NCBI GenBank assembly: GCA_030740765.1
Contig: JASLWR010000004.1
Coordinates: forward strand, 24,873 to 88,872
DNA from: Thermoplasmatota archaeon
GTDB taxonomy: Archaea; Thermoplasmatota; Penumbrarchaeia; JASLWR01
Direction of reading: 5' to 3'
DNA length: 64,000 bases
Both the position numbers and the translations under genes were made by a program. The notes under the pieces are model-generated. The model searched no databases. It was not told the DNA's origin and saw only the letters and a list, made by a program, of their open reading frames with translations. Positions 1 through 64,000 of this stretch are shown one piece after another; positions within the stretch are counted from its first letter, which is position 1; each line of letters begins with the position of its first letter.

Positions 1-3000
1 CTGCCATATCACCCAGTGTAGAAAGATAAGCATCCAGTTCTGAAAGGTCACTGGTCTGTGATGGATCAGGGGGAGGTCCATCTGGCAACTCTAACGGTGG
101 GGTGTCGGGTGATTTAGGAATCGGTTCGGGGGGAAATTGCGGTGTCGATTCCATTGGTATTAAGGGTTCTTCCGGTAGGGGAAAGGGAGTTTCCATAGCA
201 CCAACAATCGGGAATGCGAAGGGCTGGACTGCCAGATCCGGAGTAGTGATCTGGGTCGGGGGTGCTGGATTCATGATTGTTTGATCCGAGGGGGAAGGTC
301 CGGGCGGAAGAGCCATTCTTTCAAGGTATTGCGGCCCCTGCTCAGTTGAAAATGAAGGGAGCGAGTATGCGGTGCTGCCTACAGTACCCATGCCTTGTCC
401 CGCCTGATTATTGGGAGTTTGTTGTGAGGATTGCCCGTACTGAGGTAACTGGGGCTGCCCGAACTGATTGGGCGATCCCCCACCTGATTGTTGAACGTTT
501 AGCCCCGGTCCCGGCGGAAGCATTAGCTGTGAGAATTGCATTCCAGGCATCCCGCCATGTCTTTGTGGCTGTGGGGCTGCCCCGTATCCTTGCTTCCCCG
601 TATACATGTGCTGACCCTGGGGATAAGGATGGGAACTAGGGCCGTAAGGGGATTGTTGGAATGGAGGAGGTGACGATGGCGGAACATCCTTCTTCCCGTT
701 CTTCTTTTTTCTCACTATAATCAAGATGATCAGGACAACGATGATGAGGGCGAGTATCCCCCCCAGGATAATGAATAGCATGGAGGAACCTTCGCCCAGT
801 ATCCCGGCACTTTCCGTGTTGACAATATCGGGCTCGCCTTCCGGTGAATCCTCCCCGTTATTCGGGTCGGTACCGGATTCCCGTTCGAATCCGTCGGAGA
901 AACCGTCCCCGTCGCTGTCCATCTCGTAATCGGCACTGCTGCTCACCGCGATCTTTATCTTTTCACTCTCATTGTAGCCGTGACCGTCTGACACGAATAC
1001 CGTTATGGTATGTTTTCCCGGAGCCAATCGTGCATTCATTACTGCACCTGTCCCTAAAGATCGGTTGGCGCTGACATTGGATGTCCAGTAATAGCTAAGA
1101 TTATCCCCGTCCTCGTCGAAGGAAGCGGATGCGTCGAATAAAATCACGCTGTCGAACCTGAATAACGAACCTTCATCAGGAGCTGATATTACCACATCCG
1201 GCCTGGAATTCACCCATACCCTGTACGGGATCGAAATATTGTAACCGGTACCCATCAGATCGTCGGCACGCCAGCGGATGTAATTATCGGTCCCCCAATC
1301 AAACTCCAGCTCCAATAGTACCTGGGTGGGATTGCCATCCACGACGTTTATTACCTTCTTCCATGGACCGTAATTATTTTCGTCGTCACCCCCGCCATTT
1401 GAGATGGAATATTCAATCGTTACCGGATCGACCCCGGTTCCATCGTCGAATATCTGTATGAAACATTCAACATTGTTGCTGTCAGCATACTCATCCTCAA
1501 GCGGTGTAAAAGAGCCAAAATGTACGGGAGAACGGTCTATTTTCAGGTTGAATTTATCGGATAATGTAAAGGGGTTCCCAACCAGATCAGTCCCTCTGAA
1601 CATTAGAAAATTATCCTTCCCTTCAGCGTAGTCGAAGGTCACCGTTATCTTATAACTGTTTTCAGCATCTTCGATAATATTTTCAGCATCTATGGACATC
1701 CATCCACCGAAATCGCCCGGACCAGAGGTTGATATCCTGGCTTCCAGGCTGCCGGGATCCACCCCGCTTCCTGCATCCCTTACAATTATACTGGACGTTA
1801 TTGTGTTTGTTTTGTACCATTCCGTCTCAGGCGAGATTACGTTTGCGAAATTTACAGGTGTGACGTCCACTTTTATATTTATCGAAGGAGATTCTGTAAA
1901 CCCGTTTCCCGAAATGTCCTTGGCACGCCATTTTATGTAATTGTCCTCACCTTCATGAAATATGTATTTGATATCAGGCATCATTGGTTCGCTCACTTCA
2001 GGTATCCACGCGGGGATCCAGAAATCGAAGCCGTGCTCGCTGCCGCTGGAAATAGAGTATTCGATGCTGCTGCCGTCAACCCCGGATCCTTCTCCATCAT
2101 AGATCTCGATGGAGCATTCCACGTCCGTGTGATTGTGCCATGAGCCGTCTTGTGGGGAAAAGTTCGAAAAGACGGGGGGGGTCAAGTCCACCAGTATGCC
2201 CGAGGTTGCGGCATCGCCAATGTTCCCCACCATGTCGATGCACCATACATAAATTTCTGCAAATCCCTCGTCCAGTTTATCTATCTTGATCTCCGTGTCG
2301 TTGATGAACGATCCGTTGATGGTTCCCGACTTATCGGTTCCGGAAAAATAATATCCAAGTAGACCCGAGGCTGGGTCCTCCACCCTATCCCAGGTAACGT
2401 ACATCTCGGCTAGCTTCGTATTCTCCGTCTCCTTGTCCTTGAAACCACCGGCACGACACTGCAGGTTAACGGGAAACAGCGGAGGGTCCGCATCGATCTT
2501 CACCGCAAATGTCAGATTCGTCATGCATATGCCTGTTCCGGGTATATTCTCGATTGTGATGAGATATTCTTCCTCCTCGTCCGTTATGTTTCCGGAAGTG
2601 AATATTATTTCGACGTTTTCACCCCTGCTTTCGTTATCCCACCAAGTTCTTCCGGAGCTGTCCGAAAGCTTGACATCGTAATAATCGTCATGGGGAAAAA
2701 TGTCGATGCTACCGGCATATTGCACTGTTATATTGCTAAGGTTTATACTTTCTTCACCTTGTATCCAAGCTTCCTCCCTCAAGGCTCCTTGGTATTCACC
2801 TATATAATCAGCCGTACCGAAAAAGTCCAGGTCGTTCTCGATTCGAAAGAGCCATGGGAACCGATCAACGGAATATTCACCTGTTTTTGCCGTTGTAAAA
2901 ACCAGGCAATCGATCAACTCCTCGTGTGGAAAAGTGAAATTGAAGATAAGAATGAAATTCAGGTACCACCTGTCCACACCGTTATTCGTGATGAAACAGT

Positions 3001-4063
3001 CGTTTATCAGTAACTGAACTGTCCCAACCTCGTCCTGCAGTTTGAAGAATTTGCCCTGGGTCCAATTGTAGCACAATGTGGCGTTGGTGGTATTGTAATC
3101 CAGGTGGACCTTCACGTTTGATACCTCATCGAGAGAGTCCATGGTGCTGACATTCAGGGTGAGGTTGTACGGTTGGTACTGGGCGTAGCAAATTTTGTCG
3201 TCGCCGGTGGGATTGACCAATTCAACGTTCTCTGCACTGGGTATGGAAGTCATACCCTCCATGGCCTCCAGGATCTCCTGTTGGGAAAGATACCTGGAGA
3301 AGATGGCGGCATCGTCTATCAACACATCCGCACCGCTGTTAGCGGAGATTGGTTTTCCACCCACACAAGGGTCCGTGGGGCAGTGGGAGCCCTGTGCACG
3401 CCGCGGAGATGTAGGAACGTTCTTTGCACCTGTAACCTTCAGAACACCGTCAACATAAATCTGGAGATTGTTCATATTGCACCGAATGGCGACATGATGC
3501 CACTGGCTGTTAGCCAGGTTCAAACCGTTTGCATACGTATTATAATTCGAATTGTCATTATCACTCCCTCCCCAGAAACGTATCTGTGATGAACTGGCAA
3601 GGTTCATAGTGTAGCCGTTTCGGTTGGTACAACAATCCCCGAACATCATCAGCCCCTTCTGGCTTCCAGAATTGACCTTGAACCAGCACATGAAAGTATA
3701 GGCGTTAGGCATATCGAGGTTTGCAAGAGGCCCGCCAACCTGAACACGATTCTGATCGCCCCCGGGGACCCGTAATGACCACCTTCCGTGTTTAGCGTCG
3801 TTGGAAAACGAGACTCCATGAAGTGTCCCGTCGTTCCCACCAGAAATCGACAGGTCCCTTGCCAGGTTTCCCCTGCCTTCCTCAAAATCATAGTACAGTG
3901 CCTCCGGCTGCAATCCTCTCCGGCGTGCGAAAGCAGGTTGAGCGGCTTCCATCTTCCCGATTTTAACGTCTTTGGACCTGTTTTCCTCAAATGCATGAGA
4001 TGATAAGAATACTGCATATGAAGAGACTAAAAGTAATATGACGATGAGTGATATAAAAAACAT
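1..4063 (-). CDS. Giant single-pass surface protein, paralog A (3' partial, C-terminus beyond window start). Signal peptide MFFISLIVILLLVSS, LamG/ConA-like N-terminal head, conserved ectodomain, DSDGDGFSDGFERE motif, TM helix, P/Q/G-rich cytoplasmic tail.
   Basis: ATG is at 4063-4061 (revcomp translation MFFISLIVILLLVSSYAVFLSSHAFEE). Hand translation of the same frame (codon top position = 1 mod 3) reads NSGADVLIDDAAIFSRYLSQ at about 3281-3340, YEMDSDGDGFSDG at about 890-928 and QTSDLSELDAYLSTLGDMA at 2-58. These match paralogs B-D. The frame is identical at both ends, so the ORF is open-ended and not listed by the ORF track. Internal stops were not exhaustively checked. Confidence 0.7.
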   Translation of the reverse strand, partial: MFFISLIVILLLVSSYAVFLSSHAFEENRSKDVKIGKMEAAQPAFARRRGLQPEALYYDFEEGRGNLARDLSISGGNDGTLHGVSFSNDAKHGRWSLRVPGGDQNRVQVGGPLANLDMPNAYTFMCWFKVNSGSQKGLMMFGDCCTNRNGYTMNLASSSQIRFWGGSDNDNSNYNTYANGLNLANSQWHHVAIRCNMNNLQIYVDGVLKVTGAKNVPTSPRRAQGSHCPTDPCVGGKPISANSGADVLIDDAAIFSRYLSQQEILEAMEGMTSIPSAENVELVNPTGDDKICYAQYQPYNLTLNVSTMDSLDEVSNVKVHLDYNTTNATLCYNWTQGKFFKLQDEVGTVQLLINDCFITNNGVDRWYLNFILIFNFTFPHEELIDCLVFTTAKTGEYSVDRFPWLFRIENDLDFFGTADYIGEYQGALREEAWIQGEESINLSNITVQYAGSIDIFPHDDYYDVKLSDSSGRTWWDNESRGENVEIIFTSGNITDEEEEYLITIENIPGTGICMTNLTFAVKIDADPPLFPVNLQCRAGGFKDKETENTKLAEMYVTWDRVEDPASGLLGYYFSGTDKSGTINGSFINDTEIKIDKLDEGFAEIYVWCIDMVGNIGDAATSGILVDLTPPVFSNFSPQDGSWHNHTDVECSIEIYDGEGSGVDGSSIEYSISSGSEHGFDFWIPAWIPEVSEPMMPDIKYIFHEGEDNYIKWRAKDISGNGFTESPSINIKVDVTPVNFANVISPETEWYKTNTITSSIIVRDAGSGVDPGSLEARISTSGPGDFGGWMSIDAENIIEDAENSYKITVTFDYAEGKDNFLMFRGTDLVGNPFTLSDKFNLKIDRSPVHFGSFTPLEDEYADSNNVECFIQIFDDGTGVDPVTIEYSISNGGGDDENNYGPWKKVINVVDGNPTQVLLELEFDWGTDNYIRWRADDLMGTGYNISIPYRVWVNSRPDVVISAPDEGSLFRFDSVILFDASASFDEDGDNLSYYWTSNVSANRSLGTGAVMNARLAPGKHTITVFVSDGHGYNESEKIKIAVSSSADYEMDSDGDGFSDGFERESGTDPNNGEDSPEGEPDIVNTESAGILGEGSSMLFIILGGILALIIVVLIILIIVRKKKNGKKDVPPSSPPPFQQSPYGPSSHPYPQGQHMYTGKQGYGAAPQPQRHGGMPGMQFSQLMLPPGPGLNVQQSGGGSPNQFGQPQLPQYGQSSQQTPNNQAGQGMGTVGSTAYSLPSFSTEQGPQYLERMALPPGPSPSDQTIMNPAPPTQITTPDLAVQPFAFPIVGAMETPFPLPEEPLIPMESTPQFPPEPIPKSPDTPPLELPDGPPPDPSQTSDLSELDAYLSTLGDMA

Positions 4064-4263
4064 TTTACTACTGGTCACTTGGGCCATTCGATCATTCCAT
4101 AGCTTGTTTATAACGATAAAGAGAGTGAACCATAAGGGCGATAGCTATCCGATTGCTTATCTTAATCATAGTATTAATTCATTAATAACTATTTGGTAAA
4201 ATATCCGGATTTGTCCTTTTCCAGTATTTTTTTAACAATTACCCATCACTAGCGGAATTTTCT

Positions 4264-7200
4264 CTAAATTGAATTGATTACCCCTTGCGTCTGGCATACC
4301 GGGCAGGTGACCAATGCCGGGAACTCGGCGATCTCCGCCATGTAATTATTGCCGCATGAATGACACTGCATCTGCAGGAATCCCCTTCGGTTACCGCCAC
4401 CGTCTGGTGGCGTAGGCCCGTTTACACTGCGCAACACCTTCGGCGTTGCTCCCCCCTCGGGAGCAAGCTCCCTACGGGGGAGAGGGGAAGCAGATTCTGC
4501 TTTTTCCTGAAGGAAGCTAGCTTCCGAAGGATGTAGCGGAGCGGAACGGTCTGCGGTCACCGAAGATGAAACCAACAGACCTGTCTGTTGGTGATTCATA
4601 GTTATCTCATTCGTCAATTGTGATGATGAGCCCTCCGGAGCCGGGGGAGCCATGTTTCCTTCCGGAACTGGCGGTGCGGCAGGCACCGTGGGTTCTTTAT
4701 ACATATCATCCAATGAAGAAAGATATGCATCGAGCTCGGACAGATCACTGGTCGGCGAAATACCTGCCGTGGGTGGACTAAGCCCAGCTGGGGCTTGGCT
4801 GGCAGTAGGGATCGAAGCCCCCTCCGGGGGGAACTGCGAGATTTCTCCCGGGGGAGATGAAGGTGATGGCGGTCCCGAAAAAAGCGTTCCCATGGCACCA
4901 ATGTCCGGTGAAGTGGGAGGGAGGACTGACAGATCGGGGCTTGTCATCGGGCTTGGTACCGCCGTATTAATAGTTGTTTGCTCTTCCATGGAAGCGGGTG
5001 CTGGAGGAAGTGCCATTCGTTCAAGATTTTGTACTCCCTGTTCGGTAGTGAATGAAGGAAGGGCATATGCCTGACCTGCCGTAAGATCGGTTCCTGGCCC
5101 CGTTTGATTGTAGAGAGGCTGTTGTGGTGCTTGAGCTTGACCTAATTGCGAAGAACCATACACGTCGGGTCCATGCGGGAGCAACGGGAGGGAGCCCTGT
5201 CCACCCGCCATCCCAACATATGGTGCCTGGAATTGGGGTGAGCCCCCGTATCCTTGCTGCCCGGGTGACATATACTGGCCCCGGGGATGGGGCAGCATAG
5301 CCTGCCCTTGTACTGAGTGCTGGATGGGTGCTTGGACGGATGGAGAAACCTCTTTTTCTTCTTTTTTCATTCTTTTTCTTACGATAAAAAATATTACCCC
5401 AATAAGTATGATCAGCAATAGAATTCCTCCGAGAATGAATAATAACAGTGAAGAATCTTTACTGAGAATACCCGCGGTTTCGGTTTCCACGATGTCTGGT
5501 TTACCGGGGGGACTATGGGCCCCATTATGGGGGTCGGTGCCTTTTTCACGCTCCAGACCGTCAGAGAAACCGTCCCCGTCGCTGTCGCGTTCATAATCGG
5601 CTGTAGCGCCCACCTCGATTTTAACTTTCTCGCTTACATTGTAACCGTGCCCGTCTGACACGAACAAGGTGATAGTATGTTTTCCTGGGGTCAGGATACC
5701 TCTCATTAGAACCTTTGAGCCGATTGAACGGTTCGCACTGACATTGGAGGACCAGTAATAGCTGAGATTGTCGCCGTCCTCATCACGTGATCCCGAGGCA
5801 TCAAAAAATATTTGACTGTCAAACCTGAAGTACACTCCCTGTTCGGGATCCGTGATTATCGCTTCAGGGCGGGAATTCACCCATACGCGGTACTCCCTAG
5901 ACTCATTGTAACCGGTACCCATCAGGTCGTCGGCGCGCCAGCGGATGAAATTTTCTTTTCCCCACTTGAATTCCACCTCCACCAGAACCTGTGCAGGATT
6001 TCCCGAAACCACGTTTTCCGCCTTTTTCCAGGGCCCAAAACTTTTACGGTCGCCCCCCGCCCCGTTCGCAACTGAATATTCAACCGTTGCCGGATCGACC
6101 CCTGAACCATCGTCCAGTATCTGGATGAAACATTCAACCGTCTCGCTGTCCCCGTACTCATCCCCGCCAGGTGTGAACGTCCCGAAATATACCGGAAAGG
6201 TATCAATTTTCAGATTGAATTTATCGGATAGGGTGAAGGGGTTGCCAACCACGTCCGTCCCACGGAACATAATGTAGTTATCTTTCCCTTCGGCATAACT
6301 GAATGTCACAGTGATTTCGTGTGTGTCTTCTCCAGCTTCAGTAATATTTTCGGGGTCAATCGGCATCCATTGGCCATAACTATTTTGACCCTCGGTGGAT
6401 ATCCTAGCTCCAAGGGTTGTAAGGTCCACTCCGCTTCCTGCGTCACTTACAGTGATAGTTGTGCTTATTTTATTTAGGTCGTACCATTCCTTTTGGGATG
6501 ATATCTCCTTGGCGAAATTGACCGGTGTAACGTCCACCTTCAAATTTACCGGAGAAGATTCAGCAAATCCGTTTCCCGAAATGTCCTTGGCACGCCATTT
6601 TATGTAATTGTCCTCTCCCTCAGGGAAGATGTATTTTACACTCGGAATTATAAGGTTTCCTCCTTCCGCGACCCATGCAGGTATCCATAGATCGGAACCC
6701 AGCCCCAGGCCTACTGAAACCGAGTATTCGATGGTACTGCCGTCGACTCCCGCTCCATCTCCGTCGTAGACCTCCACCGAGCAATCGATATCCGTGTGAT
6801 TGTGCCAAGAACCGTCCATGGGAGTATGGTTTGAAAAGACCGGCGCCGTCAGATCAACCAGTATGCTCGATGTGGCGGCCTCCCCAATGTTTCCCACCTT
6901 GTCCACGCACCACACGTAAATCTCAGCTTCTCCCTCGGTCAGCTTATCGATCTTGACCTCCGTATCATTGGTTAATGTCCCGTTAGTGGTTCCTGAATCG
7001 TCCATCTGGGAATAATAATATCCAAGGAGACCAGAAGCAGGGTCCTCAACGGCATCCCAGGTAACGTACATCTCGGGCTGATCCGTATTCCCCGTCTCCT
7101 TGTCCTTGAAACCTCCGGCGTGGCATATAAGATTGACCGGATACAGGGGTGCCTCAGCATCGATCTTCACGGGGAAGGTCAGATTAGTCATGCATATACC

Positions 7201-8751
7201 AGAGCCGGGGATGTTCTCAATGGTGATGAGATATTCCTCGTCCGGGTCGGTTACGTTTATCGAGGTGAAACCTATGTCGATATTTTCTCCCTTGCTATCA
7301 TTGTCCCACCAGGAATTTCCAACGCTGTCCATTACACGCACGTCGAAATAACCGTCTTCAGGGTATATGTTCGCAGAACCCGCGTATCTCACTTTGAGAT
7401 CCGATAAAGCCAATTTCTCGCTTCCTCTTATCCAGTCCCCTTCATCCAGTTCTCCCTGGAATATGCCTGTTAAACCTGGCGAGCCAAGCAATTCCATATC
7501 ATTTTCGACCCTGAACAGGTATGGGAAACGGTCCCGGGAGTTCTCACCAGTATTTGCTGTGATGTCCACGAAACAGTCCACCTGCCTTTCGTGAGTGAAA
7601 GAGAAGTTTATAATGAAGGTAAAATTGACCCACCACCGGTCCACAGCGTCATTGCTAACGGAACATTGGTTCGGAAGAAATCTCACGTGGCCGTCCGGAT
7701 CCTGAACTTTAAAAAATTGGCCCCGGGTCCAGTTGTAGCCAAGAGTTGCGTTTGTCGTGTTGTAGTCGAGATATACAAGAAGTTCGGAAACCTCATAGAG
7801 ATCTCTCGTGGCCGTGATGTTTACGCTGAGATTGTATGCCCGGTACTCGGCATAACATACCTTTTCCACCCCTCCCTCGCCCCTGAGTGCTACCTCGTCA
7901 ACGTGGGCCGTGATCTCCACGGCAAGCCATTTTATTACATTCAGAAAATAACGCTGGCAGTTGCCATTGGAATCCCAGTTGCCGCCAACCCCCGAATACG
8001 TCCGGCCCCTGCCGTATATGAAGATCATTGGGCTCTGACGGTTGTTGGCGTCCCCGATCCGGGTTGCCTGGGGAGCGATGTTGTTATCCCGCAGCTCGGA
8101 ATCAAATAGACCGTTACTGCCGGTGACGGGAGAATTCACACCGTCCCATATCTCGTGGTTGCCCACCTTGTTAAAAGAGAAACCTCCAGCATTGTCGCCT
8201 CTACCGATCCTGTTGGTATAACCGAACATATCTTCGAGAGCGATGTATCCCCCTTGAATGGGATCCTGCTGGTCTACCATCCCGCAGCTTTCGCTCCATA
8301 TACCGCCTCCAGCCTGAACCCAGTTCCGCACGTCCGCAGCCACCACCCTGCCGCGCCCCCTAGAACGGCCCAGGTACACCACGTCGTAATTTGCCAGAAC
8401 CGCGGCATTGAGGGTACCGCTGCACATCTCGGTTATTTCTATACCATTGTTTGTGAGATAGGTTTTGGGAATCGTCACGTAGCTGTTGCGCCCGCAGGAA
8501 TTTGTCCCGTCCCCCTGGTAGATTAGAAATTTAACGTTACCTCCACCCCGGCTCATTGGTGAAAGTTCCTTATTGACCGTAATATGATTATCCCCATTGG
8601 CGTCATTTACCTCTCCCCGCCATCCATTGAGAGTTGGTCCAATATCAGCAAGCAGTATTATAAACAGTATCGAAAATATCAGGCCGGAGACCACTTTATC
8701 TCTCATTTGCTTCAATTCCTTCCATCTCCAAAAAGACCCTGAACAACCCAC
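4264..8751 (-). CDS. Giant single-pass surface protein, paralog B (1495 aa). ThuA/GATase1-like head, Ig-like/PKD ectodomain, Ca-binding-like DSDGDGFSDGLERE, TM, cytoplasmic tail with C-terminal C4 zinc ribbon. Carries an in-frame 75-aa insertion before the Zn ribbon.
   Basis: Long ORF in the track. PKD motif FDASGSRDEDGDNLSYYW. TM segment LLLFILGGILLLIILIGVIFFIV. C-terminus MQCHSCGNNYMAEIAEFPALVTCPVCQTQG. The true start may be the internal Met MRDKVVSGLIFSILFIILL at about 8706, which gives a signal peptide. Confidence 0.85.
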   Translation of the reverse strand: MGCSGSFWRWKELKQMRDKVVSGLIFSILFIILLADIGPTLNGWRGEVNDANGDNHITVNKELSPMSRGGGNVKFLIYQGDGTNSCGRNSYVTIPKTYLTNNGIEITEMCSGTLNAAVLANYDVVYLGRSRGRGRVVAADVRNWVQAGGGIWSESCGMVDQQDPIQGGYIALEDMFGYTNRIGRGDNAGGFSFNKVGNHEIWDGVNSPVTGSNGLFDSELRDNNIAPQATRIGDANNRQSPMIFIYGRGRTYSGVGGNWDSNGNCQRYFLNVIKWLAVEITAHVDEVALRGEGGVEKVCYAEYRAYNLSVNITATRDLYEVSELLVYLDYNTTNATLGYNWTRGQFFKVQDPDGHVRFLPNQCSVSNDAVDRWWVNFTFIINFSFTHERQVDCFVDITANTGENSRDRFPYLFRVENDMELLGSPGLTGIFQGELDEGDWIRGSEKLALSDLKVRYAGSANIYPEDGYFDVRVMDSVGNSWWDNDSKGENIDIGFTSINVTDPDEEYLITIENIPGSGICMTNLTFPVKIDAEAPLYPVNLICHAGGFKDKETGNTDQPEMYVTWDAVEDPASGLLGYYYSQMDDSGTTNGTLTNDTEVKIDKLTEGEAEIYVWCVDKVGNIGEAATSSILVDLTAPVFSNHTPMDGSWHNHTDIDCSVEVYDGDGAGVDGSTIEYSVSVGLGLGSDLWIPAWVAEGGNLIIPSVKYIFPEGEDNYIKWRAKDISGNGFAESSPVNLKVDVTPVNFAKEISSQKEWYDLNKISTTITVSDAGSGVDLTTLGARISTEGQNSYGQWMPIDPENITEAGEDTHEITVTFSYAEGKDNYIMFRGTDVVGNPFTLSDKFNLKIDTFPVYFGTFTPGGDEYGDSETVECFIQILDDGSGVDPATVEYSVANGAGGDRKSFGPWKKAENVVSGNPAQVLVEVEFKWGKENFIRWRADDLMGTGYNESREYRVWVNSRPEAIITDPEQGVYFRFDSQIFFDASGSRDEDGDNLSYYWSSNVSANRSIGSKVLMRGILTPGKHTITLFVSDGHGYNVSEKVKIEVGATADYERDSDGDGFSDGLEREKGTDPHNGAHSPPGKPDIVETETAGILSKDSSLLLFILGGILLLIILIGVIFFIVRKRMKKEEKEVSPSVQAPIQHSVQGQAMLPHPRGQYMSPGQQGYGGSPQFQAPYVGMAGGQGSLPLLPHGPDVYGSSQLGQAQAPQQPLYNQTGPGTDLTAGQAYALPSFTTEQGVQNLERMALPPAPASMEEQTTINTAVPSPMTSPDLSVLPPTSPDIGAMGTLFSGPPSPSSPPGEISQFPPEGASIPTASQAPAGLSPPTAGISPTSDLSELDAYLSSLDDMYKEPTVPAAPPVPEGNMAPPAPEGSSSQLTNEITMNHQQTGLLVSSSVTADRSAPLHPSEASFLQEKAESASPLPRRELAPEGGATPKVLRSVNGPTPPDGGGNRRGFLQMQCHSCGNNYMAEIAEFPALVTCPVCQTQGVINSI
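4372..4596 (+). repeat. 225-nt hairpin-rich repeat element (MITE-like), inserted in frame within the paralog B coding sequence; second copy at 60781-60895.
   Basis: The stretch 4372-4400 (ctgcaggaatccccttcggttaccgccaccgtctggtgg) aligns with 60781-60820 (cgcaggaatcctcttcggtaacccccaccgtttggtgggg). Both copies end in ...ggaagcagattc(c)tgc...gatgaaacc(a/c)acaga...tctgt(t/g)ggtgattcat. Paralogs C and D read TNEITM-QCHSCGNNY without these 75 codons. Confidence 0.6.
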
Positions 8752-8772
8752 AAGTTGTGGGTATCATCCTCA

Positions 8773-8806
8773 GAAATATCAGTATGCACATGCATTCTGA
8801 TATTTC
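8773..8806 (-). terminator. 10-bp inverted repeat hairpin (gaaatatcag/ctgatatttc) in the spacer downstream of paralog C and upstream of paralog B.
   Basis: Perfect 10-bp stem with a 14-nt loop read directly; lies between the stop of 8879..13234 and the start of 4264..8751. Confidence 0.3.
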
Positions 8807-8878
8807 TACCGGATAAAACAACGTACAACCTGTATTTATATCTTATCCGAAGATGCAGCGGGAAGTCTTAAACCGAAG

Positions 8879-11800
8879 CTAGAGAGATTCGATCATTCCC
8901 TGTGTCTGGCAGACCGGGCAGGCGACCAGAGCCGGTAATTCCACTATCTCCGCTGAATAATTATTGCCGCAGGAATGACATTGCATGGTTATTTCATTCG
9001 TCACTGGAGCCGGGGCCCCCTCCGGAACCGATGGTATCGCTGGTGGAATCGCAGGTGGTGCAGTAGGCGATGCAACAGGTGGCGCAGGCTCTGGCGGTTT
9101 TGTCATGTCCTCGAGATATGCGAGATATGAATCAAGTTCGGACAGATCACCGGAACCCTCGGGTGGTACGGCAGGCACTTCCGGGATCATAGACGGGGTC
9201 GGCAGCGGTAATGGAAATACTGCTTCCACACCTGTAGGCGGCATTAGCGGCGGAGATATTGAAGGTGGTGCCGCTTCCATTGCATTGGGTGGTATTGGCG
9301 GTGCCGGTGATGAAGGTAGTGTATTATCCACTGGGGAAATATTTGTAGTATCAGCAATAGGCATCGGGGACCCAATATCGGGACCAAGTGGTGCCACGGA
9401 TGCCTGTATTGGAAATTCAAGACCTGTGAAAACCACTGGAGCGGGCGAAGGCTCGGGAGCAGGCGGAAGGGCCAATCTACCCAGTTCCTGCATTCCCTGG
9501 TCTGTTGAGAAAGTGGGAAGGAGATAGCTGCTGCCTCCTGCATATCCCGTATTCAAAGCTGCTGCCCCTGTCAGTGCCTGCCCGGGGGCGGCAGCCTGGA
9601 ACTGGACCGGGTTCACAAAACCGGGACCGGGAGCCAGCATCAAAGGCGGGGCTGGGGAACCCGGCATGCCGGCCATCGGCGCCGGCATAACTCCACCATA
9701 CCCTTGCACCAGCGGAGCATACTGCGCAGAATGCGGCCCCTGCCCGTATGGGGGCTGCCGGGGGAATGACGGCACTGGCGCCGCTACCTTCTCCTCTTTG
9801 GATTTCCTTTTTTTCCTGACTATGAAAAAGATGATCAGGATCAGTAATATGAGAAGCAGGATGCAGCCGAGTATAATTAAAAGCAGCGAAGAACTTTCTC
9901 CCAGTATCCCCGCACTTTCGGCAGGTACGATATCCGGCTCGCCCTCAGGGATCACGGCGCCGTTGTACGGATCGGTCCCGGATTCCCTCTCGAAACCGTC
10001 CGAGAAACCATCCCCGTCACTGTCCGTCTCGTAATCGGTCTTACTGCCGACCTCTATCCTTACATCCGTACTCTCGTTATAGCCGTGCCCGTCAAAAACG
10101 AACAACGTGATGATGTGTTTTCCGGGAGTCAATCTGCTGCCAAATAGGGCAAGGTGACTCATGGACTTGTTCGCGCTGACGTTGCTGGACCAGTAATAGC
10201 TAAGATTGTCCCCGTCCTCGTCGTATGAATCCGTAGCATCGAAATATATTTCCCTGTCGAATCTGAAATAGGATGCTTGATCAGGAGACGAAATTACTGC
10301 TTCCGGCCTGGAATTCACCCAAACTCTGTATGGTTTCGATATATTGTGACCTGTACCCACCTTATCGTCTGCACGCCAGCGGATGAAATTGTCCGGTCCC
10401 CAGTCGAACTCCAATTCCAGAAGAACCTGGGTAGGATTCCCGATGACCACGTTTACTACCTTTTTCCATGGTCTAAAACTATCATTGTCGCCTCCCGCCC
10501 CACTCGCCATGGAATACTCCACCGTTCCCGGGTCCACGCCTGAACCGTCATCCAATATCTCAACGAAACATTCAACAGTCTGCTGGTTGGAATATTCGTT
10601 CTCCTCCGGTGTGAAGGTGCCGAAATATACCGGCGAAGTATCTATTTTCAGATTGAATTTATCGGAAAGTGTGAAGGGATTGCCCACTATGTCCGTTCCC
10701 CTGAACATGATGTAGTTTTCGGTCCCTTCAGCATATGTGAATGTGACGCTTATCTCAAAGCCGTCTTCACCGGATTTGATTATATTTTCCGGTTCAATAC
10801 TCATCCACGAACGAAAGTCGGTTGGGCCCGACGTTGATATCCTCATTTCAAGACTCTCAGGGTCCACTCCGCTTCCTGCGTCGTTAACGGTGATCTTCGT
10901 AGTTATCGTTTTTTGGAGGTACCATTCCTCTTGTGGCGATATCGTTTGAGCGAAATTGACCGGAGTGTTGTCAATTTTTATATTTACGGGGGAGGATTCC
11001 ACGAAACCGTTTCCCGAAATGTCCTTGGCACGCCATTTTAGGTAATTGTTCTCCCCTTCGAGAAATACATATTTGACAACAGGTGTCATTGGTTCGGTCT
11101 TTTCGGGCATCCAGACGGGTATCCAGAGATCGAAACCGTGCACTCCGTTTTTGGACACTGAATATTCGATGGTGGCGCCATCGACACCGCCTCCCTTCCC
11201 ATCGTGGATATCAACCGAGCAATCGACATCCGTATGATTGTGCCATGAACCGTCCAAGGGAGTATAATTCGAAAAATAGGGTAATGACAGGTCAACCAGT
11301 ATCTCCGAGGCTGCGGCCCCACCGACATTCCCAACATTATCCACGCACCACACATATACCGGTACGGGTCCCTCGGGTAGCTCATTTATCTCGACCTCGG
11401 TTTCATTGGTAAACGATCCGTTCTCAGTGGTGGAATTATCCATAAGGGAATAATAATATCCTCTGAGACCCGAGGCAGGGTCTTCAACCTCATCCCAGGT
11501 GACGAAGACCTCTTGCTTGTTGGTATGTTCGGCGGACTTGCCTTTGAAGCTGTCGGGACGGCATTGGAGGTTCACCGGCGAAAGTGGCGCAGCCGCATCT
11601 ATTTTGAGGGGGAAATATAGATTCTTTGCACATACTCCTTCTTCCGGTATGTTCACTATGCTTATTTGATATTCCTCTTCCGGATCGGTGGCATTTCCGG
11701 ATATTGCCTCAATGGAAACGCTCTTACCGCTGGATTCGTTGTCCCACCATTCATTAGCCATTCTGTCCCGTACCACCACATCGAAGAAATTATCGTCCGG

Positions 11801-13234
11801 ATGAACATTCCCGGAACCTTCGTAGACCACGGTCATGTTGCTAAAAATCAGTTTTTCCTTCCCCCTTATCCAGTTTCCCCTATCAACAATACCCTGATAT
11901 TCACCCTCCACCACGGTCTCTCCCACGAGCTCAAGGTCATTTTCTACACGGAATAGATAAGGGAATCGATCAAGGTTGAATCTCCCGGAGCTTCCGGTTG
12001 TATTTATAAAACAATCTATAAGCTCCTCGTGAGGGAATGTGAAGTCTAGCACGAAGGAAAAATTTATCCACCATTTCTCCACATTATTGTTGGAAAACGC
12101 CGAATCACCCAGCAGTTCCAGATGATTTCCGAGGTCATGAACCTTGTAAAAGTTCTTTTGTGTTCCATTGAATCCGAGGCTTATGTTGGTGTTGTTGTAA
12201 TCTATGTAGATTCGGAGGTCGGAAAGATCGTCAAGAGATTCGAAGGTGGTGACGTTGATACCCAGTTTATAGGAACGGTACCCGGCATAGCATACTGCGC
12301 TTTTATTATCCGAATCAATCAGGTTGACCGATTCGGGCTCGGGGGGACGGGCCGTGGGGAAATTATCCTTAATCATATCGATATATTTTACCATCTGCAG
12401 AAGTTCGTTGTTTCCGCGGTTGCCCCAGTCGAAGGTCATCATGTTCATCATGACATACCCTTCGTCCAGCACGTATTCTATGAAAGCCGGTTTATTGTTC
12501 GCGTTGGACCAGAGAATGTCATTCCACTTGTTGGTTTCGGGATTTGTTCCGAGGTTCGCTCCACCGGAGTCCGCAAGCATACCCGGCGCGGTAACATAAC
12601 CGTGGCAGGTGGTACCCCAGCCCTGAAAATTATTGGCATTAAGTCCATTTCCGCCGTAGCCCTGACCGGTAATCCATTCGTGATCGTTATCAGCCACCGT
12701 AGGGTTCTCGTCGGTGTTGCCGGATTGCTGGTAACTACCGAAGTTCGAACCACCCGGTCCGGTAACATCCTGTCCGGAATTATGCGCGGCATTTGCAACG
12801 AAGATACCACCTTTCTTCACATATTTCTCGATAATACCCCCGTTCATCATTGTCTTTAATGATCCGTCTGCAATATCACCCTGGCAGCCAGTATAAATAG
12901 CATAATAGCGGTCGAAGAGGTACTCTGAATTGTGCTGGGCCGTTACCCCGGGCTGCTCCACATCAAAAGGGATTCCTCTGTTTGTTAGATGATTTTGTAG
13001 AGTGTTGGTACGATCCCCGCCCGAAGAGCAGACCAGCACCTTGTTCGCGGCTCTACTGGACCACTGTTTTCCGCCAATTGTGCCTGCATTTCGAATTTTC
13101 TCATCAATTGATTCAACGGTACTTATGGAATGGTCGCTCCAATCCGTGAGTAATGGGACACTAATTGCAGGGATTATCAATAGTATACAAAGTAACAGGG
13201 GAAGACTGCGTAAGTGGGAAATCACGCTTTTCAT
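8879..13234 (-). CDS. Giant single-pass surface protein, paralog C (1451 aa); same architecture, ThuA/GATase1-like head, C-terminal Zn ribbon MQCHSCGNNYSAEIVELPALVACPVCQTQG.
   Basis: Long ORF in the track. Signal peptide MKSVISHLRSLPLLLCILLIIPAISVP. Motifs FDATDSYDEDGDNLSYYW (PKD) and DSDGDGFSDGFERE. TM helix, then a P-rich tail. Confidence 0.85.
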   Translation of the reverse strand: MKSVISHLRSLPLLLCILLIIPAISVPLLTDWSDHSISTVESIDEKIRNAGTIGGKQWSSRAANKVLVCSSGGDRTNTLQNHLTNRGIPFDVEQPGVTAQHNSEYLFDRYYAIYTGCQGDIADGSLKTMMNGGIIEKYVKKGGIFVANAAHNSGQDVTGPGGSNFGSYQQSGNTDENPTVADNDHEWITGQGYGGNGLNANNFQGWGTTCHGYVTAPGMLADSGGANLGTNPETNKWNDILWSNANNKPAFIEYVLDEGYVMMNMMTFDWGNRGNNELLQMVKYIDMIKDNFPTARPPEPESVNLIDSDNKSAVCYAGYRSYKLGINVTTFESLDDLSDLRIYIDYNNTNISLGFNGTQKNFYKVHDLGNHLELLGDSAFSNNNVEKWWINFSFVLDFTFPHEELIDCFINTTGSSGRFNLDRFPYLFRVENDLELVGETVVEGEYQGIVDRGNWIRGKEKLIFSNMTVVYEGSGNVHPDDNFFDVVVRDRMANEWWDNESSGKSVSIEAISGNATDPEEEYQISIVNIPEEGVCAKNLYFPLKIDAAAPLSPVNLQCRPDSFKGKSAEHTNKQEVFVTWDEVEDPASGLRGYYYSLMDNSTTENGSFTNETEVEINELPEGPVPVYVWCVDNVGNVGGAAASEILVDLSLPYFSNYTPLDGSWHNHTDVDCSVDIHDGKGGGVDGATIEYSVSKNGVHGFDLWIPVWMPEKTEPMTPVVKYVFLEGENNYLKWRAKDISGNGFVESSPVNIKIDNTPVNFAQTISPQEEWYLQKTITTKITVNDAGSGVDPESLEMRISTSGPTDFRSWMSIEPENIIKSGEDGFEISVTFTYAEGTENYIMFRGTDIVGNPFTLSDKFNLKIDTSPVYFGTFTPEENEYSNQQTVECFVEILDDGSGVDPGTVEYSMASGAGGDNDSFRPWKKVVNVVIGNPTQVLLELEFDWGPDNFIRWRADDKVGTGHNISKPYRVWVNSRPEAVISSPDQASYFRFDREIYFDATDSYDEDGDNLSYYWSSNVSANKSMSHLALFGSRLTPGKHIITLFVFDGHGYNESTDVRIEVGSKTDYETDSDGDGFSDGFERESGTDPYNGAVIPEGEPDIVPAESAGILGESSSLLLIILGCILLLILLILIIFFIVRKKRKSKEEKVAAPVPSFPRQPPYGQGPHSAQYAPLVQGYGGVMPAPMAGMPGSPAPPLMLAPGPGFVNPVQFQAAAPGQALTGAAALNTGYAGGSSYLLPTFSTDQGMQELGRLALPPAPEPSPAPVVFTGLEFPIQASVAPLGPDIGSPMPIADTTNISPVDNTLPSSPAPPIPPNAMEAAPPSISPPLMPPTGVEAVFPLPLPTPSMIPEVPAVPPEGSGDLSELDSYLAYLEDMTKPPEPAPPVASPTAPPAIPPAIPSVPEGAPAPVTNEITMQCHSCGNNYSAEIVELPALVACPVCQTQGMIESL

Positions 13235-13390
13235 TCAATTCAACCTCTTTCCATACTGACCGACAGCCCTTACCGCCCGGCGTTGGTCTGCCTTTGGAGT
13301 CATATGATAACAAATCCATAGTCTTATGAATAAATAATGCTTTCGTTTGAAAAGGATAAAACCAGCACGAATATTCTCATCGATGCCGGA

Positions 13391-16300
13391 TCATATTGAT
13401 TCTATAACTCCTTGCGTCTGGCAAACCGTGCAGGTGACCAGTGCAGGGAACTTAGCAATCTCCGCTATATAGTTATTGCCGCAGGAATGGCACTGCATAG
13501 TAATTTTATTAGTCGGGGGAACCGGACTTTCTTCCGGAACCGGGGGTACGTCGGAAGGTGTTGGCTCCGGTGGCGGGGACAATCCACCCAGGGTAGTTAG
13601 ATATGTGTCGAGTTGGGATAAATCACTATCCGCTGAAGTGTCTATTGGAGGTACGCCAAGCACTAAAGATGAAGTGCTGCTAGGGGAAATAGTGGTGGGT
13701 TCCGGTGGAGCCGGGGGTGCTTCACCACTTAGCGGAATGGGTGCTGGAGGCGATTGGAAAGGGTTTTCCATTGCACTTACCCCAGGTAATAATGCAGGTT
13801 GGGCTGAAAGATCCGGAGCGGTCATCTGGGTTGGAGTGAACGCTCCAATCATTCCTTGATCTTCCGAAGGAGGTGGTCCCGGCGGTAAGGCCATTCTGTC
13901 GAGGTTCTGCGGCCCCTGATCGGTACTGAATAATGGTAATGAATATGCGGTACTGCCTGTCATCCCTGTCCCAGACTGACCGTAAAGAGCCAGCTGCTGT
14001 GGCTGAGTTTGCTGGACTTGATTCGGGCCGGAATATTGAGTGTTTGATATATCAGGTACTATCGACTGTATTAGAGGAGGATTTTGAGCTCCCCGCATCC
14101 CCATAACGGCTGCCTGATATTGCGCCATTTCCCCGTACCCTTTCTGCTCAACAGGAATAAATTGACCCTGGGGATAAGGATGCTGGGCCGGTCCGTACAT
14201 TGATTGCGGCATAGGTGACCGGATCGGAACCGAAACATCTCTCACTTCGTCCTTTTTTCTTCTCCTCACAATAAATATGATGACCAAAACCAGTATGGTC
14301 AAAAATAACACAATACCAAGAATGACGAAGAATAGCGAAGAGCCTCCTCCGAGTATGCCACCGCTTTCGGAGATGACGATATCAGGCTCGCCATCCGGGC
14401 TAATGGCACCGTTGTATGGGTCGGATCCTGATTCCCGTTCCAGTCCGTCTGAGAATCCGTCCCCGTCGCTGTCCCGCTGAAAATCGACCTGGCTGATCAC
14501 CTCTAGCTTAACTTTCGTACTCTCGTTGTAACCGTGTCTGTCCGAAACGAATAATGTGATCGTATGTTTTCCAGGGGCTAATCCGGCGCTGAAATAGGCG
14601 TCGAATCCGATTGAACGATTCACACTGACATTTGAGGACCAGTAATAGCTAAGATTGTCCCCATCCTCGTCACTTGAACCGGAAGCATCAAAAGTAATTT
14701 CGCTATCGAACCTGAAATACGACCCTGGATCGGGTGAGGCGATTGCCGCCTCCGGCCTGGAATTCACCCATACCCGGTATGGCAGCGATATGTTGAGCCC
14801 GGTACCCATCATGTCGTCGGCACGCCACCGGATAAAATTGTCATATCCCCAATCGAATTCCAGCTCTATCAGAACCTGCGTGGGATTTCCCGCAACAACA
14901 TTTACCACCTTTTTCCATGGCCCGAATATCTTTTCGTCGCCCCCCATCCCGGTGCCCCCTGCTCCATTTGCCACGGAATACTCAACCGTCGCTGGATCCA
15001 CCCCCGAACTGGCATCGAGTATCTGGATGAAACATTCCACCTTCTCGTTGTCTGCATATTCGTTCTCATCCGGTGTGAATAAACCAAAATAAATGGGAGA
15101 TGTATCGATTTTCAGATTGAATTTATCGGAGAGAGTGAAGAGATTGCCTACCATATCGGTTCCTCTGAACATAATGTAGTTATCCTTTCCCTCCGCGTAT
15201 TTGAAAGTCACTGTTATCTCAAAGCCGTCTTCACCGGATTCGCTGATGTTTTCGACATCTACGGACTCCCACCGGCCGAAATCGTTGGGGCTAGACGTGG
15301 ATATCCTTGCTCCAAGACTGTCCGGGTTCACACCGCTTCCAATGTCGTTAACCAATATCTTTGTGGTTATTTCTTCATGATCATACCATTCCACCTGAGG
15401 TGATATCAGCTTTGCAAAATTGATAGGAGTGGTGTCCACTTTTATATTGTACGAGGGTGATTCGACAAACCCATTTCCAGTGATGTCCTTTGTGCGCCAT
15501 TTAATATAATTTTCCTCGCCCTCCTGAAATACGTATTTGATATTTGGCACCATGGGTTCATTCAACTCGGGTATCCACGCGGGAATCCAGAAATCGAAAC
15601 CGTGCATCCCATCATTGGACACGGAGTACTCGATAGTGCTGCCGTCCACACCGGATCCAGTGCCATCATAAATCTCAATCGAGCAGTCGATATCAGTATG
15701 ATTGTGCCATGAACCATCCTCCGGGGTGTGATTCGAAAATACTGGCGGTGTCAGGTCCACAAGTATACCGGATGAGGCGGCCGTGCCGATATTTCCGACC
15801 TTGTCCACACACCAAACGTAAATTTCCGCGAATTCCTCGTTCAGTTTCTCGATCTTGACCTCTGTGACATTGGTGAATGTCCCGTTACCAGTTCCCGACT
15901 TATCCACCGGGGAATAATAATAGCCCATCAGACCCGATGAGTGGTCCTCAACCGGATCCCATGTGACGAACATCTCGGCGCGATTGGTATGCTCGGTCTC
16001 CTTGTCCTTGAAATCATTGGCATGGCACTTTAAGTTGACGGGGAAGAGAGGCGGGTCCGCATCTATTCTTAGTGGAAAGGTCAGATTTGTCATGCAAATG
16101 CCTGTTCCGGGTATGTTCTCGATGGTGATGAGATATTCTTCTTCCGGGTCCGTATCGTTTCCGGAAGTGATGTTTATCTCGATATTTTCTCCCATGCTCT
16201 CGTTATCCCACCAGGCGCTCCCGTTATTATCGGCAACCCTGACATCGAAATAGTCATCATCGGGGTAGATGTCCGGAGCACCTGCATATCGTACCTTGAG

Positions 16301-17620
16301 ATTGCTGACCTTAATCCTTTCCCTGCCCCGTATCCAATCGTTCTTTTTCAACTCACCCTGATATTCACCTGTAAGATCGGGAATACCAACCAGCTCCAGG
16401 TCATTCTCGACCTTGAAAAGGTGCGGAAAGCGGTCCGTTCTTACAATTCCCGTGATGGCAGCAGTACTGATATAGCAGTCCACCAGTTCTTCATGTGGGA
16501 ATGTGAAATTGAAAATTACTGAAAAATTCAACCACCACCGCTCGACCCCGTCCGTGGAAACCTTGGAATCGTCAACATTCAATTGAACGTGCCCGTCCAA
16601 GTCCTGATATTTGTAGAAGCGAGATTGTGTCCAGTTGTAGCATAGTGTAGCATTGGTAGTATTATAATCAAGGAAAACCTTGACCTCGGAAACCTCGGTA
16701 AGGTCCCTTGCGGAGGTGACATTCACGCTGAGGGTGTAGTTTCTATGACGGGCATAGCATATATTATTCCCGTCACCCTGTCCCAAAATGGCTGCGTTAT
16801 CGGTATAGGCCGTGAGGTCCACTTCCAGCCAACATGCTACTGGCGTCCCACCCTGGTTCTGACCAACCGTGAGAAGAACTTCGGAGCCGAGCGGAATGGT
16901 GGTTATCTCACCATGGGACGCGGAACTACCGGAGAACGATGGCCGGTTCATGTTTCTAACCATGGGATGATTCACGGATGCCACGAAATTATGGCTATTA
17001 CCATTTCCATTTGTCCTTACACCGAAAGGACCGGGGACACCCCTGGACCACCGGCGTTGGTAATTCGTACCGAACATGTCTATCAATATTCCACCGTCGT
17101 TCACGTATTTCTCCATTGAAGGGACCAGTGACTCCATCTGGTTCAGATGCTGGTTCGGCTGGTACTCGGAAATAATGATCATCCGGTAAATGTTCGGATC
17201 GAAATCGTTTGCATTGATCCCGCCAGCGCTTTTCTGGGTGAATTGTATTCCTCTGTTGTTCATCTCCCGGCGCCAGCCGTCAGACCATCCCTGGTGATCC
17301 CATATGATAAGTATGGCTCCCGAATCCGCATGGGTGGGCCATAACCAATCGAAAGTATTGATGATAAAATAACGGGAATGTTGGCCGTTGCCGTAGCCGT
17401 AACTTGCTATGGTCCCCGTGACAAAATAAATGCCTTTGTCACCAGCGGTACGTTTGTTGGACGAGATGGGCGGAGGCTTTGAGGGGCTCTTTACGTTCAA
17501 CCCCACATCGTGGTTTTCGCTGAGAAGTATTTCAGAGCAAATAGTAAGATATCCCGTTCCTATGAAACACAAAACAACAGCTATCGACACCACCACGGGC
17601 CATGGATTCGTTCTACTCAT
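13391..17620 (-). CDS. Giant single-pass surface protein, paralog D (1409 aa); same architecture, C-terminal Zn ribbon MQCHSCGNNYIAEIAKFPALVTCTVCQTQG.
   Basis: Long ORF in the track. Signal peptide MSRTNPWPVVVSIAVVLCFIGTG. Motifs FDASGSSDEDGDNLSYYW (PKD) and DSDGDGFSDGLERE. TM segment, then a P/Q-rich tail. Confidence 0.85.
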   Translation of the reverse strand: MSRTNPWPVVVSIAVVLCFIGTGYLTICSEILLSENHDVGLNVKSPSKPPPISSNKRTAGDKGIYFVTGTIASYGYGNGQHSRYFIINTFDWLWPTHADSGAILIIWDHQGWSDGWRREMNNRGIQFTQKSAGGINANDFDPNIYRMIIISEYQPNQHLNQMESLVPSMEKYVNDGGILIDMFGTNYQRRWSRGVPGPFGVRTNGNGNSHNFVASVNHPMVRNMNRPSFSGSSASHGEITTIPLGSEVLLTVGQNQGGTPVACWLEVDLTAYTDNAAILGQGDGNNICYARHRNYTLSVNVTSARDLTEVSEVKVFLDYNTTNATLCYNWTQSRFYKYQDLDGHVQLNVDDSKVSTDGVERWWLNFSVIFNFTFPHEELVDCYISTAAITGIVRTDRFPHLFKVENDLELVGIPDLTGEYQGELKKNDWIRGRERIKVSNLKVRYAGAPDIYPDDDYFDVRVADNNGSAWWDNESMGENIEINITSGNDTDPEEEYLITIENIPGTGICMTNLTFPLRIDADPPLFPVNLKCHANDFKDKETEHTNRAEMFVTWDPVEDHSSGLMGYYYSPVDKSGTGNGTFTNVTEVKIEKLNEEFAEIYVWCVDKVGNIGTAASSGILVDLTPPVFSNHTPEDGSWHNHTDIDCSIEIYDGTGSGVDGSTIEYSVSNDGMHGFDFWIPAWIPELNEPMVPNIKYVFQEGEENYIKWRTKDITGNGFVESPSYNIKVDTTPINFAKLISPQVEWYDHEEITTKILVNDIGSGVNPDSLGARISTSSPNDFGRWESVDVENISESGEDGFEITVTFKYAEGKDNYIMFRGTDMVGNLFTLSDKFNLKIDTSPIYFGLFTPDENEYADNEKVECFIQILDASSGVDPATVEYSVANGAGGTGMGGDEKIFGPWKKVVNVVAGNPTQVLIELEFDWGYDNFIRWRADDMMGTGLNISLPYRVWVNSRPEAAIASPDPGSYFRFDSEITFDASGSSDEDGDNLSYYWSSNVSVNRSIGFDAYFSAGLAPGKHTITLFVSDRHGYNESTKVKLEVISQVDFQRDSDGDGFSDGLERESGSDPYNGAISPDGEPDIVISESGGILGGGSSLFFVILGIVLFLTILVLVIIFIVRRRKKDEVRDVSVPIRSPMPQSMYGPAQHPYPQGQFIPVEQKGYGEMAQYQAAVMGMRGAQNPPLIQSIVPDISNTQYSGPNQVQQTQPQQLALYGQSGTGMTGSTAYSLPLFSTDQGPQNLDRMALPPGPPPSEDQGMIGAFTPTQMTAPDLSAQPALLPGVSAMENPFQSPPAPIPLSGEAPPAPPEPTTISPSSTSSLVLGVPPIDTSADSDLSQLDTYLTTLGGLSPPPEPTPSDVPPVPEESPVPPTNKITMQCHSCGNNYIAEIAKFPALVTCTVCQTQGVIESI

Positions 17621-17815
17621 ACATGCATCTCCTTAAATGTATAGCCCGTTCTTTGGGTGAAAAATTCGGAAAATCATTGATTTGGAACTATTTATATCTT
17701 GTCCAAATTTATCATGAAATATTATTGAATGATACTGGTTTGGTTCATTCCATCTTAGAAAAAAATTAACAGAATCTCCGAAACTGTAATATTCCAATTC
17801 AAAGATGTCACGGTC

Positions 17816-18271
17816 ATGTCAGCAGCACCATATGATGTATCCCCCCTCACCATGATACACGAGGTATTCCCCGGTGACACAAACGATTACGGCACCATGT
17901 TCGGCGGCAACGTCATAGCATTGATGGACAAGGCGGCAGGTATCTGTGCTTCCAAGTTCGCCCATGAAAATTTCGTCACCGCAAGTGTCGACAGGTTGAA
18001 ATTTCTTGCTCCCATAAAACAGGGCTATGTGGTTGAAGCAACCGCAAGAGTCGTTTATACCTCGAAACATACTGCCGGTCTGGAGGTCATTGTCACCTCA
18101 AAGGACCGCAAGACATGGGTGGCACAACACTGCTCCAGGGCCTTTTTTTTTATGGTGGCGGTAGGAGAGAACGGCAAGATAAAGGAAATTCCCCAATTGG
18201 TACCCATCACCGGAGAAGAGAGGGAAAAGTTTGAAGAAGTTAGAGCCATCCACAGACGCATTAGGAAATAA
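17816..18271 (+). CDS. Acyl-CoA thioesterase, hotdog fold (YciA/BFIT-like)
   Basis: Motifs PGDTNDYGTMFGGNVIALMDKAAGICA and VTASVDRLKFLAPIKQGYVVEATARVV are typical of hotdog acyl-CoA thioester hydrolases. Divergently transcribed from paralog D. Confidence 0.65.
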   Translation: MSAAPYDVSPLTMIHEVFPGDTNDYGTMFGGNVIALMDKAAGICASKFAHENFVTASVDRLKFLAPIKQGYVVEATARVVYTSKHTAGLEVIVTSKDRKTWVAQHCSRAFFFMVAVGENGKIKEIPQLVPITGEEREKFEEVRAIHRRIRK

Positions 18272-18467
18272 TCGCTCTAATTTTCGTCAAAATGAATTAT
18301 TATTGTTCACACAATTATCATTGTTTGAAAATGTCCCAATATAATAATATCCACCTTAAATTTATTAAATATAATGTCTATATATCACAGAAGGACGGAT
18401 ATAATGACCAAACCCCAGATATAATCCTCCCATAAAATAATATAATAATTGCAGGTGGTAAATTCTC

Positions 18468-21400
18468 ATGAGAAAAATAATGTTATTTACGGTTATTCTG
18501 TTGTTGATGGCGCCTCTCAATGTATTTTTTACAGCCCACCGTTCATCGTTTGTCTCTGACACCGGTTTCGGTTCCAATGACGGGAATAGCAAACTCCATG
18601 TACAAAGTGGAGGTAGAGATGCGACCGCGAATCCTTTTGATTCAGTATTTTTCGATGATTTTGAAAGCGGTTTCACGAATTGGACCCATTCGGGTGTCCA
18701 GATCAATCAGGAAGCCAATAATGAACTGAGCCCAGTGAACGCGGCCAACCTAGACGGCAATGGGGATACTCTTACTTCCAATGCCATTGATCTCCGGGGT
18801 TATGGGTTCGGCCATTTGGAATACGGGGTTCAACCCGGCGGAGGAAGTGATCCGCCAGAGGTGGGGGATGATCTGACAGCCTGGATGAACCTGCAAACCA
18901 TCGGCTGGCATAGGGTAAACATCAGCAAGGGAACCGGTAACCCAAGACCTGATTTCTTGACCGTGAACGTCGCGCTTCCCAAAACCGCTTTCCATGCGGG
19001 TTTTCAGATACGTTTTACCACTCCTGCAATTGAAGCAAATGCCGATGATTGGTATATTGATAACGTGCGTGTAAGCGCATCTGAGGGATCTAATTTATTT
19101 TTTGATGATTTCCCCCCAAATCCTCCCGACAATGCCAAATGGCCAGTATCACTGGGAACACCAGTGGTAAATACAAATGCCCAGGCCATTCCAAGCACGG
19201 GGAACTCTCTGAACCTGGATGGTTCCGGCGATACACTACAATCAGGGACCATCAATTTGGGGAGGGTGAGCGAGGCATATATATTTTATTTCTGGGAGCA
19301 GGGAGATGGAAGTAACGGCAACCGGGACGAACCGGAAAATATGGATAATCTCAAAATCGAATATTATATCGACGATCCGGCCCCTCTATGGTTAGAGGTG
19401 GAGGTTACATCACAGGAAAGAGGAGGCGACCCCGGCAGAGCGTTTTTCATGCTTTCCACTTTTTCGTTACCGTGGGACGCTCTTCATGACAATTTCAAAT
19501 TCAGATTACATACCCCTCAAGGAGATAATAATCTTGATGACTGGTTCATTGATGACATAGGATTGAATGCGGCACCCTCCTATTCCGTCCCTTTCGAGGA
19601 TAATTTTGATGACGGACAACTTGCCGCCGCGAAATGGCCCGGCGGGGACCGAAAAGGGTCACCCCAAGTAAACACCAGGGGCGCGAATGAACCCTCGCTG
19701 ACCTATTCTCTCAATCTGGATGGCAGCGGTGATACGGTTGTGTCAGAAAAAATCGACACGTCCTGGGCACCATGGGCCAGCCTTACGTACTGGTGGCAGC
19801 AAGGGGGAGGGGGGGACGAACCGGAAGCCAATGACGATCTCATCGTGGAGATAAACGTGAGCTCAGGGTGGCGTGTTCTCAAAAAACACCTGGGTGCAAC
19901 CGCAGGAACCAATACATTTACGATGGAGGAATTCGTTCTTCCCCAGGACGCAATTTACGACAAATTCAGGGTTAAGTTCAGCACCACCCAGGGCCAGAAC
20001 AGCAAGGATGACTGGTTTATCGATAACGTTAGCGTGAGAAAGGGGAAAGTAGAAAATCCTTCAGATAAGTTTCAGGATTTTTTCGAATCGGGGAACCTCC
20101 TATCGAACTGGGAAATATTGGAGGGTAATCCACAGATCAACGCGGACGGTCAAAATGAACCCTCGCCATCATCTTCTCTTAATCTCGACGGTGAAGGCGA
20201 CATGATTAGCAGCGGAGGGCTTAATCTAGGACAAGCTGCTACGGCTGTTCTCAGCTTCGATTGGCAGCAGAAAGGCGGGGGTGACGATCCGGAAAACGGG
20301 GACGATCTCTATGCAGACATACTTCTCATGAAGACGGGATGGTTTAACATCTTTCAAGCAAAGGGAGTGGACCAGGCCAATAACTTCTATACCAACTTCT
20401 CATTCGTGCTACCCCAGACTGCTCTCCACGGCAATTTTAAAGTCAGGTTCAGAGTAGGCTCCGCGGAAGGGGTAGGGAAGGACGATTGGTTCATCGACAA
20501 CGTATTGATAAAGGGTAAAGATGGCATGGGATTCAAAAGGGTGGGTATCTACAACGAGTATTCCAACAAGGAGAAGGAAGGAATCAACCCGGCGAAGGCA
20601 CTCAGTTCCCAGTTCACCGATTACAAACTGTACCTTTTCGATGACTACCGTTATGCAGCAGAAAATCTCAGCTCTCTTGATTTCTTCATCATCTGTGAAC
20701 AGGAAAGCCTGGCAGCAGGGAAGGCGGGGGACATTCATAACCACTGGAAGAATTCCATGGCGGATTTACTTAACTATACCGGAAGGGTAGTGGTGCTTGA
20801 CGGCGGGTCCGGAAATTCCAGACTTTTGGTGAGCTCATTTCTAAGCTCCACCGGTCATCAGAATATCCCGGGAAATCCCAACGTGGACAATGACATGCCA
20901 AATCATCCAATTTCCGTTGGAATTCCAAATATCTTCGCTGGCCCTTCGGAAGTGGCTCGTTTTACCGGCGTCAATGGGCGAGAGGTGATGACCGTGAACA
21001 ACAACCCGGTGGTTGTTGAGAAGAGATATGCACGGGGATCGGTGATGTTATTTGGTCTCGATTACTCCGAATGGAATTCGTTCACCGAGAAATTACTTTT
21101 CAATGCTTTAAACTGGTCTGTGATCAATAAGATCCAGGTCAACAAACCCACCATAGCAGAAAATGATGTGTATGCGGGTCTGCCGGTAATGGTCTCTGTG
21201 GATGTGAGCGATACCATCGGACCCGAAGATGTTAGCAAGATCACCTTGGAATTCAACGACACTGGCGTCAGTTTTGAATACGAAGATGGAAATGTAAATA
21301 AATTTGGCAATAATAATGGAACCGTTTCTCTGGATTCATGGCATACCGGAAAAAAAGTGGAGAACCTTACACTCAACCTTAACCTAACATTCGGGTGGGA

Positions 21401-24347
21401 CTTTCCGGTGGGGGTGCCCGTAGATGTCATGGTGAAAGGTTATGCGTCAATGGCCGATAATAATGAACACGAAAACGAAACCTTAGGTCTCTTTACCGTT
21501 AAGAACGAGGTTGCTTTCTTTGGAACGCCGGTGGCAAAAAACAGTACTGGGGACGTGATCCCCTCCGGTGGTTACTGCAAGGGGGGTGACGTGATCACTC
21601 TAACCGGTATAAAGGTTGTTTACAGTGGAACCGAGGACAAATACCCGCCTGACGAGCAATTTGACGTCAACGTCTGGGGTGATGGTGGTGACGACCATTG
21701 GGTGGACATGGTTTCATCTGGAGAGGAGATATCCATCGAAGCCACAATGCCTAATAGTGGTATGAATAATTATTCCTTCAAATTTAACCTGTCAGGTCCT
21801 GCCAGGGCTAATTCGGATCCGGTGGCGTTTTATTACGTGAAAATAGATAATGTCACGCCTCGTCTTTCGAATCCTTTCCCAGAAGAGGGGATGTGGTTTA
21901 ACAGCACCAATGTGAAGTGTAGTATCAATATCAACGACACCGAACAATCCGACGACCTGAGCGTGGTAAAATGCTCATACTCCATTGATGGCAACCAAAC
22001 CTGGTCCAATTGGGTGAATGTGGATTCGATCGTTGATGGTGTGGCGGAAAAGACCCTGACCCTTGCTCAGGGAAAGGTGAATCTCGTGAAGTGGAATGCC
22101 TGGGACCGTTTGGGTAATGGACCCATCGAGTTCGGCCCCACCCCCGTATGGATCGATAGCGAAGGTGTGGAGTTCAGTGATTTTGAACCTTTAGGCAAGA
22201 TCGAGGATCTTATGCCCACATGCACGATCAATGTCTCAGATAGCTTGTCAGGGGTCGGCGATCAGGTATGGGTGCGACAATCAACCAATGGTGGAAATAC
22301 ATGGGATGACTGGACTCAACCGGAAAAAACACCAAACGACGATGGATTCGGACTTTCATACCGAGCCACTTTGCAGGAAGGAAGTGGCAACCGCATCCAG
22401 TGGAAAGTTGAGGATGTCGCGGGAAATGTGAATACCAGCGAATTCAAAATAACCGTGGATACGGAGTTCACCATCCCCGAGGTGGAACTGACCTTTCCGG
22501 GGAACGGGACCAACACGAGTTTGAGGCCCAAGCTGGAGTGGAGCCTGGCCAAAGGGGGTGCAGGAGTGAACTTCAAACTGTTCCTTTCGCTAACGGCTGA
22601 TATAGATACCGATGCCGATACACCGAGAACCGAGACCGAGAACCTATCATATACATTTGACGAGGATATTGCCGATATGACCACCTATTACTGGTCGGTA
22701 ATTCCGGTCAAGGACAACGACGTGGGTATCTGTAAAAGCGGGGTCTGGTCATTTACGGCCATGGAGGGGACTCTACCCGAGCTAAAACTGCAATCACCAG
22801 GGGATTCGGACAAGGCAGAAATCCGTCCCACATTGAGATGGGATTTGACCAGGGCAAAGGAGGGCGTTAAGTATCGTGTCTATGTAAGCAATAACAGTGT
22901 TATCGATACAACAAACGTGTCAGGAGCGAAAAAGATCTTGGATGACAAATCGTATGAATTTGTGGAAGATCTGGTGGATGGCGAGACATATTACTGGATA
23001 GTGATTCCCTTTATTACGGAAGGGGGGATCGACTCTGATGGAAGTTGCCTAAGTGGGGTCTGGTCCTTTATTATAGATGCGAACTTCACCATAAAATGGG
23101 AATTTGATATTGCGGTGGAGCACGAAGCAAAGGATGCCGAGTTCGAGGTCGGGGATCACATGAACTTAACCGTAATAATAACGAATTTGGGTAATTCCCT
23201 CGACATTTACAACCTCTCCATCAGCGAAGATTGGAACTACACCGCTATAGGCTCCCTCGATGTAGCTGACAACGCTACCGGCGACATCAAAATATCAATA
23301 GTACTGCCGCTGGACATCACTCTTGGAAATCACACTTTGGTTATTACCGTTACGTCAACCGGCAATAACACAATAGAGACCGAAATGGTTTCATATGCAA
23401 TAATACAGCCTGGAGGGGTGAATCCTCATGATGACACGAACGAGACGGGAGGAGGTTTCTTTTCGGATATCCCCATGCTCTGGATCATTATCGCCATCGT
23501 GGTGCTCTTCCTGATCATCGTGATAATCGTGATCATCGTTAGAAGACGGAACGATGACTGGGATGACGACGAGGACGACGACGATTACGATGACGAATAC
23601 GACGAGGACGAAGATGAAGAAGAGGAGGATTTCGGTCGTATTCGTAAGGATGGAGCCTCACCCATGCTGGCAACTGGCGCCCAGATGGAACCGTGTACCA
23701 ACACCAACTGCCGTAAACCCATCCCGACAAACACTATGTTCTGCACACATTGCGGAGTGAAACAGGGCCAGCAAGCCGAGACTCCTACAACCGCTTCGAA
23801 GCCGGTTGAAACTGAGATAGAGATCGAGGACCTGGATGTGGAAGAGGATTCGGCCGTTACCCTGGATGAGCTTATGAACCGAGCTTCCCAGTTAATAGAC
23901 ACTCCCAAAAAGGAGGAGCCCGTAACGGAAACTGTTGACGAGCCGGATATAGAGGTCGTTGGCGAGGTAAAGGAAGATAAAGGACTTACTATCGATGATG
24001 TTACCTCCGTGGACCAGCTACTGGACATCATGGTAGTGGAGAGCGAGCCATTCGATGATGACGATGAAGACATTATCGAGGTCGTTGCCACCGCGCCCTT
24101 GGAGGAAGATGACGATGAAGCTTTACCATTACCCACGGTCTCCGCTGCCTCGCTTTACGAGGAGGACGACGACGAGGATCTGGCAGCACCCGAACCCATT
24201 CTTTCCATAGAGGATGTGATGATGGAGATCGCCGGGGAGCCTGACCTTGATGAACCCCCGGAACCGGATCGCGCACCTCCGGGCCTAGCGCCTCCGGCTC
24301 ATGCACCACCGGGTAATGCCCCGCCGCCTCCGCCTCCCCCGGAGTAG
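18468..24347 (+). CDS. Giant surface protein (1959 aa). Signal peptide, four tandem MAM-like ~150-aa repeats, ThuA/GATase1-like region, further beta-rich domains, one TM helix, poly-acidic stretch, Zn ribbon, acidic region, poly-proline C-terminus.
   Basis: Each repeat begins F(D/E)DxFExG and ends DDW(Y/F)IDN(V/I), with LNLDGSGDT in between. TM segment MLWIIIAIVVLFLIIVIIVIIV. Acidic stretch RRRNDDWDDDEDDDDYDDEYDEDEDEEEED. Zn ribbon CTNTNCRKPIPTNTMFCTHCG. C-terminus PPGNAPPPPPPPE. SD-like aggtgg lies 10 nt upstream. Confidence 0.85.
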   Translation: MRKIMLFTVILLLMAPLNVFFTAHRSSFVSDTGFGSNDGNSKLHVQSGGRDATANPFDSVFFDDFESGFTNWTHSGVQINQEANNELSPVNAANLDGNGDTLTSNAIDLRGYGFGHLEYGVQPGGGSDPPEVGDDLTAWMNLQTIGWHRVNISKGTGNPRPDFLTVNVALPKTAFHAGFQIRFTTPAIEANADDWYIDNVRVSASEGSNLFFDDFPPNPPDNAKWPVSLGTPVVNTNAQAIPSTGNSLNLDGSGDTLQSGTINLGRVSEAYIFYFWEQGDGSNGNRDEPENMDNLKIEYYIDDPAPLWLEVEVTSQERGGDPGRAFFMLSTFSLPWDALHDNFKFRLHTPQGDNNLDDWFIDDIGLNAAPSYSVPFEDNFDDGQLAAAKWPGGDRKGSPQVNTRGANEPSLTYSLNLDGSGDTVVSEKIDTSWAPWASLTYWWQQGGGGDEPEANDDLIVEINVSSGWRVLKKHLGATAGTNTFTMEEFVLPQDAIYDKFRVKFSTTQGQNSKDDWFIDNVSVRKGKVENPSDKFQDFFESGNLLSNWEILEGNPQINADGQNEPSPSSSLNLDGEGDMISSGGLNLGQAATAVLSFDWQQKGGGDDPENGDDLYADILLMKTGWFNIFQAKGVDQANNFYTNFSFVLPQTALHGNFKVRFRVGSAEGVGKDDWFIDNVLIKGKDGMGFKRVGIYNEYSNKEKEGINPAKALSSQFTDYKLYLFDDYRYAAENLSSLDFFIICEQESLAAGKAGDIHNHWKNSMADLLNYTGRVVVLDGGSGNSRLLVSSFLSSTGHQNIPGNPNVDNDMPNHPISVGIPNIFAGPSEVARFTGVNGREVMTVNNNPVVVEKRYARGSVMLFGLDYSEWNSFTEKLLFNALNWSVINKIQVNKPTIAENDVYAGLPVMVSVDVSDTIGPEDVSKITLEFNDTGVSFEYEDGNVNKFGNNNGTVSLDSWHTGKKVENLTLNLNLTFGWDFPVGVPVDVMVKGYASMADNNEHENETLGLFTVKNEVAFFGTPVAKNSTGDVIPSGGYCKGGDVITLTGIKVVYSGTEDKYPPDEQFDVNVWGDGGDDHWVDMVSSGEEISIEATMPNSGMNNYSFKFNLSGPARANSDPVAFYYVKIDNVTPRLSNPFPEEGMWFNSTNVKCSININDTEQSDDLSVVKCSYSIDGNQTWSNWVNVDSIVDGVAEKTLTLAQGKVNLVKWNAWDRLGNGPIEFGPTPVWIDSEGVEFSDFEPLGKIEDLMPTCTINVSDSLSGVGDQVWVRQSTNGGNTWDDWTQPEKTPNDDGFGLSYRATLQEGSGNRIQWKVEDVAGNVNTSEFKITVDTEFTIPEVELTFPGNGTNTSLRPKLEWSLAKGGAGVNFKLFLSLTADIDTDADTPRTETENLSYTFDEDIADMTTYYWSVIPVKDNDVGICKSGVWSFTAMEGTLPELKLQSPGDSDKAEIRPTLRWDLTRAKEGVKYRVYVSNNSVIDTTNVSGAKKILDDKSYEFVEDLVDGETYYWIVIPFITEGGIDSDGSCLSGVWSFIIDANFTIKWEFDIAVEHEAKDAEFEVGDHMNLTVIITNLGNSLDIYNLSISEDWNYTAIGSLDVADNATGDIKISIVLPLDITLGNHTLVITVTSTGNNTIETEMVSYAIIQPGGVNPHDDTNETGGGFFSDIPMLWIIIAIVVLFLIIVIIVIIVRRRNDDWDDDEDDDDYDDEYDEDEDEEEEDFGRIRKDGASPMLATGAQMEPCTNTNCRKPIPTNTMFCTHCGVKQGQQAETPTTASKPVETEIEIEDLDVEEDSAVTLDELMNRASQLIDTPKKEEPVTETVDEPDIEVVGEVKEDKGLTIDDVTSVDQLLDIMVVESEPFDDDDEDIIEVVATAPLEEDDDEALPLPTVSAASLYEEDDDEDLAAPEPILSIEDVMMEIAGEPDLDEPPEPDRAPPGLAPPAHAPPGNAPPPPPPPE

Positions 24348-25096
24348 AAAATTATCCGACTTTTTTCCAAGCCGTACGGCTAAGTTGTGTAAAGTAAAAT
24401 AATATTTATTTCGGGTGGATACGGTCTTCGTTTTGGCCCCTGCTCTAATAGTTGTGTAGACACAATTTTAGAAAATCCTTAATATTACAAAATCCTTAAT
24501 TATTATATCCCCCATTTCTCTGGTGTTCCCGCCTGCGTGAATTTGGGAACCCTTCTTTGATATTGTCAATGGTGCAAATCTCGACGACCCTAATGGCTCG
24601 TCTGACTTGCCCGCTCCTGATGTATGGTACATACATCTGTATTTGCGGGGTACTGTGACACCAGTAGGTATCACTGTATTTGCAGGGACGTAACCCTGCA
24701 AACCGTTTCCCCGCAAACGGGGTGCGGTCAAGTTTCGAAAATAATTCGAAGCCTTTCGAGTAACGATTTGACGAGTCACGCCTCGGCAAATCCAGGCGTG
24801 TCGTAAGATAGGCCAGGACTCGAAAGGACCAGATGCATCTCTGATGCATAAGGGTTTGCAGCTTGACAATCCTTGACGACCCTGACGGCTCGTCTGGCAT
24901 GACAGGGCGTTACCTGTCATGTTTCGCGGGATCGCGGGCCAGTAGATCTCCGGAGGAAATCGATGGCTCAGCAATGCCCAAAGGGTATTGCGTAGCCTGA
25001 CCGCACACTTGCGGGCAGGGATAGGAACATCTCTGATGTTTCAAGACGAAGTGGGAGCCCGAAGGGCCGATTCCGCTTCATCTAATAATAATCAAG

Positions 25097-26656
25097 GTGA
25101 ATGTTTTGTCCATGGAAGAGAAGATCGAGGAGCTAAGGAGAAAGAAAGAGGAAATGAAGCTGGGTGGCGGTAAGGAGCGTATTGTTCAACAGCACAAAAA
25201 GGGTAAATTAACGGCAAGGGAAAGGATCGATCTATTGTTGGATAACGGCAGTTTCATAGAGATGGATGCATTCGCGCTTCATCATTGCACGGATTTCGGT
25301 ATGGAAAAGAAACGCGTGCTTGGAGATGGTGTGGTAACAGGTTACGGCAACATCGACGGACGGCTGGTTTATGTATTTTCACAGGACTTCACGGTATTCG
25401 GCGGTTCACTGGGTTGGAAATTTGCCGAAAAGATCTGCAAGGTCATGGATATGGCCATGAAGAACGGCGCACCTGTGATCGGCCTTAATGATTCGGGTGG
25501 TGCCCGGATCCAGGAAGGAGTAATATCGCTGGGCGGTTATGCCGAGATATTTTTCAGAAATGTCATGGCGTCCGGAGTGATCCCTCAGATCTCCGCAGTA
25601 ATGGGACCATGCGCGGGAGGGGCGGTCTATTCACCCGCCATAACGGATTTTATCTTCATGGTGAAGGAAACCAGTCACATGTTCATAACCGGTCCCAACG
25701 TAATAAAGGCTGTTACCGGGGAGAAGGTCAGTTTCGAGCAGCTTGGGGGAGCCATGGCCCACAACGAGAAGAGCGGCGTCGCGCACTTTGCGGCCGAGAA
25801 CGAGGAGAACTGCATCGAATACATAAAGACCCTTTTTTCCTTTCTTCCGTCGAATAACATGGACGATCCACCTCGAGTAATGGTCGGTGACGATCCGAAC
25901 CGGATGGACACGGAACTGCTGAAGATAATTCCGGACGAGTCTGACAAACCCTATGACATGAAAGACATAATCCGCCGAGTGGTGGACAACGATGAATTTC
26001 TTGAGGTACATAAGCATTGGGCAATGAATATAATAGTGGGTTTTGCAAGACTCGACGGCTACTCAGTTGGTATTATCGGTAACCAGCCGAATGTTCTGGC
26101 CGGTACTCTCGATATAAATTCCTCGACGAAGGCTGCGCGATTCGTCAGGTTCTGTGATGCTTTCAACATTCCCCTCTTGACCTTCGAGGACGTTCCGGGT
26201 TTCCTTCCAGGCACTTCCCAGGAATACGGCGGAATAATCCGAAACGGGGCCAAATTATTATATGCATACAGCGAGGCCACTGTTCCAAAGATGACCGTTA
26301 TAACCCGAAAGGCATACGGTGGGGCCTATGACGTTATGTGCTCGAAACACATACGGGCGGATATAAACTTTGCATGGCCATCGGCAGAGCTTGCGGTAAT
26401 GGGCCCGGGCGGTGCGGTAAACATAATATTCAGAAAGGAAATTCAGGCGGCCGAGGACCCAGAAAGAAGGACTGATGAACTAGTCGCCCAGTACCGTGAA
26501 AAATTCGCCAATCCCTATATTGCAGCCGAGATGGGTTACATTGATGACATAATCGAGCCTCAGGAGACCAGACCCCGGATAATAAACGCTTTAAAGACCC
26601 TGTTGAACAAAAGGGAATCCCGCCCGGCAAAGAAACACGGAAATATACCTTTGTGA
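25097..26656 (+). CDS. pccB: Acyl-CoA (propionyl/acetyl-CoA) carboxylase, carboxyltransferase subunit
   Basis: N-terminal [39 protein letters not shown]. Carboxyltransferase domains throughout ([22 protein letters not shown]). 519 aa. Confidence 0.9.
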
Positions 26657-26660
26657 TCAC

Positions 26661-28196
26661 ATGTTCCGGAAAATACTGGTGGCCAATCGAGGGGAGATCG
26701 CTCTCCGGGTCATGAGGACTTGCAGGGAAATGGGTATCTCCACCGTTGGAATTTACTCCGATATCGACGCGTATGCTCTTCATGCGAGGTATGCCGACGA
26801 ATCATACAGGGTCGGTGAAAACCCGTCTAGAAAAAGTTACCTGGATGCCGACAGGATCATCGAAGTTGCAAAAGAGACCGGTTCGGATGCAATTCATCCC
26901 GGTTATGGCTTTCTCGCGGAAAATGCCGATTTTGCCCGGAAATGCGAAACGAATGACATTATTTTCATCGGGCCGTATTCCGATTCAATGGCGAAGGTTG
27001 GAGATAAGATCGCCTCGCGTCGATTGGCTAAGAAGGCAGGGATACCCATAACTTCCGGGAGCGATGGTGCCGTAGACGAGAACAATGCCATGGAAATTGC
27101 CCGTGAAATCGGCTATCCTGTGATACTGAAATCCTCGGCTGGTGGAGGCGGGATAAGCATGGGAGTGGTGGAGGAGCCCGGGGACCTGATAAATAAACTC
27201 GATATCGCCCGTTCATCATCGTTATCGTCCTTTGGTGACCCGAATATATTCATTGAAAAATATCTCCTGAGGCCGAGGCATATCGAATTTCAGATTCTGG
27301 CGGATAAACACGGCAATATCATACACCTGGGTGAGCGGGAATGCTCGATCCAGCGAAGATTCCAGAAGTTGATAGAAGAAGCTCCAAGTGTTGTTGTGGA
27401 TGAAGAGACTCGAAATCTTATTGGGGAACGGTCGGTGGAAATTGCGAGATTGGCGGGCTATGTGAACGCGGGGACCATTGAATTTCTGTACCAGGACGGG
27501 GAATTCTTTTTCAATGAGGTCAATGCCAGGTTGCAGGTTGAGCATCCCATCACGGAGCTTGTGACCGGTGTGGATCTTGTAAAGGAGCAAATTCGTATTG
27601 CCCATGGGGCCGAACTGGGGTTTTCACAGAGCGACATTAAATGTAGGGGATGGGCCATGGAATGCAGGATCAACGCAGAGGATCCGTACAATAACTTCAT
27701 CCCTTCCCCTGGAAAGGTTACAGGCTACGTAGCTCCTGGCTCTATTGGGGTCCGTGTCGATTCGGGTATTGTGTCTGGCTCCCTGATCCCAACGTTTTAC
27801 GATTCTCTCTTCGCCAAGGTCGTGGTTCACGCGGATACCAGGGCCTCAGTGGTGGAAAGAATGGGCAGGGCATTGAGAGAGATGAGGGTAGAGGGGATCG
27901 ATACGAACATTCCGTTCCATTTGCATGTGATGGACGACGTATGCTTCAAGGAGGGAGACTTCGATACGAACTTCATCGTTAAAAGAGAAATAATTAAAGG
28001 CCTTTGCCGGGAAGGGGAAGAGCTTAGGCGCGAAATGAATAGAAGGGCTGCGGCGGTTTCGGTTGCCCTTGCCATGTCAAAGGGGCAAATGTCAAAATTT
28101 CATCGGATCGATAATGAAACGAGGTCGCATGATGCTGTCAGCAAATGGAAAATGGCGGGTAGGCTGGAGCGGCTTGGTAGGGGTTTGTCCTCATGA
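26661..28196 (+). CDS. accC: Biotin carboxylase subunit with ~60-aa C-terminal extension
   Basis: MFRKILVANRGEIALRVMRTCREMGI; ATP-grasp and BC motifs (EMNARLQVEHPITE). Confidence 0.9.
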   Translation: MFRKILVANRGEIALRVMRTCREMGISTVGIYSDIDAYALHARYADESYRVGENPSRKSYLDADRIIEVAKETGSDAIHPGYGFLAENADFARKCETNDIIFIGPYSDSMAKVGDKIASRRLAKKAGIPITSGSDGAVDENNAMEIAREIGYPVILKSSAGGGGISMGVVEEPGDLINKLDIARSSSLSSFGDPNIFIEKYLLRPRHIEFQILADKHGNIIHLGERECSIQRRFQKLIEEAPSVVVDEETRNLIGERSVEIARLAGYVNAGTIEFLYQDGEFFFNEVNARLQVEHPITELVTGVDLVKEQIRIAHGAELGFSQSDIKCRGWAMECRINAEDPYNNFIPSPGKVTGYVAPGSIGVRVDSGIVSGSLIPTFYDSLFAKVVVHADTRASVVERMGRALREMRVEGIDTNIPFHLHVMDDVCFKEGDFDTNFIVKREIIKGLCREGEELRREMNRRAAAVSVALAMSKGQMSKFHRIDNETRSHDAVSKWKMAGRLERLGRGLSS

Positions 28197-28723
28197 AATT
28201 CGACCTGTTATTGGACGGAAAAACTTACGAAGTCGAACTGAATATCGGGAAAACCGTTGTTGTAAAACTTGATGGTGTCACTTATAAAGCGGAATTGGAC
28301 CGTACTGAAAAAGATATTTATATATTACTGAACGGAACTAAATCTCACGTGCGGTTTACCGGATCGCACGTATCGGTGGACGGCCATAGACACATGGTAG
28401 AAGTGAAAAATCTTAGGAGGGGGATGCCCCACTGGTCTAATACCTTGAAAGAAGTTGAAGAAGATGCTACCCACAGCTCTTCATTGGAAGAACCCAGGGG
28501 AGAAGGAGTTGTTTACCCGCCCATGCCCGGTAGAGTAATTGCCATAAACGTCAGTGAAGGCGATCGGGTCAATATCGGCTCGCCAATTCTGATACTCGAA
28601 GCCATGAAGATGCAAAATGAACTTTGCTCGAAATGGAACGGGGAGGTGCGGGAGATAAAGGTCACAGTGGGCGATATGGTAGAATCGGGGGATGTATTGA
28701 TGGTTATAGGGAACAAACATTAA
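28193..28723 (+). CDS. Biotin carboxyl carrier protein (biotinyl-lysine motif EAMKM)
   Basis: C-terminal ILILEAMKMQNEL...GDVLMVI; overlaps accC by 4 nt, which fits operon organisation. Confidence 0.85.
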   Translation: MKFDLLLDGKTYEVELNIGKTVVVKLDGVTYKAELDRTEKDIYILLNGTKSHVRFTGSHVSVDGHRHMVEVKNLRRGMPHWSNTLKEVEEDATHSSSLEEPRGEGVVYPPMPGRVIAINVSEGDRVNIGSPILILEAMKMQNELCSKWNGEVREIKVTVGDMVESGDVLMVIGNKH

Positions 28724-29006
28724 TATGTAAGGCCGATTATCAATCCCAACTATCTATCCATCCCTCTTCACCTTCCTCATATCCTTCTAGTTCTTTCATT
28801 TCGTTCTCCCTTTTCTCCCCGTACATCCTCCGGGCGATCTTCATGATGTCGACGATCTTCTATTCAGCAATAGAGGAGATAAGTTCTCACCGAGGTCTTT
28901 ATTCAGCAAACCAACCTTTACTGAATATCTTTCCATTCAAAATATTTGTTCGAAAAAACTCAAAAATAATACCATTGCTTTTCTGAACAAATAAACACCC
29001 TTACAT

Positions 29007-29648
29007 TTATTCAGGAGGCGGTGGCAGCGGCGGCTCTGCAGCCTCAGGCAAAGCCTGCGCTTCCTCAACCGGTGCTAATGCAGGCCATCCTTGCGCTTCG
29101 CCGCCGGATTCCCCTATCGGAACAGCCGGAGATTGTGCGTTTTGCGTAGGCAAAACTTGCTGTTGCATTCCATAGTCCGGCGCGGATTCCGGTTGATGAA
29201 GCTCAGTCACGGTAGGCGGCCCGGATGGGTATGTTTCGCCACGGTTTGTTTCATCCGGCCCACCATTAACCTTTTTCCTCCTTAACATTAGAACGAAGAG
29301 AACCGCCGTGATGATCACGATGATACCCATTATGATACCGACCACTGCCAATGCGGAGAGCCCTTCCTTTTCCGTGACGTTATCAGGCTCGGTGGTATCG
29401 TCATCTTCGGTATCATCATCCCCCACGAATATCTGTTTCACTGTGATATTGACGATCCCGGTGCCGGAAAGCTCTGCAGCATCCATGACGGTCAGTGTAA
29501 CAGAATAGTTTCCTGGAATTTCGAAGTTGAAATTTACCATCCGACCTTCCAGCATTACGAGGGAACCATTGTGGTCAAAGGACCAGACATAGCTCACTAC
29601 ACCTACATTGTCGCTACTTCCGCTACCGTCGAGGATCGGCACAATCAA
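29007..29648 (-). pseudogene. 3' fragment of a surface-protein gene: partial PKD domain, TM helix, Pro-rich cytoplasmic tail ending PPLPPPPE. Truncated at its 5' side by the IS element.
   Basis: The ORF begins at a TTG inside a PKD domain (IVPILDGSGSSDNVGVVSYVWSFD) that lacks its first strands. An in-frame stop (cta at 29649-29651) sits immediately upstream, at the presumed IS junction. Confidence 0.55.
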
Positions 29649-29651
29649 CTA

Positions 29652-31208
29652 ATCCAGTGATGACAAGATAGAAATACCATCTTTGTTTATCGGTTTTTAC
29701 CAAACAAAAAACAAAGAGGTATTTCCATGTCAATAATAGAGAGCACCCTTAATAATTTTTTCTACTGGTCGATACTACGAGAAATATTTTACTCGTTCCC
29801 CCATGAGTATGAATTCACCAAGAGGGGAACCATCAGAAGGATCGAAAGACCAATTTGTCCTCGTTGTGGGAAACCCATGGTAAAGAATGGATTCAATTCC
29901 TACACAAAGAAAGGATTGGGCATAGTCAAGGTCGGAAAATGGCGTTGCACAAAGTGCAAGGTCTCTCTTGAAGAAGACAAAACATTCTGGGAAAATCTCA
30001 AGGATGAGTTCTTTGAGGTGTTAGTTCACATAACCAAGATTCTCAAAGATCACAAGGTTTCCTTCCAGGGGATCAGCGACGTATTCGCATTGGTCTATCC
30101 AAGGTCCAGAGAAACGGTCCGTCTTCAATTCACGAAGAATATTGATGAGGTCGAAATACCAGTTGATACCAATTTCTTCGTGATACATTACGATGAGCAA
30201 CACCCAAGGAAAGGTAGATGCCAGAAATTCAGATTGACATTACTTGATTCAAGTTCCAAGGAGCCTATCGCGGATGAACTCTTCGATGATAAAAGTACCG
30301 AGACCATTGAAAAGTTCCTGGCAAAATATATCGACCCCGAAAAACCTGTTTATATCGTTACCGATCTTGACCCGCGTTACCCAGGCATGTTCGAACGCTT
30401 CTTTACTAATGTTTATTATCATCAACCTTGCTTGACACACCTGAACAAGCGGATAGTAAACGATTTCCCAAGGAAATGCACCTTCCAGCTGGAGTATCTG
30501 AAATACCGTCTGCTGAACATATTCTACGATAGGACCAAGGAACTCCAGTATCTGAAACGAATGATCGAGAAGGAGGAAAAGAGGAAGGATAAAACGGGTT
30601 ATAAACAGTGGTTGAAACGAGCATGGAAGTGTTTCCGTGACCACATTCACAAGTGGAAAAAACGGAGACGTAGGAATAAGGAAAAATTGAAAATGCGTTC
30701 GTACAACGGCTCGGTTCAGGTCTTCAATAAATTGGTTGACGAGTATGATGATTTTCCCGATTATGTCCAGAAACGAATAGATATGATCTCGAAAAACTGG
30801 GAGAATCTCAACACGTTTCGAATGATAAAGGATGGTCCGGCCACGAACAATGCAATCGAAAATTATTACTCTACATCACTGAAAACCCATCAGAAAAGGC
30901 AGTACACCTCCGACGAGGGGATTGAGAGACAGATGAAACTCTCCTGGATGAAGCGGGCAGGAATGTTGAAATACGAAGGCAAAACCCTGCTTCAGATTAT
31001 GATAAAGTTCATGCCGTTCAGGGATCCGGGATAAAACTTGGATAATTTCCGACTATTCGTCATCATTGGTAGTGGATACTTTATTTGGATTTGGATTGAG
31101 AGATGTTTTCAAGAAGGGTCGGGGTGAGATGAGAGAATTTTCGCGCGGTTTAAAAGAAAATTGATGGGAAAAAAGGACGAAATTGACATGATGAATCTTA
31201 TGAATTTG
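29652..31208 (+). mobile_element. Putative IS element (~1.56 kb) carrying one transposase gene; ends not resolved.
   Basis: A transposase ORF is flanked on both sides by two in-frame fragments of what looks like one surface-protein gene (29007-29648 and 31209-31700). Terminal inverted repeats could not be confidently identified by eye. Confidence 0.45.
29727..31034 (+). CDS. Transposase with N-terminal zinc ribbon (IS1595/ISH6-like signature)
   Basis: Zn ribbon CPRCGKPMVKNG...CTKCK. C-terminal TNNAIENYYSTSLKTHQKRQY resembles the TNxIEsxnsxLKR motif of IS1595-type transposases. Family assignment is tentative. Confidence 0.65.
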   Translation: MSIIESTLNNFFYWSILREIFYSFPHEYEFTKRGTIRRIERPICPRCGKPMVKNGFNSYTKKGLGIVKVGKWRCTKCKVSLEEDKTFWENLKDEFFEVLVHITKILKDHKVSFQGISDVFALVYPRSRETVRLQFTKNIDEVEIPVDTNFFVIHYDEQHPRKGRCQKFRLTLLDSSSKEPIADELFDDKSTETIEKFLAKYIDPEKPVYIVTDLDPRYPGMFERFFTNVYYHQPCLTHLNKRIVNDFPRKCTFQLEYLKYRLLNIFYDRTKELQYLKRMIEKEEKRKDKTGYKQWLKRAWKCFRDHIHKWKKRRRRNKEKLKMRSYNGSVQVFNKLVDEYDDFPDYVQKRIDMISKNWENLNTFRMIKDGPATNNAIENYYSTSLKTHQKRQYTSDEGIERQMKLSWMKRAGMLKYEGKTLLQIMIKFMPFRDPG

Positions 31209-31700
31209 CTAAATAACGAGAAAAAAGGTTTGTGCCATCCGATTATAGTCGTTTTGGACATCTATCCCAGCATCATTTCCGCTGGAACCGCTATTTGTTA
31301 TATTAAAACCCGTTATATTAACCCATGCGGACGTGATCTGTACCACATCCCCGTTTCCGCTTCCGTTGATGGTGGTATTCGCAGTTCCATTGCCGATTAG
31401 AGTGATAGTACGGTTAATGATCACGTTCTCACTATAATTTCCTGCATAAACATATATGGTATCGCCAGGATTGGAGGCATTTATTGCATCCTGAATTGTT
31501 ACATGGTCCTGCCCTCCACTGGCATCAACGATAATGTTCCCGCGTTTTCCGCTGATAATACCTTTCTGATCGTTACCCTTGATTATTCTCGATTCTTGGT
31601 AGTTTGTTTCGTTTCTTAACCACTCTGTATTATTGGCGAGACTGATGAATATTCCATTAACTAAGAACAACACAAATAAGATGCATATAATTTTTTTCAT
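31209..31700 (-). pseudogene. 5' fragment of a secreted right-handed beta-helix (pectin-lyase-fold/NosD-like) protein, truncated after 163 aa at the IS junction.
   Basis: Signal peptide MKKIICILFVLFLVNGIFISLA. Beta-helix repeats NRTITLIGNGTANTTINGSGNGDVVQITSAWVNITGFNITNSGSSGNDAGIDV. Stop (cta) at 31209-31211. Confidence 0.55.
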
Positions 31701-31898
31701 AACCTTCCTCCATATTACTTAACAGTGTTAAGTTTGTGAACATATGTTTTTCTATAAATTTTTTCTTTATCCAATAATTATAATATCGACTCTCGATTTC
31801 AGAGAAGGAAAAAGATTTTACCCTCGTATTGATAAACCTTGCCAGTTGATCAAAGAAAAGTAACGCCAACATTCTCATACAATAAAAAATCGTTTTTC

Positions 31899-33275
31899 CT
31901 AAATTCCCATTGGAGCAGGAGGAATCAACCCTTTTTCCATCAGAGCCTTAGTTTTATTTCGCGATTCTTCGATTATTTCTCGTGCTCTTTCGCGTATCTC
32001 AGATGTCGACAGTTTCCGCCTTGCTATACCCTGCTCGATTGCTTTCCGTCCCACATATTCAGCCTCTTTGATGAAAACTTCCCAGTCATCCATTGTGGGA
32101 ACGATGTAATCCTCGTGTATTCCCTTTTCCACAGCGGTCTCCGCAATAGCATCTGCAGCGGCTATTGCCATTTCATCGGTGATGGTGGTTGCACGCACGT
32201 CCAGCGTACCCCGGAAGATCCCAGGGAAACCTATGGAATTGTTTATCTGATTGGGAAAGTCGCTCCTGCCTGTGCCTACGATCCTCGCCCCCGCTTCCTT
32301 TGCTTCCCAGGGCCAGATCTCCGGAACGGGGTTTGCTACCGGGAACACGATAGCATCATCGTTCATATCCCGAACCCACTCTTTTTTGATTATTCCCGGG
32401 CCTGGTCTGGATGCCGCTACGAGAACATCGGCTCCTTTCATGGCCTCCTTGACCCCGCCTGTTAAACCGTCCGGATTGGTGGTGGACGCGAAATCGTATT
32501 TCCAGGGGTTTATTTCCTTCATCGATTCTAAGTCCTCTCTTCCCCCATGAAGTATTCCCTTGCTGTCTACCAAGGTAATATTTTTTCTGGGAACGCCGTA
32601 TTTCGTAAGTACTCTGAGATAAGCAATATTTGCGGCTCCCACACCATTTATTGCAAAGGTTGCTTCCCCCATTTTTTTCCCCACGACCTTGAGGGCGTTG
32701 ATGGTACCGGCAAGTGTGATACTAGCTGTTCCCTGCTGGTCATCATGCCAGACTGGAATATCCATTTCTTTTCGTAATCTCTCCAGTATGTAGAAGCAAT
32801 CCGGTACCTTGATATCCTCGAGGTTGATACCACCAAACGTGGGCTCCACCAGCTTAACCGTTTCAATGAACTTTTCAGGATCTTCCGTATCTATCATAAG
32901 AGGTTGTGCGTCCACTCCCCCGAGATATTTGAAAAGAAGTCCTTTTCCTTCCATAACGGGTAGACCTGCATAGGGACCGATATTTCCTAGGCCAAGTACC
33001 CGTGTACCATTGCTGGCCACAGCCACTGTATTCCACCGGTTCGTCAATTCATTGACCTCGGAGATATCTTCCTTGATGGCAAGGCAGGGCTGGGCTACGC
33101 CAGGCGTATAATAAACCGCAAAATCATTGAACGAACTTATGGAACACTTGGAAATTATCTCGATCTTACCTTGAAAATGTCTGTGCCAAGGTATGCCCTT
33201 GCGGACCGGTTCTTTTGCTTTTTCCAGTAATTTCGCAACATCCTGATTTGAATTTTTCTCGGGTTGTTCGTTCAT
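31899..33275 (-). CDS. NAD(P)-dependent malic enzyme (malate dehydrogenase, decarboxylating)
   Basis: YTPGVAQPCLAI and GTASITLAGTINALKVVGKKMGEATFAINGVGAANIA, typical of short-form malic enzymes. Confidence 0.9.
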   Translation of the reverse strand: MNEQPEKNSNQDVAKLLEKAKEPVRKGIPWHRHFQGKIEIISKCSISSFNDFAVYYTPGVAQPCLAIKEDISEVNELTNRWNTVAVASNGTRVLGLGNIGPYAGLPVMEGKGLLFKYLGGVDAQPLMIDTEDPEKFIETVKLVEPTFGGINLEDIKVPDCFYILERLRKEMDIPVWHDDQQGTASITLAGTINALKVVGKKMGEATFAINGVGAANIAYLRVLTKYGVPRKNITLVDSKGILHGGREDLESMKEINPWKYDFASTTNPDGLTGGVKEAMKGADVLVAASRPGPGIIKKEWVRDMNDDAIVFPVANPVPEIWPWEAKEAGARIVGTGRSDFPNQINNSIGFPGIFRGTLDVRATTITDEMAIAAADAIAETAVEKGIHEDYIVPTMDDWEVFIKEAEYVGRKAIEQGIARRKLSTSEIRERAREIIEESRNKTKALMEKGLIPPAPMGI

Positions 33276-33474
33276 GTCCTTACCATCCGTGTTTTCTTTT
33301 AAAGACTATCTCATTCGGATATATAAAAGGCACTTTCCAATTTTTCGCCCTTGGAATTCTTACCTCGAAAATTGACAATATTGCAGATTTTTTTCGACCA
33401 TCCCACCAAGGATATTTTAATGAAAACCCTCGATTTACATAGACCCCGGGCGATTTTTATTCCGGGAGAACACT

Positions 33475-34338
33475 TCACGCAAGCTCTTCAGCCAATAACG
33501 CAGGAATTTCACCAGGTGTCGCTGCAACCCTGACATTCGCTTTTGACAGGGCTTCGATCTTTGCGCGGGCAGAACCCGTGCCTCTGGATATTATGGCGCC
33601 GGCATGTCCCATGGTCTTGCCCTTTGGGGCGGCCCGACCGGCAATATAGGCGATAACTGGTTTCGTTATATGTCCTTTTATGAACTCGGCCGCCTCTTCC
33701 TCGGCACTGCCCCCTATCTCGCCGATCAACACTATCCCTCTGGTATCCGGGTCTCTCTCGAAACGCACCAGCAGGTCGATGAAATTCAGTCCTACAATGG
33801 GGTCCCCCCCTAAGCCTATAGCAGTTGATTGACCCATGCCCGCTTTGCTTAGATCATCCACTATTTCATAGGTAAGGGTCCCGCTCCGTGAGATAAGACC
33901 GATGGTTCCCGGACAGAATACATGCGATGGCATTACACCCATCTTGCATTTTCCCGGACTTATGATTCCAGGAGTGTTCGGACCTATCACAACGATATTT
34001 TTTTTACTCGCTCGATGAACTATCTCCAGAGAATCATGTATGGGGATGTGTTCAGTAATAACAACAACCGGGTCCAAACCAAATTCGATGGCCTCGAGGG
34101 CAGCGTCTCTTGCAAAGGGCGCAGGGACGAAGATGATGGACGCCGTGGGTTTTTCCGGAATCTCATCGAATGAATCGTATACATTAATTTCTCCCACCTT
34201 TTCTCCGCCCTTTCCCGGCGTCACCCCTGCCACGACATTTGTTCCGTATTCGATCAATCTTTCGGTGTGAAACCTCCCTTGGCCTCCTGTGATCCCCTGA
34301 ACAACCACTTTCGTAGAATCGTCGATTATTATTGACAT
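33475..34338 (-). CDS. sucD: Succinyl-CoA synthetase alpha subunit
   Basis: VVVQGITGGQGRFHTERLIEYGTNVVAGVTPGKGG; active-site His region GHAGAIISRGTGSA. Confidence 0.9.
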   Translation of the reverse strand: MSIIIDDSTKVVVQGITGGQGRFHTERLIEYGTNVVAGVTPGKGGEKVGEINVYDSFDEIPEKPTASIIFVPAPFARDAALEAIEFGLDPVVVITEHIPIHDSLEIVHRASKKNIVVIGPNTPGIISPGKCKMGVMPSHVFCPGTIGLISRSGTLTYEIVDDLSKAGMGQSTAIGLGGDPIVGLNFIDLLVRFERDPDTRGIVLIGEIGGSAEEEAAEFIKGHITKPVIAYIAGRAAPKGKTMGHAGAIISRGTGSARAKIEALSKANVRVAATPGEIPALLAEELA

Positions 34339-35484
34339 CTATAAACCCTCCCTGTATGCTTTGGCCTGTTCCACCGCGTTTTTCGCTGAGTCTTCCATGT
34401 TTTCGTAAACATGATAACCATTATCGGTCAAAATCTTCTTGCCTTCTTCCTCATTGGTACCCATCATGCGTACCGAAATTGGTATCCCTGGTGCAGTATC
34501 CACGATGCCGCGTGCTATCTCATCGCACTTCGTGATGCCGCCAAAGATATTGATGAAAATGGATCTCACGTCTGGTTTTTTCAATACTATACTTAAGGCC
34601 TTGGCCATATTCCTTGCATTGGCGCCTCCGCCCACATCCAGGAAATTGGCAGGCTCGCCGTTAAACTGTTTAAGGATATCCAAAGAGGCCATGACGAGAC
34701 CCGCGCCGCAGCCGATTATCCCGATATCGCCAGGTAGATCCACGTATGCCAATCCCGCTTCCCGGGCTTCTTTTTCGAGATCGGTGAACTCTTCGCTGGT
34801 TTTTCCTTCTGAGCTGAATTCAGGGTGACGGAAAAGTGCATTATTATCGATATTCAGGACTGCGTCCACTGCAATAACATTACCGTCGTCCGTGAGGATC
34901 AGGGGATTTATTTCGGCCAATTCCCCATCGTAGGCCCTGAATACGTCATAAAGTTTCACAGTAATTGCGGCAACCTTCAACATTTTCTTTCCGGCGAGTC
35001 CGATCTGCTTACTGAGTTTACGGGCGTGATATTGTTGAAAACCGACTTCCGGATCGATGTCGAACCTGGCGATGGCCCCGGGATTTTCTCGCGCTACTTC
35101 TTCGATATCCACACCTCCCCTGGAGGACAGAATACAGGTGAAACTTCTTGACTTGCGGTTTACAGTAAATCCCACGTACAGCTCTCTCGCATGGATCAGG
35201 TCTGCCTTTTCTTCGATCAAAAGTTGTCGGACAGCGTGTCCTTTTAGTTCCATTCCAAGCAATTCGGGGATTATCCTCCTGGCCTCATTCATGGATTCGG
35301 CAAATCTTATCCCGCCTGCCTTGCCCCGGCCGCCAACCAGGACCTGGGCTTTCAGGGCTACCGGAAATTCAAGCTCTTTATGTATGGCTTCGCCTTCGTT
35401 TTCATTATCGATAACGATACTCTTGGGTACCGGTATCCCGAATTGTGAAAATATTTCCTTTGCCCTGTATTCATGTAATTTCAT
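34339..35484 (-). CDS. sucC: Succinyl-CoA synthetase beta subunit
   Basis: MKLHEYRAKEIFSQFGIPVPKS; ATP-grasp plus CoA-ligase domains; abuts sucD with no spacer. Confidence 0.9.
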   Translation of the reverse strand: MKLHEYRAKEIFSQFGIPVPKSIVIDNENEGEAIHKELEFPVALKAQVLVGGRGKAGGIRFAESMNEARRIIPELLGMELKGHAVRQLLIEEKADLIHARELYVGFTVNRKSRSFTCILSSRGGVDIEEVARENPGAIARFDIDPEVGFQQYHARKLSKQIGLAGKKMLKVAAITVKLYDVFRAYDGELAEINPLILTDDGNVIAVDAVLNIDNNALFRHPEFSSEGKTSEEFTDLEKEAREAGLAYVDLPGDIGIIGCGAGLVMASLDILKQFNGEPANFLDVGGGANARNMAKALSIVLKKPDVRSIFINIFGGITKCDEIARGIVDTAPGIPISVRMMGTNEEEGKKILTDNGYHVYENMEDSAKNAVEQAKAYREGL

Positions 35485-36308
35485 ATATAGGTGCTCCTGT
35501 AGAGTATACGAACTAGGTCATGTTTTTTCGTGAGCCCTTTGGTGTCTTTATATAATTCGTTCACCAATCCAAGATATTTTGAATCCCTAAGTTTCTTGAA
35601 GAGTTCTTTGGCCTCTTCCCCAGTTAGTGTTGGAGTGGGTTCTGGCAATGATATTTCAATCAGTGGTAGAAGAAATGGGATAATCGTTATTTATTTTTTT
35701 CTTGGATTTAAATAAAACCGGCCGATTTTCATTGATGGCAACATTGATAGGATGTTGTCAAAATGGTGTTAGCGGTATGGCAGGGGGAAAGAAACTTACC
35801 CTCAAAATTTACATAATCTAATGTCAAAATAATGCAATAGTTTTCATACTTGGAATCAAAACCGCCAATCGATCGGCCAAACAAGGATACTCACTTTCGA
35901 CTGTACGGACCTTTCCTCCTCTGGCCGATCTTTTACGACAATCGTCCAATAGCTTGACGGTATGCCATACTGACCACAATAATTCCTCATATTGTTCCCG
36001 GTATAATGCCTCATAAGCGACCTGCTTGTAATGAAGAAGGAGACTGTTCCTCTCGCCTACCCATCCTTCCTTTTTTATCGACGCACCCCTGGGCGCATTA
36101 GACGAACTGCACAGGGAGAAATTGCTCACCAACCTCGAGTGGTTAGGCTCCCAGGTCATGCTTGCCGTGACCGACGCGGAACTGCCCGATGACCTTGTCA
36201 AGAAATTCTTCAGCGTGAACCTTGCCGCCCATTACCAACTGGATTACGACCAGCGGACCGGACTATCGTCTGCGAAACGCCTTGATAAACCGCTTGGAGG
36301 GTAGAAAT

Positions 36309-36758
36309 ATGAGTAAGGGATCGGATAAGGATGCGTTGGAATCTCTCGGTGGAATGGACTTTTTCCTTAATCCTATGCTTAAAGAGAGATACAAGGAAGC
36401 AAAAGAACGCTTGATGGGAACCGATATGATCACAACTTATAAACTGGGGTGGGCTGTAGGGTTTATAAACCAAGACAATGAAGATGTGTCTGAAATTCCC
36501 TTAACTCATCGGTGGAGAGCATTGGATCGTCCATGCCTCAGAGATAAACACGGTTTGGGAGCACTCCTTTCCCTGGTCCCAGAAATCGAAAAAATTGCCT
36601 GTGGAGGTAAACCCGATGAAGCGCGAGACAGAATGGATGGAATAGCCCAGGCGGGCCTGAGGCGAATCCTTGACTGGCTGGAAGACCCGCGCCATGAGGA
36701 GCGGGATATTTTCGATTTTCTTTATCAGGAGATACAGCGGCAAGAGGAGGGGGTATAA
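36309..36758 (+). CDS. Hypothetical ~150-aa protein, first gene of an uncharacterised three-gene cassette. The track ORF starts earlier at an alternative TTG.
   Basis: ATG at 36309 is preceded by ggaggg. No recognisable domain. Its stop overlaps the next start by 1 nt (taATG). Confidence 0.55.
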   Translation: MSKGSDKDALESLGGMDFFLNPMLKERYKEAKERLMGTDMITTYKLGWAVGFINQDNEDVSEIPLTHRWRALDRPCLRDKHGLGALLSLVPEIEKIACGGKPDEARDRMDGIAQAGLRRILDWLEDPRHEERDIFDFLYQEIQRQEEGV

Positions 36759-37213
36759 TGGTAAATTTTGGGGAAGCAAGAAGCTTCACAATAAGTCCAG
36801 AAGGCCATTTAACCATGAAACGGATCACAGAATTAAGCAATTTTAACGACGGAAAGAAAGTTTTTCAGAGATTAGACATATACTTTGCTGCTGCTGCTTG
36901 GGGCATCGCGAATCGAAGTGATGGAAAAGTGACAAAAATACGGGGCAAAGGATACGACATAAGCCAAATAGACCCCAACGGCCTTTTCCAGCTCGTCCTT
37001 GAGAATTTACACCCAGAGATCCAGGACGACGTAGCGGAACTGAAGAAAGCATTTGAGGAATATGCCGAGGCCGGCCTCAAGCACTTTTCCGAAGTGGTCC
37101 ATAGTGAAGTGGATCTGCTCGACTTAATGATGCCTGAAACGTCGAAAAAAAGCCGGGAGGAACAACTCACGGCAAATCTCAGACGGTCCATTGACGAGCT
37201 TCTTGAGGAGTAA
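36758..37213 (+). CDS. Hypothetical 151-aa protein, second gene of the cassette
   Basis: Translationally coupled to the upstream gene; no recognisable domain. Confidence 0.55.
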   Translation: MVNFGEARSFTISPEGHLTMKRITELSNFNDGKKVFQRLDIYFAAAAWGIANRSDGKVTKIRGKGYDISQIDPNGLFQLVLENLHPEIQDDVAELKKAFEEYAEAGLKHFSEVVHSEVDLLDLMMPETSKKSREEQLTANLRRSIDELLEE

Positions 37214-37215
37214 CT

Positions 37216-38628
37216 ATGAAAACACGAGAGTTGGAACCCTGGGAAAAAAAGTTGATCGAGCACTACCCGGGCGTCATATTCGACAAGAGCCTTGTGGACA
37301 TGGACCTCGACAGCCAGGTCCCGCGCTATGTGAGCGAGTATTTGCTCCAGAGATTCCATAAAAGAACCAGGGCCAAGAAGGCTCATAGGAATTTCCGCCG
37401 CTTTATAGAACGGTTTCTCCCGGAACCGCGGGAGCGCCATGCTGTAATTCACCGCCTAACACAAGAGGGCTCGTTGAGAGCAATAGACCACTATAAGGTC
37501 GAGGTAAATGTGAAAACAGGCGTACATTTGGTTCATATCCCCCGGCTTGGTATACATGACGCCCGTATCGACCCTGATCTCGCAGGCGACTATGAACGGC
37601 TTTTAATAGATGGCATCTGGGGCATGGGCCACCTCGTCTGGGATGGTGAAAATGTCTTCGTAGAGAAATTCGTTCCCATCCAGGTCCAGGGCATCGACCT
37701 TCCGGCCTTCATCGAAGGACGGCGTTACTTCACCACCGAAGAGTGGATAAAGGTGCTGGTGAGCTCGCTCGGTCTCAATCCCGATGCATATACGCCCCGC
37801 CAACGTCTTATATTATTAGCACGTATGATCCCTCTCGTCGAGGACCGCGCGAATATCATGGAGCTGGCGCCTACGCAGACTGGGAAGACACATCTCTACA
37901 TCCATATTTCCTATCACGCCACACTTATCTCGGCGGGTACAGTGACCCCCGCTTACCTTTTCGGGAGCAACGTCGGGTACGGCTGCGAGGGCCTTCTCGC
38001 CCGTACTGACTGTATTGTTTTCGATGAGATCACGAACACGCGGCCCGCCAACCCTCAGGAGTTGATAGGAAAACTGAAGAATTACTTGGAGAGCGGGCAC
38101 TATGACAGGGGCAAGGTTCGAGGTCAATCAACAGCTAGCTTCGTATTCCAGGGGAACTATGACTCCGTTGACCCGAACACGATGCGGCCGTCTTCGCCGT
38201 ATCATCTCTCCTGCCTGCCGGCGGAATTCGAGGATTCGGCTCTGCTTGACCGCTTTCATGGGTATCTTTCGGGTTGGGATATGCCCAAGATCCACCCTGG
38301 AGCAATCAGCCGTTCCTATGGATTTATCTCGGATTACCTCTGCGAGGTACTGCATCAGTTCAAAAGAAGGAGTTACATGGATATCGTTACGAAGCGCCTC
38401 GATATCACGGCAGACGGGGCTAAAATAACGCTGCGGGACGTCAGATCTATCCGGAAACTTACTGCGGGATTCGTGAAACTTCTTTTTCCGAATGGCGAGT
38501 TCACGGACGGGGAACTCATAATGGTTGCGGAACTTGCCGCAGAGTTCAGACTGAACATGCTCGGACAGTTGAATCTGCGCGATCGAGGCAATTTTCCCAG
38601 TAAGGAACTGGTGGTTAGTGTGACATGA
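37216..38628 (+). CDS. AAA+-type P-loop NTPase (470 aa), third gene of the cassette
   Basis: Walker A ELAPTQTGKTH at about residue 210. Walker B CIVFDEITN about 55 aa later. Sensor-1-like FVFQGNYD. Arg-finger candidate LLDRFHG. The ~200-aa N-terminal domain is of unknown function. Confidence 0.7.
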   Translation: MKTRELEPWEKKLIEHYPGVIFDKSLVDMDLDSQVPRYVSEYLLQRFHKRTRAKKAHRNFRRFIERFLPEPRERHAVIHRLTQEGSLRAIDHYKVEVNVKTGVHLVHIPRLGIHDARIDPDLAGDYERLLIDGIWGMGHLVWDGENVFVEKFVPIQVQGIDLPAFIEGRRYFTTEEWIKVLVSSLGLNPDAYTPRQRLILLARMIPLVEDRANIMELAPTQTGKTHLYIHISYHATLISAGTVTPAYLFGSNVGYGCEGLLARTDCIVFDEITNTRPANPQELIGKLKNYLESGHYDRGKVRGQSTASFVFQGNYDSVDPNTMRPSSPYHLSCLPAEFEDSALLDRFHGYLSGWDMPKIHPGAISRSYGFISDYLCEVLHQFKRRSYMDIVTKRLDITADGAKITLRDVRSIRKLTAGFVKLLFPNGEFTDGELIMVAELAAEFRLNMLGQLNLRDRGNFPSKELVVSVT

Positions 38629-38807
38629 GGGAGCGCTGAAGATGGGTCGGTTCAAAGGGAAGTTCCAGCCATCCCGTGAATTAATCAGAGTTACTTGAAG
38701 GATTGTTTGATGCCCTAGAAGAAGTTTATATAGACCGGAAATATTGGAAACAGGTAACCGGATGAAAACTTTTATTGGTTTAAAGTGGTATCACGCGGGC
38801 CGATCAT

Positions 38808-39677
38808 ATGTCCGAGCACATAAAAAAAGCTACTCTTGAGTTGCTAAGAAGAGCTGCGACAACGCTGCCCTCTGACATCATGAACACTCTCGCGCGGGCC
38901 TATGAGAACGAAGAATCCGACGCTGCAAAGATGAACCTGAAAGTGATCCTTGATAACGTCAGGATAGCCGGGGAACAATCTTTACCCATGTGCCAGGATA
39001 CGGGCGCGCCAATCTTTTGGATTCATTATCCCAGGTCATATTCTCAGGCTGAGTTACGCAGAAAGATGAACGAAGCCGTGCGAGTTGCTTCCCAAATTCC
39101 ATATCTCCGGCCCAACGCAGTCGATTCCATCACTGGCAAGAATTCCGGGGATAATATCGGTGCAGGCGTTCCGGTATATCATTTCGAAGAATGGGATGAG
39201 AATTATCTGAAGGTTGAACTGATGCTGAAGGGCGGTGGCTCCGAAAACGTTTCTCCCCAGTACAAGTTACCCGATTCATCCCTAGGAGGGGGTCGGAACC
39301 TTGAAGGAGTAAGAAGATGCGTTATCGATGCGGTATTCAAGGCACAGGGATTGGGCTGTGCTCCGGGAGTGATCGGGGTGGCCATCGGCGGGAACCGGGA
39401 CACCGCGTATGCAGCGGCAAAAAAAGCTCTTATGCGGCCTTTCGATGATCAGAATTCCATGCCTGAATTGAACGAACTGGAGCAACGATTATTGAAAGAA
39501 TTGAACGAGCTGGGCATAGGCCCCATGGGCTTTGGTGGAAAGACAACCGTTCTCGCAGTCAAGGCCGTAGCTTTGCACAGGTTGCCCGCCTGTTTCTTCG
39601 TGTCCATCGCATATAACTGTTGGGCTCTTCGCCGCCAGACCATGATCATCAAGGGAGGTGAGGTAAGTTATGACTGA
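38808..39677 (+). CDS. fumA: Class I (Fe-S) fumarate hydratase, alpha subunit
   Basis: 289-aa N-terminal catalytic domain of the split FumA/TtdA family (QDTGAPIFWIHYP, GGGSENVS). Confidence 0.85.
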   Translation: MSEHIKKATLELLRRAATTLPSDIMNTLARAYENEESDAAKMNLKVILDNVRIAGEQSLPMCQDTGAPIFWIHYPRSYSQAELRRKMNEAVRVASQIPYLRPNAVDSITGKNSGDNIGAGVPVYHFEEWDENYLKVELMLKGGGSENVSPQYKLPDSSLGGGRNLEGVRRCVIDAVFKAQGLGCAPGVIGVAIGGNRDTAYAAAKKALMRPFDDQNSMPELNELEQRLLKELNELGIGPMGFGGKTTVLAVKAVALHRLPACFFVSIAYNCWALRRQTMIIKGGEVSYD

Positions 39678-40248
39678 GCTAAGATTACCCACCGATGAAG
39701 CTACCATTAGAGAGCTGAATGTAGGCGATTTCGTCGAGATAACCGGAGTCATGTTCACTGGTCGGGATTCGGCACACTCATTTTTGATGGAAAAGGAACG
39801 AGAAAAATTCAAAGAATTGCTGGAAGGCAGAATAATATATCATTGCGGACCCGTTGTAAAAAAAGTGGATGGTGAATGGAAATTCATATCCGCCGGACCC
39901 ACCACGAGTATCCGTGAAGAGCCGTTCCAGGCCGACGTTTTCAAACGGTACGGTCTCAGAGGCGCACTGGGAAAGGGCGGAATGGGGAAAAAGACCATTG
40001 CCGGATGCAAGGAGTTCGGTGCAGTCTACCTGCATGCCGTGGGCGGTGCCGGAGCGCTGGCGGCGGCCTCGGTAAAACGAGTTAAGAACGTGTATATGCT
40101 CGAGGAATTCGGCGTGCCCGAGGCTTTTTGGGAGATCGAGGTGGAGCGTTTCCCCGCAGTAGTGACGATAGATTCCAAGGGTCGGAGCCTTCACGAGAAA
40201 GTCAGAGCAGATTCCGAAGTGATCTATAAGAAATTGATCGGGATGTAG
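39670..40248 (+). CDS. fumB: Class I fumarate hydratase, beta subunit
   Basis: 192-aa TtdB/FumB-like protein (GRIIYHCGPV, LGKGGMGKKT); overlaps fumA by 8 nt. Confidence 0.85.
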   Translation: MTELRLPTDEATIRELNVGDFVEITGVMFTGRDSAHSFLMEKEREKFKELLEGRIIYHCGPVVKKVDGEWKFISAGPTTSIREEPFQADVFKRYGLRGALGKGGMGKKTIAGCKEFGAVYLHAVGGAGALAAASVKRVKNVYMLEEFGVPEAFWEIEVERFPAVVTIDSKGRSLHEKVRADSEVIYKKLIGM

Positions 40249-40330
40249 AATAAAGATGAATACAATTCTTCTTCATAGTGATACCGCCCGGTTATTTTGA
40301 ATCGCCCTATCGTCAATTCATTCCTGTCAC

Positions 40331-41206
40331 TCATCCCCACTTCTTCAGAAGTTTCTTCATCTTCACGTTGTTCTTGTTGATCAACAACTCTTTGTTGGGG
40401 TCCATTCCAAAGGCTAAACCGAGCATCTGTGATATAAAGAGTACTGGTATGTTGTATTCTACTGCTGCTTCGCTCCCAATAGATTTCTGGTACTCGTCAT
40501 ACATAACGGCGCAGAAAGGGCAGTCAACTATCATAGCATCCGCACCTGCGGCTTTCATGTGATCCAGCTTTTCTCTAGTCATTGCCGTGGGTGTTTCCTC
40601 TTCCACAGCCAACAAAGCAGCACCACAGCACTGGAGCTTATTTTCGTAATTCACAGGCGTAGCTCCTGTGGCCTCGATAAGCTTTTCCATCCCAACCGGG
40701 TGGGCAGGATCCTCGAAATGCTCGTGTATAATGGAGGGCTTCATGTAATGGCAACTGTAATGGGGTGCTATTTTGAAAGGGGCCAATGACCTACTCACGA
40801 GTTCTTTTATCTTTTCCGGCCCCACCGTGATATAGAGCACTTCGGTGAAATGTCTGACCTTTATAGTGCCTTTGTATTCCAGTCTTTCATCTTTCAGAAG
40901 CTTATTCACATCGGATAATGTTTTCAGATCGTTACAGAGCTGGATGTTTATCTTGGTTAGATTGGAGGAACAACTCGGGCAGAGGGTCATAATATCCAGA
41001 CCTGCTTTCTCGGCCAGTGCAAGGTTTCTCGCCGCCATGGCAAAGTTGGTGATCCGGTCCACCTGCGTTAACGGGTAGCCACAACAGGCAAATTCTGATA
41101 GATCAACAAGCTCGATTCCCAGTTTTTTGGCGATGTTCCTAGCGGAAACCTCGTAGTTAAGACTACGGACGGCAACCGTACATCCAAGAAACAGTGCGTA
41201 TTTCAT
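40331..41206 (-). CDS. sdhC: Succinate dehydrogenase / fumarate reductase subunit C, HdrB-like with two CCG domains (type-E SQR or thiol:fumarate reductase type)
   Basis: CCGYP...CPSCSSN and CCGAALL...CPFCAVMY cysteine-rich CCG motifs; no membrane anchor. Confidence 0.75.
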   Translation of the reverse strand: MKYALFLGCTVAVRSLNYEVSARNIAKKLGIELVDLSEFACCGYPLTQVDRITNFAMAARNLALAEKAGLDIMTLCPSCSSNLTKINIQLCNDLKTLSDVNKLLKDERLEYKGTIKVRHFTEVLYITVGPEKIKELVSRSLAPFKIAPHYSCHYMKPSIIHEHFEDPAHPVGMEKLIEATGATPVNYENKLQCCGAALLAVEEETPTAMTREKLDHMKAAGADAMIVDCPFCAVMYDEYQKSIGSEAAVEYNIPVLFISQMLGLAFGMDPNKELLINKNNVKMKKLLKKWG

Positions 41207-42111
41207 TGGGATTCCTCTATTTTATTTAGAATACGTGTACGTTTTATAAGAGCAATGCTCCCCTGAGACGTTGGGGGGATTGGAGGCAGCTTGTATTTCT
41301 CGCGCATGGCTGTCTCGAATTCGCTTATCTCTAAAAGCCGGCCCCGTTTTACCAATTCCTCGACCTGCGTTTTAAAACCTTGATGGATAAAACCCCGCTC
41401 AGTGGCGATCTGCCGCAAGTGATCTCCGGCCTCTCTGACCTTGACTTTCTTGGGACAGAACTCTTCACAGTTATGGCAGTCCGCGCATAACCAGAGCGAC
41501 TCCCCTGTTAATGCTATGAGGGTATCCACACGTTTCGGGCCAAGGTTATCCCTGGGGTCGGAAACGAACCTGTAGCACTTGGCTATTGCGGTTGGTCCCA
41601 TATACCTTTTGTTGATAAGCATGGTTTCGCAAGCCGAAAAGCAAACCCCGCAGAATATGCAGTTCGATGTCGCATCCAGCTCCTTTATTGCAGCGGGCTC
41701 CATACGGAACTCACTACTGGGCAGTTCTTTCTCATAGCCGGTAGAGAGCCATGGTCTGACACCCTTGATCTTGTCCCAGAATATTTCCATGTCCACAACG
41801 AGGTCCTTTATTACTCTCATATTATCGAGAGGTTCCAGAAGTATTTGGCCATTTATTGAAGCTTCGGATATCTGAGTTTTACAGGCTAGTAAGCTTTGAC
41901 CATTTACTTTAATCGCACAAGAGCCACAGATGTTGGATCTGCAGGATCGCCTGAACGTAAAAGAACCATCCTTTTCCTCCTTTATCCTGTGCATGGCATC
42001 GAGTATGGTGGACCCTTTTTTCATATCAATAGCGAAATCCTTGTAATAAGGTCTTTCATCCCTCTCGGGGTTGTACCTAAAAACTTTGAACTTTATTTCC
42101 ATTTCCCACAC
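41203..42111 (-). CDS. sdhB: Succinate dehydrogenase / fumarate reductase iron-sulfur subunit
   Basis: 2Fe-2S CRSNICGSCAIKVNG; 4Fe-4S CIFCGVCFSAC and CADCHNCEEFCP. Confidence 0.85.
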   Translation of the reverse strand: MWEMEIKFKVFRYNPERDERPYYKDFAIDMKKGSTILDAMHRIKEEKDGSFTFRRSCRSNICGSCAIKVNGQSLLACKTQISEASINGQILLEPLDNMRVIKDLVVDMEIFWDKIKGVRPWLSTGYEKELPSSEFRMEPAAIKELDATSNCIFCGVCFSACETMLINKRYMGPTAIAKCYRFVSDPRDNLGPKRVDTLIALTGESLWLCADCHNCEEFCPKKVKVREAGDHLRQIATERGFIHQGFKTQVEELVKRGRLLEISEFETAMREKYKLPPIPPTSQGSIALIKRTRILNKIEESQ

Positions 42112-42114
42112 CTT

Positions 42115-43824
42115 TTAATATTTTCTCTCTTGGGGCTGGAACTTAGTTATATTCACTTTTTTATACTCAAATCTGAGCCCCTCTGGCGTGAACTTTGCAA
42201 GGGTATGTTTTAGCCACTTATTATCATCCCTATGTGGATAGTCGTTTCGGTAATGGGCCCCTCGGCTTTCTTTCCTCGAATAGGCTCCAACAGCAACTAT
42301 CTCTGCTAAAATGAGAAGATTCTCCAGTTCAAGAGCTCCTATCAAGTCTGTGTTATAGACTCTTCCCTTATCCTGAATATTGATATTATTATATCTTTCC
42401 TTAAGCTCACGAATCTTATCGATGGCTCTTTTCATAATTTCTTCGTCTCTGAAGATACCTACGCCAATAGTCATTGCTTCCTGAAGCTCAGTCCTTATCC
42501 CGCTAACGCTCTCGTTGCCATCGTTCTCTAATAACCTGTTTATGCGGTCTAATTCGTCCTTGAATTCAACTGTAGGGAAGGCTTTTAATGAGTGGGTTTT
42601 TGCGTATTTACTCGCATTCTCCCCGCTCCTCTTTCCAAACACAATGGTTTCAAGCAGAGAATTCCCACCGAGTCTGTTTGCACCATGACAGGAAACACAT
42701 GCACACTCCCCTGCAGCAAACATTCCTTCAATCTCGGGCGAAATCCCATTAACGTCCGTGGAGATGCCGCCCATGGTGAAATGGGCTGTGGGCTGGACGG
42801 GTATAGGGTCCTTAATTGGATCCACGCCAACGTAATTCAAACACAATTCGCGAACCTGGGGCAGTCTCTCCATAATCTTTTTCTCACCGATATGTCTCAG
42901 ATCAAGATATACGAAATCCCGGCCATTTATGCCCCTGCCCTCAATGATCTCCGTCCATATTGAACGGGATACCAGATCCCTGGGGCCGAGTTCCATTTTT
43001 TCGGGGGCGTACTTCTTCATGAAACGGTTCGCTTGAATACTTATTGGGGAGTTCAAGTCTAGCTTATCATCGCTCAACAGATAACCGCCCTCACCCCTGC
43101 ACCCTTCGGAGACCAATATTCCCTGCCTGTAAAGACCCGTAGGATGGAACTGGAGGCACTCCATATCCTTGAGAGCCGCACCAGCTTTGAGGGCCAAAGC
43201 CATTCCATCCCCTGTGCAGACATGGGCATTAGAGGTGACCTTGTACATTCTACCAGCCCCGCCAGTGGTCACAATTACTGATTTCGCCCGAACTCCGATG
43301 AATTCCCCACTAGCCTGTTCGTAAGCCACAACACCGCGTACGATTCCATCTATAACAACTATTTTGGTCACAGTCCATTCGTGATAGATTTTAATATCAT
43401 GTTTCATCAATTGCTCGTTAAGTGTCTGAAGGATGAGATGTCCCGTTTTGTCTGCACCGTAGCATGTTCGAGGGAAGCTTTGGCCACCAAATGGCCTTTG
43501 GGCTATCCTACCGTTTACCGTTCTTGAGAATATTGTACCCCAGTGCTCAATCTGGTAGATATTAAAAGGGGCCTCTCTTACAAGAATCTCAGCTGCGTCC
43601 TGGTCACATAGATAGTCAGACCCCTTAACAGTATCGAACCAGTGGCTCTCAATACTGTCTCTCTCGTCAATCACGGCATTTATTCCGCCTTGAGCTGCTC
43701 CAGAGTGAGACCTCACAGGATGAGTTCGGGTTATGATGGCAATATCTGATTCCTTTGAAGCCCCGATTGCAGCTCTCATTCCTGCGAGACCGCCGCCAAT
43801 AACTATTATATCATGTGTGATCAA
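42115..43824 (-). CDS. sdhA: Succinate dehydrogenase / fumarate reductase flavoprotein subunit
   Basis: DIIVIGGGLAGMRAA FAD fingerprint; RSHSGAAQGGINA (covalent FAD His region). Confidence 0.9.
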   Translation of the reverse strand: MITHDIIVIGGGLAGMRAAIGASKESDIAIITRTHPVRSHSGAAQGGINAVIDERDSIESHWFDTVKGSDYLCDQDAAEILVREAPFNIYQIEHWGTIFSRTVNGRIAQRPFGGQSFPRTCYGADKTGHLILQTLNEQLMKHDIKIYHEWTVTKIVVIDGIVRGVVAYEQASGEFIGVRAKSVIVTTGGAGRMYKVTSNAHVCTGDGMALALKAGAALKDMECLQFHPTGLYRQGILVSEGCRGEGGYLLSDDKLDLNSPISIQANRFMKKYAPEKMELGPRDLVSRSIWTEIIEGRGINGRDFVYLDLRHIGEKKIMERLPQVRELCLNYVGVDPIKDPIPVQPTAHFTMGGISTDVNGISPEIEGMFAAGECACVSCHGANRLGGNSLLETIVFGKRSGENASKYAKTHSLKAFPTVEFKDELDRINRLLENDGNESVSGIRTELQEAMTIGVGIFRDEEIMKRAIDKIRELKERYNNINIQDKGRVYNTDLIGALELENLLILAEIVAVGAYSRKESRGAHYRNDYPHRDDNKWLKHTLAKFTPEGLRFEYKKVNITKFQPQERKY

Positions 43825-43891
43825 CTAGAGCACCTAGTTGCATCAATCATATCATCAAGTATAAATTTTATTCGTTAATATTCCAATTCAT

Positions 43892-45433
43892 GTGTCATGG
43901 ATTAGCGGATATTATGGTGTAATTTTGGAAGAAAATTGGGGAATAAATCTACAAAAGAACGATATCATATCCGGTAAATGGGATTCCTATCTTCACCAGT
44001 GGGGGGAAGATCTGGAATCTATTGGGACCGAATGCATTGTCTCATTTGCCCCCCAAATGAACAACTTTTATATGCCATGGGGCGGACAGCCTGAAAGATT
44101 TAAAGATGCATGGGCCAGGGTAGTGGGAATCGTGGAATCGATTGGGAGTTATGCCGAATGGCTCTGGTTGGTATACCATGAGAATATACCGGAAGATATC
44201 GAAACCGCAGATTATTTCCCTGCGGATGGGTCAGTTGATATCGTCGGTACGTGGGGCCGGAACCTGGGAGACACCAAACCCTGGTACTCCTGGCAGGGAT
44301 TCAAGGAATTATTTTCAGAATCTCTCCTTGAATTGAATTCCACCGGGCTTCCCCAGATGGTTTTTGCCGGCTCTACATGGTTCGGTGGAGACAGAACACA
44401 ATGGTTCGGTGATCTGTTCTCGTGGCTGACCAATGAGCATCCGGAGGTTCAATACCTAATACTAATTGATCGCGAGGTAGATGGCTCGGACCTATATTTG
44501 ACCGAGGAACTCTTCAATACTCGTGAGTTCCAGGAAGGGCTTGGAATGTTTAGTGAAAACGGCCAGTATTATCTAGAAGAGATTATAAATAAGTCTACTT
44601 TTACCTGGCCAATTGGCGAATTTCTTATTTTACTTTCAGTAATCATTCTTGTGATGATATTTCTAGGGTTCACATATTTTCTATCAGGTCGTTCAAAAGG
44701 CAATAATGGAAAAAAGATTTACATTTCCATGAAACGTATTATCGAGGAGAACAAGGCCGAACCCATCCCGGATGTTCCGATTATAGACCGGGGATTCCAA
44801 AGTACAATTGATGGTATCTATCTGGCCGGTGAAATAACCGGAACGAATCTTCTCAGACCCTGTATGAAAGAAGGACTGGATGCCATACGGATAATCGCGA
44901 AAAGGATCAAAAAAGAGAACAAGGCGGGTAAAGAGAAAGTGGATAAGAAACAGAAAAAAAAGTTTGACGTTGCGATAATCGGGGGCGGTCCGGCGGGTCT
45001 GGTGGCGGGGATAGAGGCCAAGAAATTGGGACTTGATTATATTGTTCTAGAGAAGGAACATTGGGCCCAAAAAGTACGTCAATATGCTAAAGAAAAGGCA
45101 GTCACAGGAGAGCCCTACGCACTGGAACTGGATTCTCTTTTGGATTTCCCGGATACTGATAGGGAAGCTCTCTTGGAAATGTGGAACAGAGTCCTCAAAG
45201 TTAAAAATATAAATTTATGGGAAAGAGAAGAGACATTGATAGTAAAACGGGGTTTTAAGCTCATCACTGAAAAGGCGACGTATTCTGCAAAATATATTTT
45301 GATAACTGTGGGTGTATCGGGCCCTTTGAACCGTTTGGATGTAGTGGGTGAAGACCTCCCTCACGTACATAGATATCTACCAGAACCGGATAATTATGAG
45401 AATAAAAATATCCTGGTGGTAGGGGGGGGATAA
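43892..45433 (+). CDS. Multidomain membrane protein, upstream part of a frameshifted gene. Glycoside-hydrolase-like N-terminal domain, TM helix, then a pyridine-nucleotide-disulfide (TrxR-like) oxidoreductase domain interrupted at a G8 homopolymer.
   Basis: FAD fingerprint FDVAIIGGGPAGLVAG. The ORF ends ...NILVVGGG* inside the second dinucleotide motif, at a run of 8 G (45422-45429). Confidence 0.6.
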   Translation: MSWISGYYGVILEENWGINLQKNDIISGKWDSYLHQWGEDLESIGTECIVSFAPQMNNFYMPWGGQPERFKDAWARVVGIVESIGSYAEWLWLVYHENIPEDIETADYFPADGSVDIVGTWGRNLGDTKPWYSWQGFKELFSESLLELNSTGLPQMVFAGSTWFGGDRTQWFGDLFSWLTNEHPEVQYLILIDREVDGSDLYLTEELFNTREFQEGLGMFSENGQYYLEEIINKSTFTWPIGEFLILLSVIILVMIFLGFTYFLSGRSKGNNGKKIYISMKRIIEENKAEPIPDVPIIDRGFQSTIDGIYLAGEITGTNLLRPCMKEGLDAIRIIAKRIKKENKAGKEKVDKKQKKKFDVAIIGGGPAGLVAGIEAKKLGLDYIVLEKEHWAQKVRQYAKEKAVTGEPYALELDSLLDFPDTDREALLEMWNRVLKVKNINLWEREETLIVKRGFKLITEKATYSAKYILITVGVSGPLNRLDVVGEDLPHVHRYLPEPDNYENKNILVVGGG

Positions 45434-45452
45434 TGCGATAGAGACCGCAATA

Positions 45453-46877
45453 ATGTTCTCCAAGAAAAATAAGGTCACCATATCCTATAGAAGACCCTAT
45501 TTTACCAGATTGACAAGCATCAATCAGCGTAATATAGAAGAGCTTATAAAGAAGGGAAAAGTACGGGTAATATATGATTCGGTGATAAAAAAAATCGGAA
45601 GGGACAAGGTCATCCTTGAAATCAGGAACATCGGCAACAGAAAAATGAGGTACCACGATGTATTCCTGGAACTGGGTAGACGCCCGAATAAGGAGTTTCT
45701 CACGTCCATTGGTGTAAAGTTCGGGAGCGATCTTACGATAAAAGATAGGATGAGGACTGCATGGAAAAATAAAGTTATTAAGCGAGATGTTATTGGCGGG
45801 ATATTGTTATTTGTTTTCGCATTTTTATTTTACTTTTACATGAAGCGTAGCTCTTATACAAGCCTCCCGGCACCATCGATCGGAGGATATGAACTTTCAT
45901 TTTATTATATTACGATATATACGTTCGGTGTAATGGCGTTGGGTCTCTGGTTCGTTTATAGATTCAGAAAGGCAAGAAACAGGAAATTGATGTTTGTTAG
46001 GATGATATTCATAATGTTGATCCAGCTATCGGTGGGTTATGTTTTTGCGAATCCGTCAGCAAATCCCATTATGAGGCAGTGGACAGGTAATGATTTCTTT
46101 ACCTGGGAGGCTTATCAACTTTCAATTGTCTGGCCATTGGAACTGCAGCCTCTTGTATGGAACTGGTTGGAAATGTCATGGGTAAACTGGGAGTTCTATC
46201 TCGGTTGGGTTGTAATATTTTCTTTTATAGGTGTGCCTGTTGGAGCTTTTTTACTTGGCAAGGGGTTCTACTGTTCGGGAGTGTGCGGCTGCGGAGCCCT
46301 TGCGGAGACTGTTGGAGACCCTTTCAGGAGTAAATCACTTAAGAATAAATTCGCATACAGACTGGAATATTCAAAATATGTGATACTGGGAATCTCCGTG
46401 GTGCTCACCTTCATTATGATCGAGAACGAGATATTTGAGACGAATCCTCAAAGTCCATACTATCATGTTTCGTACCTCGTCTATTGGATATTTATTCTCG
46501 TGTTCTTATCATCGATCATTGGTGTAGGAACGTATCCGTTCCTGTCCGGAAGGACCTGGTGCAGATACTTCTGTCCCATGGCAGCGTTGTTGTCGATATT
46601 TTCCATGATAAGCCCAAACCGTATAGAAACCTATAAAGAGAGATGCATCGGGTGTAACAAGTGTAATGAGAACTGTCAATATGGGATTAACATCAAGGGC
46701 AAGGCACTGCTTGGTAAACCAGTTAGGACGCGGGAATGCGTTCAGTGCGGTGTATGTGAAGCAGTATGCCCGACAGATGCGTTAAGAGCCCAATTTACAA
46801 TATACAGGCGGAAAAAGGGGGTGGTTCCAAGTGAAAGTTCCTACAAACCGTACAGACATTTCGGGGGTTTGAGGTGA
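45453..46877 (+). CDS. Downstream part of the same gene: rest of the TrxR-like domain fused to a NapH/MauN-like polytopic membrane polyferredoxin
   Basis: In the +1 frame the sequence reads DNAIETAIMFSKKNKVTISYRR, continuing the NAD motif. About 6 TM helices. CSGVCGCG. Two 4Fe-4S motifs, CIGCNKCNENCQ and CVQCGVCEAVCP. Confidence 0.6.
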   Translation: MFSKKNKVTISYRRPYFTRLTSINQRNIEELIKKGKVRVIYDSVIKKIGRDKVILEIRNIGNRKMRYHDVFLELGRRPNKEFLTSIGVKFGSDLTIKDRMRTAWKNKVIKRDVIGGILLFVFAFLFYFYMKRSSYTSLPAPSIGGYELSFYYITIYTFGVMALGLWFVYRFRKARNRKLMFVRMIFIMLIQLSVGYVFANPSANPIMRQWTGNDFFTWEAYQLSIVWPLELQPLVWNWLEMSWVNWEFYLGWVVIFSFIGVPVGAFLLGKGFYCSGVCGCGALAETVGDPFRSKSLKNKFAYRLEYSKYVILGISVVLTFIMIENEIFETNPQSPYYHVSYLVYWIFILVFLSSIIGVGTYPFLSGRTWCRYFCPMAALLSIFSMISPNRIETYKERCIGCNKCNENCQYGINIKGKALLGKPVRTRECVQCGVCEAVCPTDALRAQFTIYRRKKGVVPSESSYKPYRHFGGLR

Positions 46878-47022
46878 GTTTTAATGTACGAGAAAATCTC
46901 GATTGGTGATATTCCAATGATAGACTACTTGATATGATGAAACGTATTGGTAAAGGTGGTATCGTATTAATATAATCGAAGAGAAGCTCAGAACCTCTCC
47001 AAGAGAATCGGAAAATGCTGGG

Positions 47023-47337
47023 GTGAAAGAATGTCAAGGTGTGGAGGGATCGGATGATGAAAGATTGAAGAAAATCTGCGGCCTATCTGAAAAGAGATCA
47101 TCCCATAATATGTGGAGACCGATTATCCTGTTCGGCGTGATAATTCTTTTATTTGTTGTCTCGAGATCATTGAACTTTGAGGGAAAAATCCTCGAAATGC
47201 GAGATTGGATCCATTCTCTTGGGATACTCGGCCCCTTTCTATTCACAGTGGTCTACATAACAGCCACCATAACTGCAGTACCTGGAACGATCATGACCAT
47301 TGCCGCAGGATCCGTTTTCGGGTCTCTAGTGTCTTGA
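47023..47337 (+). pseudogene. DedA/TVP38 (SNARE-associated) family membrane protein, truncated after ~104 aa
   Basis: DedA-type N-terminal region ends ...IAAGSVFGSLVS* well short of full length; the IS630 remnant follows immediately. Confidence 0.5.
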
Positions 47338-47387
47338 CAACTTAATTAATAGACATCCTTTATAAACCAACAATCTATTATGTTGTC

Positions 47388-47930
47388 ATGGACAGAATTT
47401 CATTTACTGAAGAAGAAATAAAGTACCTCACCGATTTTGTAAAAAGAGGTCGGAAAAGCGCAAGAGAATTGACCAGAGCCCGTATTTTGTTACTAATACA
47501 CGATGGCAAAACAGAGATGGAGATAAAAGAAATATTGCGTATCTGTAGGGCAACCGTTTCCAACACCAAGAAGAGATATCGTGAAGGAGGTCTTGAAATT
47601 GCTCTTTCGGAGAAGCCAAGATCTGGTCAGCCAAGAAAATACACCAATGTACATGAAGCCGAGATTATTGCGATGGCGTGTACAGACTCACCAAAAGGCC
47701 GTAAGAGATGGACCATTCGACTCTTGACTGAGCGAATGAAACGGCGGAAGTGCTTTAAGACACTCAACCGAGAAAGCGTTCGTCTAATTTTAAAAAAAGC
47801 AAAACTCGACCTTGGTCGAAAAGAATGTGGTGCATTTCAGAAATAAACCAGGAGTATCGAGAACGGATGTATGATATTCTTGAGTTGTATGAAAAAACTA
47901 GGTTTTTATGAGAATTCAAACACCCCACCA
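47388..47930 (+). mobile_element. IS630-family transposase remnant: N-terminal HTH region, frameshift, short continuation, then truncation (no DDE domain)
   Basis: Typical IS630 N-terminus ARILLLIHDGKTEMEIKEILRICRATVSNTKKRYREGGLEIALSEKPRSGQPRKYT...RKRWTIRLL. After the stop at 47846, another frame reads EYRERMYDILELYEKTRFL*, which matches the IS630 MEDVLxxYE region. Confidence 0.65.
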
Positions 47931-48033
47931 TCTGCCGGAAAGTTCCCCAAGACGAAAAAAGATTTTAAAAATGTAATAAAATTTTCTTATGATTCCACCC
48001 TAAATTTTTACGCTTATTTTTAAATAATATAGA

Positions 48034-49062
48034 GTGTTTTTATATAAAAATATGATATTTGAAAAAATGACAGGTCTTACTCATAGGGTAAGGGAAATAT
48101 TCGTGGAACGTAGATATTGTCAATGGTGTGAAGCTCGACAGAAAGTCGAGGTTCGGAGCTTGACGATGTTCGCGGAATCGCAGCCCAGAGGGACCGATTC
48201 CGCTGAATTCTATAAATGGAGCTTTTTTTTTCTTTCTGCAGTTATCCTCGTTACGATCTGTTTAATATTAGTTACGAGTGATATCGAAAATAATACTGAT
48301 GAATTTGAGATCGAGAATTCTATCCTTTCTACCGACGAGCCTGTTATCATAGGTACCCGGGCCGATGAGAGCTGTCCGGCCGGCGGTTCCGTGAATGGTG
48401 ACCAGGAATACTCTTGCGGGAGTTCCTGCCACGATGTACAAAGCGCTTCGAAAGTGATTTTGAGTACATCCTACCAGGCCATGTCACCAGGAGAGACCAT
48501 TACTGTTACAGTAAGAATAACTGGTGCGGAAGCCCAGAGTTCCTCTGTGGGAGTGTTTCTGGTAACAAGCCTGTCGTCCGAAGAGAGCCACCCTGGGGAA
48601 GGCGGATGGGAAATTTTATCGGACCCCAGCGGTTCGACGAATTTTAATTACTATCTGAAAGATGCAGTTTATGGCGGGGGGGCCTGGACATGGACCCTCA
48701 AGGCTCCAGCGAATCCGGGGACGTATTACCTTTATGCAAGGGAACACCATGGAAACGGGCAGAAATATTGGCAGGAAAACACAAATGGGCTGAAATTCGA
48801 TGTTATCGAGACGGAAGGTTCCGGCTCAGGATGGTTGCCTTTGATCTATGTGTTCACGGGTCTCATCATAAGTTTCTTCGTTATCTTGATAATTAAAACA
48901 ATACGGAAACGCGACTCATCAAAAAAGGGTGGGACAAAAGATTTCCAGGATGTTTACGAAGACGGCGAAACGATGATCGAATGTCCCAAATGCGCCTGCT
49001 CGTTAAAGGCAAAGAACCGGAATCGACATAAGAGAAGGTGCACAATTCGCGGGCGGATTTGA
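48034..49062 (+). CDS. Membrane protein: N-terminal TM anchor, ~170-aa extracytoplasmic domain, second TM helix, basic cytoplasmic tail with C-terminal zinc ribbon
   Basis: TM1 FFFLSAVILVTICLILV. TM2 WLPLIYVFTGLIISFFVILII. C-terminus IECPKCACSLKAKNRNRHKRRC. The track start is an alternative GTG; a likely ATG is at 48052. Confidence 0.6.
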   Translation: MFLYKNMIFEKMTGLTHRVREIFVERRYCQWCEARQKVEVRSLTMFAESQPRGTDSAEFYKWSFFFLSAVILVTICLILVTSDIENNTDEFEIENSILSTDEPVIIGTRADESCPAGGSVNGDQEYSCGSSCHDVQSASKVILSTSYQAMSPGETITVTVRITGAEAQSSSVGVFLVTSLSSEESHPGEGGWEILSDPSGSTNFNYYLKDAVYGGGAWTWTLKAPANPGTYYLYAREHHGNGQKYWQENTNGLKFDVIETEGSGSGWLPLIYVFTGLIISFFVILIIKTIRKRDSSKKGGTKDFQDVYEDGETMIECPKCACSLKAKNRNRHKRRCTIRGRI

Positions 49063-49203
49063 TCTTATACTTTCCATAACACCTTTAAAGGCGGTATAAC
49101 AAACGTTAAGCAAGTGATCTCTTTTGGTCTGAATTCTATTGATTGTATGACTTCCACAACAAATTCAATGATTTGATTTCGATGTTATCTTTTCTTAAAA
49201 GTT

Positions 49204-49677
49204 TTATTCTACATTGTTCAATATCTTTTCCATTTTCACAAGAAAATCATCAACTGTCCCCTCCAACAGTTCCACCATTTTCTTGTAGTGCCTGTGACCC
49301 ATGCCGTAGGGGTCCTCCACTTCCTTTCCACTGGTCCCGTATATCCAATCAAGATATGTTTTTGTATTTCCATGCCTGTGAATGGATAGAATACCGTTCA
49401 TCTCGTATATTCCCATTGGCAGAATCAGATCGTTCTCTTTCATCATCCCCGGGGTGGCTACCCTTGATCTATGTTCTCGGATGGAGGCAATCCCCATTTC
49501 CCGACCAACAATATTCCGGACCGCCTCGGCGGCCCGGTTGCCGGGATTTATGAGGCCCGCCGAACTTATTCTTACCCTTTTTTCCAACGGGTGACCATGC
49601 AGTCGGTGCAGTATCAGATGCTCGGCAGCAGGCGACCGACAAATGTTACCCAGACAGGTGATTAAAATTTTGTACAT
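49204..49677 (-). CDS. Low-molecular-weight protein tyrosine phosphatase / arsenate-reductase-like (CX5R P-loop)
   Basis: MYKILITCLGNICRSPAAEHL contains the CxGNxCRS signature. Confidence 0.8.
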   Translation of the reverse strand: MYKILITCLGNICRSPAAEHLILHRLHGHPLEKRVRISSAGLINPGNRAAEAVRNIVGREMGIASIREHRSRVATPGMMKENDLILPMGIYEMNGILSIHRHGNTKTYLDWIYGTSGKEVEDPYGMGHRHYKKMVELLEGTVDDFLVKMEKILNNVE

Positions 49678-49885
49678 AATGACAACTCCGAGTCCGAGGT
49701 ATTGCTTATTATAGTATATAAGGAATGATGATTTTCAATGAATATTCACTTTAATACCCTGTGATAATTGCCACCATAAAGGTAATAAAGGGGTAGTCGA
49801 TAAAGGGAAAGCACAAATTTCTCCTTGATACTCCCCCAAACCAGTTGGATTCAAACTTTTCTAGCGATCCCGAAAGGAAGGTGAC

Positions 49886-50494
49886 GTGTTGGCCTGGTTA
49901 GAAACGATAATGCAATGGTTCTCCGAGGAAGATGTCGGTGGCGACCGAATCATTGATGAAAAATGGCAAATGCTTGAATTGAACGGAGATCCCTCCCGTT
50001 TTGCGGTTTCCAACGAGAATCTTCCCTTTGAGATTGGAATCTATATCAATGAGGAGTTTGCCCATCTGATGGTGTTCACCAATCTCGAGACAGCGGATTG
50101 GTATGTGAAGGACCAGCGCAATATATATTACGATCTCCTGGTCCAGAACAACAAGAACCTTTTCGTCAAGTATTATCTTTCCGGAGAGAATGATACGGTG
50201 GCACTCCGGACAGAACTCGATCTTGCCTATCTCAACAAGAGAGAGTTCAACGATGCCCTCCAGGCCGTTATTGTAGGCACCATGTGGCTTATGAAGAAAA
50301 TGGGGCTTTTGGATGAGAAATCCTGTGAGGTTGGATCCGACAACGAAACCTCGGACAAGATAATGAAGATGCTCGATAAGGGTATTTCCAAGCACGAGAT
50401 CATAAATTCTCTGATAAAAGACTGTGGCATGAATCCCGAAGAAGCAACCGAGAAGGTATTCGCCCTTGCCAAGAACGGGAATAATTCAAGCTAG
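49886..50494 (+). CDS. Hypothetical cytoplasmic protein (202 aa)
   Basis: Clean ORF with no recognisable motif; possibly YbjN-like, but this is not supported by any specific motif. Confidence 0.45.
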   Translation: MLAWLETIMQWFSEEDVGGDRIIDEKWQMLELNGDPSRFAVSNENLPFEIGIYINEEFAHLMVFTNLETADWYVKDQRNIYYDLLVQNNKNLFVKYYLSGENDTVALRTELDLAYLNKREFNDALQAVIVGTMWLMKKMGLLDEKSCEVGSDNETSDKIMKMLDKGISKHEIINSLIKDCGMNPEEATEKVFALAKNGNNSS

Positions 50495-50577
50495 ATCTCT
50501 GATTTTTGGGGATGAACTTTAAATAACATGGCAAAATGGTTCCAAATCCTTAATATAATTATGAAAACCATATTCAT

Positions 50578-52434
50578 ATGGATAATATGGGATCATTTCG
50601 CACACCCATCTCGGTAACGATATTTATCATTATTATAATGGGCCCCCTGGTCATTTTATTGGCCCCGGGGGCAAGTGCTGCGGTTGCAAAGGTCACCATC
50701 TCGATGAATTCACCCACGTCCAAAGTAGCGGAGATGGGATACGGGGAGAAGACCGAAGTGGATTTCACAGGCAAGCTCACGACAGCAGTTGGAAACAACG
50801 GGATAGTAATCACGCTGGAAACCGTCGCAACTGTTCCGGAATATGTCTCAGTGGAATTTCGTCCGTCAGTTATAACCGTTTCAGAGCCCGGTACTCAGAC
50901 TTCGGTATTTTCCGTTCTTGTAACTGTGGGGCACGAGATCGAAGGCGGAACTCCTTTCGCAATTGGCATCCGAGGGAAATGGCATAGTGAAGGTAGTACT
51001 ACCCTATTCAACACGAATACCGAGCACGTTGAACTCAATCCAACAATATATTACGGGATCGAGGTTACCCCTCGAACGCTTATAAAATCGGGACCCAGGG
51101 GCGATTCTCTCATTTTTCCAGTTGCCGTTGAGAGTCTATCCAATACCGATTTCGATTATTCGGTGGGTTTGGACCACTTGACCTATGATGCATATGGCGC
51201 CATGCATTTGCTTGAACATGCGTCCCATCCTGATGGCTTGATCTCCATCTTGCAGCAGAGATCGACACTGCCGAGGCTATCCACAGACACAGTGGAACTT
51301 ACGGTGGATGGGGACAAATATCGGGATGAATGGAGTGTCCTCGAAATAGTTCTTAACCTCTCCATAATGGGAACTGATATTATCGAACATTTCTCCCTCC
51401 ATTCCCAGTCTGTCGGTAGTAATTTTGTATTATTTGTTCCCGGGACTAGCTTCCTGGTGGCCCAGGTTGCTTCATTTGGGATAATGGATCTTGAAGATAT
51501 GACTCTCCCTGAAAGCTGGAACCCGGGAAGCAATTGGGTGATTGAACACAGCATGGGATCTCCTGGTGACGGAAGAAGTTATTCTCTAACGTTGGGAGTA
51601 TTGCTAATAGGTGCGGAGAAAGAGCTTACACTGGAGAGCGAAATTCCTAACGGTTTCGTATTTACACTCGAGCCAAACTCACTTGAGCTGGGCCACCTCG
51701 AACTTGGATTCTTCAATATCACAATTACAAGAGATGCTACGAGCGGAGGGGGTATGTCCGGATCCAATGAGCTTGTCACCATTATCCCCACCGCTCCCGA
51801 TTCCCATTCAACCAAGGTCTTCGTGGTGGTCCCACCCCTCGCTAAAGTTGAACCAGACGGCTTGTCAAACCTTGAGCTTGGGGCTATAGCAGGCGGGATA
51901 TTCATTCTTACCATTCTGGGATTAGGGAAGATGGAGTTATCGAGATATCATCTCTATTGGCTGTTCTTTATTCCCCTTTACACGTATATCCATGAGGAGA
52001 ACGCGTTGGATCATTTCACCCGCGGCAGGATCTACCAGTATATCAAGGACAATCCCGGTGCATATTACTCGAAAATAAAGAAAGAATTGGGGCTGAACAA
52101 CGGCGTGGTGTCTTACCATCTTCAAACATTGAAACGAGTTGAACTGATAAAGTCTAGGAGATCGGGGATACGAAAGATGTTCTTCATCACTGGGTCTCCT
52201 TTGCCGAAAGAAATTAGTGCGAAACTCAACTTTATGGAAACCTCCATAAGGTCGCTGGTCTCGGAGAATCCGGGTATCACACACAAGGAGATCGGGGCGA
52301 ACTTTCCCGACAAGAGCAGCAGGACCATCTCCCATTACGTAAAAAAACTTTCGAGAAAGGATTATATCTATCTTGTTAAGGAAGGGAAATACTCCCGGTG
52401 TTATCCGAAGGAAAAACCGATTCCATCTGGATAA
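50578..52434 (+). CDS. Membrane-anchored transcription regulator: signal peptide, ~430-aa ectodomain, TM helix, two cytoplasmic winged-HTH (ArsR/MarR-like) domains
   Basis: TM segment LGAIAGGIFILTILGL. wHTH 1 RGRIYQYIKDNPGAYYSKIKKELGLNNGVVSYHLQTLKRVELIKSRR. wHTH 2 IRSLVSENPGITHKEIGANFPDKSSRTISHYVKKLSRKDYIY. Confidence 0.7.
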   Translation: MDNMGSFRTPISVTIFIIIIMGPLVILLAPGASAAVAKVTISMNSPTSKVAEMGYGEKTEVDFTGKLTTAVGNNGIVITLETVATVPEYVSVEFRPSVITVSEPGTQTSVFSVLVTVGHEIEGGTPFAIGIRGKWHSEGSTTLFNTNTEHVELNPTIYYGIEVTPRTLIKSGPRGDSLIFPVAVESLSNTDFDYSVGLDHLTYDAYGAMHLLEHASHPDGLISILQQRSTLPRLSTDTVELTVDGDKYRDEWSVLEIVLNLSIMGTDIIEHFSLHSQSVGSNFVLFVPGTSFLVAQVASFGIMDLEDMTLPESWNPGSNWVIEHSMGSPGDGRSYSLTLGVLLIGAEKELTLESEIPNGFVFTLEPNSLELGHLELGFFNITITRDATSGGGMSGSNELVTIIPTAPDSHSTKVFVVVPPLAKVEPDGLSNLELGAIAGGIFILTILGLGKMELSRYHLYWLFFIPLYTYIHEENALDHFTRGRIYQYIKDNPGAYYSKIKKELGLNNGVVSYHLQTLKRVELIKSRRSGIRKMFFITGSPLPKEISAKLNFMETSIRSLVSENPGITHKEIGANFPDKSSRTISHYVKKLSRKDYIYLVKEGKYSRCYPKEKPIPSG

Positions 52435-52446
52435 AACACTGCAAGA

Positions 52447-55400
52447 TCAATCGAGAATTATGTGCCCATCCCCTTGAGGTACCATCTCAGTTGCCCGGAA
52501 ACCTACCTCCTCTGCCAAACTCTCCAGTTCCAGGTCTCCCAGGATCACTGGTTCTACCTGATCCAGTGCTTCAGGGGTGCCGATGGATATTAGAGCCTTC
52601 AGCGCAGCCCTACGATCTTCCATCTCCACCGAACTTTTCAACATCTTAACAAGAGAGGGAACAACCCGTTCGTCTTTCATTTCTCCGAGTACTTTCAATA
52701 CTATCGGCCGCGTTCCCTTTGGTACCGTGAAAAGAACGTTCGCCAGGGCCGGAGCCGTGTAGCTGTTTGCGATATGCTTCAACCTGCTAAGCGTGACCTC
52801 TGCCTCCCCCCTAGACTGGTACATTAGATTGTCAAGGTTGGGTTTAGTAATGTGCTCGAACACACATTCCTTTAAGGGAGAGCGGGCAATACGCTGTAAC
52901 AGGAACCATTTTATGTCATGGTCGTAAAGATCGCTCAATAGCACTTTTGATCTCGTAGATATGCAGGCACTGGATATTACTTTCCCGGGAATAGTATTAT
53001 CAAAGAACGAATCCAAATCCGTATCCGATACAAATTTTTTAACATATTTCGGTTCCATCTCCACCAACATCATGACCAACCCCTTGAAGGTGTTGACAGA
53101 CCTTTTTCCAGGGAGGATGATCTCACTTTTTTTCTCTGCAAACTGCCTGAGAATTTCTTTAACTGAAATGGTGGAACTTACTGCCAGTCTCCATTGCTGC
53201 TCCATGTGATCAGTTCTATTGTCGTTTGAGCCGGTACTGGCTTTTCCCGCCGGCGATCTTTCAGGTATGACTACCCGTTTTTCAGAATTGGACTTTTTCA
53301 CTCCTGGCATTTCCAGAAGTAGCTTCATATAAACTGACAAGACCCTTGCAGCGGTGACAGGATGATTGCTCGCTTCGGCCAAAAGCCCCAGGGGTCGCTC
53401 CATCAATATCTCGTGTATTTCGCGAGATGTTGTGAAGCGTATGTTGTGGGAGACAACGTTTCTCATCTTTAGAAAACCACCCTTCACCGCCACCTCGGAC
53501 AGCCTATAAACGTCGGAATCCTTTAAAATGTCGTAGAGTTTCCTCTTATGCATGCCTAAGTCCTTGGCAATATCCTCAAGAAGCAGTTCCTTTTCCACCT
53601 TTTTTCCCATTGACTCCTTATAAAGGTCCGCATAACGTCCGGGCCTTATCATTGCGTCGGTGATATGTTTGATTATCGTCCTGTCAGGGAGATTCCTTCG
53701 AACATCCTTTGAGGGGTATTTTTTGATCTTGATATCTGAAATTATCTCGTCTTTCTCTCCTGGGCTCTTCATTGTCCCCTTCTTGACTTTCCCCCCCGGC
53801 GATCCGAAGGCTGCCGTATTCTCCCGGGTGATGAGGTTCCCACTTTTCGGATGTGCGAGAATGGTGATCTCAGGTAACTGCTCAGGTAAGGATGAAGGGA
53901 GCTCGATCCTTATGGGGATATCATTTTTGCCCGGCTCCAGCCGAAATCCCTCTATGATGTTAATTTCCCCATATGCCTTTGAAGAGGGCCAGTGAACCCT
54001 GTACTCTTTTCCGGGCAGAATTACGGTAAAATCCACTAATACGTCCTTTTTCGCATCACAGTTGGCCGTGACGGGTATCTCAAGGAGCGTCCCTTCTGCT
54101 CCCTCAGCTTGATCATAATCAAGATCTAACTGAATGTTTTTTCGAAATTCTGCAACTGTCTTCCGGACCTTCATATTCTTTTTGTAATCCCCCAGAAATC
54201 TCAGGGTCTCATTAAGTATCCTGGTGTGGTTATTGATGTTGTTACGAAACCCGTCTCGCAACCATTTGCATGCCTTTTCCAACCTGTTCTCTTGTGACCT
54301 CATCACACGACCAAGTGTGGAAAAGAACAGATATAGATGAAGATAAGCCATATTGAAATTGTATATGTGGGCCGCCAATCCCTCTGGCTTCATCTTGCCC
54401 GGCAAGGAAAAATCACGAATACCCCGTGATACCTTATTCATAAAATACACTGACATGAGACCGAATACCATTGGATAGATTTTCTTGTAATCAGGAACAT
54501 ACTCAGGGCCGCCTGATTCCATTTTTTCTAAAATTTTATCTTTCAATATCCCCGAATCTAGCTGCCTAATGAAAAAATCCATGTCTTTATTGAAGAATGA
54601 AGTGTAATCCAGGTCCAGTTGTTTGATCCTCTCTGTTGCCATCTCAGTATTTTTCACAGACCTGTTGCTTTTTTTTATTCTATCATCGTAAGGGGCAAAG
54701 TGTTCGATCAGGTTTGACGAATCACCATCGCCTATCTTACAGTTTTTCATTATTCTTTTCACAAGATTGTCCATTACAAAGGCATCGGACTTTGCCTTTT
54801 TCGCAAACACCAGCCTTTTCTTGCCCTTGGGCATGCTTTCGACCCTTTTCTTTAATGCTCTTGTGTAACCTTTAATTAAATTCGATGTATAACGGCCGGG
54901 TGTTTCCAATTCTGGTCCGTTTTTACCCAGAGCTTGCAAGGAAGAAGTGTCCTCCATATATGAGCTTATAATGCTTTCAACGAGGAACGTCACTCGGCTG
55001 ATATTCTTTGCATGCTCCTCAAGATAATTTCTGTCGAATCCCATGTTCGCCGCCGTTCTAGCGAGGACAGTAGAATTTAATTTATTCATTTCGTCCGGTT
55101 CAATCAGCACCTTTCCAAGGTGCAAGTTCAAATAAGTACCATTATTCAGCTTGAGAGTAGTAAAATCCTTCTCATTTACGGCTTCAGCCACCTTTTCTCC
55201 ATAGAACAGGTAATTTCCGATTTCCCTTTTAAGGTCCGCCGATAGTCCACTAGCAATCTTCTTGGGAATAATTTCCTTTTCAAGTTTTACCGAAAACTGC
55301 CGGGCCCCCTTTATCAAGAACATGTACGGAAGCCTGAAAACGCTTAGGGGAGTCTTTTCCAGATCGATGTATATTTCAAAGCTTACGTTGACATACCCCG

Positions 55401-56703
55401 AAGGCATTTTATCATCAAGGCGTATCACCCACTCCACTTCTCCCCTTTCTTGAGCTTCCTCCCGGTTTACGTCCAAAACTTCCACCGAAGTGCCCACCCC
55501 CTTTCCTTTTATCGTTTCTGCGGTGATTCTCGCAGTAAATTTCTCATCAATCAACCGGCCTCCGGTCTTGTAAAGGGCGATAAGGTGTACGGATTCTCCG
55601 GGACAATAAGAATATTTATCCGTTGTGGCACCGAAAAATTCGATATCCATGCCGCCTGTTACCTCGATAGCGCCTTTCTCCGTTGCCTCAACATCACCAG
55701 ATATCTCAAAAAATAGCTCATAACTACCTTGGAGTAATTCTTGTGTATCCTCAACGAGAAATTGGTATTCTTTCGGAACAATTTCTCTAGCAGAGTTTGG
55801 CTCCAATGTTATTTTACCCAATGGGATCGAACATATGTCGTTATCGTTTTTTCGAAAGTGAAGTCTTGTTGAAAGATCGAGTATTTCGATGCCTGTGTTA
55901 CTGATCCCCGCCGTGACCGTCAACATGCCACCCGGGAGAATCGAACGGGGACTGATATCAAGCATTGAGAGTGAAATATCATATTTACTCGCAATGAAAA
56001 AAACATTTTCAAAACATTTTGAAGTTTTAACGCTGTAATGACATAGAAATATCTCAACCCCCATTTCACCCTTTTCTTCGATATCTGAGATATTCGCCAG
56101 AAATGTTTCCGTATGCTCTCCCGAAAAAGTTACTCTTTTTTTATCGAAATGATGTAACTTCTTGCCGTTTACATCGAAAATATTACCCCAAATATCGACC
56201 GAACTCTCTTTTCCGGAAGCCTCGAGGATGATATTCATCTCTGCAGGCTTACCCGGTATTACTCTGTAATTGTTAGCCTCAACCCCTTTGATAGAGATAT
56301 CTGGCGGAGTGTATGAGAAAGTTTTTAACATTTCGGGAAGGATCGATGTGTAGTAAACGCCATGTTTCAGAATAACCTTCAACTCGTGCTCATCGGTATC
56401 GGAGAACGTTGGCTCCAGACTCATCCTATGTTTGAATTCCTTCGTTTCTGGTACTACGATATATTTTTCGATCGATTTTACCGGGCCAACACAACTGATC
56501 TCAATTTTTTGTGTAACTTCGTTTTCAGGAAGAGACAATAAAATATCGATGGTGATGGGTTCTCCCGGAGATCCCGTTGAAAGTTTCACATCCCCCGTAA
56601 TTTCAGGTTTTGCGCTCTTCGTGAAAATATCCAGGTTGATTACAATTTCTTCGGCCCCTTTTCCCTTTCGCATGACCTCATTCCCTTTTACCCTAAATAT
56701 CAC
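52447..56703 (-). CDS. Giant cytoplasmic protein (1418 aa) with C-terminal HEAT / PBS-lyase-like repeats and an internal HTH-like segment; function unknown
   Basis: HEAT-like repeats LGEMKDERVVPSLVKMLKSSVEMEDRRAALKALISIGTPEAL. No TM segment or signal peptide. Convergent with the upstream wHTH regulator gene. Confidence 0.7.
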   Translation of the reverse strand: MIFRVKGNEVMRKGKGAEEIVINLDIFTKSAKPEITGDVKLSTGSPGEPITIDILLSLPENEVTQKIEISCVGPVKSIEKYIVVPETKEFKHRMSLEPTFSDTDEHELKVILKHGVYYTSILPEMLKTFSYTPPDISIKGVEANNYRVIPGKPAEMNIILEASGKESSVDIWGNIFDVNGKKLHHFDKKRVTFSGEHTETFLANISDIEEKGEMGVEIFLCHYSVKTSKCFENVFFIASKYDISLSMLDISPRSILPGGMLTVTAGISNTGIEILDLSTRLHFRKNDNDICSIPLGKITLEPNSAREIVPKEYQFLVEDTQELLQGSYELFFEISGDVEATEKGAIEVTGGMDIEFFGATTDKYSYCPGESVHLIALYKTGGRLIDEKFTARITAETIKGKGVGTSVEVLDVNREEAQERGEVEWVIRLDDKMPSGYVNVSFEIYIDLEKTPLSVFRLPYMFLIKGARQFSVKLEKEIIPKKIASGLSADLKREIGNYLFYGEKVAEAVNEKDFTTLKLNNGTYLNLHLGKVLIEPDEMNKLNSTVLARTAANMGFDRNYLEEHAKNISRVTFLVESIISSYMEDTSSLQALGKNGPELETPGRYTSNLIKGYTRALKKRVESMPKGKKRLVFAKKAKSDAFVMDNLVKRIMKNCKIGDGDSSNLIEHFAPYDDRIKKSNRSVKNTEMATERIKQLDLDYTSFFNKDMDFFIRQLDSGILKDKILEKMESGGPEYVPDYKKIYPMVFGLMSVYFMNKVSRGIRDFSLPGKMKPEGLAAHIYNFNMAYLHLYLFFSTLGRVMRSQENRLEKACKWLRDGFRNNINNHTRILNETLRFLGDYKKNMKVRKTVAEFRKNIQLDLDYDQAEGAEGTLLEIPVTANCDAKKDVLVDFTVILPGKEYRVHWPSSKAYGEINIIEGFRLEPGKNDIPIRIELPSSLPEQLPEITILAHPKSGNLITRENTAAFGSPGGKVKKGTMKSPGEKDEIISDIKIKKYPSKDVRRNLPDRTIIKHITDAMIRPGRYADLYKESMGKKVEKELLLEDIAKDLGMHKRKLYDILKDSDVYRLSEVAVKGGFLKMRNVVSHNIRFTTSREIHEILMERPLGLLAEASNHPVTAARVLSVYMKLLLEMPGVKKSNSEKRVVIPERSPAGKASTGSNDNRTDHMEQQWRLAVSSTISVKEILRQFAEKKSEIILPGKRSVNTFKGLVMMLVEMEPKYVKKFVSDTDLDSFFDNTIPGKVISSACISTRSKVLLSDLYDHDIKWFLLQRIARSPLKECVFEHITKPNLDNLMYQSRGEAEVTLSRLKHIANSYTAPALANVLFTVPKGTRPIVLKVLGEMKDERVVPSLVKMLKSSVEMEDRRAALKALISIGTPEALDQVEPVILGDLELESLAEEVGFRATEMVPQGDGHIILD

Positions 56704-56719
56704 AGGGCCCTTAAGTTGT

Positions 56720-57529
56720 TTACGTTCCGATCCATACCCCCGATACGATGTTTCGAAGCGTGGCTATACCCGAGAGTCCGGCGAGGTAACTGGTCTTTGG
56801 ATTGCTTATTGCGGGGAAATTCTTCAGTTTGATACTGAAACTACCGAATCTCCCTGATACTGTGAGATAATGTTTGCTCCTTGTAGCCCCAGGGTCGGCA
56901 ATGATTTTCACGCTTGTTTTATCGAACCCGATCCCTGCAAGCGAAACTGCCGCAGCCACATTGACATTCTTTGGGAACTGTTTCACCGCATCTCGTGCGC
57001 TTCCCTCATAGATCACTTCTGCGTCCTTAAGTTCATACAAGTTTATTCCCTTTCTGTGAATGTATTCTGCGCCTTCGAGGCTTGCTATGGATTTGATCGT
57101 TTTCAGTTCGACCTTATCTAGATTTGCCACATTGGCGGATTTCAGCCCGTCGATACCGGCGATAGCTCCGGAAGGAAGGTAGAGATGACTGGAATGCACT
57201 TTTGTAAGTTCCTTCAGTTTGTCGAACAAGGCATCATCGTTGAAGGCACCGATGCTTAAAACCATAAGGTCTTTACCCTTGCCAAGAACGATAGGACCAA
57301 AATGCTCAACCGCTTCATGGGATGCTGCTTCAATAACTAGGTCCGACTGCTCGATCAATTCCATACAGTCATCCCTGGTGTGCGCTTTAGGAATTCGGGA
57401 AGCCAGTTGTCTACACTTGGACTGGATCGTATCAAACAGGAGAACTTTTGGAATTTCGTTGATATCGTCGCATGCCTTTGCTAGCATGGACCCAATGAAT
57501 CCACAGCCGATTATCCCGATATTCATCAT
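56720..57529 (-). CDS. nadX: L-aspartate dehydrogenase (NAD biosynthesis)
   Basis: MMNIGIIGCGFIGSMLAKA Rossmann motif; Asp-DH C-terminal domain (LPSGAIAGIDGLKSA). Confidence 0.7.
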   Translation of the reverse strand: MMNIGIIGCGFIGSMLAKACDDINEIPKVLLFDTIQSKCRQLASRIPKAHTRDDCMELIEQSDLVIEAASHEAVEHFGPIVLGKGKDLMVLSIGAFNDDALFDKLKELTKVHSSHLYLPSGAIAGIDGLKSANVANLDKVELKTIKSIASLEGAEYIHRKGINLYELKDAEVIYEGSARDAVKQFPKNVNVAAAVSLAGIGFDKTSVKIIADPGATRSKHYLTVSGRFGSFSIKLKNFPAISNPKTSYLAGLSGIATLRNIVSGVWIGT

Positions 57530-57748
57530 ACCACTTTTTCGAAATCTATTATCATTTTTCAGGTTTGAAACGGTTCCGGGCGTGGTAAATTATCTGTTTG
57601 ATTATATACTTTCCTGTCTGTTTGGTGGATGGGAGTGGGGTTAATTGGCGGTATTGGTGAACATTTGTCGTGTTGTCTTTTTATAACGCGGTTCAATGCG
57701 AAAAGTTGAATAGCCTTCGGGTCGTTACAGAATTGTCCCCTTCTCTGA

Positions 57749-58417
57749 ATGCGGATCGAAGTGACAACAATGCCATCCCAAACGAAATTAAAAGCAGGAA
57801 CAATTTTGGATATACTCCAGAAACTCTACCCCGACGTAAAGGTGGGATTTCACTACAGAGATCCGTTTAAGATTCTAATTGTCACAATGCTATCGGCCCA
57901 ATCCACAGATCGACAGACGGGACCCGCGGCAGAGTTTCTTTTCCAGGCATATGATACCCCCGAGAAGCTCTCCGAAGCCTCTTTAAATGATATCGAAACG
58001 AGAATAAAGTCCGTGGGAATTTACAAAAACAAGGCGAAGCACGTCCGAAAAACTTCGGCTATACTTCTTGATCAATTCGCAGGCAAGGTCCCGGATACAA
58101 TGGAGGGACTGCTTACGCTGCCCGGGGTTGGGCGTAAGACAGCAAACATAGTGTTATCCAAAGCCTTTAATCTGAACGTGGGGATCGCGGTGGATACACA
58201 CGTATATCGCCTAGCGCACCGACTGGGCCTTGCAAGCAAAAAGGCGCGGGACCGCGTTGAGGAAGAATTAGTTTCTCTCTTTCCATCATCACGGTATATG
58301 GACATCAATAGTCTTTTGATACACCACGGGAGGGTCGTTTGTAAGGCAAGGAAACCGCTATGTTTGGAATGTGTGTTATCTGGTTTGTGCAAGTATTTTA
58401 TTAAGACGTCCTTATAA
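57749..58417 (+). CDS. nth: Endonuclease III (DNA glycosylase/AP lyase, HhH-GPD with 4Fe-4S)
   Basis: LSAQSTDRQT; HhH motif LPGVGRKTANIVL; C-terminal C-X6-C-X2-C-X5-C cluster (CKARKPLCLECVLSGLC). Confidence 0.85.
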   Translation: MRIEVTTMPSQTKLKAGTILDILQKLYPDVKVGFHYRDPFKILIVTMLSAQSTDRQTGPAAEFLFQAYDTPEKLSEASLNDIETRIKSVGIYKNKAKHVRKTSAILLDQFAGKVPDTMEGLLTLPGVGRKTANIVLSKAFNLNVGIAVDTHVYRLAHRLGLASKKARDRVEEELVSLFPSSRYMDINSLLIHHGRVVCKARKPLCLECVLSGLCKYFIKTSL

Positions 58418-58737
58418 AATTAATTTTTAGCTTAATGTTTTTTATATCGGGCCGACGTTCGCCTTAGGAGCCGCCCGTAGGCATTGCCGAGGGCGGCCAC
58501 TTCGTTCCGCACAATTAAAATTGTGCTCCGCCTTCGATTTCCGAGGGAAATCTACAGGCTCAGGGGTATCCGTAGGCAAACTTGCCGAGGATACAAATGA
58601 ATCTTTGATTCATTGAGTATCTTTGATACCCCGCAGTGAACGGGAGTCGGCCCTCTTTAGTAATATAATTTCGATCGTTCTCCAGCAACCCCCCAGTACT
58701 GAATACACACGAATCGAATGATAAGTGGGATATCACC

Positions 58738-60774
58738 ATGGACGAAGCCCAAAACGATACTGAATCCGATGACGGGTATGAAGAAGACATCCCAGCACCG
58801 AGACGAAGAGATTATATTCCATCCATCGCGATGGCGCTGATATTCTGTGTTGCTATCATCCTGGGATTGGCTCTTTCTCCCATATATACCTCCCAGGGAA
58901 TGAAGGCTTTCAAAAACGAGGATGCGGTTGTCAATCCCCTGCTCTATATTATTTTTATCATTGTGTTTACTATAATAGTCCTCTTCGTGGTCAAGAAGGG
59001 TAAACGGAGCTGGATCAAGTATTTTTTTCTGGGAGCTATCTTTTTTACCATCATAAACGTCGTCTCTCCGGTACTGGACGGAGCGGTTTATGGTGTGGGC
59101 GAGGATTGGGAAAAGAAGACCTATGGGGATGAATTGGCTGCCTGGGATAAATCGGTTTTTGGCGGAAACGAATACGATTTCGCCATTCATGCGGACGGAC
59201 GTTTTGCAGTTTACGAGGATGAAAGTGAAATATTCTCGTATCAAGTGGGTAACCCGGTGGATGACCACGCCGATATCACTGTTTTTTCGTTATCATCCAA
59301 TAATCGTGATGATGCCGTCGCGGTAGCTGTCAAAGGGGCCGGTATCCACCTGTTCACCATTGAAAATTCGGATAAGATCCTACATCGTTTTTCGGCTCCC
59401 GGAAACGTTTCAACTTACCTTTTCGATACCTTGAATAACGATAATTTCGAGTTTACTTCTTGTGTAATTGATAATTCGGGGAACAATCCAACAATAAACT
59501 TGACGTCAATGAACCTGGGATACGATCCCAACGGTACCGTCGTAATTGGCCCGCATTATTATTACGAATATTCACTGGAGAACATAACGAACTCTGACGG
59601 AAAACAGATCCGGATCGGTGGAGAAAACCTCACCACGGCCGTATTGATCCCTGGGAAGAACCATGGGTTGAGGATCTGTCTCTCGGTTAATACCTTGAGT
59701 TACTTATTTAGCCTCCCGGGCCTTGACAATTGCTCCACCGTGAAATTTCCCTCACCCCTTGGATCAACGTACATTCTTGGCGATGGAGGACAAAATGAGC
59801 TGGTTCTATACAATCGTGATAAGTTCGAGGTCTTTTCATTAAGCGATAACGCCGTTGTTTCCATAGCAAAGAAGGTGATGGATGAAAAAATTGATGATCT
59901 GGTAGTTGCAAAAGGGATAAAGGGAGACGACACGGAAGCCGTTTACGTGCTGTCCAATGGTAGGATTCATCTGTTCGGTCCTGATGATTGGAAGGAGGGA
60001 TATGGTTATACCGAAGAAAAGCAGAAAGGGGCAAGCAGACTTTCGGTAAGCGACGCGGATGGTGACGGTCACATAGAGCTGAACCTGCTGTCTGGTAATG
60101 TTGTTCGACAATATGAGATATCCCCGGTGGAAAGGCACATCTGGGTTTGGGCCGTCGGTACTGTGGCAGCTTTGGCCCTGGTGGGAGCCATCCGCTTTCA
60201 CCCCGAGTGGTACGTGGTGGACGGGGTTGGAATCCTGGTGGCAGTTGGAGCCATAGCTCTGATCGGGATATCCCTGGCAATTCTCCCCTCTCTGGTTCTC
60301 CTGGTGATACTCGCCGTGTATGACGCCATATCCGTTTACAAAACAAAACACATGATCGATCTTGCTGACGGCGTTATGGAAATGAGGCTTCCCGTATTAC
60401 TTGTGATACCAAAGGACGGCAATTATTCATTCAGGAAACAAAAAAAATTGACCGAAGAGCTGGATAGCGGCGAGCCCCGGGGCGCCATGTTCATGGGACT
60501 TGGAGATATAATAATTCCCGGTATTCTTATTGTTTCTGCTTTCACCTATCTTCCCGAAGGCGTCCTTTTCGGGATCAGCAAGGCCTTGGTGGTTGCGTTG
60601 GGAGCTTTGATAGGTGGCTTGGTGGGTTTTGTTGCATTGATGAGATTCGTGTTGAAGGGAAATCCCCAGGCAGGACTGCCACTCTTGAACGGCGGAACGA
60701 TACTCGGTTATCTGATATCTTATATGATCCTTTACGGTGATTTTGGTTTTGGTCTAACTTTCAGCCTTTTCTGA
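58738..60774 (+). CDS. Presenilin / signal-peptide-peptidase family intramembrane aspartyl protease with ~450-aa N-terminal extracytoplasmic domain
   Basis: Catalytic motifs LAVYDAISVY (YD) and MGLGDIIIPGILIV (GxGD) lie in polytopic C-terminal half. N-terminal TM segments, then a large domain with Ca-binding-like DADGDGH. Confidence 0.7.
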   Translation: MDEAQNDTESDDGYEEDIPAPRRRDYIPSIAMALIFCVAIILGLALSPIYTSQGMKAFKNEDAVVNPLLYIIFIIVFTIIVLFVVKKGKRSWIKYFFLGAIFFTIINVVSPVLDGAVYGVGEDWEKKTYGDELAAWDKSVFGGNEYDFAIHADGRFAVYEDESEIFSYQVGNPVDDHADITVFSLSSNNRDDAVAVAVKGAGIHLFTIENSDKILHRFSAPGNVSTYLFDTLNNDNFEFTSCVIDNSGNNPTINLTSMNLGYDPNGTVVIGPHYYYEYSLENITNSDGKQIRIGGENLTTAVLIPGKNHGLRICLSVNTLSYLFSLPGLDNCSTVKFPSPLGSTYILGDGGQNELVLYNRDKFEVFSLSDNAVVSIAKKVMDEKIDDLVVAKGIKGDDTEAVYVLSNGRIHLFGPDDWKEGYGYTEEKQKGASRLSVSDADGDGHIELNLLSGNVVRQYEISPVERHIWVWAVGTVAALALVGAIRFHPEWYVVDGVGILVAVGAIALIGISLAILPSLVLLVILAVYDAISVYKTKHMIDLADGVMEMRLPVLLVIPKDGNYSFRKQKKLTEELDSGEPRGAMFMGLGDIIIPGILIVSAFTYLPEGVLFGISKALVVALGALIGGLVGFVALMRFVLKGNPQAGLPLLNGGTILGYLISYMILYGDFGFGLTFSLF

Positions 60775-60780
60775 TACATC

Positions 60781-60895
60781 CGCAGGAATCCTCTTCGGTA
60801 ACCCCCACCGTTTGGTGGGGGCGGAGAAGAGGAAGCAGATTCCTGCGTTTCCGAGGATGAAACCCACAGATTCATCTGTGGGTGATTCATTTATT
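60781..60895 (+). repeat. Intergenic copy (~115 nt) of the hairpin-rich repeat also found inserted at 4372-4596
   Basis: Its first 22 nt (cgcaggaatcctcttcggtaac) pair as an imperfect long inverted repeat with 60827-60848 (gaagaggaagcagattcctgcg); perfectly paired arms are cgcaggaatc/gattcctgcg and ctcttc/gaagag. Inner hairpins cccccaccgtttggtggggg and cccacagattcatctgtggg. Ends in gtgattcat, like the copy at 4596. Confidence 0.55.
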
Positions 60896-60953
60896 TCGGT
60901 TTTCGACCCACGAACTAACTAGTTGACAATACTTTCGGATCGTATACATTAAC

Positions 60954-61190
60954 TCACCCGCATTTCGGGCAAAAATATAATCCTTGGGAGGAGTCTACCA
61001 GGAGCGGGTCACCACATCTGGGACAGATGTTTTCCTGGGGAGTCGCTATTGGCGCCGGTGGGGCTCGGGGCGCAAATTGTGGTGAAACGGGCTCTGCCAT
61101 ACCTTGGAAAGTGTAGTCGTGAATGAAATAATTGTTATCGTCGATATATCCCTTTACATATTCTTTCTTGATGCATGTATTGATGAGCAT
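60954..61190 (-). CDS. Small zinc-ribbon protein (Pro-rich linker plus C-terminal CPRCG...CPKCG)
   Basis: C-terminus ICPRCGDPLLVDSSQGLYFCPKCG. The start may be the internal MAEPV, which would remove the overlap with the upstream gene. Confidence 0.45.
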   Translation of the reverse strand: MLINTCIKKEYVKGYIDDNNYFIHDYTFQGMAEPVSPQFAPRAPPAPIATPQENICPRCGDPLLVDSSQGLYFCPKCG

Positions 61191-61513
61191 TTCGGTCTTG
61201 GGTATAGGTTTGCCGATTTTTTTGCCACTTCCACTATCTTTATCTTTGGATAAGACCGCAGTATTGCGCTGATATCTTGAATCGGTTTGTCCTGCCGATA
61301 TTTATAATAACCGAATATGAAAAAACCAAGCCCGATCATAAAGAAAGGGAAGCCGCAAACAACGGTGAGCATTGTTCCATTAGACTTGTTTTTGGCCTCC
61401 GTATTGTCCTCCAGCCCATCGAAGTAATACGACATCCCCATTATGAGGAAACCTATACCAATAAGTAAGACTATGATTCCGATTGCTCTGTATACGAAGC
61501 CGGGTTTTGCCAT
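61154..61513 (-). CDS. Small membrane protein (two TM helices)
   Basis: Hydrophobic segments AIGIIVLLIGIGFLIMGM and VVCGFPFFMIGLGFFIFGYY. Confidence 0.45.
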   Translation of the reverse strand: MAKPGFVYRAIGIIVLLIGIGFLIMGMSYYFDGLEDNTEAKNKSNGTMLTVVCGFPFFMIGLGFFIFGYYKYRQDKPIQDISAILRSYPKIKIVEVAKKSANLYPRPKCSSIHASRKNM

Positions 61514-61606
61514 AGATAATTACCTGATCCCTATCTAGTACCTCAAGATGTTTTATGAGATCTTACAGGTTTGGCCCGATGTTGGATCGGGGAGTTTATG
61601 ATCGGA

Positions 61607-62242
61607 TTACAGTGGTTTCCCGCAGCCTTTGCAGAATTTATTCCCAGGTGGGGATTGTGAGCCGCAGGCCCCGCAAAATACACCGCCACCACCAGAAGCT
61701 CCTGCTCCCTGTCCCATGACTGAGCCCATCTGCTGGGCCATCATCTTGTATTCCTCCATTTTCTGGGATTTCTTTTGCTGTTCGATAAGCTCGCTCATGC
61801 GGGATTTCACCTGGACCGGATTAGCGACATTTAACCAGGCGACCTCGTATGCTAGAACTCCCATTCCCCTAACTCCTCCTCCACCTGCGGTGTTAAAGCC
61901 TATCATTCCAGCGCCAAATATCCTTGCAAGGAATGGCCGTAGAACCACCGTATCGGTGATCCTGTCATAGGGAGCTTCTTTGAAAGTTTTGCTTAGAATT
62001 CCTGTTTGTGAAATGACCCTTTTATTGGTTGCCGCATATGTCGTGTGTTTCAACATTGCCATTATGACAAAAACAAAAACACCAATGAAGATTGCGTAAC
62101 TTACCAAGCAAATCGCACCGACACCAATATCACCAGCCATAAGATAAATTGAGTATATCAATGCAAATATCGTTACCACAAATAGTGCCGCGAGTCTCGT
62201 CATAATGGATATAAATATGTGGGGCCCCGTTCCCAACCCCAC
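61607..62242 (-). CDS. Membrane protein with bacterial-type PH (bPH_2/YdbS-like) domain and C-terminal zinc ribbon
   Basis: Two N-terminal TM helices. YATNKRVISQTGILSKTFKEAPYDRITDTVV is typical of bPH_2. Gly-rich linker, then CGACGSQSPPGNKFCKGCGKPL. Confidence 0.6.
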   Translation of the reverse strand: MGLGTGPHIFISIMTRLAALFVVTIFALIYSIYLMAGDIGVGAICLVSYAIFIGVFVFVIMAMLKHTTYAATNKRVISQTGILSKTFKEAPYDRITDTVVLRPFLARIFGAGMIGFNTAGGGGVRGMGVLAYEVAWLNVANPVQVKSRMSELIEQQKKSQKMEEYKMMAQQMGSVMGQGAGASGGGGVFCGACGSQSPPGNKFCKGCGKPL

Positions 62243-62603
62243 AGGTCGGCTTATACCGACCCATTGCTATCGTCTTCATTTTAATAAACTCTGGCGAGGG
62301 CGTGCGTTTCTTACGTCGCACGCCCATGTTTGGTTACTATGTACTCAATCATGTTCGCTTTCTCCACCCACGAAAACTCAAAACGTCTGTTTATATTACA
62401 CAAACGAATAAATGTACAATTTGGAATCTCCATATGCAGGGCTCAATAGATCTGGAACACATTTGTCTCAAGGGAAGATTTGTCAAAAATTGCGAAATAA
62501 TCAGACCACCGTGAATTAAATCAACATATTGGGCTTTCCTCAAAGGTAAAGACAAATAATTAAAAGGAAACAATAAAAAAGGGTAAGCAATGTAATTAGG
62601 TAT

Positions 62604-62942
62604 ATGCCATCCCCGGGGAACGCAGCTTCGGATCAGATATTGGGCCTGGAACCCAATGTCTTCTGGGCAGCACTCTTATTTCTACTTGTGCTGGTGGCAG
62701 TATCCTGCTTTTTCATCTACAGGTATCTTTCACGTCGAAAAAGAGGCCTGGCAGAGAATCCGGAAGAGGATCCATTTGAACGGGAAATGGGGCCGTATGG
62801 GGTCTATGACGACAGGGCTCTTATCTCCCGGAAAGTGGATCGTACGACGAAAAAGATGCAGAGGCTGCTGAGTTCCGGCTCAGCTAAGGACGCTAGATTT
62901 CTGAAAATGGACACACGGAAGAGGAAATTACGACGAAAATGA
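62604..62942 (+). CDS. Small single-TM protein with basic C-terminus
   Basis: TM segment FWAALLFLLVLVAVSCFFIY followed by a K/R-rich tail. Confidence 0.4.
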   Translation: MPSPGNAASDQILGLEPNVFWAALLFLLVLVAVSCFFIYRYLSRRKRGLAENPEEDPFEREMGPYGVYDDRALISRKVDRTTKKMQRLLSSGSAKDARFLKMDTRKRKLRRK

Positions 62943-63006
62943 ACTGACGATCCAACGATAACACACACTAAACCATCGAAATACACATCATCAACGAGGA
63001 ATACGC

Positions 63007-63879
63007 ATGGCGCTGATACCCCTTTTCTTCCCGGACTGCGTCGTTGCCATCGGAGTGGGCGACGAGGCGAGCAAGCGAGAATGGAAAGCCTCCGGTTTCC
63101 TTTACGGGCATCTGTCCGATGTAAATGGCTCGGGAGAAAAAAAATACCGGATCTATCTGGTCACGAACCGCCACGTCATAGACGATATAAGGGAATCCCA
63201 CATTTATCTAAGGTTCAATCCGCAGGAGATGGACGAGCCGGTGCACGATTACAATCTCCCATTCTATGACAAGGAGGGGAAAAGCGTATGGGTAGCACAC
63301 CCGGACCCGGATATCGACGTCGCCGTTACCAATATAAACTACATGATGCTGCGTGAACACGCAATGCAGGTGAATTTCTTCAGGAGCGATGTGCACGCGG
63401 CGGGGACAGGGAAACTCGTTGAATTGGGTACCATGGAGGGGGACTTCTGTTACGTGCTCGGTTTCCCAATGGGTCTCGTGAGCAATCGAAGGAATACTGT
63501 AATAGTCCGGAACGGGACAATCGCCCGGATCCGGGGCACCTTGCTCAATAAAAACCCGAATCCGGAATATCTCATCGATTCCTTCGTCTTTCCCGGAAAC
63601 AGTGGGGGTCCTCTCGTTTCCAAGCCAGAATCCATTGCTATCAAGGGAACGAAAGCTCAGAGTTCGGCCTATCTTATAGGAATTATCACGTCTTCTGTCA
63701 GGTACAGGGATGCCGCTGTAAGCACGCAAACCAAAAGGGTCAGAATAATTTTCGAAGAGAATTCGGGACTTGCAGGGGTTCACCCGGTGGATTATATCGA
63801 CGAAGCCATCGACGAACACCTAAGCCGCTTCGGTGATCGTGGCCGGAAGACAGAGGTCTACCACGACCGGCACTCGTAG
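63007..63879 (+). CDS. Trypsin/chymotrypsin-fold (S1-like) serine protease, apparently cytoplasmic (no signal peptide)
   Basis: Catalytic-triad context: TNRHV (His), DIDVAV (Asp), GNSGGPL (Ser). Confidence 0.65.
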   Translation: MALIPLFFPDCVVAIGVGDEASKREWKASGFLYGHLSDVNGSGEKKYRIYLVTNRHVIDDIRESHIYLRFNPQEMDEPVHDYNLPFYDKEGKSVWVAHPDPDIDVAVTNINYMMLREHAMQVNFFRSDVHAAGTGKLVELGTMEGDFCYVLGFPMGLVSNRRNTVIVRNGTIARIRGTLLNKNPNPEYLIDSFVFPGNSGGPLVSKPESIAIKGTKAQSSAYLIGIITSSVRYRDAAVSTQTKRVRIIFEENSGLAGVHPVDYIDEAIDEHLSRFGDRGRKTEVYHDRHS

Positions 63880-64000
63880 GTCAAAGGTGTTTTTCTCCCA
63901 CCATTACTCTTTCTTCCATCCCTTTGTCCTAGCTTCGGACCCCGTGGGTAAATCATCAAGCTGCATCAATACCCCGTCTATCACCCTTAGTTGAAGGGTA

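Follow-up and report, generated by a model that had tools for sequence, protein, structure and literature searches.

The stretch of contig from a marine Thermoplasmatota archaeon analysed here (64,000 nucleotides, hereafter the window) contains at 50578..52434 on the forward strand an uninterrupted reading frame of 618 amino acids, present as the initial annotation had described it. Its product is 100% identical to a 615 amino acid protein from a metagenome-assembled genome (MAG) deposited at NCBI as 'helix-turn-helix domain-containing protein [Candidatus Thermoplasmatota archaeon]'. The start codon position conserved in the orthologue alignment and the 615 amino acid NCBI model place the probable true start at ATG 50587 (M4 of the ORF), for a product of 615 amino acids; residue numbers below follow the 618 amino acid ORF. 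A MAG-derived sequence may hold chimeric joins, and some database relatives are short fragments or frameshift-split (e.g. L014, genes 3853-7765), as might be expected if the gene were an artefact of assembly or gene modelling that joined the gene of a secreted protein to that of a separate, small winged helix-turn-helix (wHTH) regulator. The frame is uninterrupted, however, and the same full-length architecture is found in nine independent orthologues from different samples and in 141 of 150 family representatives, a recurrence that effectively refutes such an artefact and makes it scarcely credible.

Kyte-Doolittle (KD) scanning identified two membrane-class segments only, each conserved in 9/9 orthologues. 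One is the h-region (residues 11-29, KD 2.86) of a Sec-type signal peptide occupying ORF residues 4-34 and including the probable start (50587..50679, +). The h-region is followed by a cleavage motif, A-S-A before AVAKV, of which the AxA and the mature N-terminus VAKV are conserved in all orthologues; these features bear out the previously proposed signal peptide, which is predicted to be cleavable between ASA and AVAKV. The other segment is a transmembrane (TM) helix, LELGAIAGGIFILTILGLG (residues 432-450; 51871..51927, +; KD 1.96 over 19 amino acids), which includes the sequence LGAIAGGIFILTILGL already noted as the single TM segment. It is Gly-rich with a G435xxxG439 small-xxx-small motif, is retained in the corrected 615 amino acid gene model, and is found at the same position in all nine orthologues and at the same place in 141 of the 150 family representatives. 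Beyond it lies a conserved, aromatic, interfacial juxtamembrane segment, KMELSRYHLYWLFFIPLYTYIHEEN (residues 451-475; 51928..52002, +), that runs into helix 1 of the first wHTH domain, and an AlphaFold2 (AF2) model of the C-terminal part has one long helix over ORF residues 441-491. The family-wide juxtamembrane motif is TE.GKY....L..PLYTKIKK, with a nearly invariant E and an invariant P in the family alignment, and the window protein matches the pattern E..[KR]Y....L..PLY[TS].I with ELSRYHLYWLFFIPLYTYI following TM helix 432-450.

A second TM helix at residues 457-471, which would place the wHTH domains outside the cell, was considered and rejected. Mean KD is about 1.0 over these 15 amino acids, indicating that the juxtamembrane segment is not membrane-spanning, the stretch comprises only 10-14 hydrophobic residues family-wide, and basic residues follow it. 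The sequence ahead of the TM helix is net acidic and that beyond it net basic, with a pI of 4.5 for the ectodomain versus 9.8 for the cytoplasmic part. Hydropathy and charge rules therefore support an N-out/C-in, type-I membrane protein with 432-450 as sole TM helix and the wHTH domains predicted to lie inside, in agreement with the topology first proposed.

The mature ectodomain comprises about 397 amino acids (residues 35-431) rather than the ~430 initially estimated. In the AF2 model of the full protein, with a pLDDT of 77 as a whole and about 90 for the ectodomain, residues 39-418 are all-beta and are followed by the TM helix, the long helix and two winged-helix units, and the ectodomain resolves into three Ig-like beta-sandwiches. 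The membrane-distal domain, D1 (residues 35-157; 50680..51048, +), has AF2 strands at 39-155 and a pLDDT of about 88, and D2 and D3 (residues 158-289 and 290-420; 51049..51837, +) are PapD/ASH/MSP/CARDB-like Ig-like beta-sandwiches forming a stalk. D1 is the best-conserved part of the ectodomain, with 46-57% identity in distant orthologues versus 31-39% for D2/D3. It weakly resembles the choice-of-anchor T model (NF041740) over residues 14-185, a sub-threshold match confined to D1 (26.4 bits against an equivalog cut-off of 70) that does not place the protein in that family. Foldseek matched the ectodomain to integrin alpha thigh and calf regions (E about 1e-9, 6-12% identity), and fold comparison of the ectodomain, an Ig-like stalk, revealed no recognisable small-ligand sensor domain. 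About 10 relatives of this orthologue group's ectodomain are detectable, and no Pfam family covers it.

The cytoplasmic tail consists of the two ArsR/MarR-like wHTH units initially proposed, an assignment upheld by Pfam scores above cut-off, PDB matches and AF2 modelling (pLDDT 90.8 for the C-terminal 179 amino acids alone, with two complete wHTH units). The first, wHTH-1 (residues 476-537; 52003..52188, +), is HTH_HVO_0163_N/ArsR-like with a recognition helix at 508-520 (NGVVSYHLQTLKR) and a model pLDDT >95. It matches Pfam PF24266 (HTH_HVO_0163_N) at residues 481-536 with 40.7 bits against a gathering cut-off of 31 (E 2.5e-10), and PDB 5duk with E-values of 1.2e-4 as a single sequence and 6.5e-12 as a profile; HTH_20 and HTH_24 likewise score above their own cut-offs. 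The second, the MarR/ArsR-like wHTH-2 (residues 552-610; 52231..52407, +; recognition helix 581-593), is modelled by AF2 as H-H-H plus a beta-wing, and its profile matches PDB chains of ArsR, AdcR, MarR and SlyA. In the window protein this region has only a weak DUF5697 match; HTH_24 is found in 64/64 relatives scanned. The ArsR/SmtB metalloregulator model NF033788 reaches only 32.3 bits against a cut-off of 55, and other NCBIfam models also score below cut-off on the window protein; the cytoplasmic part has one Cys (C608) and wHTH-1 none. Orthologues are 62-92% identical in the cytoplasmic module versus 31-81% in the ectodomain, indicating that the tail is the more constrained part. Across the family alignment, core positions of the recognition helices are fixed and exposed positions vary, as expected of regulators with differing DNA specificities. 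Some proteins that bind protein or RNA rather than DNA also have tandem winged helices, for example ScpB, ESCRT-II, cullins and SelB, and these rank, at low TM-scores, with the closest folds to the tandem unit. This counts against reading the protein as a regulator, as does the lack of identifiable target genes.

The initial annotation considered membrane-tethered wHTH regulators with large ectodomains to be uncommon, a view that the distribution of homologues overturns, since the family defined by the C-terminal module runs to thousands of clusters of the same layout. The TM plus tandem-wHTH module matches 4701 clusters at 50% identity (E<=1e-3), 1630 of them at E<=1e-10. In relatives the phmmer match spans >=170 residues, a TM segment lies <=50 amino acids upstream of the PLY motif in 141 of the 150 representatives, and the matched region stops a median of 7 residues short of the C-terminus (160 proteins matched locally). 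The module almost always forms the C-terminus, preceded by a TM helix and an adhesin-like ectodomain that varies in type (PKD, CARDB, FG-GAP, Big_9, beta-helix or Ig-like), and PF24266 accompanies HTH_24 in all 64 relatives scanned. That the ectodomains of the family are of adhesin or stalk type, and not classical sensor domains, is a further observation counting against a regulatory role. Short members have little beyond the TM segment and tandem wHTH, some of them being soluble forms (P0187, P0191); a word-indexed homologue search with the C-terminal part alone returned few proteins, mostly short. All named relatives belong to the Thermoplasmata/Thermoplasmatota, and a profile search of genome contigs with a narrow alignment found five loci, all assigned to Thermoplasmata/Thermoplasmatota or to an uncultured archaeon; no relatives were found in viral contigs. 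Relatives are annotated generically in archaeal MAGs, as 'helix-turn-helix domain-containing protein' or 'predicted / MarR family transcriptional regulator', and our literature searches on HVO_0163, COG3398, PF24266 and DUF8183 found no functional study. The architecture is therefore real but not rare, and belongs to a very large, catalogued archaeal family.

Directly upstream of the gene, at 49886..50494 (+), lies a 202 amino acid DUF8183 protein with a weakly YbjN-like N-terminal half, for which we found no solved relatives. A DUF8183 gene occupies the same position in three of four lineages (L001/L002, L003/L004 and L005/L006/L009, but not L007/L008), and its product shares 67% identity with its L003 counterpart, against only 44% for the membrane protein at that locus. 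The DUF8183 gene is thus a conserved partner gene in this orthologue group. The initial annotation had instead pointed to the convergent gene downstream, encoding a 1418 amino acid protein. This gene is present only beside relatives that are >=76% identical (L005, L006 and L009) and absent beside orthologues of 44-52% identity, so a functional link was rejected, and its convergent orientation with a 12-bp gap indicates that it is not co-transcribed. Its HEAT-repeat label holds for residues 1332-1385 and not for the rest of the protein. Proximity to surface-protein genes had also been proposed; the large surface-protein genes are >26 kb away and leave that link unsupported. In L001, L003 and L004 the downstream block is S8 peptidase - TPR/HTH_Crp - Zn-ribbon - VWA, which has no homologue anywhere in the window and was dismissed as a conserved downstream partner. 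No family-wide conserved neighbourhood was found in L010-L016, where neighbourhoods differ among members and no conserved target operon is apparent.

A promoter- or operator-like element of ~43 bp lies at 50517..50559 (+), about 32 nt upstream of the conserved ATG, and consists of a distal box, TTAAATAAYATGGCAAA, and a BRE/TATA-like proximal part, TCCAAATCMTTAATATAAT. It is nearly invariant in five orthologous loci whose proteins are 44-77% identical, occurs as a single copy in the window and once per orthologous locus, and has no counterpart at the loci of more distant family members. A search with the promoter core for a regulon found no second copy in the window or the loci examined; the conserved motif occurs at the gene's own promoter alone. 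Scanning metagenomes with a 15-mer, too short for that database, returned at least 120 chance matches, and none among the matches listed had the extended motif or the gene; a search of the upstream region for RNA elements gave no Rfam match. An upstream element that is conserved and specific to this gene points to a dedicated cis-regulatory site, and we regard it as the best candidate target of the 50578..52434 protein, which may be autoregulated.

On balance we favour, at slightly better than even confidence, the interpretation that the window protein is a type-I single-pass transmembrane transcription regulator, one orthologue group of a very large archaeal family. With the signal peptide removed, three tandem Ig-like domains would project from the cell surface, and the Gly-rich GxxxG TM helix would pass through the aromatic juxtamembrane helix directly into helix 1 of wHTH-1. 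Members of the family share one TM, juxtamembrane and tandem-wHTH cassette, fused to interchangeable adhesin-like ectodomains. The ectodomain, chiefly D1, may engage a macromolecule or a surface-bound partner, not a small molecule, and this engagement would change how the TM and juxtamembrane helices associate laterally or are oriented and, through them, how the tandem winged helices bind DNA as a built-in pseudo-dimer. The protein would stay in the membrane while binding DNA, as do ToxR/CadC-type regulators, with its own promoter element at 50517-50559 as a putative target.

A serious though unlikely alternative is a role as surface adhesin or receptor, with the tandem-wHTH tail as an anchoring or adaptor module and not a gene-specific transcription factor, tying variable surface proteins to a common cytoplasmic partner, non-specifically to the nucleoid, or to an assembly or sorting machinery. 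The presence of one highly conserved tail on many unrelated adhesin-like ectodomains resembles surface families that share a sorting or anchoring module, and the Ig-like stalk resembles integrin legs and pilus or ASH arrays. The protein-binding tandem winged helices of ScpB, ESCRT-II and cullins among the best fold matches, and the missing conserved target operon, are also in keeping with an adaptor. However, both domains match bona fide DNA-binding ArsR/MarR regulators in sequence, including the recognition-helix pattern, the tail is strongly basic (pI 9.8), and the short TM plus tandem-wHTH and soluble members (P0187, P0191) fit regulators better than anchors. We consider it very unlikely that the tail is instead a transcription factor released by regulated intramembrane proteolysis in the manner of Notch or SREBP, whereby a surface protease would shed the ectodomain and an intramembrane protease would then cut the TM helix, freeing the tandem wHTH into the cytoplasm. 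Prokaryotic membrane regulators need no release to reach DNA (PMC10269533). The type-I topology and Gly/Ala/Ser-rich TM helix are typical of intramembrane-protease substrates, but helix-helix dimerisation accounts for a Gly-rich helix just as well. Candidate proteases do occur nearby: a secreted-type Peptidase_S8 gene is directly downstream on the same strand in the distant loci L001, L003 and L004 (in L004 the S8 gene call overlaps by 22 bases), and a gene for a presenilin/SPP-family protease lies 6.3 kb downstream in the window (58738..60774). The S8 gene is absent from the window, however, and the SPP linkage is limited to the window and relatives of >=76% identity, where synteny is uninformative.

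Marine Thermoplasmatota are abundant, uncultured degraders of particles and polymers, and to our knowledge their signal transduction is essentially unknown. If the family does couple adhesin-like domains directly to DNA-binding domains, it would be a main surface- and substrate-sensing route of these archaea and the earliest known class of membrane-resident regulators that is of type I (ectodomain first) and has a defined cassette. A broader proposal, which we hold to be distinctly unlikely, is that the TM plus tandem-wHTH cassette constitutes a major unrecognised archaeal signalling system in which adhesin-like domains report contact with particles, polymers, cells or viruses to DNA, possibly via proteolytic release, with the invariant promoter element as the autoregulatory operator of this receptor. 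Were it true, prokaryotes would have an analogue of integrin/Notch-type surface-to-gene signalling. The value of the single gene is modest: it offers a domain map with a corrected start, a topology model and a conserved candidate operator (50517-50559), which together make DNA binding testable in vitro.

Integrin alpha legs and Notch-type factors are, like the window protein, type-I proteins with tandem beta-sandwich 'leg' domains, and the coupling of surface to transcription in eukaryotic type-I receptors is conceptually similar; this likeness is one of generic fold only, with no support for homology, heterodimerisation or proteolytic release. CzrA (1r1u), ArsR (6j05), AdcR (3tgn), MarR (3bpv) and PDB 5duk ('putative DNA binding protein') have the fold and recognition-helix pattern of both wHTH domains. 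ArsR/SmtB and MarR repressors form soluble homodimers, each chain with a single wHTH, and have ligand or metal sites, whereas the window protein is membrane-tethered and has two wHTH in one chain. It shares with PF24266 proteins the first winged helix, above cut-off, and the tandem wHTH organisation; that family has only been catalogued, and the ectodomain here is without a Pfam family. HVO_0163, the namesake of PF24266, has been treated as an ArsR-type transcription factor (PMC10294847). The membrane-anchored HTH regulators ArnR and ArnR1 control the archaellum and pili of Sulfolobus acidocaldarius (PMC13286277). They are, like the window protein, archaeal HTH regulators anchored in the membrane, and no sequence relationship of ArnR to the window protein was detected; ArnR differs in having an N-terminal HTH and C-terminal TM segments, and is not known to carry a large ectodomain.

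Transmembrane transcription regulators (TTRs), defined as single proteins with a predicted DNA-binding domain and >=1 predicted TM segment, are an accepted class of membrane-resident regulators in archaea and bacteria, of which ToxR, TcpP and CadC are characterised examples; members of the class are considered to act on DNA while membrane-bound, the prokaryotic ones needing no release (Demey et al., 2023; PMC10269533). With its cytoplasmic tandem wHTH and TM helix, the 50578..52434 protein is a TTR by this definition (Demey et al., 2023; PMC10269533). In common with TTRs it combines an extracytoplasmic domain, a single TM helix and a cytoplasmic winged-helix domain in one polypeptide, and a domain search found no Trans_reg_C match that would make it a member of the ToxR/CadC type. 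In ToxR and CadC the cytoplasmic OmpR-type wHTH is N-terminal and the periplasmic sensor C-terminal (type II orientation). The window protein reverses this order, with a signal peptide, an N-terminal ectodomain and a C-terminal predicted DNA-binding part, and differs further from ToxR and CadC in its tandem ArsR/MarR-type pair and Ig-like stalk.

The gene described in the initial annotation is present as an unbroken frame (50578..52434, + strand; 618 aa), and its product is identical to a 615-aa MAG protein deposited as 'helix-turn-helix domain-containing protein [Candidatus Thermoplasmatota archaeon]'. Nine full-length orthologues (44-77% identity) were found in marine metagenomes, including TARA, and alignment of the upstream regions places the conserved start at M4 of the ORF (ATG at 50587); residue numbers here follow the 618-aa ORF. 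By a Kyte-Doolittle scan, every orthologue has two segments of membrane class. The first is an N-terminal h-region (11-29), after which come a conserved small-x-small motif and mature N-terminus (ASA↓AVAKV); the second is a transmembrane (TM) helix (432-450, LELGAIAGGIFILTILGLG) with a G435xxxG439 motif. The aromatic hydrophobic stretch after the TM helix (YHLYWLFFIPLYTYI, 457-471) has a mean KD of only ~1.0 and its counterpart in the wider family comprises just 10 to 14 apolar residues with K/R on both sides, so we take it to lie at the interface and not to cross the membrane. The ectodomain has a pI of 4.5 (19 K+R, 49 D+E) and the cytoplasmic part a pI of 9.8 (30 K+R, 15 D+E), and in 150 family representatives net charge averages -1.2 ahead of the TM helix versus +1.6 beyond it, a pattern that agrees with an N-out/C-in orientation. 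By hydropathy and charge rules, the two conserved hydrophobic segments and this charge pattern thus argue against a missing TM segment or extracellular winged helices, in keeping with the single TM helix and cytoplasmic winged helix-turn-helix (wHTH) domains originally proposed.

AlphaFold2 models agree with the proposed order of ectodomain, TM helix and two winged helices. In the full-length model (orthologue alignment; pLDDT 77, ectodomain ~90) the all-beta domains span residues of about 35-157, 158-289 and 290-420, and are followed by the TM helix, a long helix and the two winged helices. When the C-terminal 179 residues were modelled alone (26-sequence family alignment; pLDDT 90.8), a single unbroken helix (441-491) joined the TM segment to helix 1 of wHTH-1, whose recognition helix (508-520) and wing (524-537) are followed by a 14-residue linker and wHTH-2 (recognition helix 581-593, wing 597-610). 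wHTH-1 matches Pfam HTH_HVO_0163_N above cut-off, as well as HTH_20 and HTH_24, and the nearest chain of known structure is 5duk, annotated as a 'putative DNA binding protein', at E 1.2e-4 for a single-sequence search and 6.5e-12 for the family profile; profile matches of wHTH-2 are ArsR, AdcR, MarR and SlyA chains. The top fold matches of the tandem unit are tandem winged-helix proteins, all with low TM-scores, and comprise DNA-binding (TFIIIC tauB, RPC34) and protein- or RNA-binding (ScpB, ESCRT-II, SelB) examples.

The initial annotation regarded this architecture as uncommon, which proved incorrect: when 1.84 billion cluster representatives were scanned in full with HMMER, residues 440-618 matched 4701 clusters at E<=1e-3 and 1630 at E<=1e-10. 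Over 160 locally matched proteins, the median distance from the end of the match to the C-terminus is 7 residues. Among the best 150 of the 4701 representatives, 141 have a TM segment in the 50 residues preceding the conserved PLY motif and 126 have more than 120 residues before the module, the N-terminal region of all 150 having a median of ~370 residues (10th-90th percentile about 44-924); a hydrophobic segment begins 77 of the 107 Met-starting representatives with a front region of >120 residues. Each of the 64 long members that were scanned has PF24266 and HTH_24, preceded by an ectodomain with PKD, CARDB, Big_9, FG-GAP, He_PIG, CarboxypepD_reg, NPCBM_assoc or beta-helix domains, and one Thermoplasmata relative has a tail 49% identical with undetectable ectodomain similarity, so the cassette of TM helix, juxtamembrane helix and tandem wHTH has recombined with, or outlasted, many ectodomains. 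Nameable genome matches are to Thermoplasmata, Thermoplasmatota or 'uncultured archaeon', and the annotations in the source records are of a general kind, such as 'predicted transcriptional regulator' or 'MarR family'. On a 1.26-Mb metagenome contig (L015, 6107-7951), family members of 281 and 316 aa stand in tandem. At another locus (L014, 3853-7765) a 254-aa member overlaps a 191-aa ORF preceded by an 870-aa PKD-rich ORF, which looks like a single large family gene split by frameshifts.

Upstream of the gene, orthologue alignment revealed an element of ~43 bp (50517-50559) with two TATA-like boxes and conserved flanks (TTAAATAAYATGGCAAA…TCCAAATCMTTAATATAAT), near-invariant in five of five orthologous loci whose proteins are 44-77% identical. 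This near-invariance despite ~45% protein identity points to a dedicated cis-regulatory element, and we propose it as a candidate gene-specific promoter plus operator. Its core occurs once per orthologous locus and once in the 64-kb window, was not found in loci of more distant family members, and the region matches no Rfam family. One TATA-like box lies ~32 nt 5' of the conserved ATG, implying a leaderless or nearly leaderless mRNA, and a regulator could plausibly bind the distal box; the obvious hypothesis is that the gene may be autoregulated by its own winged helices via this element. The upstream neighbour in three of four orthologue lineages encodes a 202-aa DUF8183 protein (49886..50494, +), which is far better conserved (67% identity where the membrane protein has 44%). 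The more striking of these two conserved features is the element, which is kept even at L007, where another gene lies upstream. The DUF8183 protein has a weak YbjN-like match, its relatives also show a faint HTH_78 match, and no solved relatives were found.

Downstream, the 1418-aa protein gene (52447..56703, -) is indeed convergent, its end lying 12 bp from the stop codon, but its designation as a HEAT-repeat protein applies only to residues 1332-1385, the first ~1300 residues having no Pfam match; it lacks a signal peptide. This gene accompanies only relatives at least 76% identical (the L005 homologue has 1393 aa). Distant orthologues instead share a same-strand block encoding Peptidase_S8, ~770-aa TPR/HTH_Crp, ~290-aa Zn-ribbon and VWA proteins, homologues of which were not found in the window, and neighbourhood conservation was not found family-wide. 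A 678-aa presenilin/SPP-family gene (58738-60774, +; PF06550, E 1e-68) lies 6.3 kb downstream, linked only in close relatives (syntenic in L005), and its product matches the family chiefly over the last ~200 residues (best stretch 471-663), most of the long N-terminal region being unassigned. A 342-aa ORF (48034-49062, +) without a Pfam match resembles a single-pass membrane protein, having an N-terminal hydrophobic segment, a ~230-aa Ser/Gly-rich outer region, a TM segment (LPLIYVFTGLIISFFVILII) and, in a short basic tail, a CxxC...H...C motif like that of a zinc ribbon. Three giant tandem genes (4264-8751, 8879-13234 and 13391-17620, all -; 1409-1495 aa) look paralogous, being similar in size and each having one bacterial TSP3 repeat near residues 1050-1090; with the gene of a 1959-aa protein containing a Reelin subrepeat-B-like domain (18468-24347, +) they make up a cluster that probably encodes giant surface proteins, and none of the four has the cassette. 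Pyr_redox matches end one ORF (43892-45433, +) and begin the next (45453-46877, +), which continues as a polytopic Fer4 protein, suggesting a split or frameshifted gene. A 152-aa ORF (47388-47846, +) with HTH_32/29/23 domains is possibly a mobile-element remnant, such domains being frequent in transposase N-terminal regions.

We judge it somewhat better than an even chance that the protein is a type-I transmembrane transcription regulator (TTR) that acts while resident in the membrane. Its Ig-like stalk would present the membrane-distal domain to a macromolecular or surface-bound cue, and the GxxxG-type TM helix, perhaps through dimerisation, and the conserved juxtamembrane helix could relay a change in association or orientation to the basic tandem winged helices, which as a covalent pseudo-dimer may contact DNA while still at the membrane; a candidate target is the conserved element in the promoter of the gene itself. 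Clearly less probable is that the protein is an adhesin or receptor with a tail that serves as adaptor or anchor and not as a gene-specific factor, a reading favoured by the adhesin-like, interchangeable ectodomains and by the protein-binding folds among the tandem-wHTH matches. Proteolytic release of the factor seems improbable: it is suggested by the type-I, Gly-rich TM helix and by the gene for a secreted-type Peptidase_S8 (+Big_7) that comes immediately after distant orthologues (L001 5963-8089, L003 11628-13643 and L004 3000-5375, the called genes overlapping by 22 bases in L004), but it finds no support within the window. The recurrence of the architecture excludes an assembly or gene-model artefact for practical purposes.

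Proteins combining a DNA-binding domain with a TM region, the operational TTR definition under which this protein falls, number ~4 per archaeal genome, and almost none have been characterised (Demey et al., 2023; PMC10269533). Our literature search brought up no study of PF24266, of DUF8183 or of what HVO_0163 does, the sole mention of HVO_0163 being as an 'ArsR-type' protein up under hypochlorite stress (PMC10294847). The family, which occurs in abundant marine archaea and places one conserved membrane-to-DNA cassette behind surface domains that vary, is a worthwhile target. The protein has all testable features of the PF24266 tandem-wHTH family, but differs from ToxR/CadC-type regulators in orientation and domain type and from ArsR/SmtB metalloregulators in score and metal sites. 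It is also unlike ArnR-type regulators, which have an N-terminal HTH and C-terminal TM segments without a large ectodomain. The protein therefore belongs to a known kind that is catalogued but experimentally untouched, and taken by itself the gene is an ordinary member of its family.

Follow-up and report, generated by a model that had tools for sequence, protein, structure and literature searches.

Archaeal presenilin homologs (PSH) are the minimal model for the mechanism of presenilin and gamma-secretase, and are generally treated as compact, stand-alone enzymes with nine transmembrane (TM) segments. Their natural substrates and regulation are, to our knowledge, not known so far. One gene in the window, the whole 64,000-nucleotide stretch of Thermoplasmatota DNA analysed here, encodes a relative of presenilin, the Alzheimer-linked protease, that also contains a large soluble region. 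The original prediction took this region for an N-terminal ectodomain of about 450 residues, placed after TM anchors and fused to a presenilin/SPP-type protease. The locus raises the questions of whether both regions belong to one protein, where the soluble region sits relative to the protease fold, and what it might do there. Features that bear on these questions are listed below in window coordinates.

58418 to 58737, forward strand: upstream intergenic region; a TATA-like TTTTTATATC and an element of about 205 nt that folds strongly, possibly a promoter and a structured leader.
58738 to 60774, forward strand: whole gene (678 aa) for a PSH-type intramembrane aspartyl protease with a predicted propeller insert.
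58738 to 58806, forward strand: acidic N-terminal tail, aa 1-23, assigned to the cytoplasm by charge count, with RR directly before TM1.
58807 to 59082, forward strand: protease core part 1, TM1-TM3, aa 24-115, from the PSH alignment and three hydrophobic stretches; a KKGKRS loop joins TM2 and TM3.
59083 to 60135, forward strand: insert, aa 116-466, in the loop between TM3 and TM4, predicted to be extracytoplasmic; conserved AVYGVGEDW junction, followed by a predicted seven-bladed FG-GAP-type beta-propeller.
60052 to 60078, forward strand: DADGDGHIE, aa 439-447, calcium-loop motif of the form DxDxDGxxE, in the hairpin that joins strands 1 and 2 of the final blade.
60136 to 60771, forward strand: protease core part 2, TM4-TM9, aa 467-678, from the PSH alignment.
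60319 to 60324, forward strand: YD catalytic motif, Y528 and D529, in TM6, aligned to the YD of PSH.
60496 to 60507, forward strand: GLGD catalytic motif, G587 to D590, in TM7, aligned to the GMGD of PSH.
60679 to 60687, forward strand: PLL (P648, L649, L650), PAL-motif equivalent before TM9, aligned to the GLPPL of PSH.

A trivial account of such an architecture would invoke a soluble region that comes from a separate gene, a chimeric contig, or an error of gene modeling or fusion. Two observations could be read that way: the NCBI record of the window protein is only partial, at 384 aa (P0001), and one Poseidoniales relative exists as two partial entries, split at a contig end. Against this, the ORF list gives positions 58738-60774 as a single unbroken reading frame with no stop before the TGA at 60772-60774, in one and the same frame the insert has PSH segments TM1-3 before it and TM4-9 after it, and the identical 678-aa gene was called on each of eight independent metagenome contigs. 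The architecture is moreover common to 11 full-length homologs (42-78% identity), colinear over 95-100% of their length, and to 55 cluster representatives introduced below. A gene-model error that makes the N-terminal region a separate upstream gene, which the original prediction had named as the outcome that would overturn it, is excluded by these observations; the artefact explanation in all its forms is refuted, and we give it virtually no credence.

The identification as a presenilin/SPP-type GxGD protease was borne out by matches to family models and solved structures (PDB 4HYG/4HYC). The PSH equivalog model of NCBIfam, NF041679, gives 288.6 bits where its cut-off is 125, and Pfam model PF06550 scores 232.3 bits (E=1e-68) against a threshold of 23.9, each match falling in two stretches; the match to PDB 4HYG has E=3.6e-61. 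When the window protein is aligned to PSH (4hyc_A, 301 aa), query residues 24-109 correspond to PSH residues 4-89, spanning TM1-3, and query residues 472-669 correspond to PSH residues 104-296, spanning TM4-9, with 184 bits. The window protein has nine hydrophobic or helical segments, and its nine-TM core is colinear with that of the solved PSH. By these matches it is clearly a PSH-type intramembrane aspartyl protease of the presenilin/SPP GxGD class, peptidase family A22. The YD and GLGD motifs stand where they had been predicted, in the C-terminal polytopic half, and Y528, D529, G587, G589, and D590 are invariant across the 55 insert-bearing relatives. From the intact motifs as such we infer proteolytic activity. 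Mean pairwise identity in the family is 0.78 over the TM4-TM9 core and 0.30 over the poorly conserved tail of aa 1-23.

Comparison with PSH/MCMJR1 of Methanoculleus marisnigri (PDB 4HYG/4HYC/4Y6K) shows a homologous nine-TM core with YD, GxGD, and a PxL before TM9, together with a long cytoplasmic TM6-TM7 loop and, in both proteins, no sign of a need for partner subunits. The check for a PAL equivalent that had been proposed was positive: PLL 648-650, a PxL variant rather than a literal PAL, is invariant in the 12-member family and lies opposite the PPL that occupies the place of the PAL motif in MCMJR1 (PMC2947513). The two enzymes differ in the acidic tail of 23 aa, which is extra in the window protein, and above all in the spacing of the TM3- and TM4-aligned segments, which are separated by about 14 residues in the 301-aa MCMJR1 and by the 351-aa propeller in the window protein.

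The soluble region is thus smaller than originally predicted, about 351 aa (116-466) rather than about 450, and it is preceded by TM1-3 of the PSH fold rather than by mere TM anchors. Because the two aligned query stretches continue the PSH sequence on either side of it, the domain sits inside the protease fold and is, by this alignment, an insertion at the TM3-TM4 loop and not an N-terminal fusion. The break point is identical in 55 relatives. Its placement outside the cell is predicted from charge distribution: the predicted cytoplasmic loops contain about 18 Lys and Arg residues, as against 3 in the outside loops. The insert itself is net negative, at about -26, and contains six sequons; the Asn of one of them, N254, is invariant.

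The soluble domain is all-beta in prediction, and in the predicted structure the insert forms seven four-stranded blades that close as a ring; the TM part of the same model is of low confidence (pLDDT <50). No Pfam model for FG-GAP, VCBS, or other propellers matches the window protein, even at E<=1. Because Pfam models fail in this way, the link to FG-GAP was drawn through sister inserts. FG-GAP_3 (PF13517) is found at E<=0.01 in 12 of the 55 insert-bearing relatives, with a best score of 71.6 bits, and sister inserts match the window insert in hhalign with 96.4% probability (E=1e-9). Self-comparison by hhalign gives an offset of about 45 aa in the window family, with only 29% probability, and repeats spaced about 46 aa apart in the sister clade (98% probability). 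On these profile comparisons the window insert is a divergent relative of FG-GAP (PF01839, PF13517), below the level of Pfam membership. Taking core and insert together, we are all but certain that the window protein is a nine-TM PSH-type protease, catalytically competent by its motifs, whose short TM3-TM4 loop has been replaced by a predicted seven-bladed propeller of FG-GAP/integrin-alpha type, about 350 aa long.

The string SDADGDGHIELNLLSGN, singled out in the original prediction for its integrin-like character, is present and contains DADGDGHIE, flanked by strands 434-438 and 446-452. All 12 aligned sequences have D439, D441, D443, and E447. The motif occurs once in the window protein and up to four times in relatives; compared with the propellers of integrin alpha subunits and other FG-GAP proteins, the window protein keeps it in only one of seven blades, and its propeller is embedded in a polytopic enzyme, where that of integrin alpha heads a single-pass adhesion receptor. 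The loop probably binds Ca2+, stiffening the ring-closing blade next to TM4. The expectation of a large, beta-rich extracytoplasmic domain with a calcium loop of this type is thereby supported. The predicted secondary structure has a helix at 90-118 and the first strand at 125, then the last strand at 455-461 and a helix from 468, so that no more than about 7 residues link the propeller to TM3 or to TM4; on this model the propeller would be mounted rigidly on both helices.

Conservation is unevenly spread over the insert, with mean identities of 0.77 in the junction, 0.51-0.56 in blades 6-7, and 0.28-0.35 in blades 1-5. Ten of the 12 members nevertheless have an insert of 347-349 aa, and this holds down to propeller identities of about 26%; such near-constant length despite divergence argues for purifying constraint on the fold. 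An insert-only word-index search matched only the window protein itself, and the orphan status that this would imply was rejected; the full-length query matched 11 homologs, so the insert-only result reflects a limit of sensitivity.

Among the 150 nearest 50%-identity PSH cluster representatives, 121 contain both core halves, and 55 of these 121 carry an insert of 200-415 aa at the same site. All insert-bearing members with a named source are Thermoplasmatota, Poseidoniales among them. The statement that archaeal presenilin homologs are usually compact accordingly holds for the characterized enzymes, but not for the sequence neighborhood of the window protein. Judged by this count, the insert architecture is a widespread form of the PSH family in Thermoplasmatota rather than a one-off oddity, and it is found in many marine and sediment archaea. 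In a neighbor-joining tree of the TM core, which is too crude to separate one ancient insertion with losses from repeated insertions, the insert-bearing proteins fall into three to four clades, intermixed with compact ones. In one clade the insert is unrelated in sequence to that of the window protein; the structure prediction for its member P0110 (Thermoplasmata) is beta-rich, and unreliable at a mean pLDDT of 47.8. A search of the literature for presenilin or PSH in connection with FG-GAP, propellers, or Poseidoniales found no description of the architecture.

As an explanation of the whole we favor, at somewhat under an even chance, a propeller-bearing PSH in which the propeller serves as substrate exosite or gatekeeper. 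In the presenilin PS1, the pocket for substrate and for DAPT is built from TM2, TM3, TM5, TM6, and TM7 (PMC7248309). Because TM3 lines this pocket and the propeller appears rigidly mounted, the propeller may be positioned above the extracellular opening of the substrate channel, where it would form an exosite or gatekeeper within the enzyme's own chain; this placement is drawn from connectivity only, and we put it forward tentatively. In that position the propeller would let N-out single-pass substrates pass or block them sterically, depending on how large the extracellular stub is or on its identity, and the nine-TM core would go on to cleave the transmembrane helix by means of the YD and GLGD aspartates. 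The protein would in effect be a single-chain counterpart of presenilin plus nicastrin, with variable blades 1-5 tuning specificity between lineages. Nicastrin is reported to hinder substrates sterically (Bolduc 2016), and the PA ectodomains of SPPL2 proteins affect substrate recognition (PMC12043953). Against this reading, the compact MCMJR1 is active on substrates in vitro although it has no ectodomain (PMC2947513), so the propeller is not needed for catalysis. Rapid evolution of blades 1-5 would also suit a surface domain that is merely tolerated. In its broadest form, which we regard as doubtful, the proposal is that a "single-chain gamma-secretase" has arisen in Thermoplasmatota, among them the Poseidoniales that abound in the sea; its TM3-TM4 propeller would recognize or size-filter N-out stubs, convergent with nicastrin and possibly gated by a ligand or Ca2+.

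Other functions for the propeller have to be weighed against that of exosite or gatekeeper. FG-GAP propellers in integrins are ligand-binding modules, and binding of a ligand or Ca2+ to the propeller might be relayed via TM3 and TM4 to switch intramembrane cleavage on or off, in which case the protein would act in ligand-gated signaling by regulated intramembrane proteolysis and not as a passive substrate filter. The short conserved linkers to TM3 and TM4 could couple such movements, the invariant calcium-type loop directly adjoins TM4, and TM3 and TM4 of PS1 shift together with PEN-2 between conformational classes (PMC7248309). Yet conserved ligand-face residues were not seen in blades 1-5, and the neighbors of the compared homologs include no conserved candidate for a signaling substrate or transcription factor. 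We know of no precedent in PSH for allosteric control by an ectodomain, and we consider a sensor of this kind unlikely.

A further possibility is that the propeller fastens the protease to other surface proteins, to the S-layer, or to partner subunits, or that it brings about oligomerization. It would then serve localization or stability, filling the place on TM3/TM4 that PEN-2 takes up in gamma-secretase, and would have no part in substrate choice. Giant surface proteins (TSP3, PKD, NosD/beta-helix, Reelin-like) abound in the genome neighborhood and on related contigs, surface-exposed blades evolve fast, and the TM3/TM4 surface of PS1 is one on which subunits dock (PMC7248309); propellers are also generic protein-protein platforms, and the fold of the window insert matches mostly scaffold proteins. 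What a tether or scaffold leaves unexplained is the constant insertion at one pocket-adjacent loop in at least three to four clades, and no partner gene is conserved nearby, so that we judge this role improbable.

The exosite or gatekeeper reading gains some perspective from known systems. Gamma-secretase shares with the window protein the catalytic fold and the predicted N-in/C-out topology, and it too has a large extracellular domain above the enzyme, whose substrates are N-out, single-pass proteins with a short ectodomain; the role proposed here would be analogous. Nicastrin, however, is a separate single-pass subunit with an aminopeptidase/transferrin-receptor-like fold, whereas the window propeller is part of the protease chain, and with no homology detected between nicastrin and the insert the likeness is one of analogy only. 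The window ectodomain is inserted in a loop between two helices that in PS1 bind PEN-2, and we saw no evidence of endoproteolytic maturation in the window protein. SPPL2a/b/c likewise combine a GxGD protease with a fused luminal or extracellular domain, but theirs is a PA domain of different fold, N-terminal to TM1, and a Pfam search found no PA domain in the window protein; SPP/SPPL proteins are also oriented the other way round in the membrane, and their substrates are N-in (type II). An inserted soluble domain is seen again in the site-2 protease RseP: on its outer side, a periplasmic loop that joins TM segments holds PDZ domains in tandem, and these are reported to keep out, by size, substrates that are still untrimmed. 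RseP differs in being a bacterial metalloprotease, with PDZ domains as its insert and a known site-1 protease partner.

The finding is one of domain architecture in a known enzyme family, not of a new kind of system. It changes the picture of that family in that an extracellular domain at one fixed, pocket-adjacent loop is present in a large fraction of the nearest PSH relatives, and it suggests ectodomain-based control of substrates independent of nicastrin in origin. Compact and propeller-bearing sister enzymes offer a natural experiment on extracellular gating of intramembrane proteolysis, and the propeller domains, soluble and probably expressible, could serve as bait for substrate discovery. 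If the single-chain gamma-secretase proposal is true, the propeller would offer a direct way to capture natural substrates, the first for an archaeal presenilin homolog.

The surroundings of the gene gave no conserved neighbor that hints at a substrate or partner among the compared homolog loci. A cassette was considered in which the PSH would act with a 112-aa N-out single-pass protein (62604-62942) and a Trypsin_2 protease (63007-63879) as substrate and site-1 protease. The 73%-identical TARA homolog has a small protein of the 112-aa type, 76% conserved, and Trypsin_2 directly downstream. The link was rejected because the 78%-identical homolog has rpS8e, SRP19, and eIF-1A downstream instead, and more distant homologs have other neighbors. 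The Trypsin_2 protein has no obvious N-terminal export signal when its sequence is read by eye.

Separate from the protein finding is the structured element upstream of the gene, which has a minimum free energy of -99.3 kcal/mol (z=-6.8) and no match in Rfam. Its outer arms are kept upstream of the 78%- and 73%-identical homologs, while its interior is variable.

The gene at 58738-60774 (+) of the window is a single unbroken open reading frame of 678 aa, closed by TGA and beginning at the first possible start codon past the upstream stop. Gene calls for the identical 678-aa protein exist on 8 independent metagenome contigs (JGI, ENA), while NCBI has a partial copy only, 'presenilin family intramembrane aspartyl protease PSH, partial [Candidatus Thermoplasmatota archaeon]'. 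Over 95-100% of its length the window protein is colinear with 11 homologues, which are 647-706 aa long and 42-78% identical to it.

Pfam model PF06550 (SPP, presenilin aspartyl protease) matches the window protein at E=1e-68, and it scores 288.6 bits against a cut-off of 125 for the NCBIfam archaeal-PSH equivalog NF041679; each match is split into two separate stretches. Its sole significant relative among solved structures is PSH/MCMJR1, the crystallised presenilin homologue of Methanoculleus marisnigri (4HYC/4HYG/4Y6K, E=3.6e-61), in which residues 4-89 align with aa 24-109 and residues 104-296 with aa 472-669. Three of the protease TM helices therefore lie before the soluble region and six after it, with some 351 residues (116-466) replacing what in the crystallised PSH is a loop of about 14. 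YD (aa 528-529) and GLGD (aa 587-590) align exactly with the corresponding YD and GxGD of PSH, and an equivalent of the PAL motif is found in P648-L-L650, aligned with the PPL that MCMJR1 has in place of PAL, as its authors noted (PMC2947513). By every testable criterion the window protein belongs to the PSH/presenilin-SPP family; its catalytic signatures are all intact, and proteolysis is predicted.

The original prediction listed both catalytic motifs and SDADGDGHIELNLLSGN; all are present, the last with DADGDGHIE at aa 439-447. It described an N-terminal ectodomain of about 450 aa. The soluble domain is real; the N-terminal placement is not, as TM1-3 precede the domain and six TM helices follow it. 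That the N-terminal region might be a separate gene is ruled out, because parts of one protease fold bracket the soluble domain in the same frame, and an artefact is likewise excluded as the explanation of the architecture. Apart from the misplaced domain the observation was thus essentially correct, and its interpretation is partly supported.

An AlphaFold2 model was built on the alignment of the window family (the window protein and its 11 full-length homologues, 12 sequences). Over roughly aa 121-460, where mean pLDDT in 10-residue blocks is mostly about 70-94, it contains 29 beta-strands and no helices; the membrane part is poor (pLDDT <50). The top Foldseek matches in the PDB are all seven-bladed propellers (LGI1 EPTP, Lis1, BBS1/BBS9 and WD40 proteins), with E-values down to 2e-10. 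The model puts DADGDGHIE in the last blade, in the hairpin that joins strands 434-438 and 446-452, and the hairpin between such strands is the Ca2+ site of FG-GAP/integrin propellers. Its acidic residues D439, D441, D443 and E447 are invariant in the window family. The window protein itself reaches none of the Pfam FG-GAP models, and internal repeats in the window-family insert are barely detectable. Inserts of a sister clade of PSH relatives pass PF13517 (FG-GAP_3) with up to 71.6 bits, carry up to four DxNxDGxxE motifs and show clear repeats of about 46 residues; they align with the window-family insert over 297 columns (96.4% probability, E=1e-9). The hairpin site, the invariant residues and the link to FG-GAP_3-positive inserts therefore make the proposed integrin-like Ca-binding motif well founded. 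Model and alignments together identify the insert as a predicted degenerate FG-GAP-type seven-bladed propeller with one predicted Ca-type loop kept. It is a divergent relative of FG-GAP propellers, itself below the Pfam models, and is a homologue of neither nicastrin nor the PA domain.

With helices placed from the PSH alignment and the model, about 18 Lys/Arg fall in loops predicted to be cytoplasmic (RR(R) before TM1, KKGKRS between TM2 and TM3, the TM4-5 turn, the 49-residue TM6-TM7 loop and the loop before TM9), versus 3 in the short outside loops. By sequence rules this distribution points to the N-in/C-out orientation of presenilins, which would make the TM3-TM4 insert extracellular. With 53 D+E versus 27 K+R it is strongly acidic, and it has six N-x-S/T sequons, one with an invariant Asn (N254), features that fit a glycosylated archaeal surface domain.

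Mean pairwise identity within the 12-member window family differs strongly by region.

TM4-9: 0.78
Junction after TM3 (AVYGxGExW): 0.77
TM1-3: 0.70
Blades 6-7: 0.51-0.56
Blades 1-5: 0.28-0.35

Despite the low identity of the blades, insert length is 347-349 residues in 10 of the 12 members. In the model the gap between the TM3 helix and the first strand extends from residue 118 to 125, and that between the last strand and the TM4 helix from 461 to 468. Two very short, conserved links beside the Ca-loop blade therefore tie the predicted propeller to the membrane core. The remaining blades are free to vary.

HMMER, run exhaustively against 1.84 billion cluster representatives, gave 858 relatives at E<=1e-3, and the counts below use the best 150. 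Both core halves are present in 121 of these 150. An insert of 200-415 residues occurs at exactly the same TM3-TM4 site in 55 of the 121, the others having 0-37 residues there, a fraction that should not be carried over to all PSH, since the sampling favours proteins close to the query. The best 80 loci from GTDB species representatives are mostly compact (Thermoplasmata, Methanomassiliicoccales, methanogens, Bathyarchaeia), with long spans in only 3. YD and GxGD are invariant in all 55 insert-bearing relatives. FG-GAP_3 matches 12 of the 55 at E<=0.01, and the other recurring soluble-domain families at that threshold are only propeller-related ones (BBS2, BBS7, ITFG2). By sequence, the inserts cluster into the window family, the FG-GAP_3-positive clade, a 23-representative clade related to the latter at the repeat level (90.5%), and smaller groups. 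Two of these small groups (representatives P0042/P0047/P0084 and P0065/P0075/P0081/P0121) have no detectable similarity to FG-GAP-type inserts; P0110, a singleton beside them in the core tree, has no BLAST link to such inserts, and its AlphaFold model is beta-rich, of low confidence and too poor for classification. All these proteins, from Thermoplasmata MAGs, have inserts of 288-351 aa in the same loop, which may reflect independent insertion or extreme divergence. A crude neighbour-joining tree, which does not separate one origin from several, puts insert-bearing proteins in 3-4 clades.

Named insert-bearing members are all Thermoplasmatota, namely Thermoplasmata MAGs and, for the 23-representative clade, Candidatus Poseidoniales. 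Homologues from Poseidoniales (marine group II) in the cluster represented by P0087 are 688-779 aa long, of which the insert, again between TM3 and TM4 at that site, takes up 340-415 aa, and a single 90%-identity cluster contains 56 sequences; the NCBI entries for one Poseidoniales homologue are two partial proteins, split at a contig end. Most named members are annotated as 'hypothetical protein' or plain 'PSH', and public annotations do not mention the architecture. Nor did full-text literature searches combining presenilin or PSH with FG-GAP, propeller or Poseidoniales turn up any account of it. In a word-index homologue search the insert alone retrieved only the partial copy of the window protein, and the full-length query retrieved the 11 homologues, with inserts 21-67% identical; such a negative on a fast-evolving domain should not be taken as orphan status. 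The novelty is a previously undescribed, widespread intra-fold ectodomain in an enzyme family already known.

A propeller is about as wide as the helix bundle. Because of this width, and with linkers of about seven residues or fewer anchoring it to the outer ends of TM3 and TM4, the propeller would lie over or beside the extracellular mouth of the substrate pocket, and the Ca-type loop could serve as a structural clamp at the ring-closing blade next to TM4. The PDZ domains that the site-2 protease RseP carries within a periplasmic loop are reported to filter substrates by size. The substrate/DAPT pocket of presenilin is formed by TM2, TM3, TM5, TM6 and TM7 (PMC7248309), and its lateral gate by TM2 and TM6 (PMC7248309; PMC13507816). 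The closest functional precedents are extracellular domains that control substrate access to a GxGD site: nicastrin, which sterically excludes long ectodomains (Bolduc et al. 2016, as cited in PMC7248309), and the SPPL2 PA domains, which discriminate between substrates (PMC12043953).

Because of the pocket-mouth position and the precedents of nicastrin, SPPL2 and RseP, we tentatively favor a built-in substrate gate or exosite as the likeliest role, at somewhat less than even odds. Against it count the activity of compact PSH with no ectodomain at all (PMC2947513), the TM part of the model, which is too unreliable to establish the propeller-core geometry, the fast evolution of blades 1-5, and the lack of a neighbourhood partner. 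A regulatory domain that senses a ligand or Ca2+ seems unlikely, and we give a similarly low probability to a module for envelope tethering, scaffolding or stabilisation, seated on what in gamma-secretase is the PEN-2-binding surface. That many archaeal presenilin homologues should carry a putatively extracellular propeller of their own is of interest to the specialist rather than astonishing, and it makes the question of PSH substrates and gating more tractable.

The PSH gene stands alone. Upstream of it, close relatives keep in synteny a block with genes for a giant HEAT-repeat protein, aspartate dehydrogenase and endonuclease III, the last of which still precedes PSH in the homologue with 42% identity; what lies downstream varies from one relative to another. 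The genome context of the window and its relatives offers no candidate operon partner, substrate or regulator. Other features of the window are as follows.

4264-17620 (-): three tandem, apparently paralogous giant ORFs of 1495, 1451 and 1409 aa
18468-24347 (+): divergent 1959-aa ORF with a Reelin subrepeat-B domain, adjoining these
52447-56703 (-): the HEAT-block protein, 1418 aa, with a C-terminal HEAT-repeat match only, syntenic in all close relatives
58418-58737: folding element between the endonuclease III and PSH genes
60954-62242 (-): three small genes between PSH and the 112-aa gene, whose products are a 78-aa zinc-ribbon protein, one of 119 aa in which two TM segments can be read, and a 211-aa bPH_2 protein
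62604-62942 (+): conserved 112-aa single-pass protein
63007-63879 (+): Trypsin_2 peptidase, after the 112-aa protein gene

The folding element forms a multi-stem fold of about 205 nt (core 58449-58653, MFE -99.3 kcal/mol, z=-6.8 on the + strand and -7.0 on the - strand), closed by GGGCCGAC/GUCGGCCC and preceded by a TATA-like TTTTTATATC. The 58418-58737 stretch has no match in Rfam. Its outer arms are conserved upstream of PSH at the loci of the 78%- and 73%-identical homologues (L092 and L001), whereas some 120 nt of interior sequence are absent there or substituted. Candidate identities for the folding element are a structured 5' leader, a small RNA and an expandable palindromic element.

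Read from its sequence, the 112-aa protein has roughly 19 aa as an N-out stub, and its cytoplasmic tail is basic; a short N-out stub with a single pass is the layout of the substrate type of presenilins. At the TARA homologue's locus (L001), homologues of this protein (76% identical) and of the Trypsin_2 peptidase directly follow PSH, at 10131-11426. A functional link of the pair with PSH is unsupported, because the adjacency is absent in other relatives. The three small genes at 60954-62242 are absent at the matching position in L001, and the difference is therefore a local indel; the 211-aa bPH_2 protein has a Cys-rich C-terminal motif resembling a zinc ribbon. Each of the three giant ORFs at 4264-17620 has a bacterial TSP3 (Ca-binding) repeat near residue 1050-1090, and these, with the Reelin-subrepeat ORF, are probably large surface proteins.

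Follow-up and report, generated by a model that had tools for sequence, protein, structure and literature searches.

Short palindromic mobile repeats have been described in several prokaryotic lineages, and four systems bear closely on the locus analysed here. PATEs (palindrome-associated transposable elements), which derive from IS200/IS605 elements, were defined in Haloquadratum walsbyi (PMC3119063) and have also been seen in Geobacillus stearothermophilus (PMC10055086). The ends of IS605 elements and of PATEs carry TAM and TEM pentanucleotides such as TTCAT or TTTAT, which are recognised through DNA guides in a subterminal position (PMC10055086). Among archaea no IS family is more widespread than IS200/IS605, and the Thermoplasmatota carry all annotated IS families (PMC13343696). 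The RPEs of Rickettsia are palindromic repeats of ~100-150 bp that are found between genes and, in frame, in many unrelated conserved genes (PMC10969869, PMC2229807; Ogata et al. 2000). An archaeal precedent for short palindromic repeats readable as coding sequence comes from M. jannaschii (Suyama et al. 2005, cited in PMC2229807). REP/BIME sequences are short palindromes that are thought to be moved by RAYT, a domesticated IS200/IS605-like Y1 transposase (PMC3733652). Our search of the literature retrieved no description of small non-autonomous elements in planktonic or marine Thermoplasmatota.

We analysed 64,000 nucleotides of a Thermoplasmatota archaeon; this whole stretch is the window referred to below. 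It contains an imperfect palindrome, copy A, which is probably one insertion of a short, non-autonomous, hairpin-ended family of mobile elements, PATE-like and of the IS200/IS605 type, that resides in uncultured marine Thermoplasmatota. The original prediction placed an element at 60781-60895, between a presenilin gene and a small Zn-ribbon gene. Both neighbours were located and the element is present, yet its true span, with the ends set from an alignment of 21 copies, is 60780-60890, the earlier interval having taken in 5 nt of flank. The features of the locus are as follows.

58738-60774, plus strand: presenilin-type gene (Pfam SPP, E=1e-68)
60775-60779, plus strand: left-flank motif of copy A, TACAT, which fits T-N-N-A-T; candidate target or transposon-adjacent motif
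60780-60890, plus strand: copy A, complete, 111-nt short form; intergenic, between convergent genes
60781-60847, plus strand: left-end compound hairpin of copy A, with P1, P2 and P3 nested
60781-60788/60840-60847, plus strand: P1 of the left hairpin, 92% of cells paired
60789-60796/60826-60833, plus strand: P2 of the left hairpin, 98% of cells paired
60802-60809/60814-60821, plus strand: P3 of the left hairpin, 95% of cells paired
60857-60890, plus strand: right-end hairpin of copy A (stem 60862-60870/60875-60883), 99.4% of cells paired
60954-61190, minus strand: Zn-ribbon ORF, downstream of copy A

The outer and inner inverted repeats that had been pointed out are all present in the sequence, with arms at 60781-60796/60832-60847 (16 nt, 88%), 60789-60796/60826-60833 (8 nt, 100%), 60802-60809/60814-60821 (8 nt, 100%) and 60862-60871/60874-60883 (10 nt, 100%). 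ATGAA at 60857-60861 is the complement of the invariant terminal TTCAT at 60886-60890, and the G+C content of the element is 55%. RNA folding, which had been proposed as a check, finds copy A far more stable than chance (z about -8): the fold of the region reaches -65.9 kcal/mol against -36.9 +/- 3.6 for dinucleotide shuffles, with z = -8.0 on the plus and -7.6 on the minus strand and 0 of 200 shuffles as good. When that structure is computed for single-stranded DNA with DNA parameters, z is -8.7. The structure of copy A is real and far above chance, yet it is not RNA-specific, because DNA parameters favour the same fold equally.

Covariation, the other check that had been proposed, yields three compensatory pairs across 12 distinct sequences. 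In an anchor-based core alignment of these sequences, with the structure derived from one alignment member, 96.7% of cells fall in standard pairs, as compared with 46-60% when the 3' partners are slid. In the left hairpins the pair at columns 13/51 changes from U-A to C-G in 5 sequences and that at columns 25/40 from C-G to G-C in 4 sequences (plus one G-U); in the right hairpin the pair at columns 86/101 changes from C-G to A-U in copy B. None of 500 column shuffles exceeded the observed percentage paired or the covariation score, a covariation that amounts to only about three independent events. The compensatory-looking changes claimed for the right hairpin of copy B come down to the last of these pairs, as the other two differences lie in the loop. 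One-sided changes are mostly G-U/G-T on the plus strand (9 cells), whereas A-C occurs in 2 cells, both in copy B and its relative in L006. A-C mismatches would correspond to G-U on the opposite strand, and since they are far fewer than G-U/G-T, the sequences hint at folding of the plus strand (in the orientation given for copy A).

Conservation of pairing had been taken as a hint of function at the level of RNA. A DNA transposase that reads hairpins accounts for the pairing, and for the strand bias, as well as RNA does. On the RNA reading the element would be a gene for a small structured RNA, or else a cis-acting RNA element (3'-UTR stabiliser, terminator or omega-RNA-like scaffold), and its copies would be paralogous RNA genes. 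It draws on the very stable fold, on the three compensatory pairs and on the excess of G-U over A-C on the plus strand, which implies single-strand constraint; that PATEs are often reported to encode omega RNAs counts for it as well (PMC10055086). Against it, single-stranded DNA favours the same structure equally, and no Rfam 15 family, omega-RNA/HEARO-type families included, matches at the gathering threshold anywhere in the window; near both copies a search at E up to 10 returned only sub-threshold noise (<=17.5 bits). Scans for tRNA and tmRNA returned nothing, and reading the element by eye revealed no AT-rich, TATA-like stretch. Within coding sequence, copies are found in either orientation with the host frame running through them, copies of identical sequence have unrelated surroundings, and copy A is absent from orthologous loci. 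The missing Rfam match, the copies within genes in both orientations and the lack of orthologous conservation of copy A tell against the small structured RNA of the original prediction, and we regard such an RNA as very unlikely. A side role at the transcript level, as an omega-RNA-like fragment or by acting on the 3' ends of the convergent gene pair, is possible.

The anatomy of the element is best seen across all 21 copies. Every copy begins with C[C/T]GCAGG (start C[C/T]GCAGGAATCC) and ends with GGTGATTCAT. The left flank reads T-N-N-A-T in 20 of the 21 (TACAT, TATAT, TCCAT, TCTAT, TCGAT or TGCAT), the sole exception being L028 with TCCAC; the last five bases of the element, the invariant TTCAT, fit T-N-N-A-T too. 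No terminal inverted repeats are found (left terminus CCGCAGGAATCC versus reverse complement of right terminus ATGAATCACC). The left hairpin (columns 23-42), whose start is 22 nt in from the left end, lies within a longer imperfect hairpin that spans columns 2-68, while the right-end structure occupies columns 78-111, its hairpin ending 7 nt before the right end. ATGAA, on the 5' side of the right hairpin, is invariant across copies and is the exact complement of TTCAT. Hairpins near both ends are kept in 12 of 12 distinct sequences, and the left and right hairpins bear only a loose likeness to each other (CCAC/GTGG in common).

The original prediction had also offered a MITE or a transposition intermediate. 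The mobile element stands, but not a MITE in the strict sense: the family is short (111-375 nt) and multicopy, and the ORFs across it are read-through frames only, all of which are strict MITE traits, yet it has no terminal inverted repeats, and a PATE-like element fits better. Consider a classical MITE moved by a DDE transposase with a 2-bp AT duplication, in which the element proper would be CCGCAGG...GGTGATTC with AT on both sides. AT does precede the element and end the conserved block in 20 of 21 copies, and the empty sites in paralogs C and D (see below) fit either model. However, the copy in L028, which matches that of L009 without a single substitution, is preceded by AC but ends in AT, a contradiction that comes from one copy only; the right-hand AT belongs to the invariant TTCAT; conservation reaches back to the T at -5, much farther than a 2-bp target; and the two ends of the element, besides lacking terminal inverted repeats, are structurally asymmetric. 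What speaks further for a DDE transposase is an ORF of the window, at 47388-47846, with HTH domains of the IS630 type, but it has no DDE partner and nothing nearby resembles the element ends. IS630-type elements, moreover, duplicate TA, not AT. Taken together, a DDE-mobilised MITE seems unlikely.

The ORF at 47388-47846 encodes 152 aa with HTH_32/HTH_29/HTH_23 matches, typical of the N-termini of IS630-type transposases. The ORF that follows, at 48034-49062, has no Pfam match and no DDE domain, and no inverted repeats delimiting an IS were found. We rejected 47388-47846 as the mobilising enzyme for want of a DDE partner and of related ends; it is probably an orphan or a domesticated fragment.

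A PATE-like element is what remains on the architectural evidence: we favour it because terminal inverted repeats are lacking, hairpins are subterminal, the flank carries a pentanucleotide, the right terminus has a similar motif and there is no convincing target duplication, and also because subfamilies are heterogeneous, small inserts are nested in palindromes (L015, L019) and a terminal-only mini copy exists (L009). These traits agree with what has been published on PATEs and their IS605-type parents (PMC3119063) and on the TAM/TEM and DNA-guide logic of TnpA in IS200/IS605 (PMC10055086).

Lengths of the copies are 111 (12 copies), 165 (4), 219 (2), 225, 228 and 375 nt, six classes that are all divisible by 3, seemingly intergenic copies included. 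The differences come from ~5 separate insertion or deletion events, namely a 54-nt module near the right end, inserts of 54 and of 213 nt at column 19, a stretch of ~60 nt within the left hairpin, and a single codon by which copy B and L006 differ; the chance that all five are divisible by three is ~(1/3)^5 = 0.4%. The 111-nt form is open in three frames, and it shows no significant avoidance of stop codons, 40-60% of dinucleotide shuffles having at least as many open frames. Therefore frame tolerance rests on length and not on codon content.

Copies also differ in the bases that precede the left hairpin (columns 18-22). Where these are GGTAA, the flank is TA[C/T]AT at 8 of 10 loci; where they are GGGGA, GGGAA, GAGGA or GAATT, it is TC[C/T/G]AT at 5 of 5 DNA-verified loci and at several inferred from protein. 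The association holds at the level of subtypes only, with no consistent register, and could reflect a target-guide relation or, equally, a confounding by intergenic versus coding context or by host lineage.

Several copies are composite. Those at L019 2857-3231 (213-nt insert) and L010 1585-1803 (54-nt insert) are both interrupted at column 19, L015 3250-3400 has an insert in the loop of the right hairpin, and L014 1540-1660 belongs to a related family that has the module CATCCGTAGAAAACC...GGTTTTCG.GGATG in common. Such variants suggest several interacting families of small repeats, as described for Haloquadratum. The variant right end in L015, considered as the end of a full-length IS, has no adjoining transposase-like ORF. 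In L009 a solo right-end hairpin of 27 nt (3958-3987) directly follows TCCAT, a terminal-only mini copy, and a degenerate right-end-like motif (11070-11101) lies beside the full copy in the aminotransferase gene (DHPQVNR/MNHPQMS), where it may be the footprint of an earlier insertion at the same spot.

The second copy that had been noted, in paralog B of a tandem gene family, was found at 4372-4599, and it allows the insertion itself to be examined. The first 17,620 nt of the window (1-17620) hold four tandem 4.5-kb paralogs on the minus strand, with 67-78% DNA identity, whose products are giant proteins (~1400-1500 aa) that contain PKD/TSP3-like repeats and, at the C-terminus, a CxxC...CxxC zinc ribbon. 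The element is present in paralog B only.

4367-4371, plus strand: left-flank motif of copy B, TGCAT, which fits T-N-N-A-T
4372-4599, plus strand: copy B, the long variant (228 nt, 76 codons), in frame within the ORF at 4264-8751 (minus strand)
8741-8776, minus strand: degenerate right-end-like hairpin TTTCTGAGGATGATACCCACAACTTGTGGGTTGTTCA (nhmmer core profile E=0.15, model positions 69-109; weak)
8982-8991, unstranded: empty site in paralog C, insertion point 8986/8987; ITM-QCHSCG contiguous in translation
13494-13503, unstranded: empty site in paralog D, insertion point 13498/13499

Paralogs C and D encode ...TNEITM-QCHSCGNNY..., where QCHSCG... belongs to the C-terminal zinc ribbon, and paralog B encodes ...TNEITM-(76 extra residues)-QCHSCGNNY.... 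At the DNA level the junctions in B read ...CACTGCAT / CTGCAGGAATCC...GGTGATTCAT / AGTTATCTC, and the same site reads ...CATTGCAT / GGTTATTTC in C and ...CACTGCAT / AGTAATTTT in D, so that copy B splits ...CACTGCAT from AGTTAT..., which adjoin in C and D. The repeat family D10 ends exactly at 4371, 8986 and 13498. Because the junction sequence is contiguous there, paralogs C and D can serve as empty sites for copy B, which has entered precisely and in frame, parting codons that adjoin in both of these neighbouring paralogs. Its 228-nt block is open solely in the frame of the host. With copy A it has ~42 nt of the left end (88% identity) and ~45 nt of the right end in common; it is about double the length, the interior inserts being hairpin-rich, and a close long-form relative of 225 nt is found in L006.

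An intron-like insert, spliced out for example by the archaeal bulge-helix-bulge endonuclease, would account for the precision of the insertion, and the CAT/ATG repeats at both junctions would permit exact restoration of the frame. Splicing, however, needs neither a length of 3n nor a frame open through the host, features that all genic copies combine; the intergenic copies share one identical sequence, and inspection of the junctions, our only means here, reveals no bulge-helix-bulge arrangement. We give this explanation hardly any credence. Integron attC sites, CRISPR repeats and bulge-helix-bulge introns were likewise set aside, by inspection only, on their end sequences, the context of the copies and the combination of 3n length with open frames.

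Around the site in paralog B some smaller resemblances were seen. The first 10 nt of the element, CCGCAGGAAT, occur exactly at 8967-8976 and 13479-13488, in paralogs C and D, 11 nt left of the site that is interrupted in B, which has CCGCATGAAT there; a further exact match lies at 8492-8501, against ~0.1 matches expected in the window. The element in B begins with CTGCAG, an echo of the flank CTGCAT. The matches near the site could be due to chance and codon usage (S-C-G) or could hint at homology-assisted targeting. The TTTCTGAGGATGATACCCACAACTTGTGGGTTGTTCA hairpin, which sits between paralogs C and B, may on its sequence be the relic of a related element.

Copies elsewhere were sought both through protein and through DNA. 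A protein database was queried with the concatenated open-frame translations of copies A and B, and eight proteins of unrelated families proved to contain a segment of 37-77 residues that is 54-92% identical to one frame of the element.

P0001 and P0008: uncharacterised proteins
P0002: FeThRed_B/rubredoxin (FTR/rubredoxin) fusion
P0003: DUF4350-type protein
P0004: PF00155 aminotransferase
P0005: UvrC
P0006: DUF4147/MOFRL protein
P0007: Fic protein

Six of the eight read the frame MNHPQM...RRGFLR[M/I/V], P0007 reads a plus-strand frame and P0008 the other open frame of the minus strand. An exhaustive HMMER search with the copy A peptide added the hosts P0022, P0024, P0026 and P0029; with ~6 true matches among 1.84 billion cluster representatives, the family is therefore rare in public data. 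DNA was fetched for 6 of the 8 protein-found loci. A right-end motif built from seven copies was then used to scan a metagenome collection and gave 15 more loci, all from marine samples and nine of them from one metagenome; among these, L015/L023 turned out to be the Fic gene already found independently by the protein search. The census stands at 21 complete copies at 17 distinct loci, with 12 distinct sequences, all in marine metagenomes. Most DNA-found loci are intergenic or lie within short, unsupported ORFs, and genic copies occur in both orientations. In reference genomes the left-end motif GCAGGAATCCNCTTCGGTNACC gave two chance matches only, in HisA-like coding sequences of Methanomassiliicoccaceae MAGs, with no hairpins after the motif, and a scan of viral contigs with both end motifs gave no match.

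Overall the element is found in about a dozen unrelated proteins and is translated in three different frames. Could it be a module at the protein level, a repeated stretch of coding sequence for a peptide linker or motif that recombination has spread, copy A being the remnant of a decayed gene? Most translated copies do use one frame (MNHPQM...RRGFLRM), and all lengths are multiples of 3. On the other hand, three frames on both strands are used across hosts (P0007 and P0008 versus the others), most of the loci found by DNA are intergenic or in short unsupported ORFs, intergenic copies are identical in sequence, and conservation tracks base pairing, not codons. A peptide module is in our view highly improbable. 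Two of the hosts, P0003 and P0029, are DUF4350-type proteins that look homologous and carry the element in their C-terminal tails, of the 111-nt type in the one and of the 165-nt type in the other, with dissimilar flanking residues; they represent either independent insertions or an old insertion in a fast-evolving tail.

The family has spread recently. L011, L014, L016 (=L024) and L017 (=L022) each carry a copy 100% identical to the 111 nt of copy A, which makes five loci in all, and the 150-nt flanks of these loci are unrelated (local alignment scores <=15/150), bar the same locus sampled twice. A second subtype is identical at L009 (aminotransferase) and L028 (FTR), from the same sample. 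Because identical copies sit at unrelated loci, the element is active at present or was so until recently. More broadly, that this is a mobile element at all rests on the precise insertion relative to the paralogs, the identical copies at unrelated loci, the flank motif and the in-frame copies.

Comparison with relatives points the same way for copy A. Three orthologous presenilin loci (73-78% protein identity) have no copy within 46 kb. Upstream, synteny is kept (HEAT-repeat protein, aspartate dehydrogenase, endonuclease III, presenilin), and nucleotide homology between the window and these orthologs stops at the stop codon. Copy A is thus lineage-specific and not a conserved feature of the presenilin gene. 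No exact orthologous empty site for it was found in the three relatives, the downstream region being different in each; since downstream gene content differs in every relative, the comparison establishes the absence of copy A and provides no clean empty site. Between the stop codon of presenilin and the genes for a 112-aa and a trypsin-like protein, 1.75 kb of the window (60777-62529) have no counterpart in L026 (12040-12055); the element lies at the exact left edge of this segment, which further comprises the Zn-ribbon ORF, a bPH_2/zinc-ribbon ORF and an ORF for a 119-aa membrane protein. The region after presenilin is a variable spot, in which L025 and L027 carry yet other genes, and copy A is best explained as a tolerated insertion in that intergenic spot.

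How would such an element move? The family, a 111-nt core with longer variants that carry extra hairpin modules, has no gene of its own and inserts immediately 3' of a T-N-N-A-T pentanucleotide. Most likely it is mobilised in trans, as single-stranded DNA, by a transposase of the IS200/IS605 type (Y1/HUH, TnpA). The protein would then bind at the hairpins, and the pentanucleotides of flank and terminus would act as TAM and TEM, the motifs for cleavage and targeting, so the conserved pairing would reflect constraint on DNA hairpins for transposition, with no RNA function. With a length of 3n and open frames, insertions into the linkers and tails of genes would survive as in-frame additions of peptide, much like the RPEs of Rickettsia, and selection may have favoured frame-neutral lengths. 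We infer the type of transposase from architecture, as no TnpA/TnpB partner turned up. Neither a TnpA or TnpB gene nor an autonomous element with matching ends was seen in the window ORFs that were scanned or in ~330 kb of fetched loci (partly scanned for protein families), and no Y1 (TnpA) or TnpB gene was found in the annotated loci L003-L009; a partner elsewhere in the genome is possible. What the scan of window ORFs turned up were housekeeping functions such as TCA-cycle enzymes and acyl-CoA carboxylase, the orphan HTH ORF at 47388-47846 being the only item that resembles a transposase.

A more specific version of the PATE-like reading would have a frame-neutral PATE lineage, constrained to 3n and acting as a generator of peptide insertions, in which the left bases may re-program the target, GGTAA-type copies going to TA[C/T]AT and GGGGA-type copies to TC[C/T/G]AT, and in which an omega-RNA-like transcript could serve a TnpB elsewhere. 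As a whole we consider this version doubtful, with a low probability.

A gene of separate interest in the window, at 37216-38628, encodes a BrxL-type Lon-like protease, a component of BREX (Pfam BrxL_ATPase, E=2e-93). The two adjacent ORFs that were scanned (36222-36758 and 36758-37213) have no Pfam match, and no other BREX gene was found among the window ORFs scanned.

The palindrome downstream of presenilin is thus explained without a new RNA. The element is selfish DNA, as it lands between genes and, in frame, inside unrelated genes. For the annotation of these marine archaea this carries a warning: segments of 37-125 codons such as MNHPQM...RRGFLRM are transposon-derived inserts, not domains. 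The element could also be used as a strain marker in ocean metagenomes. Should the link to IS200/IS605 and the rule of lengths in multiples of three both hold, archaea would have in this family a counterpart of the Rickettsia RPEs whose transposition chemistry is known, and experiments could address how selfish palindromes get into genes that survive the insertion.

How, then, does the marine element compare with the known kinds? With PATEs it shares a size too short for a transposase gene, multiple copies, near-terminal palindromes, the lack of terminal inverted repeats and of an evident target duplication (on one informative copy), a conserved terminal oligonucleotide and a flank pentanucleotide ending in AT, as well as heterogeneous subfamilies, small repeats nested in palindromes and terminal-only mini versions such as the solo right end in L009. 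It differs in that no IS200/IS605 parent with matching ends was identified, in that its two hairpins are unlike each other, those of many IS605-type elements being near-identical, and in its hosts, which are marine Thermoplasmatota and not haloarchaea or Firmicutes. REPs are single hairpins of 20-40 bp with a GTAG or CGTC head that are extragenic, whereas the marine element is at least 111 nt long, has two different structured ends without GTAG/CGTC heads, and enters genes. The M. jannaschii repeats belong to another lineage and, to our knowledge, are unrelated in sequence. The likeness to RPEs lies in recurrent in-frame fusion into unrelated conserved genes, where the insert is tolerated as an extra peptide segment; no relation in sequence is expected, the hosts being archaeal and not bacterial. 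RPEs are described with terminal inverted repeats of ~12 bp, which the marine element lacks, and their copies are mostly old and diverged, whereas several copies of the marine element are identical. One trait is unusual against all of these kinds, namely that every length variant is a multiple of three, and together with the recurrent in-frame genic copies it is not a described trait of PATEs. The closest counterparts are the RPEs of Rickettsia in behaviour and the PATEs in architecture.
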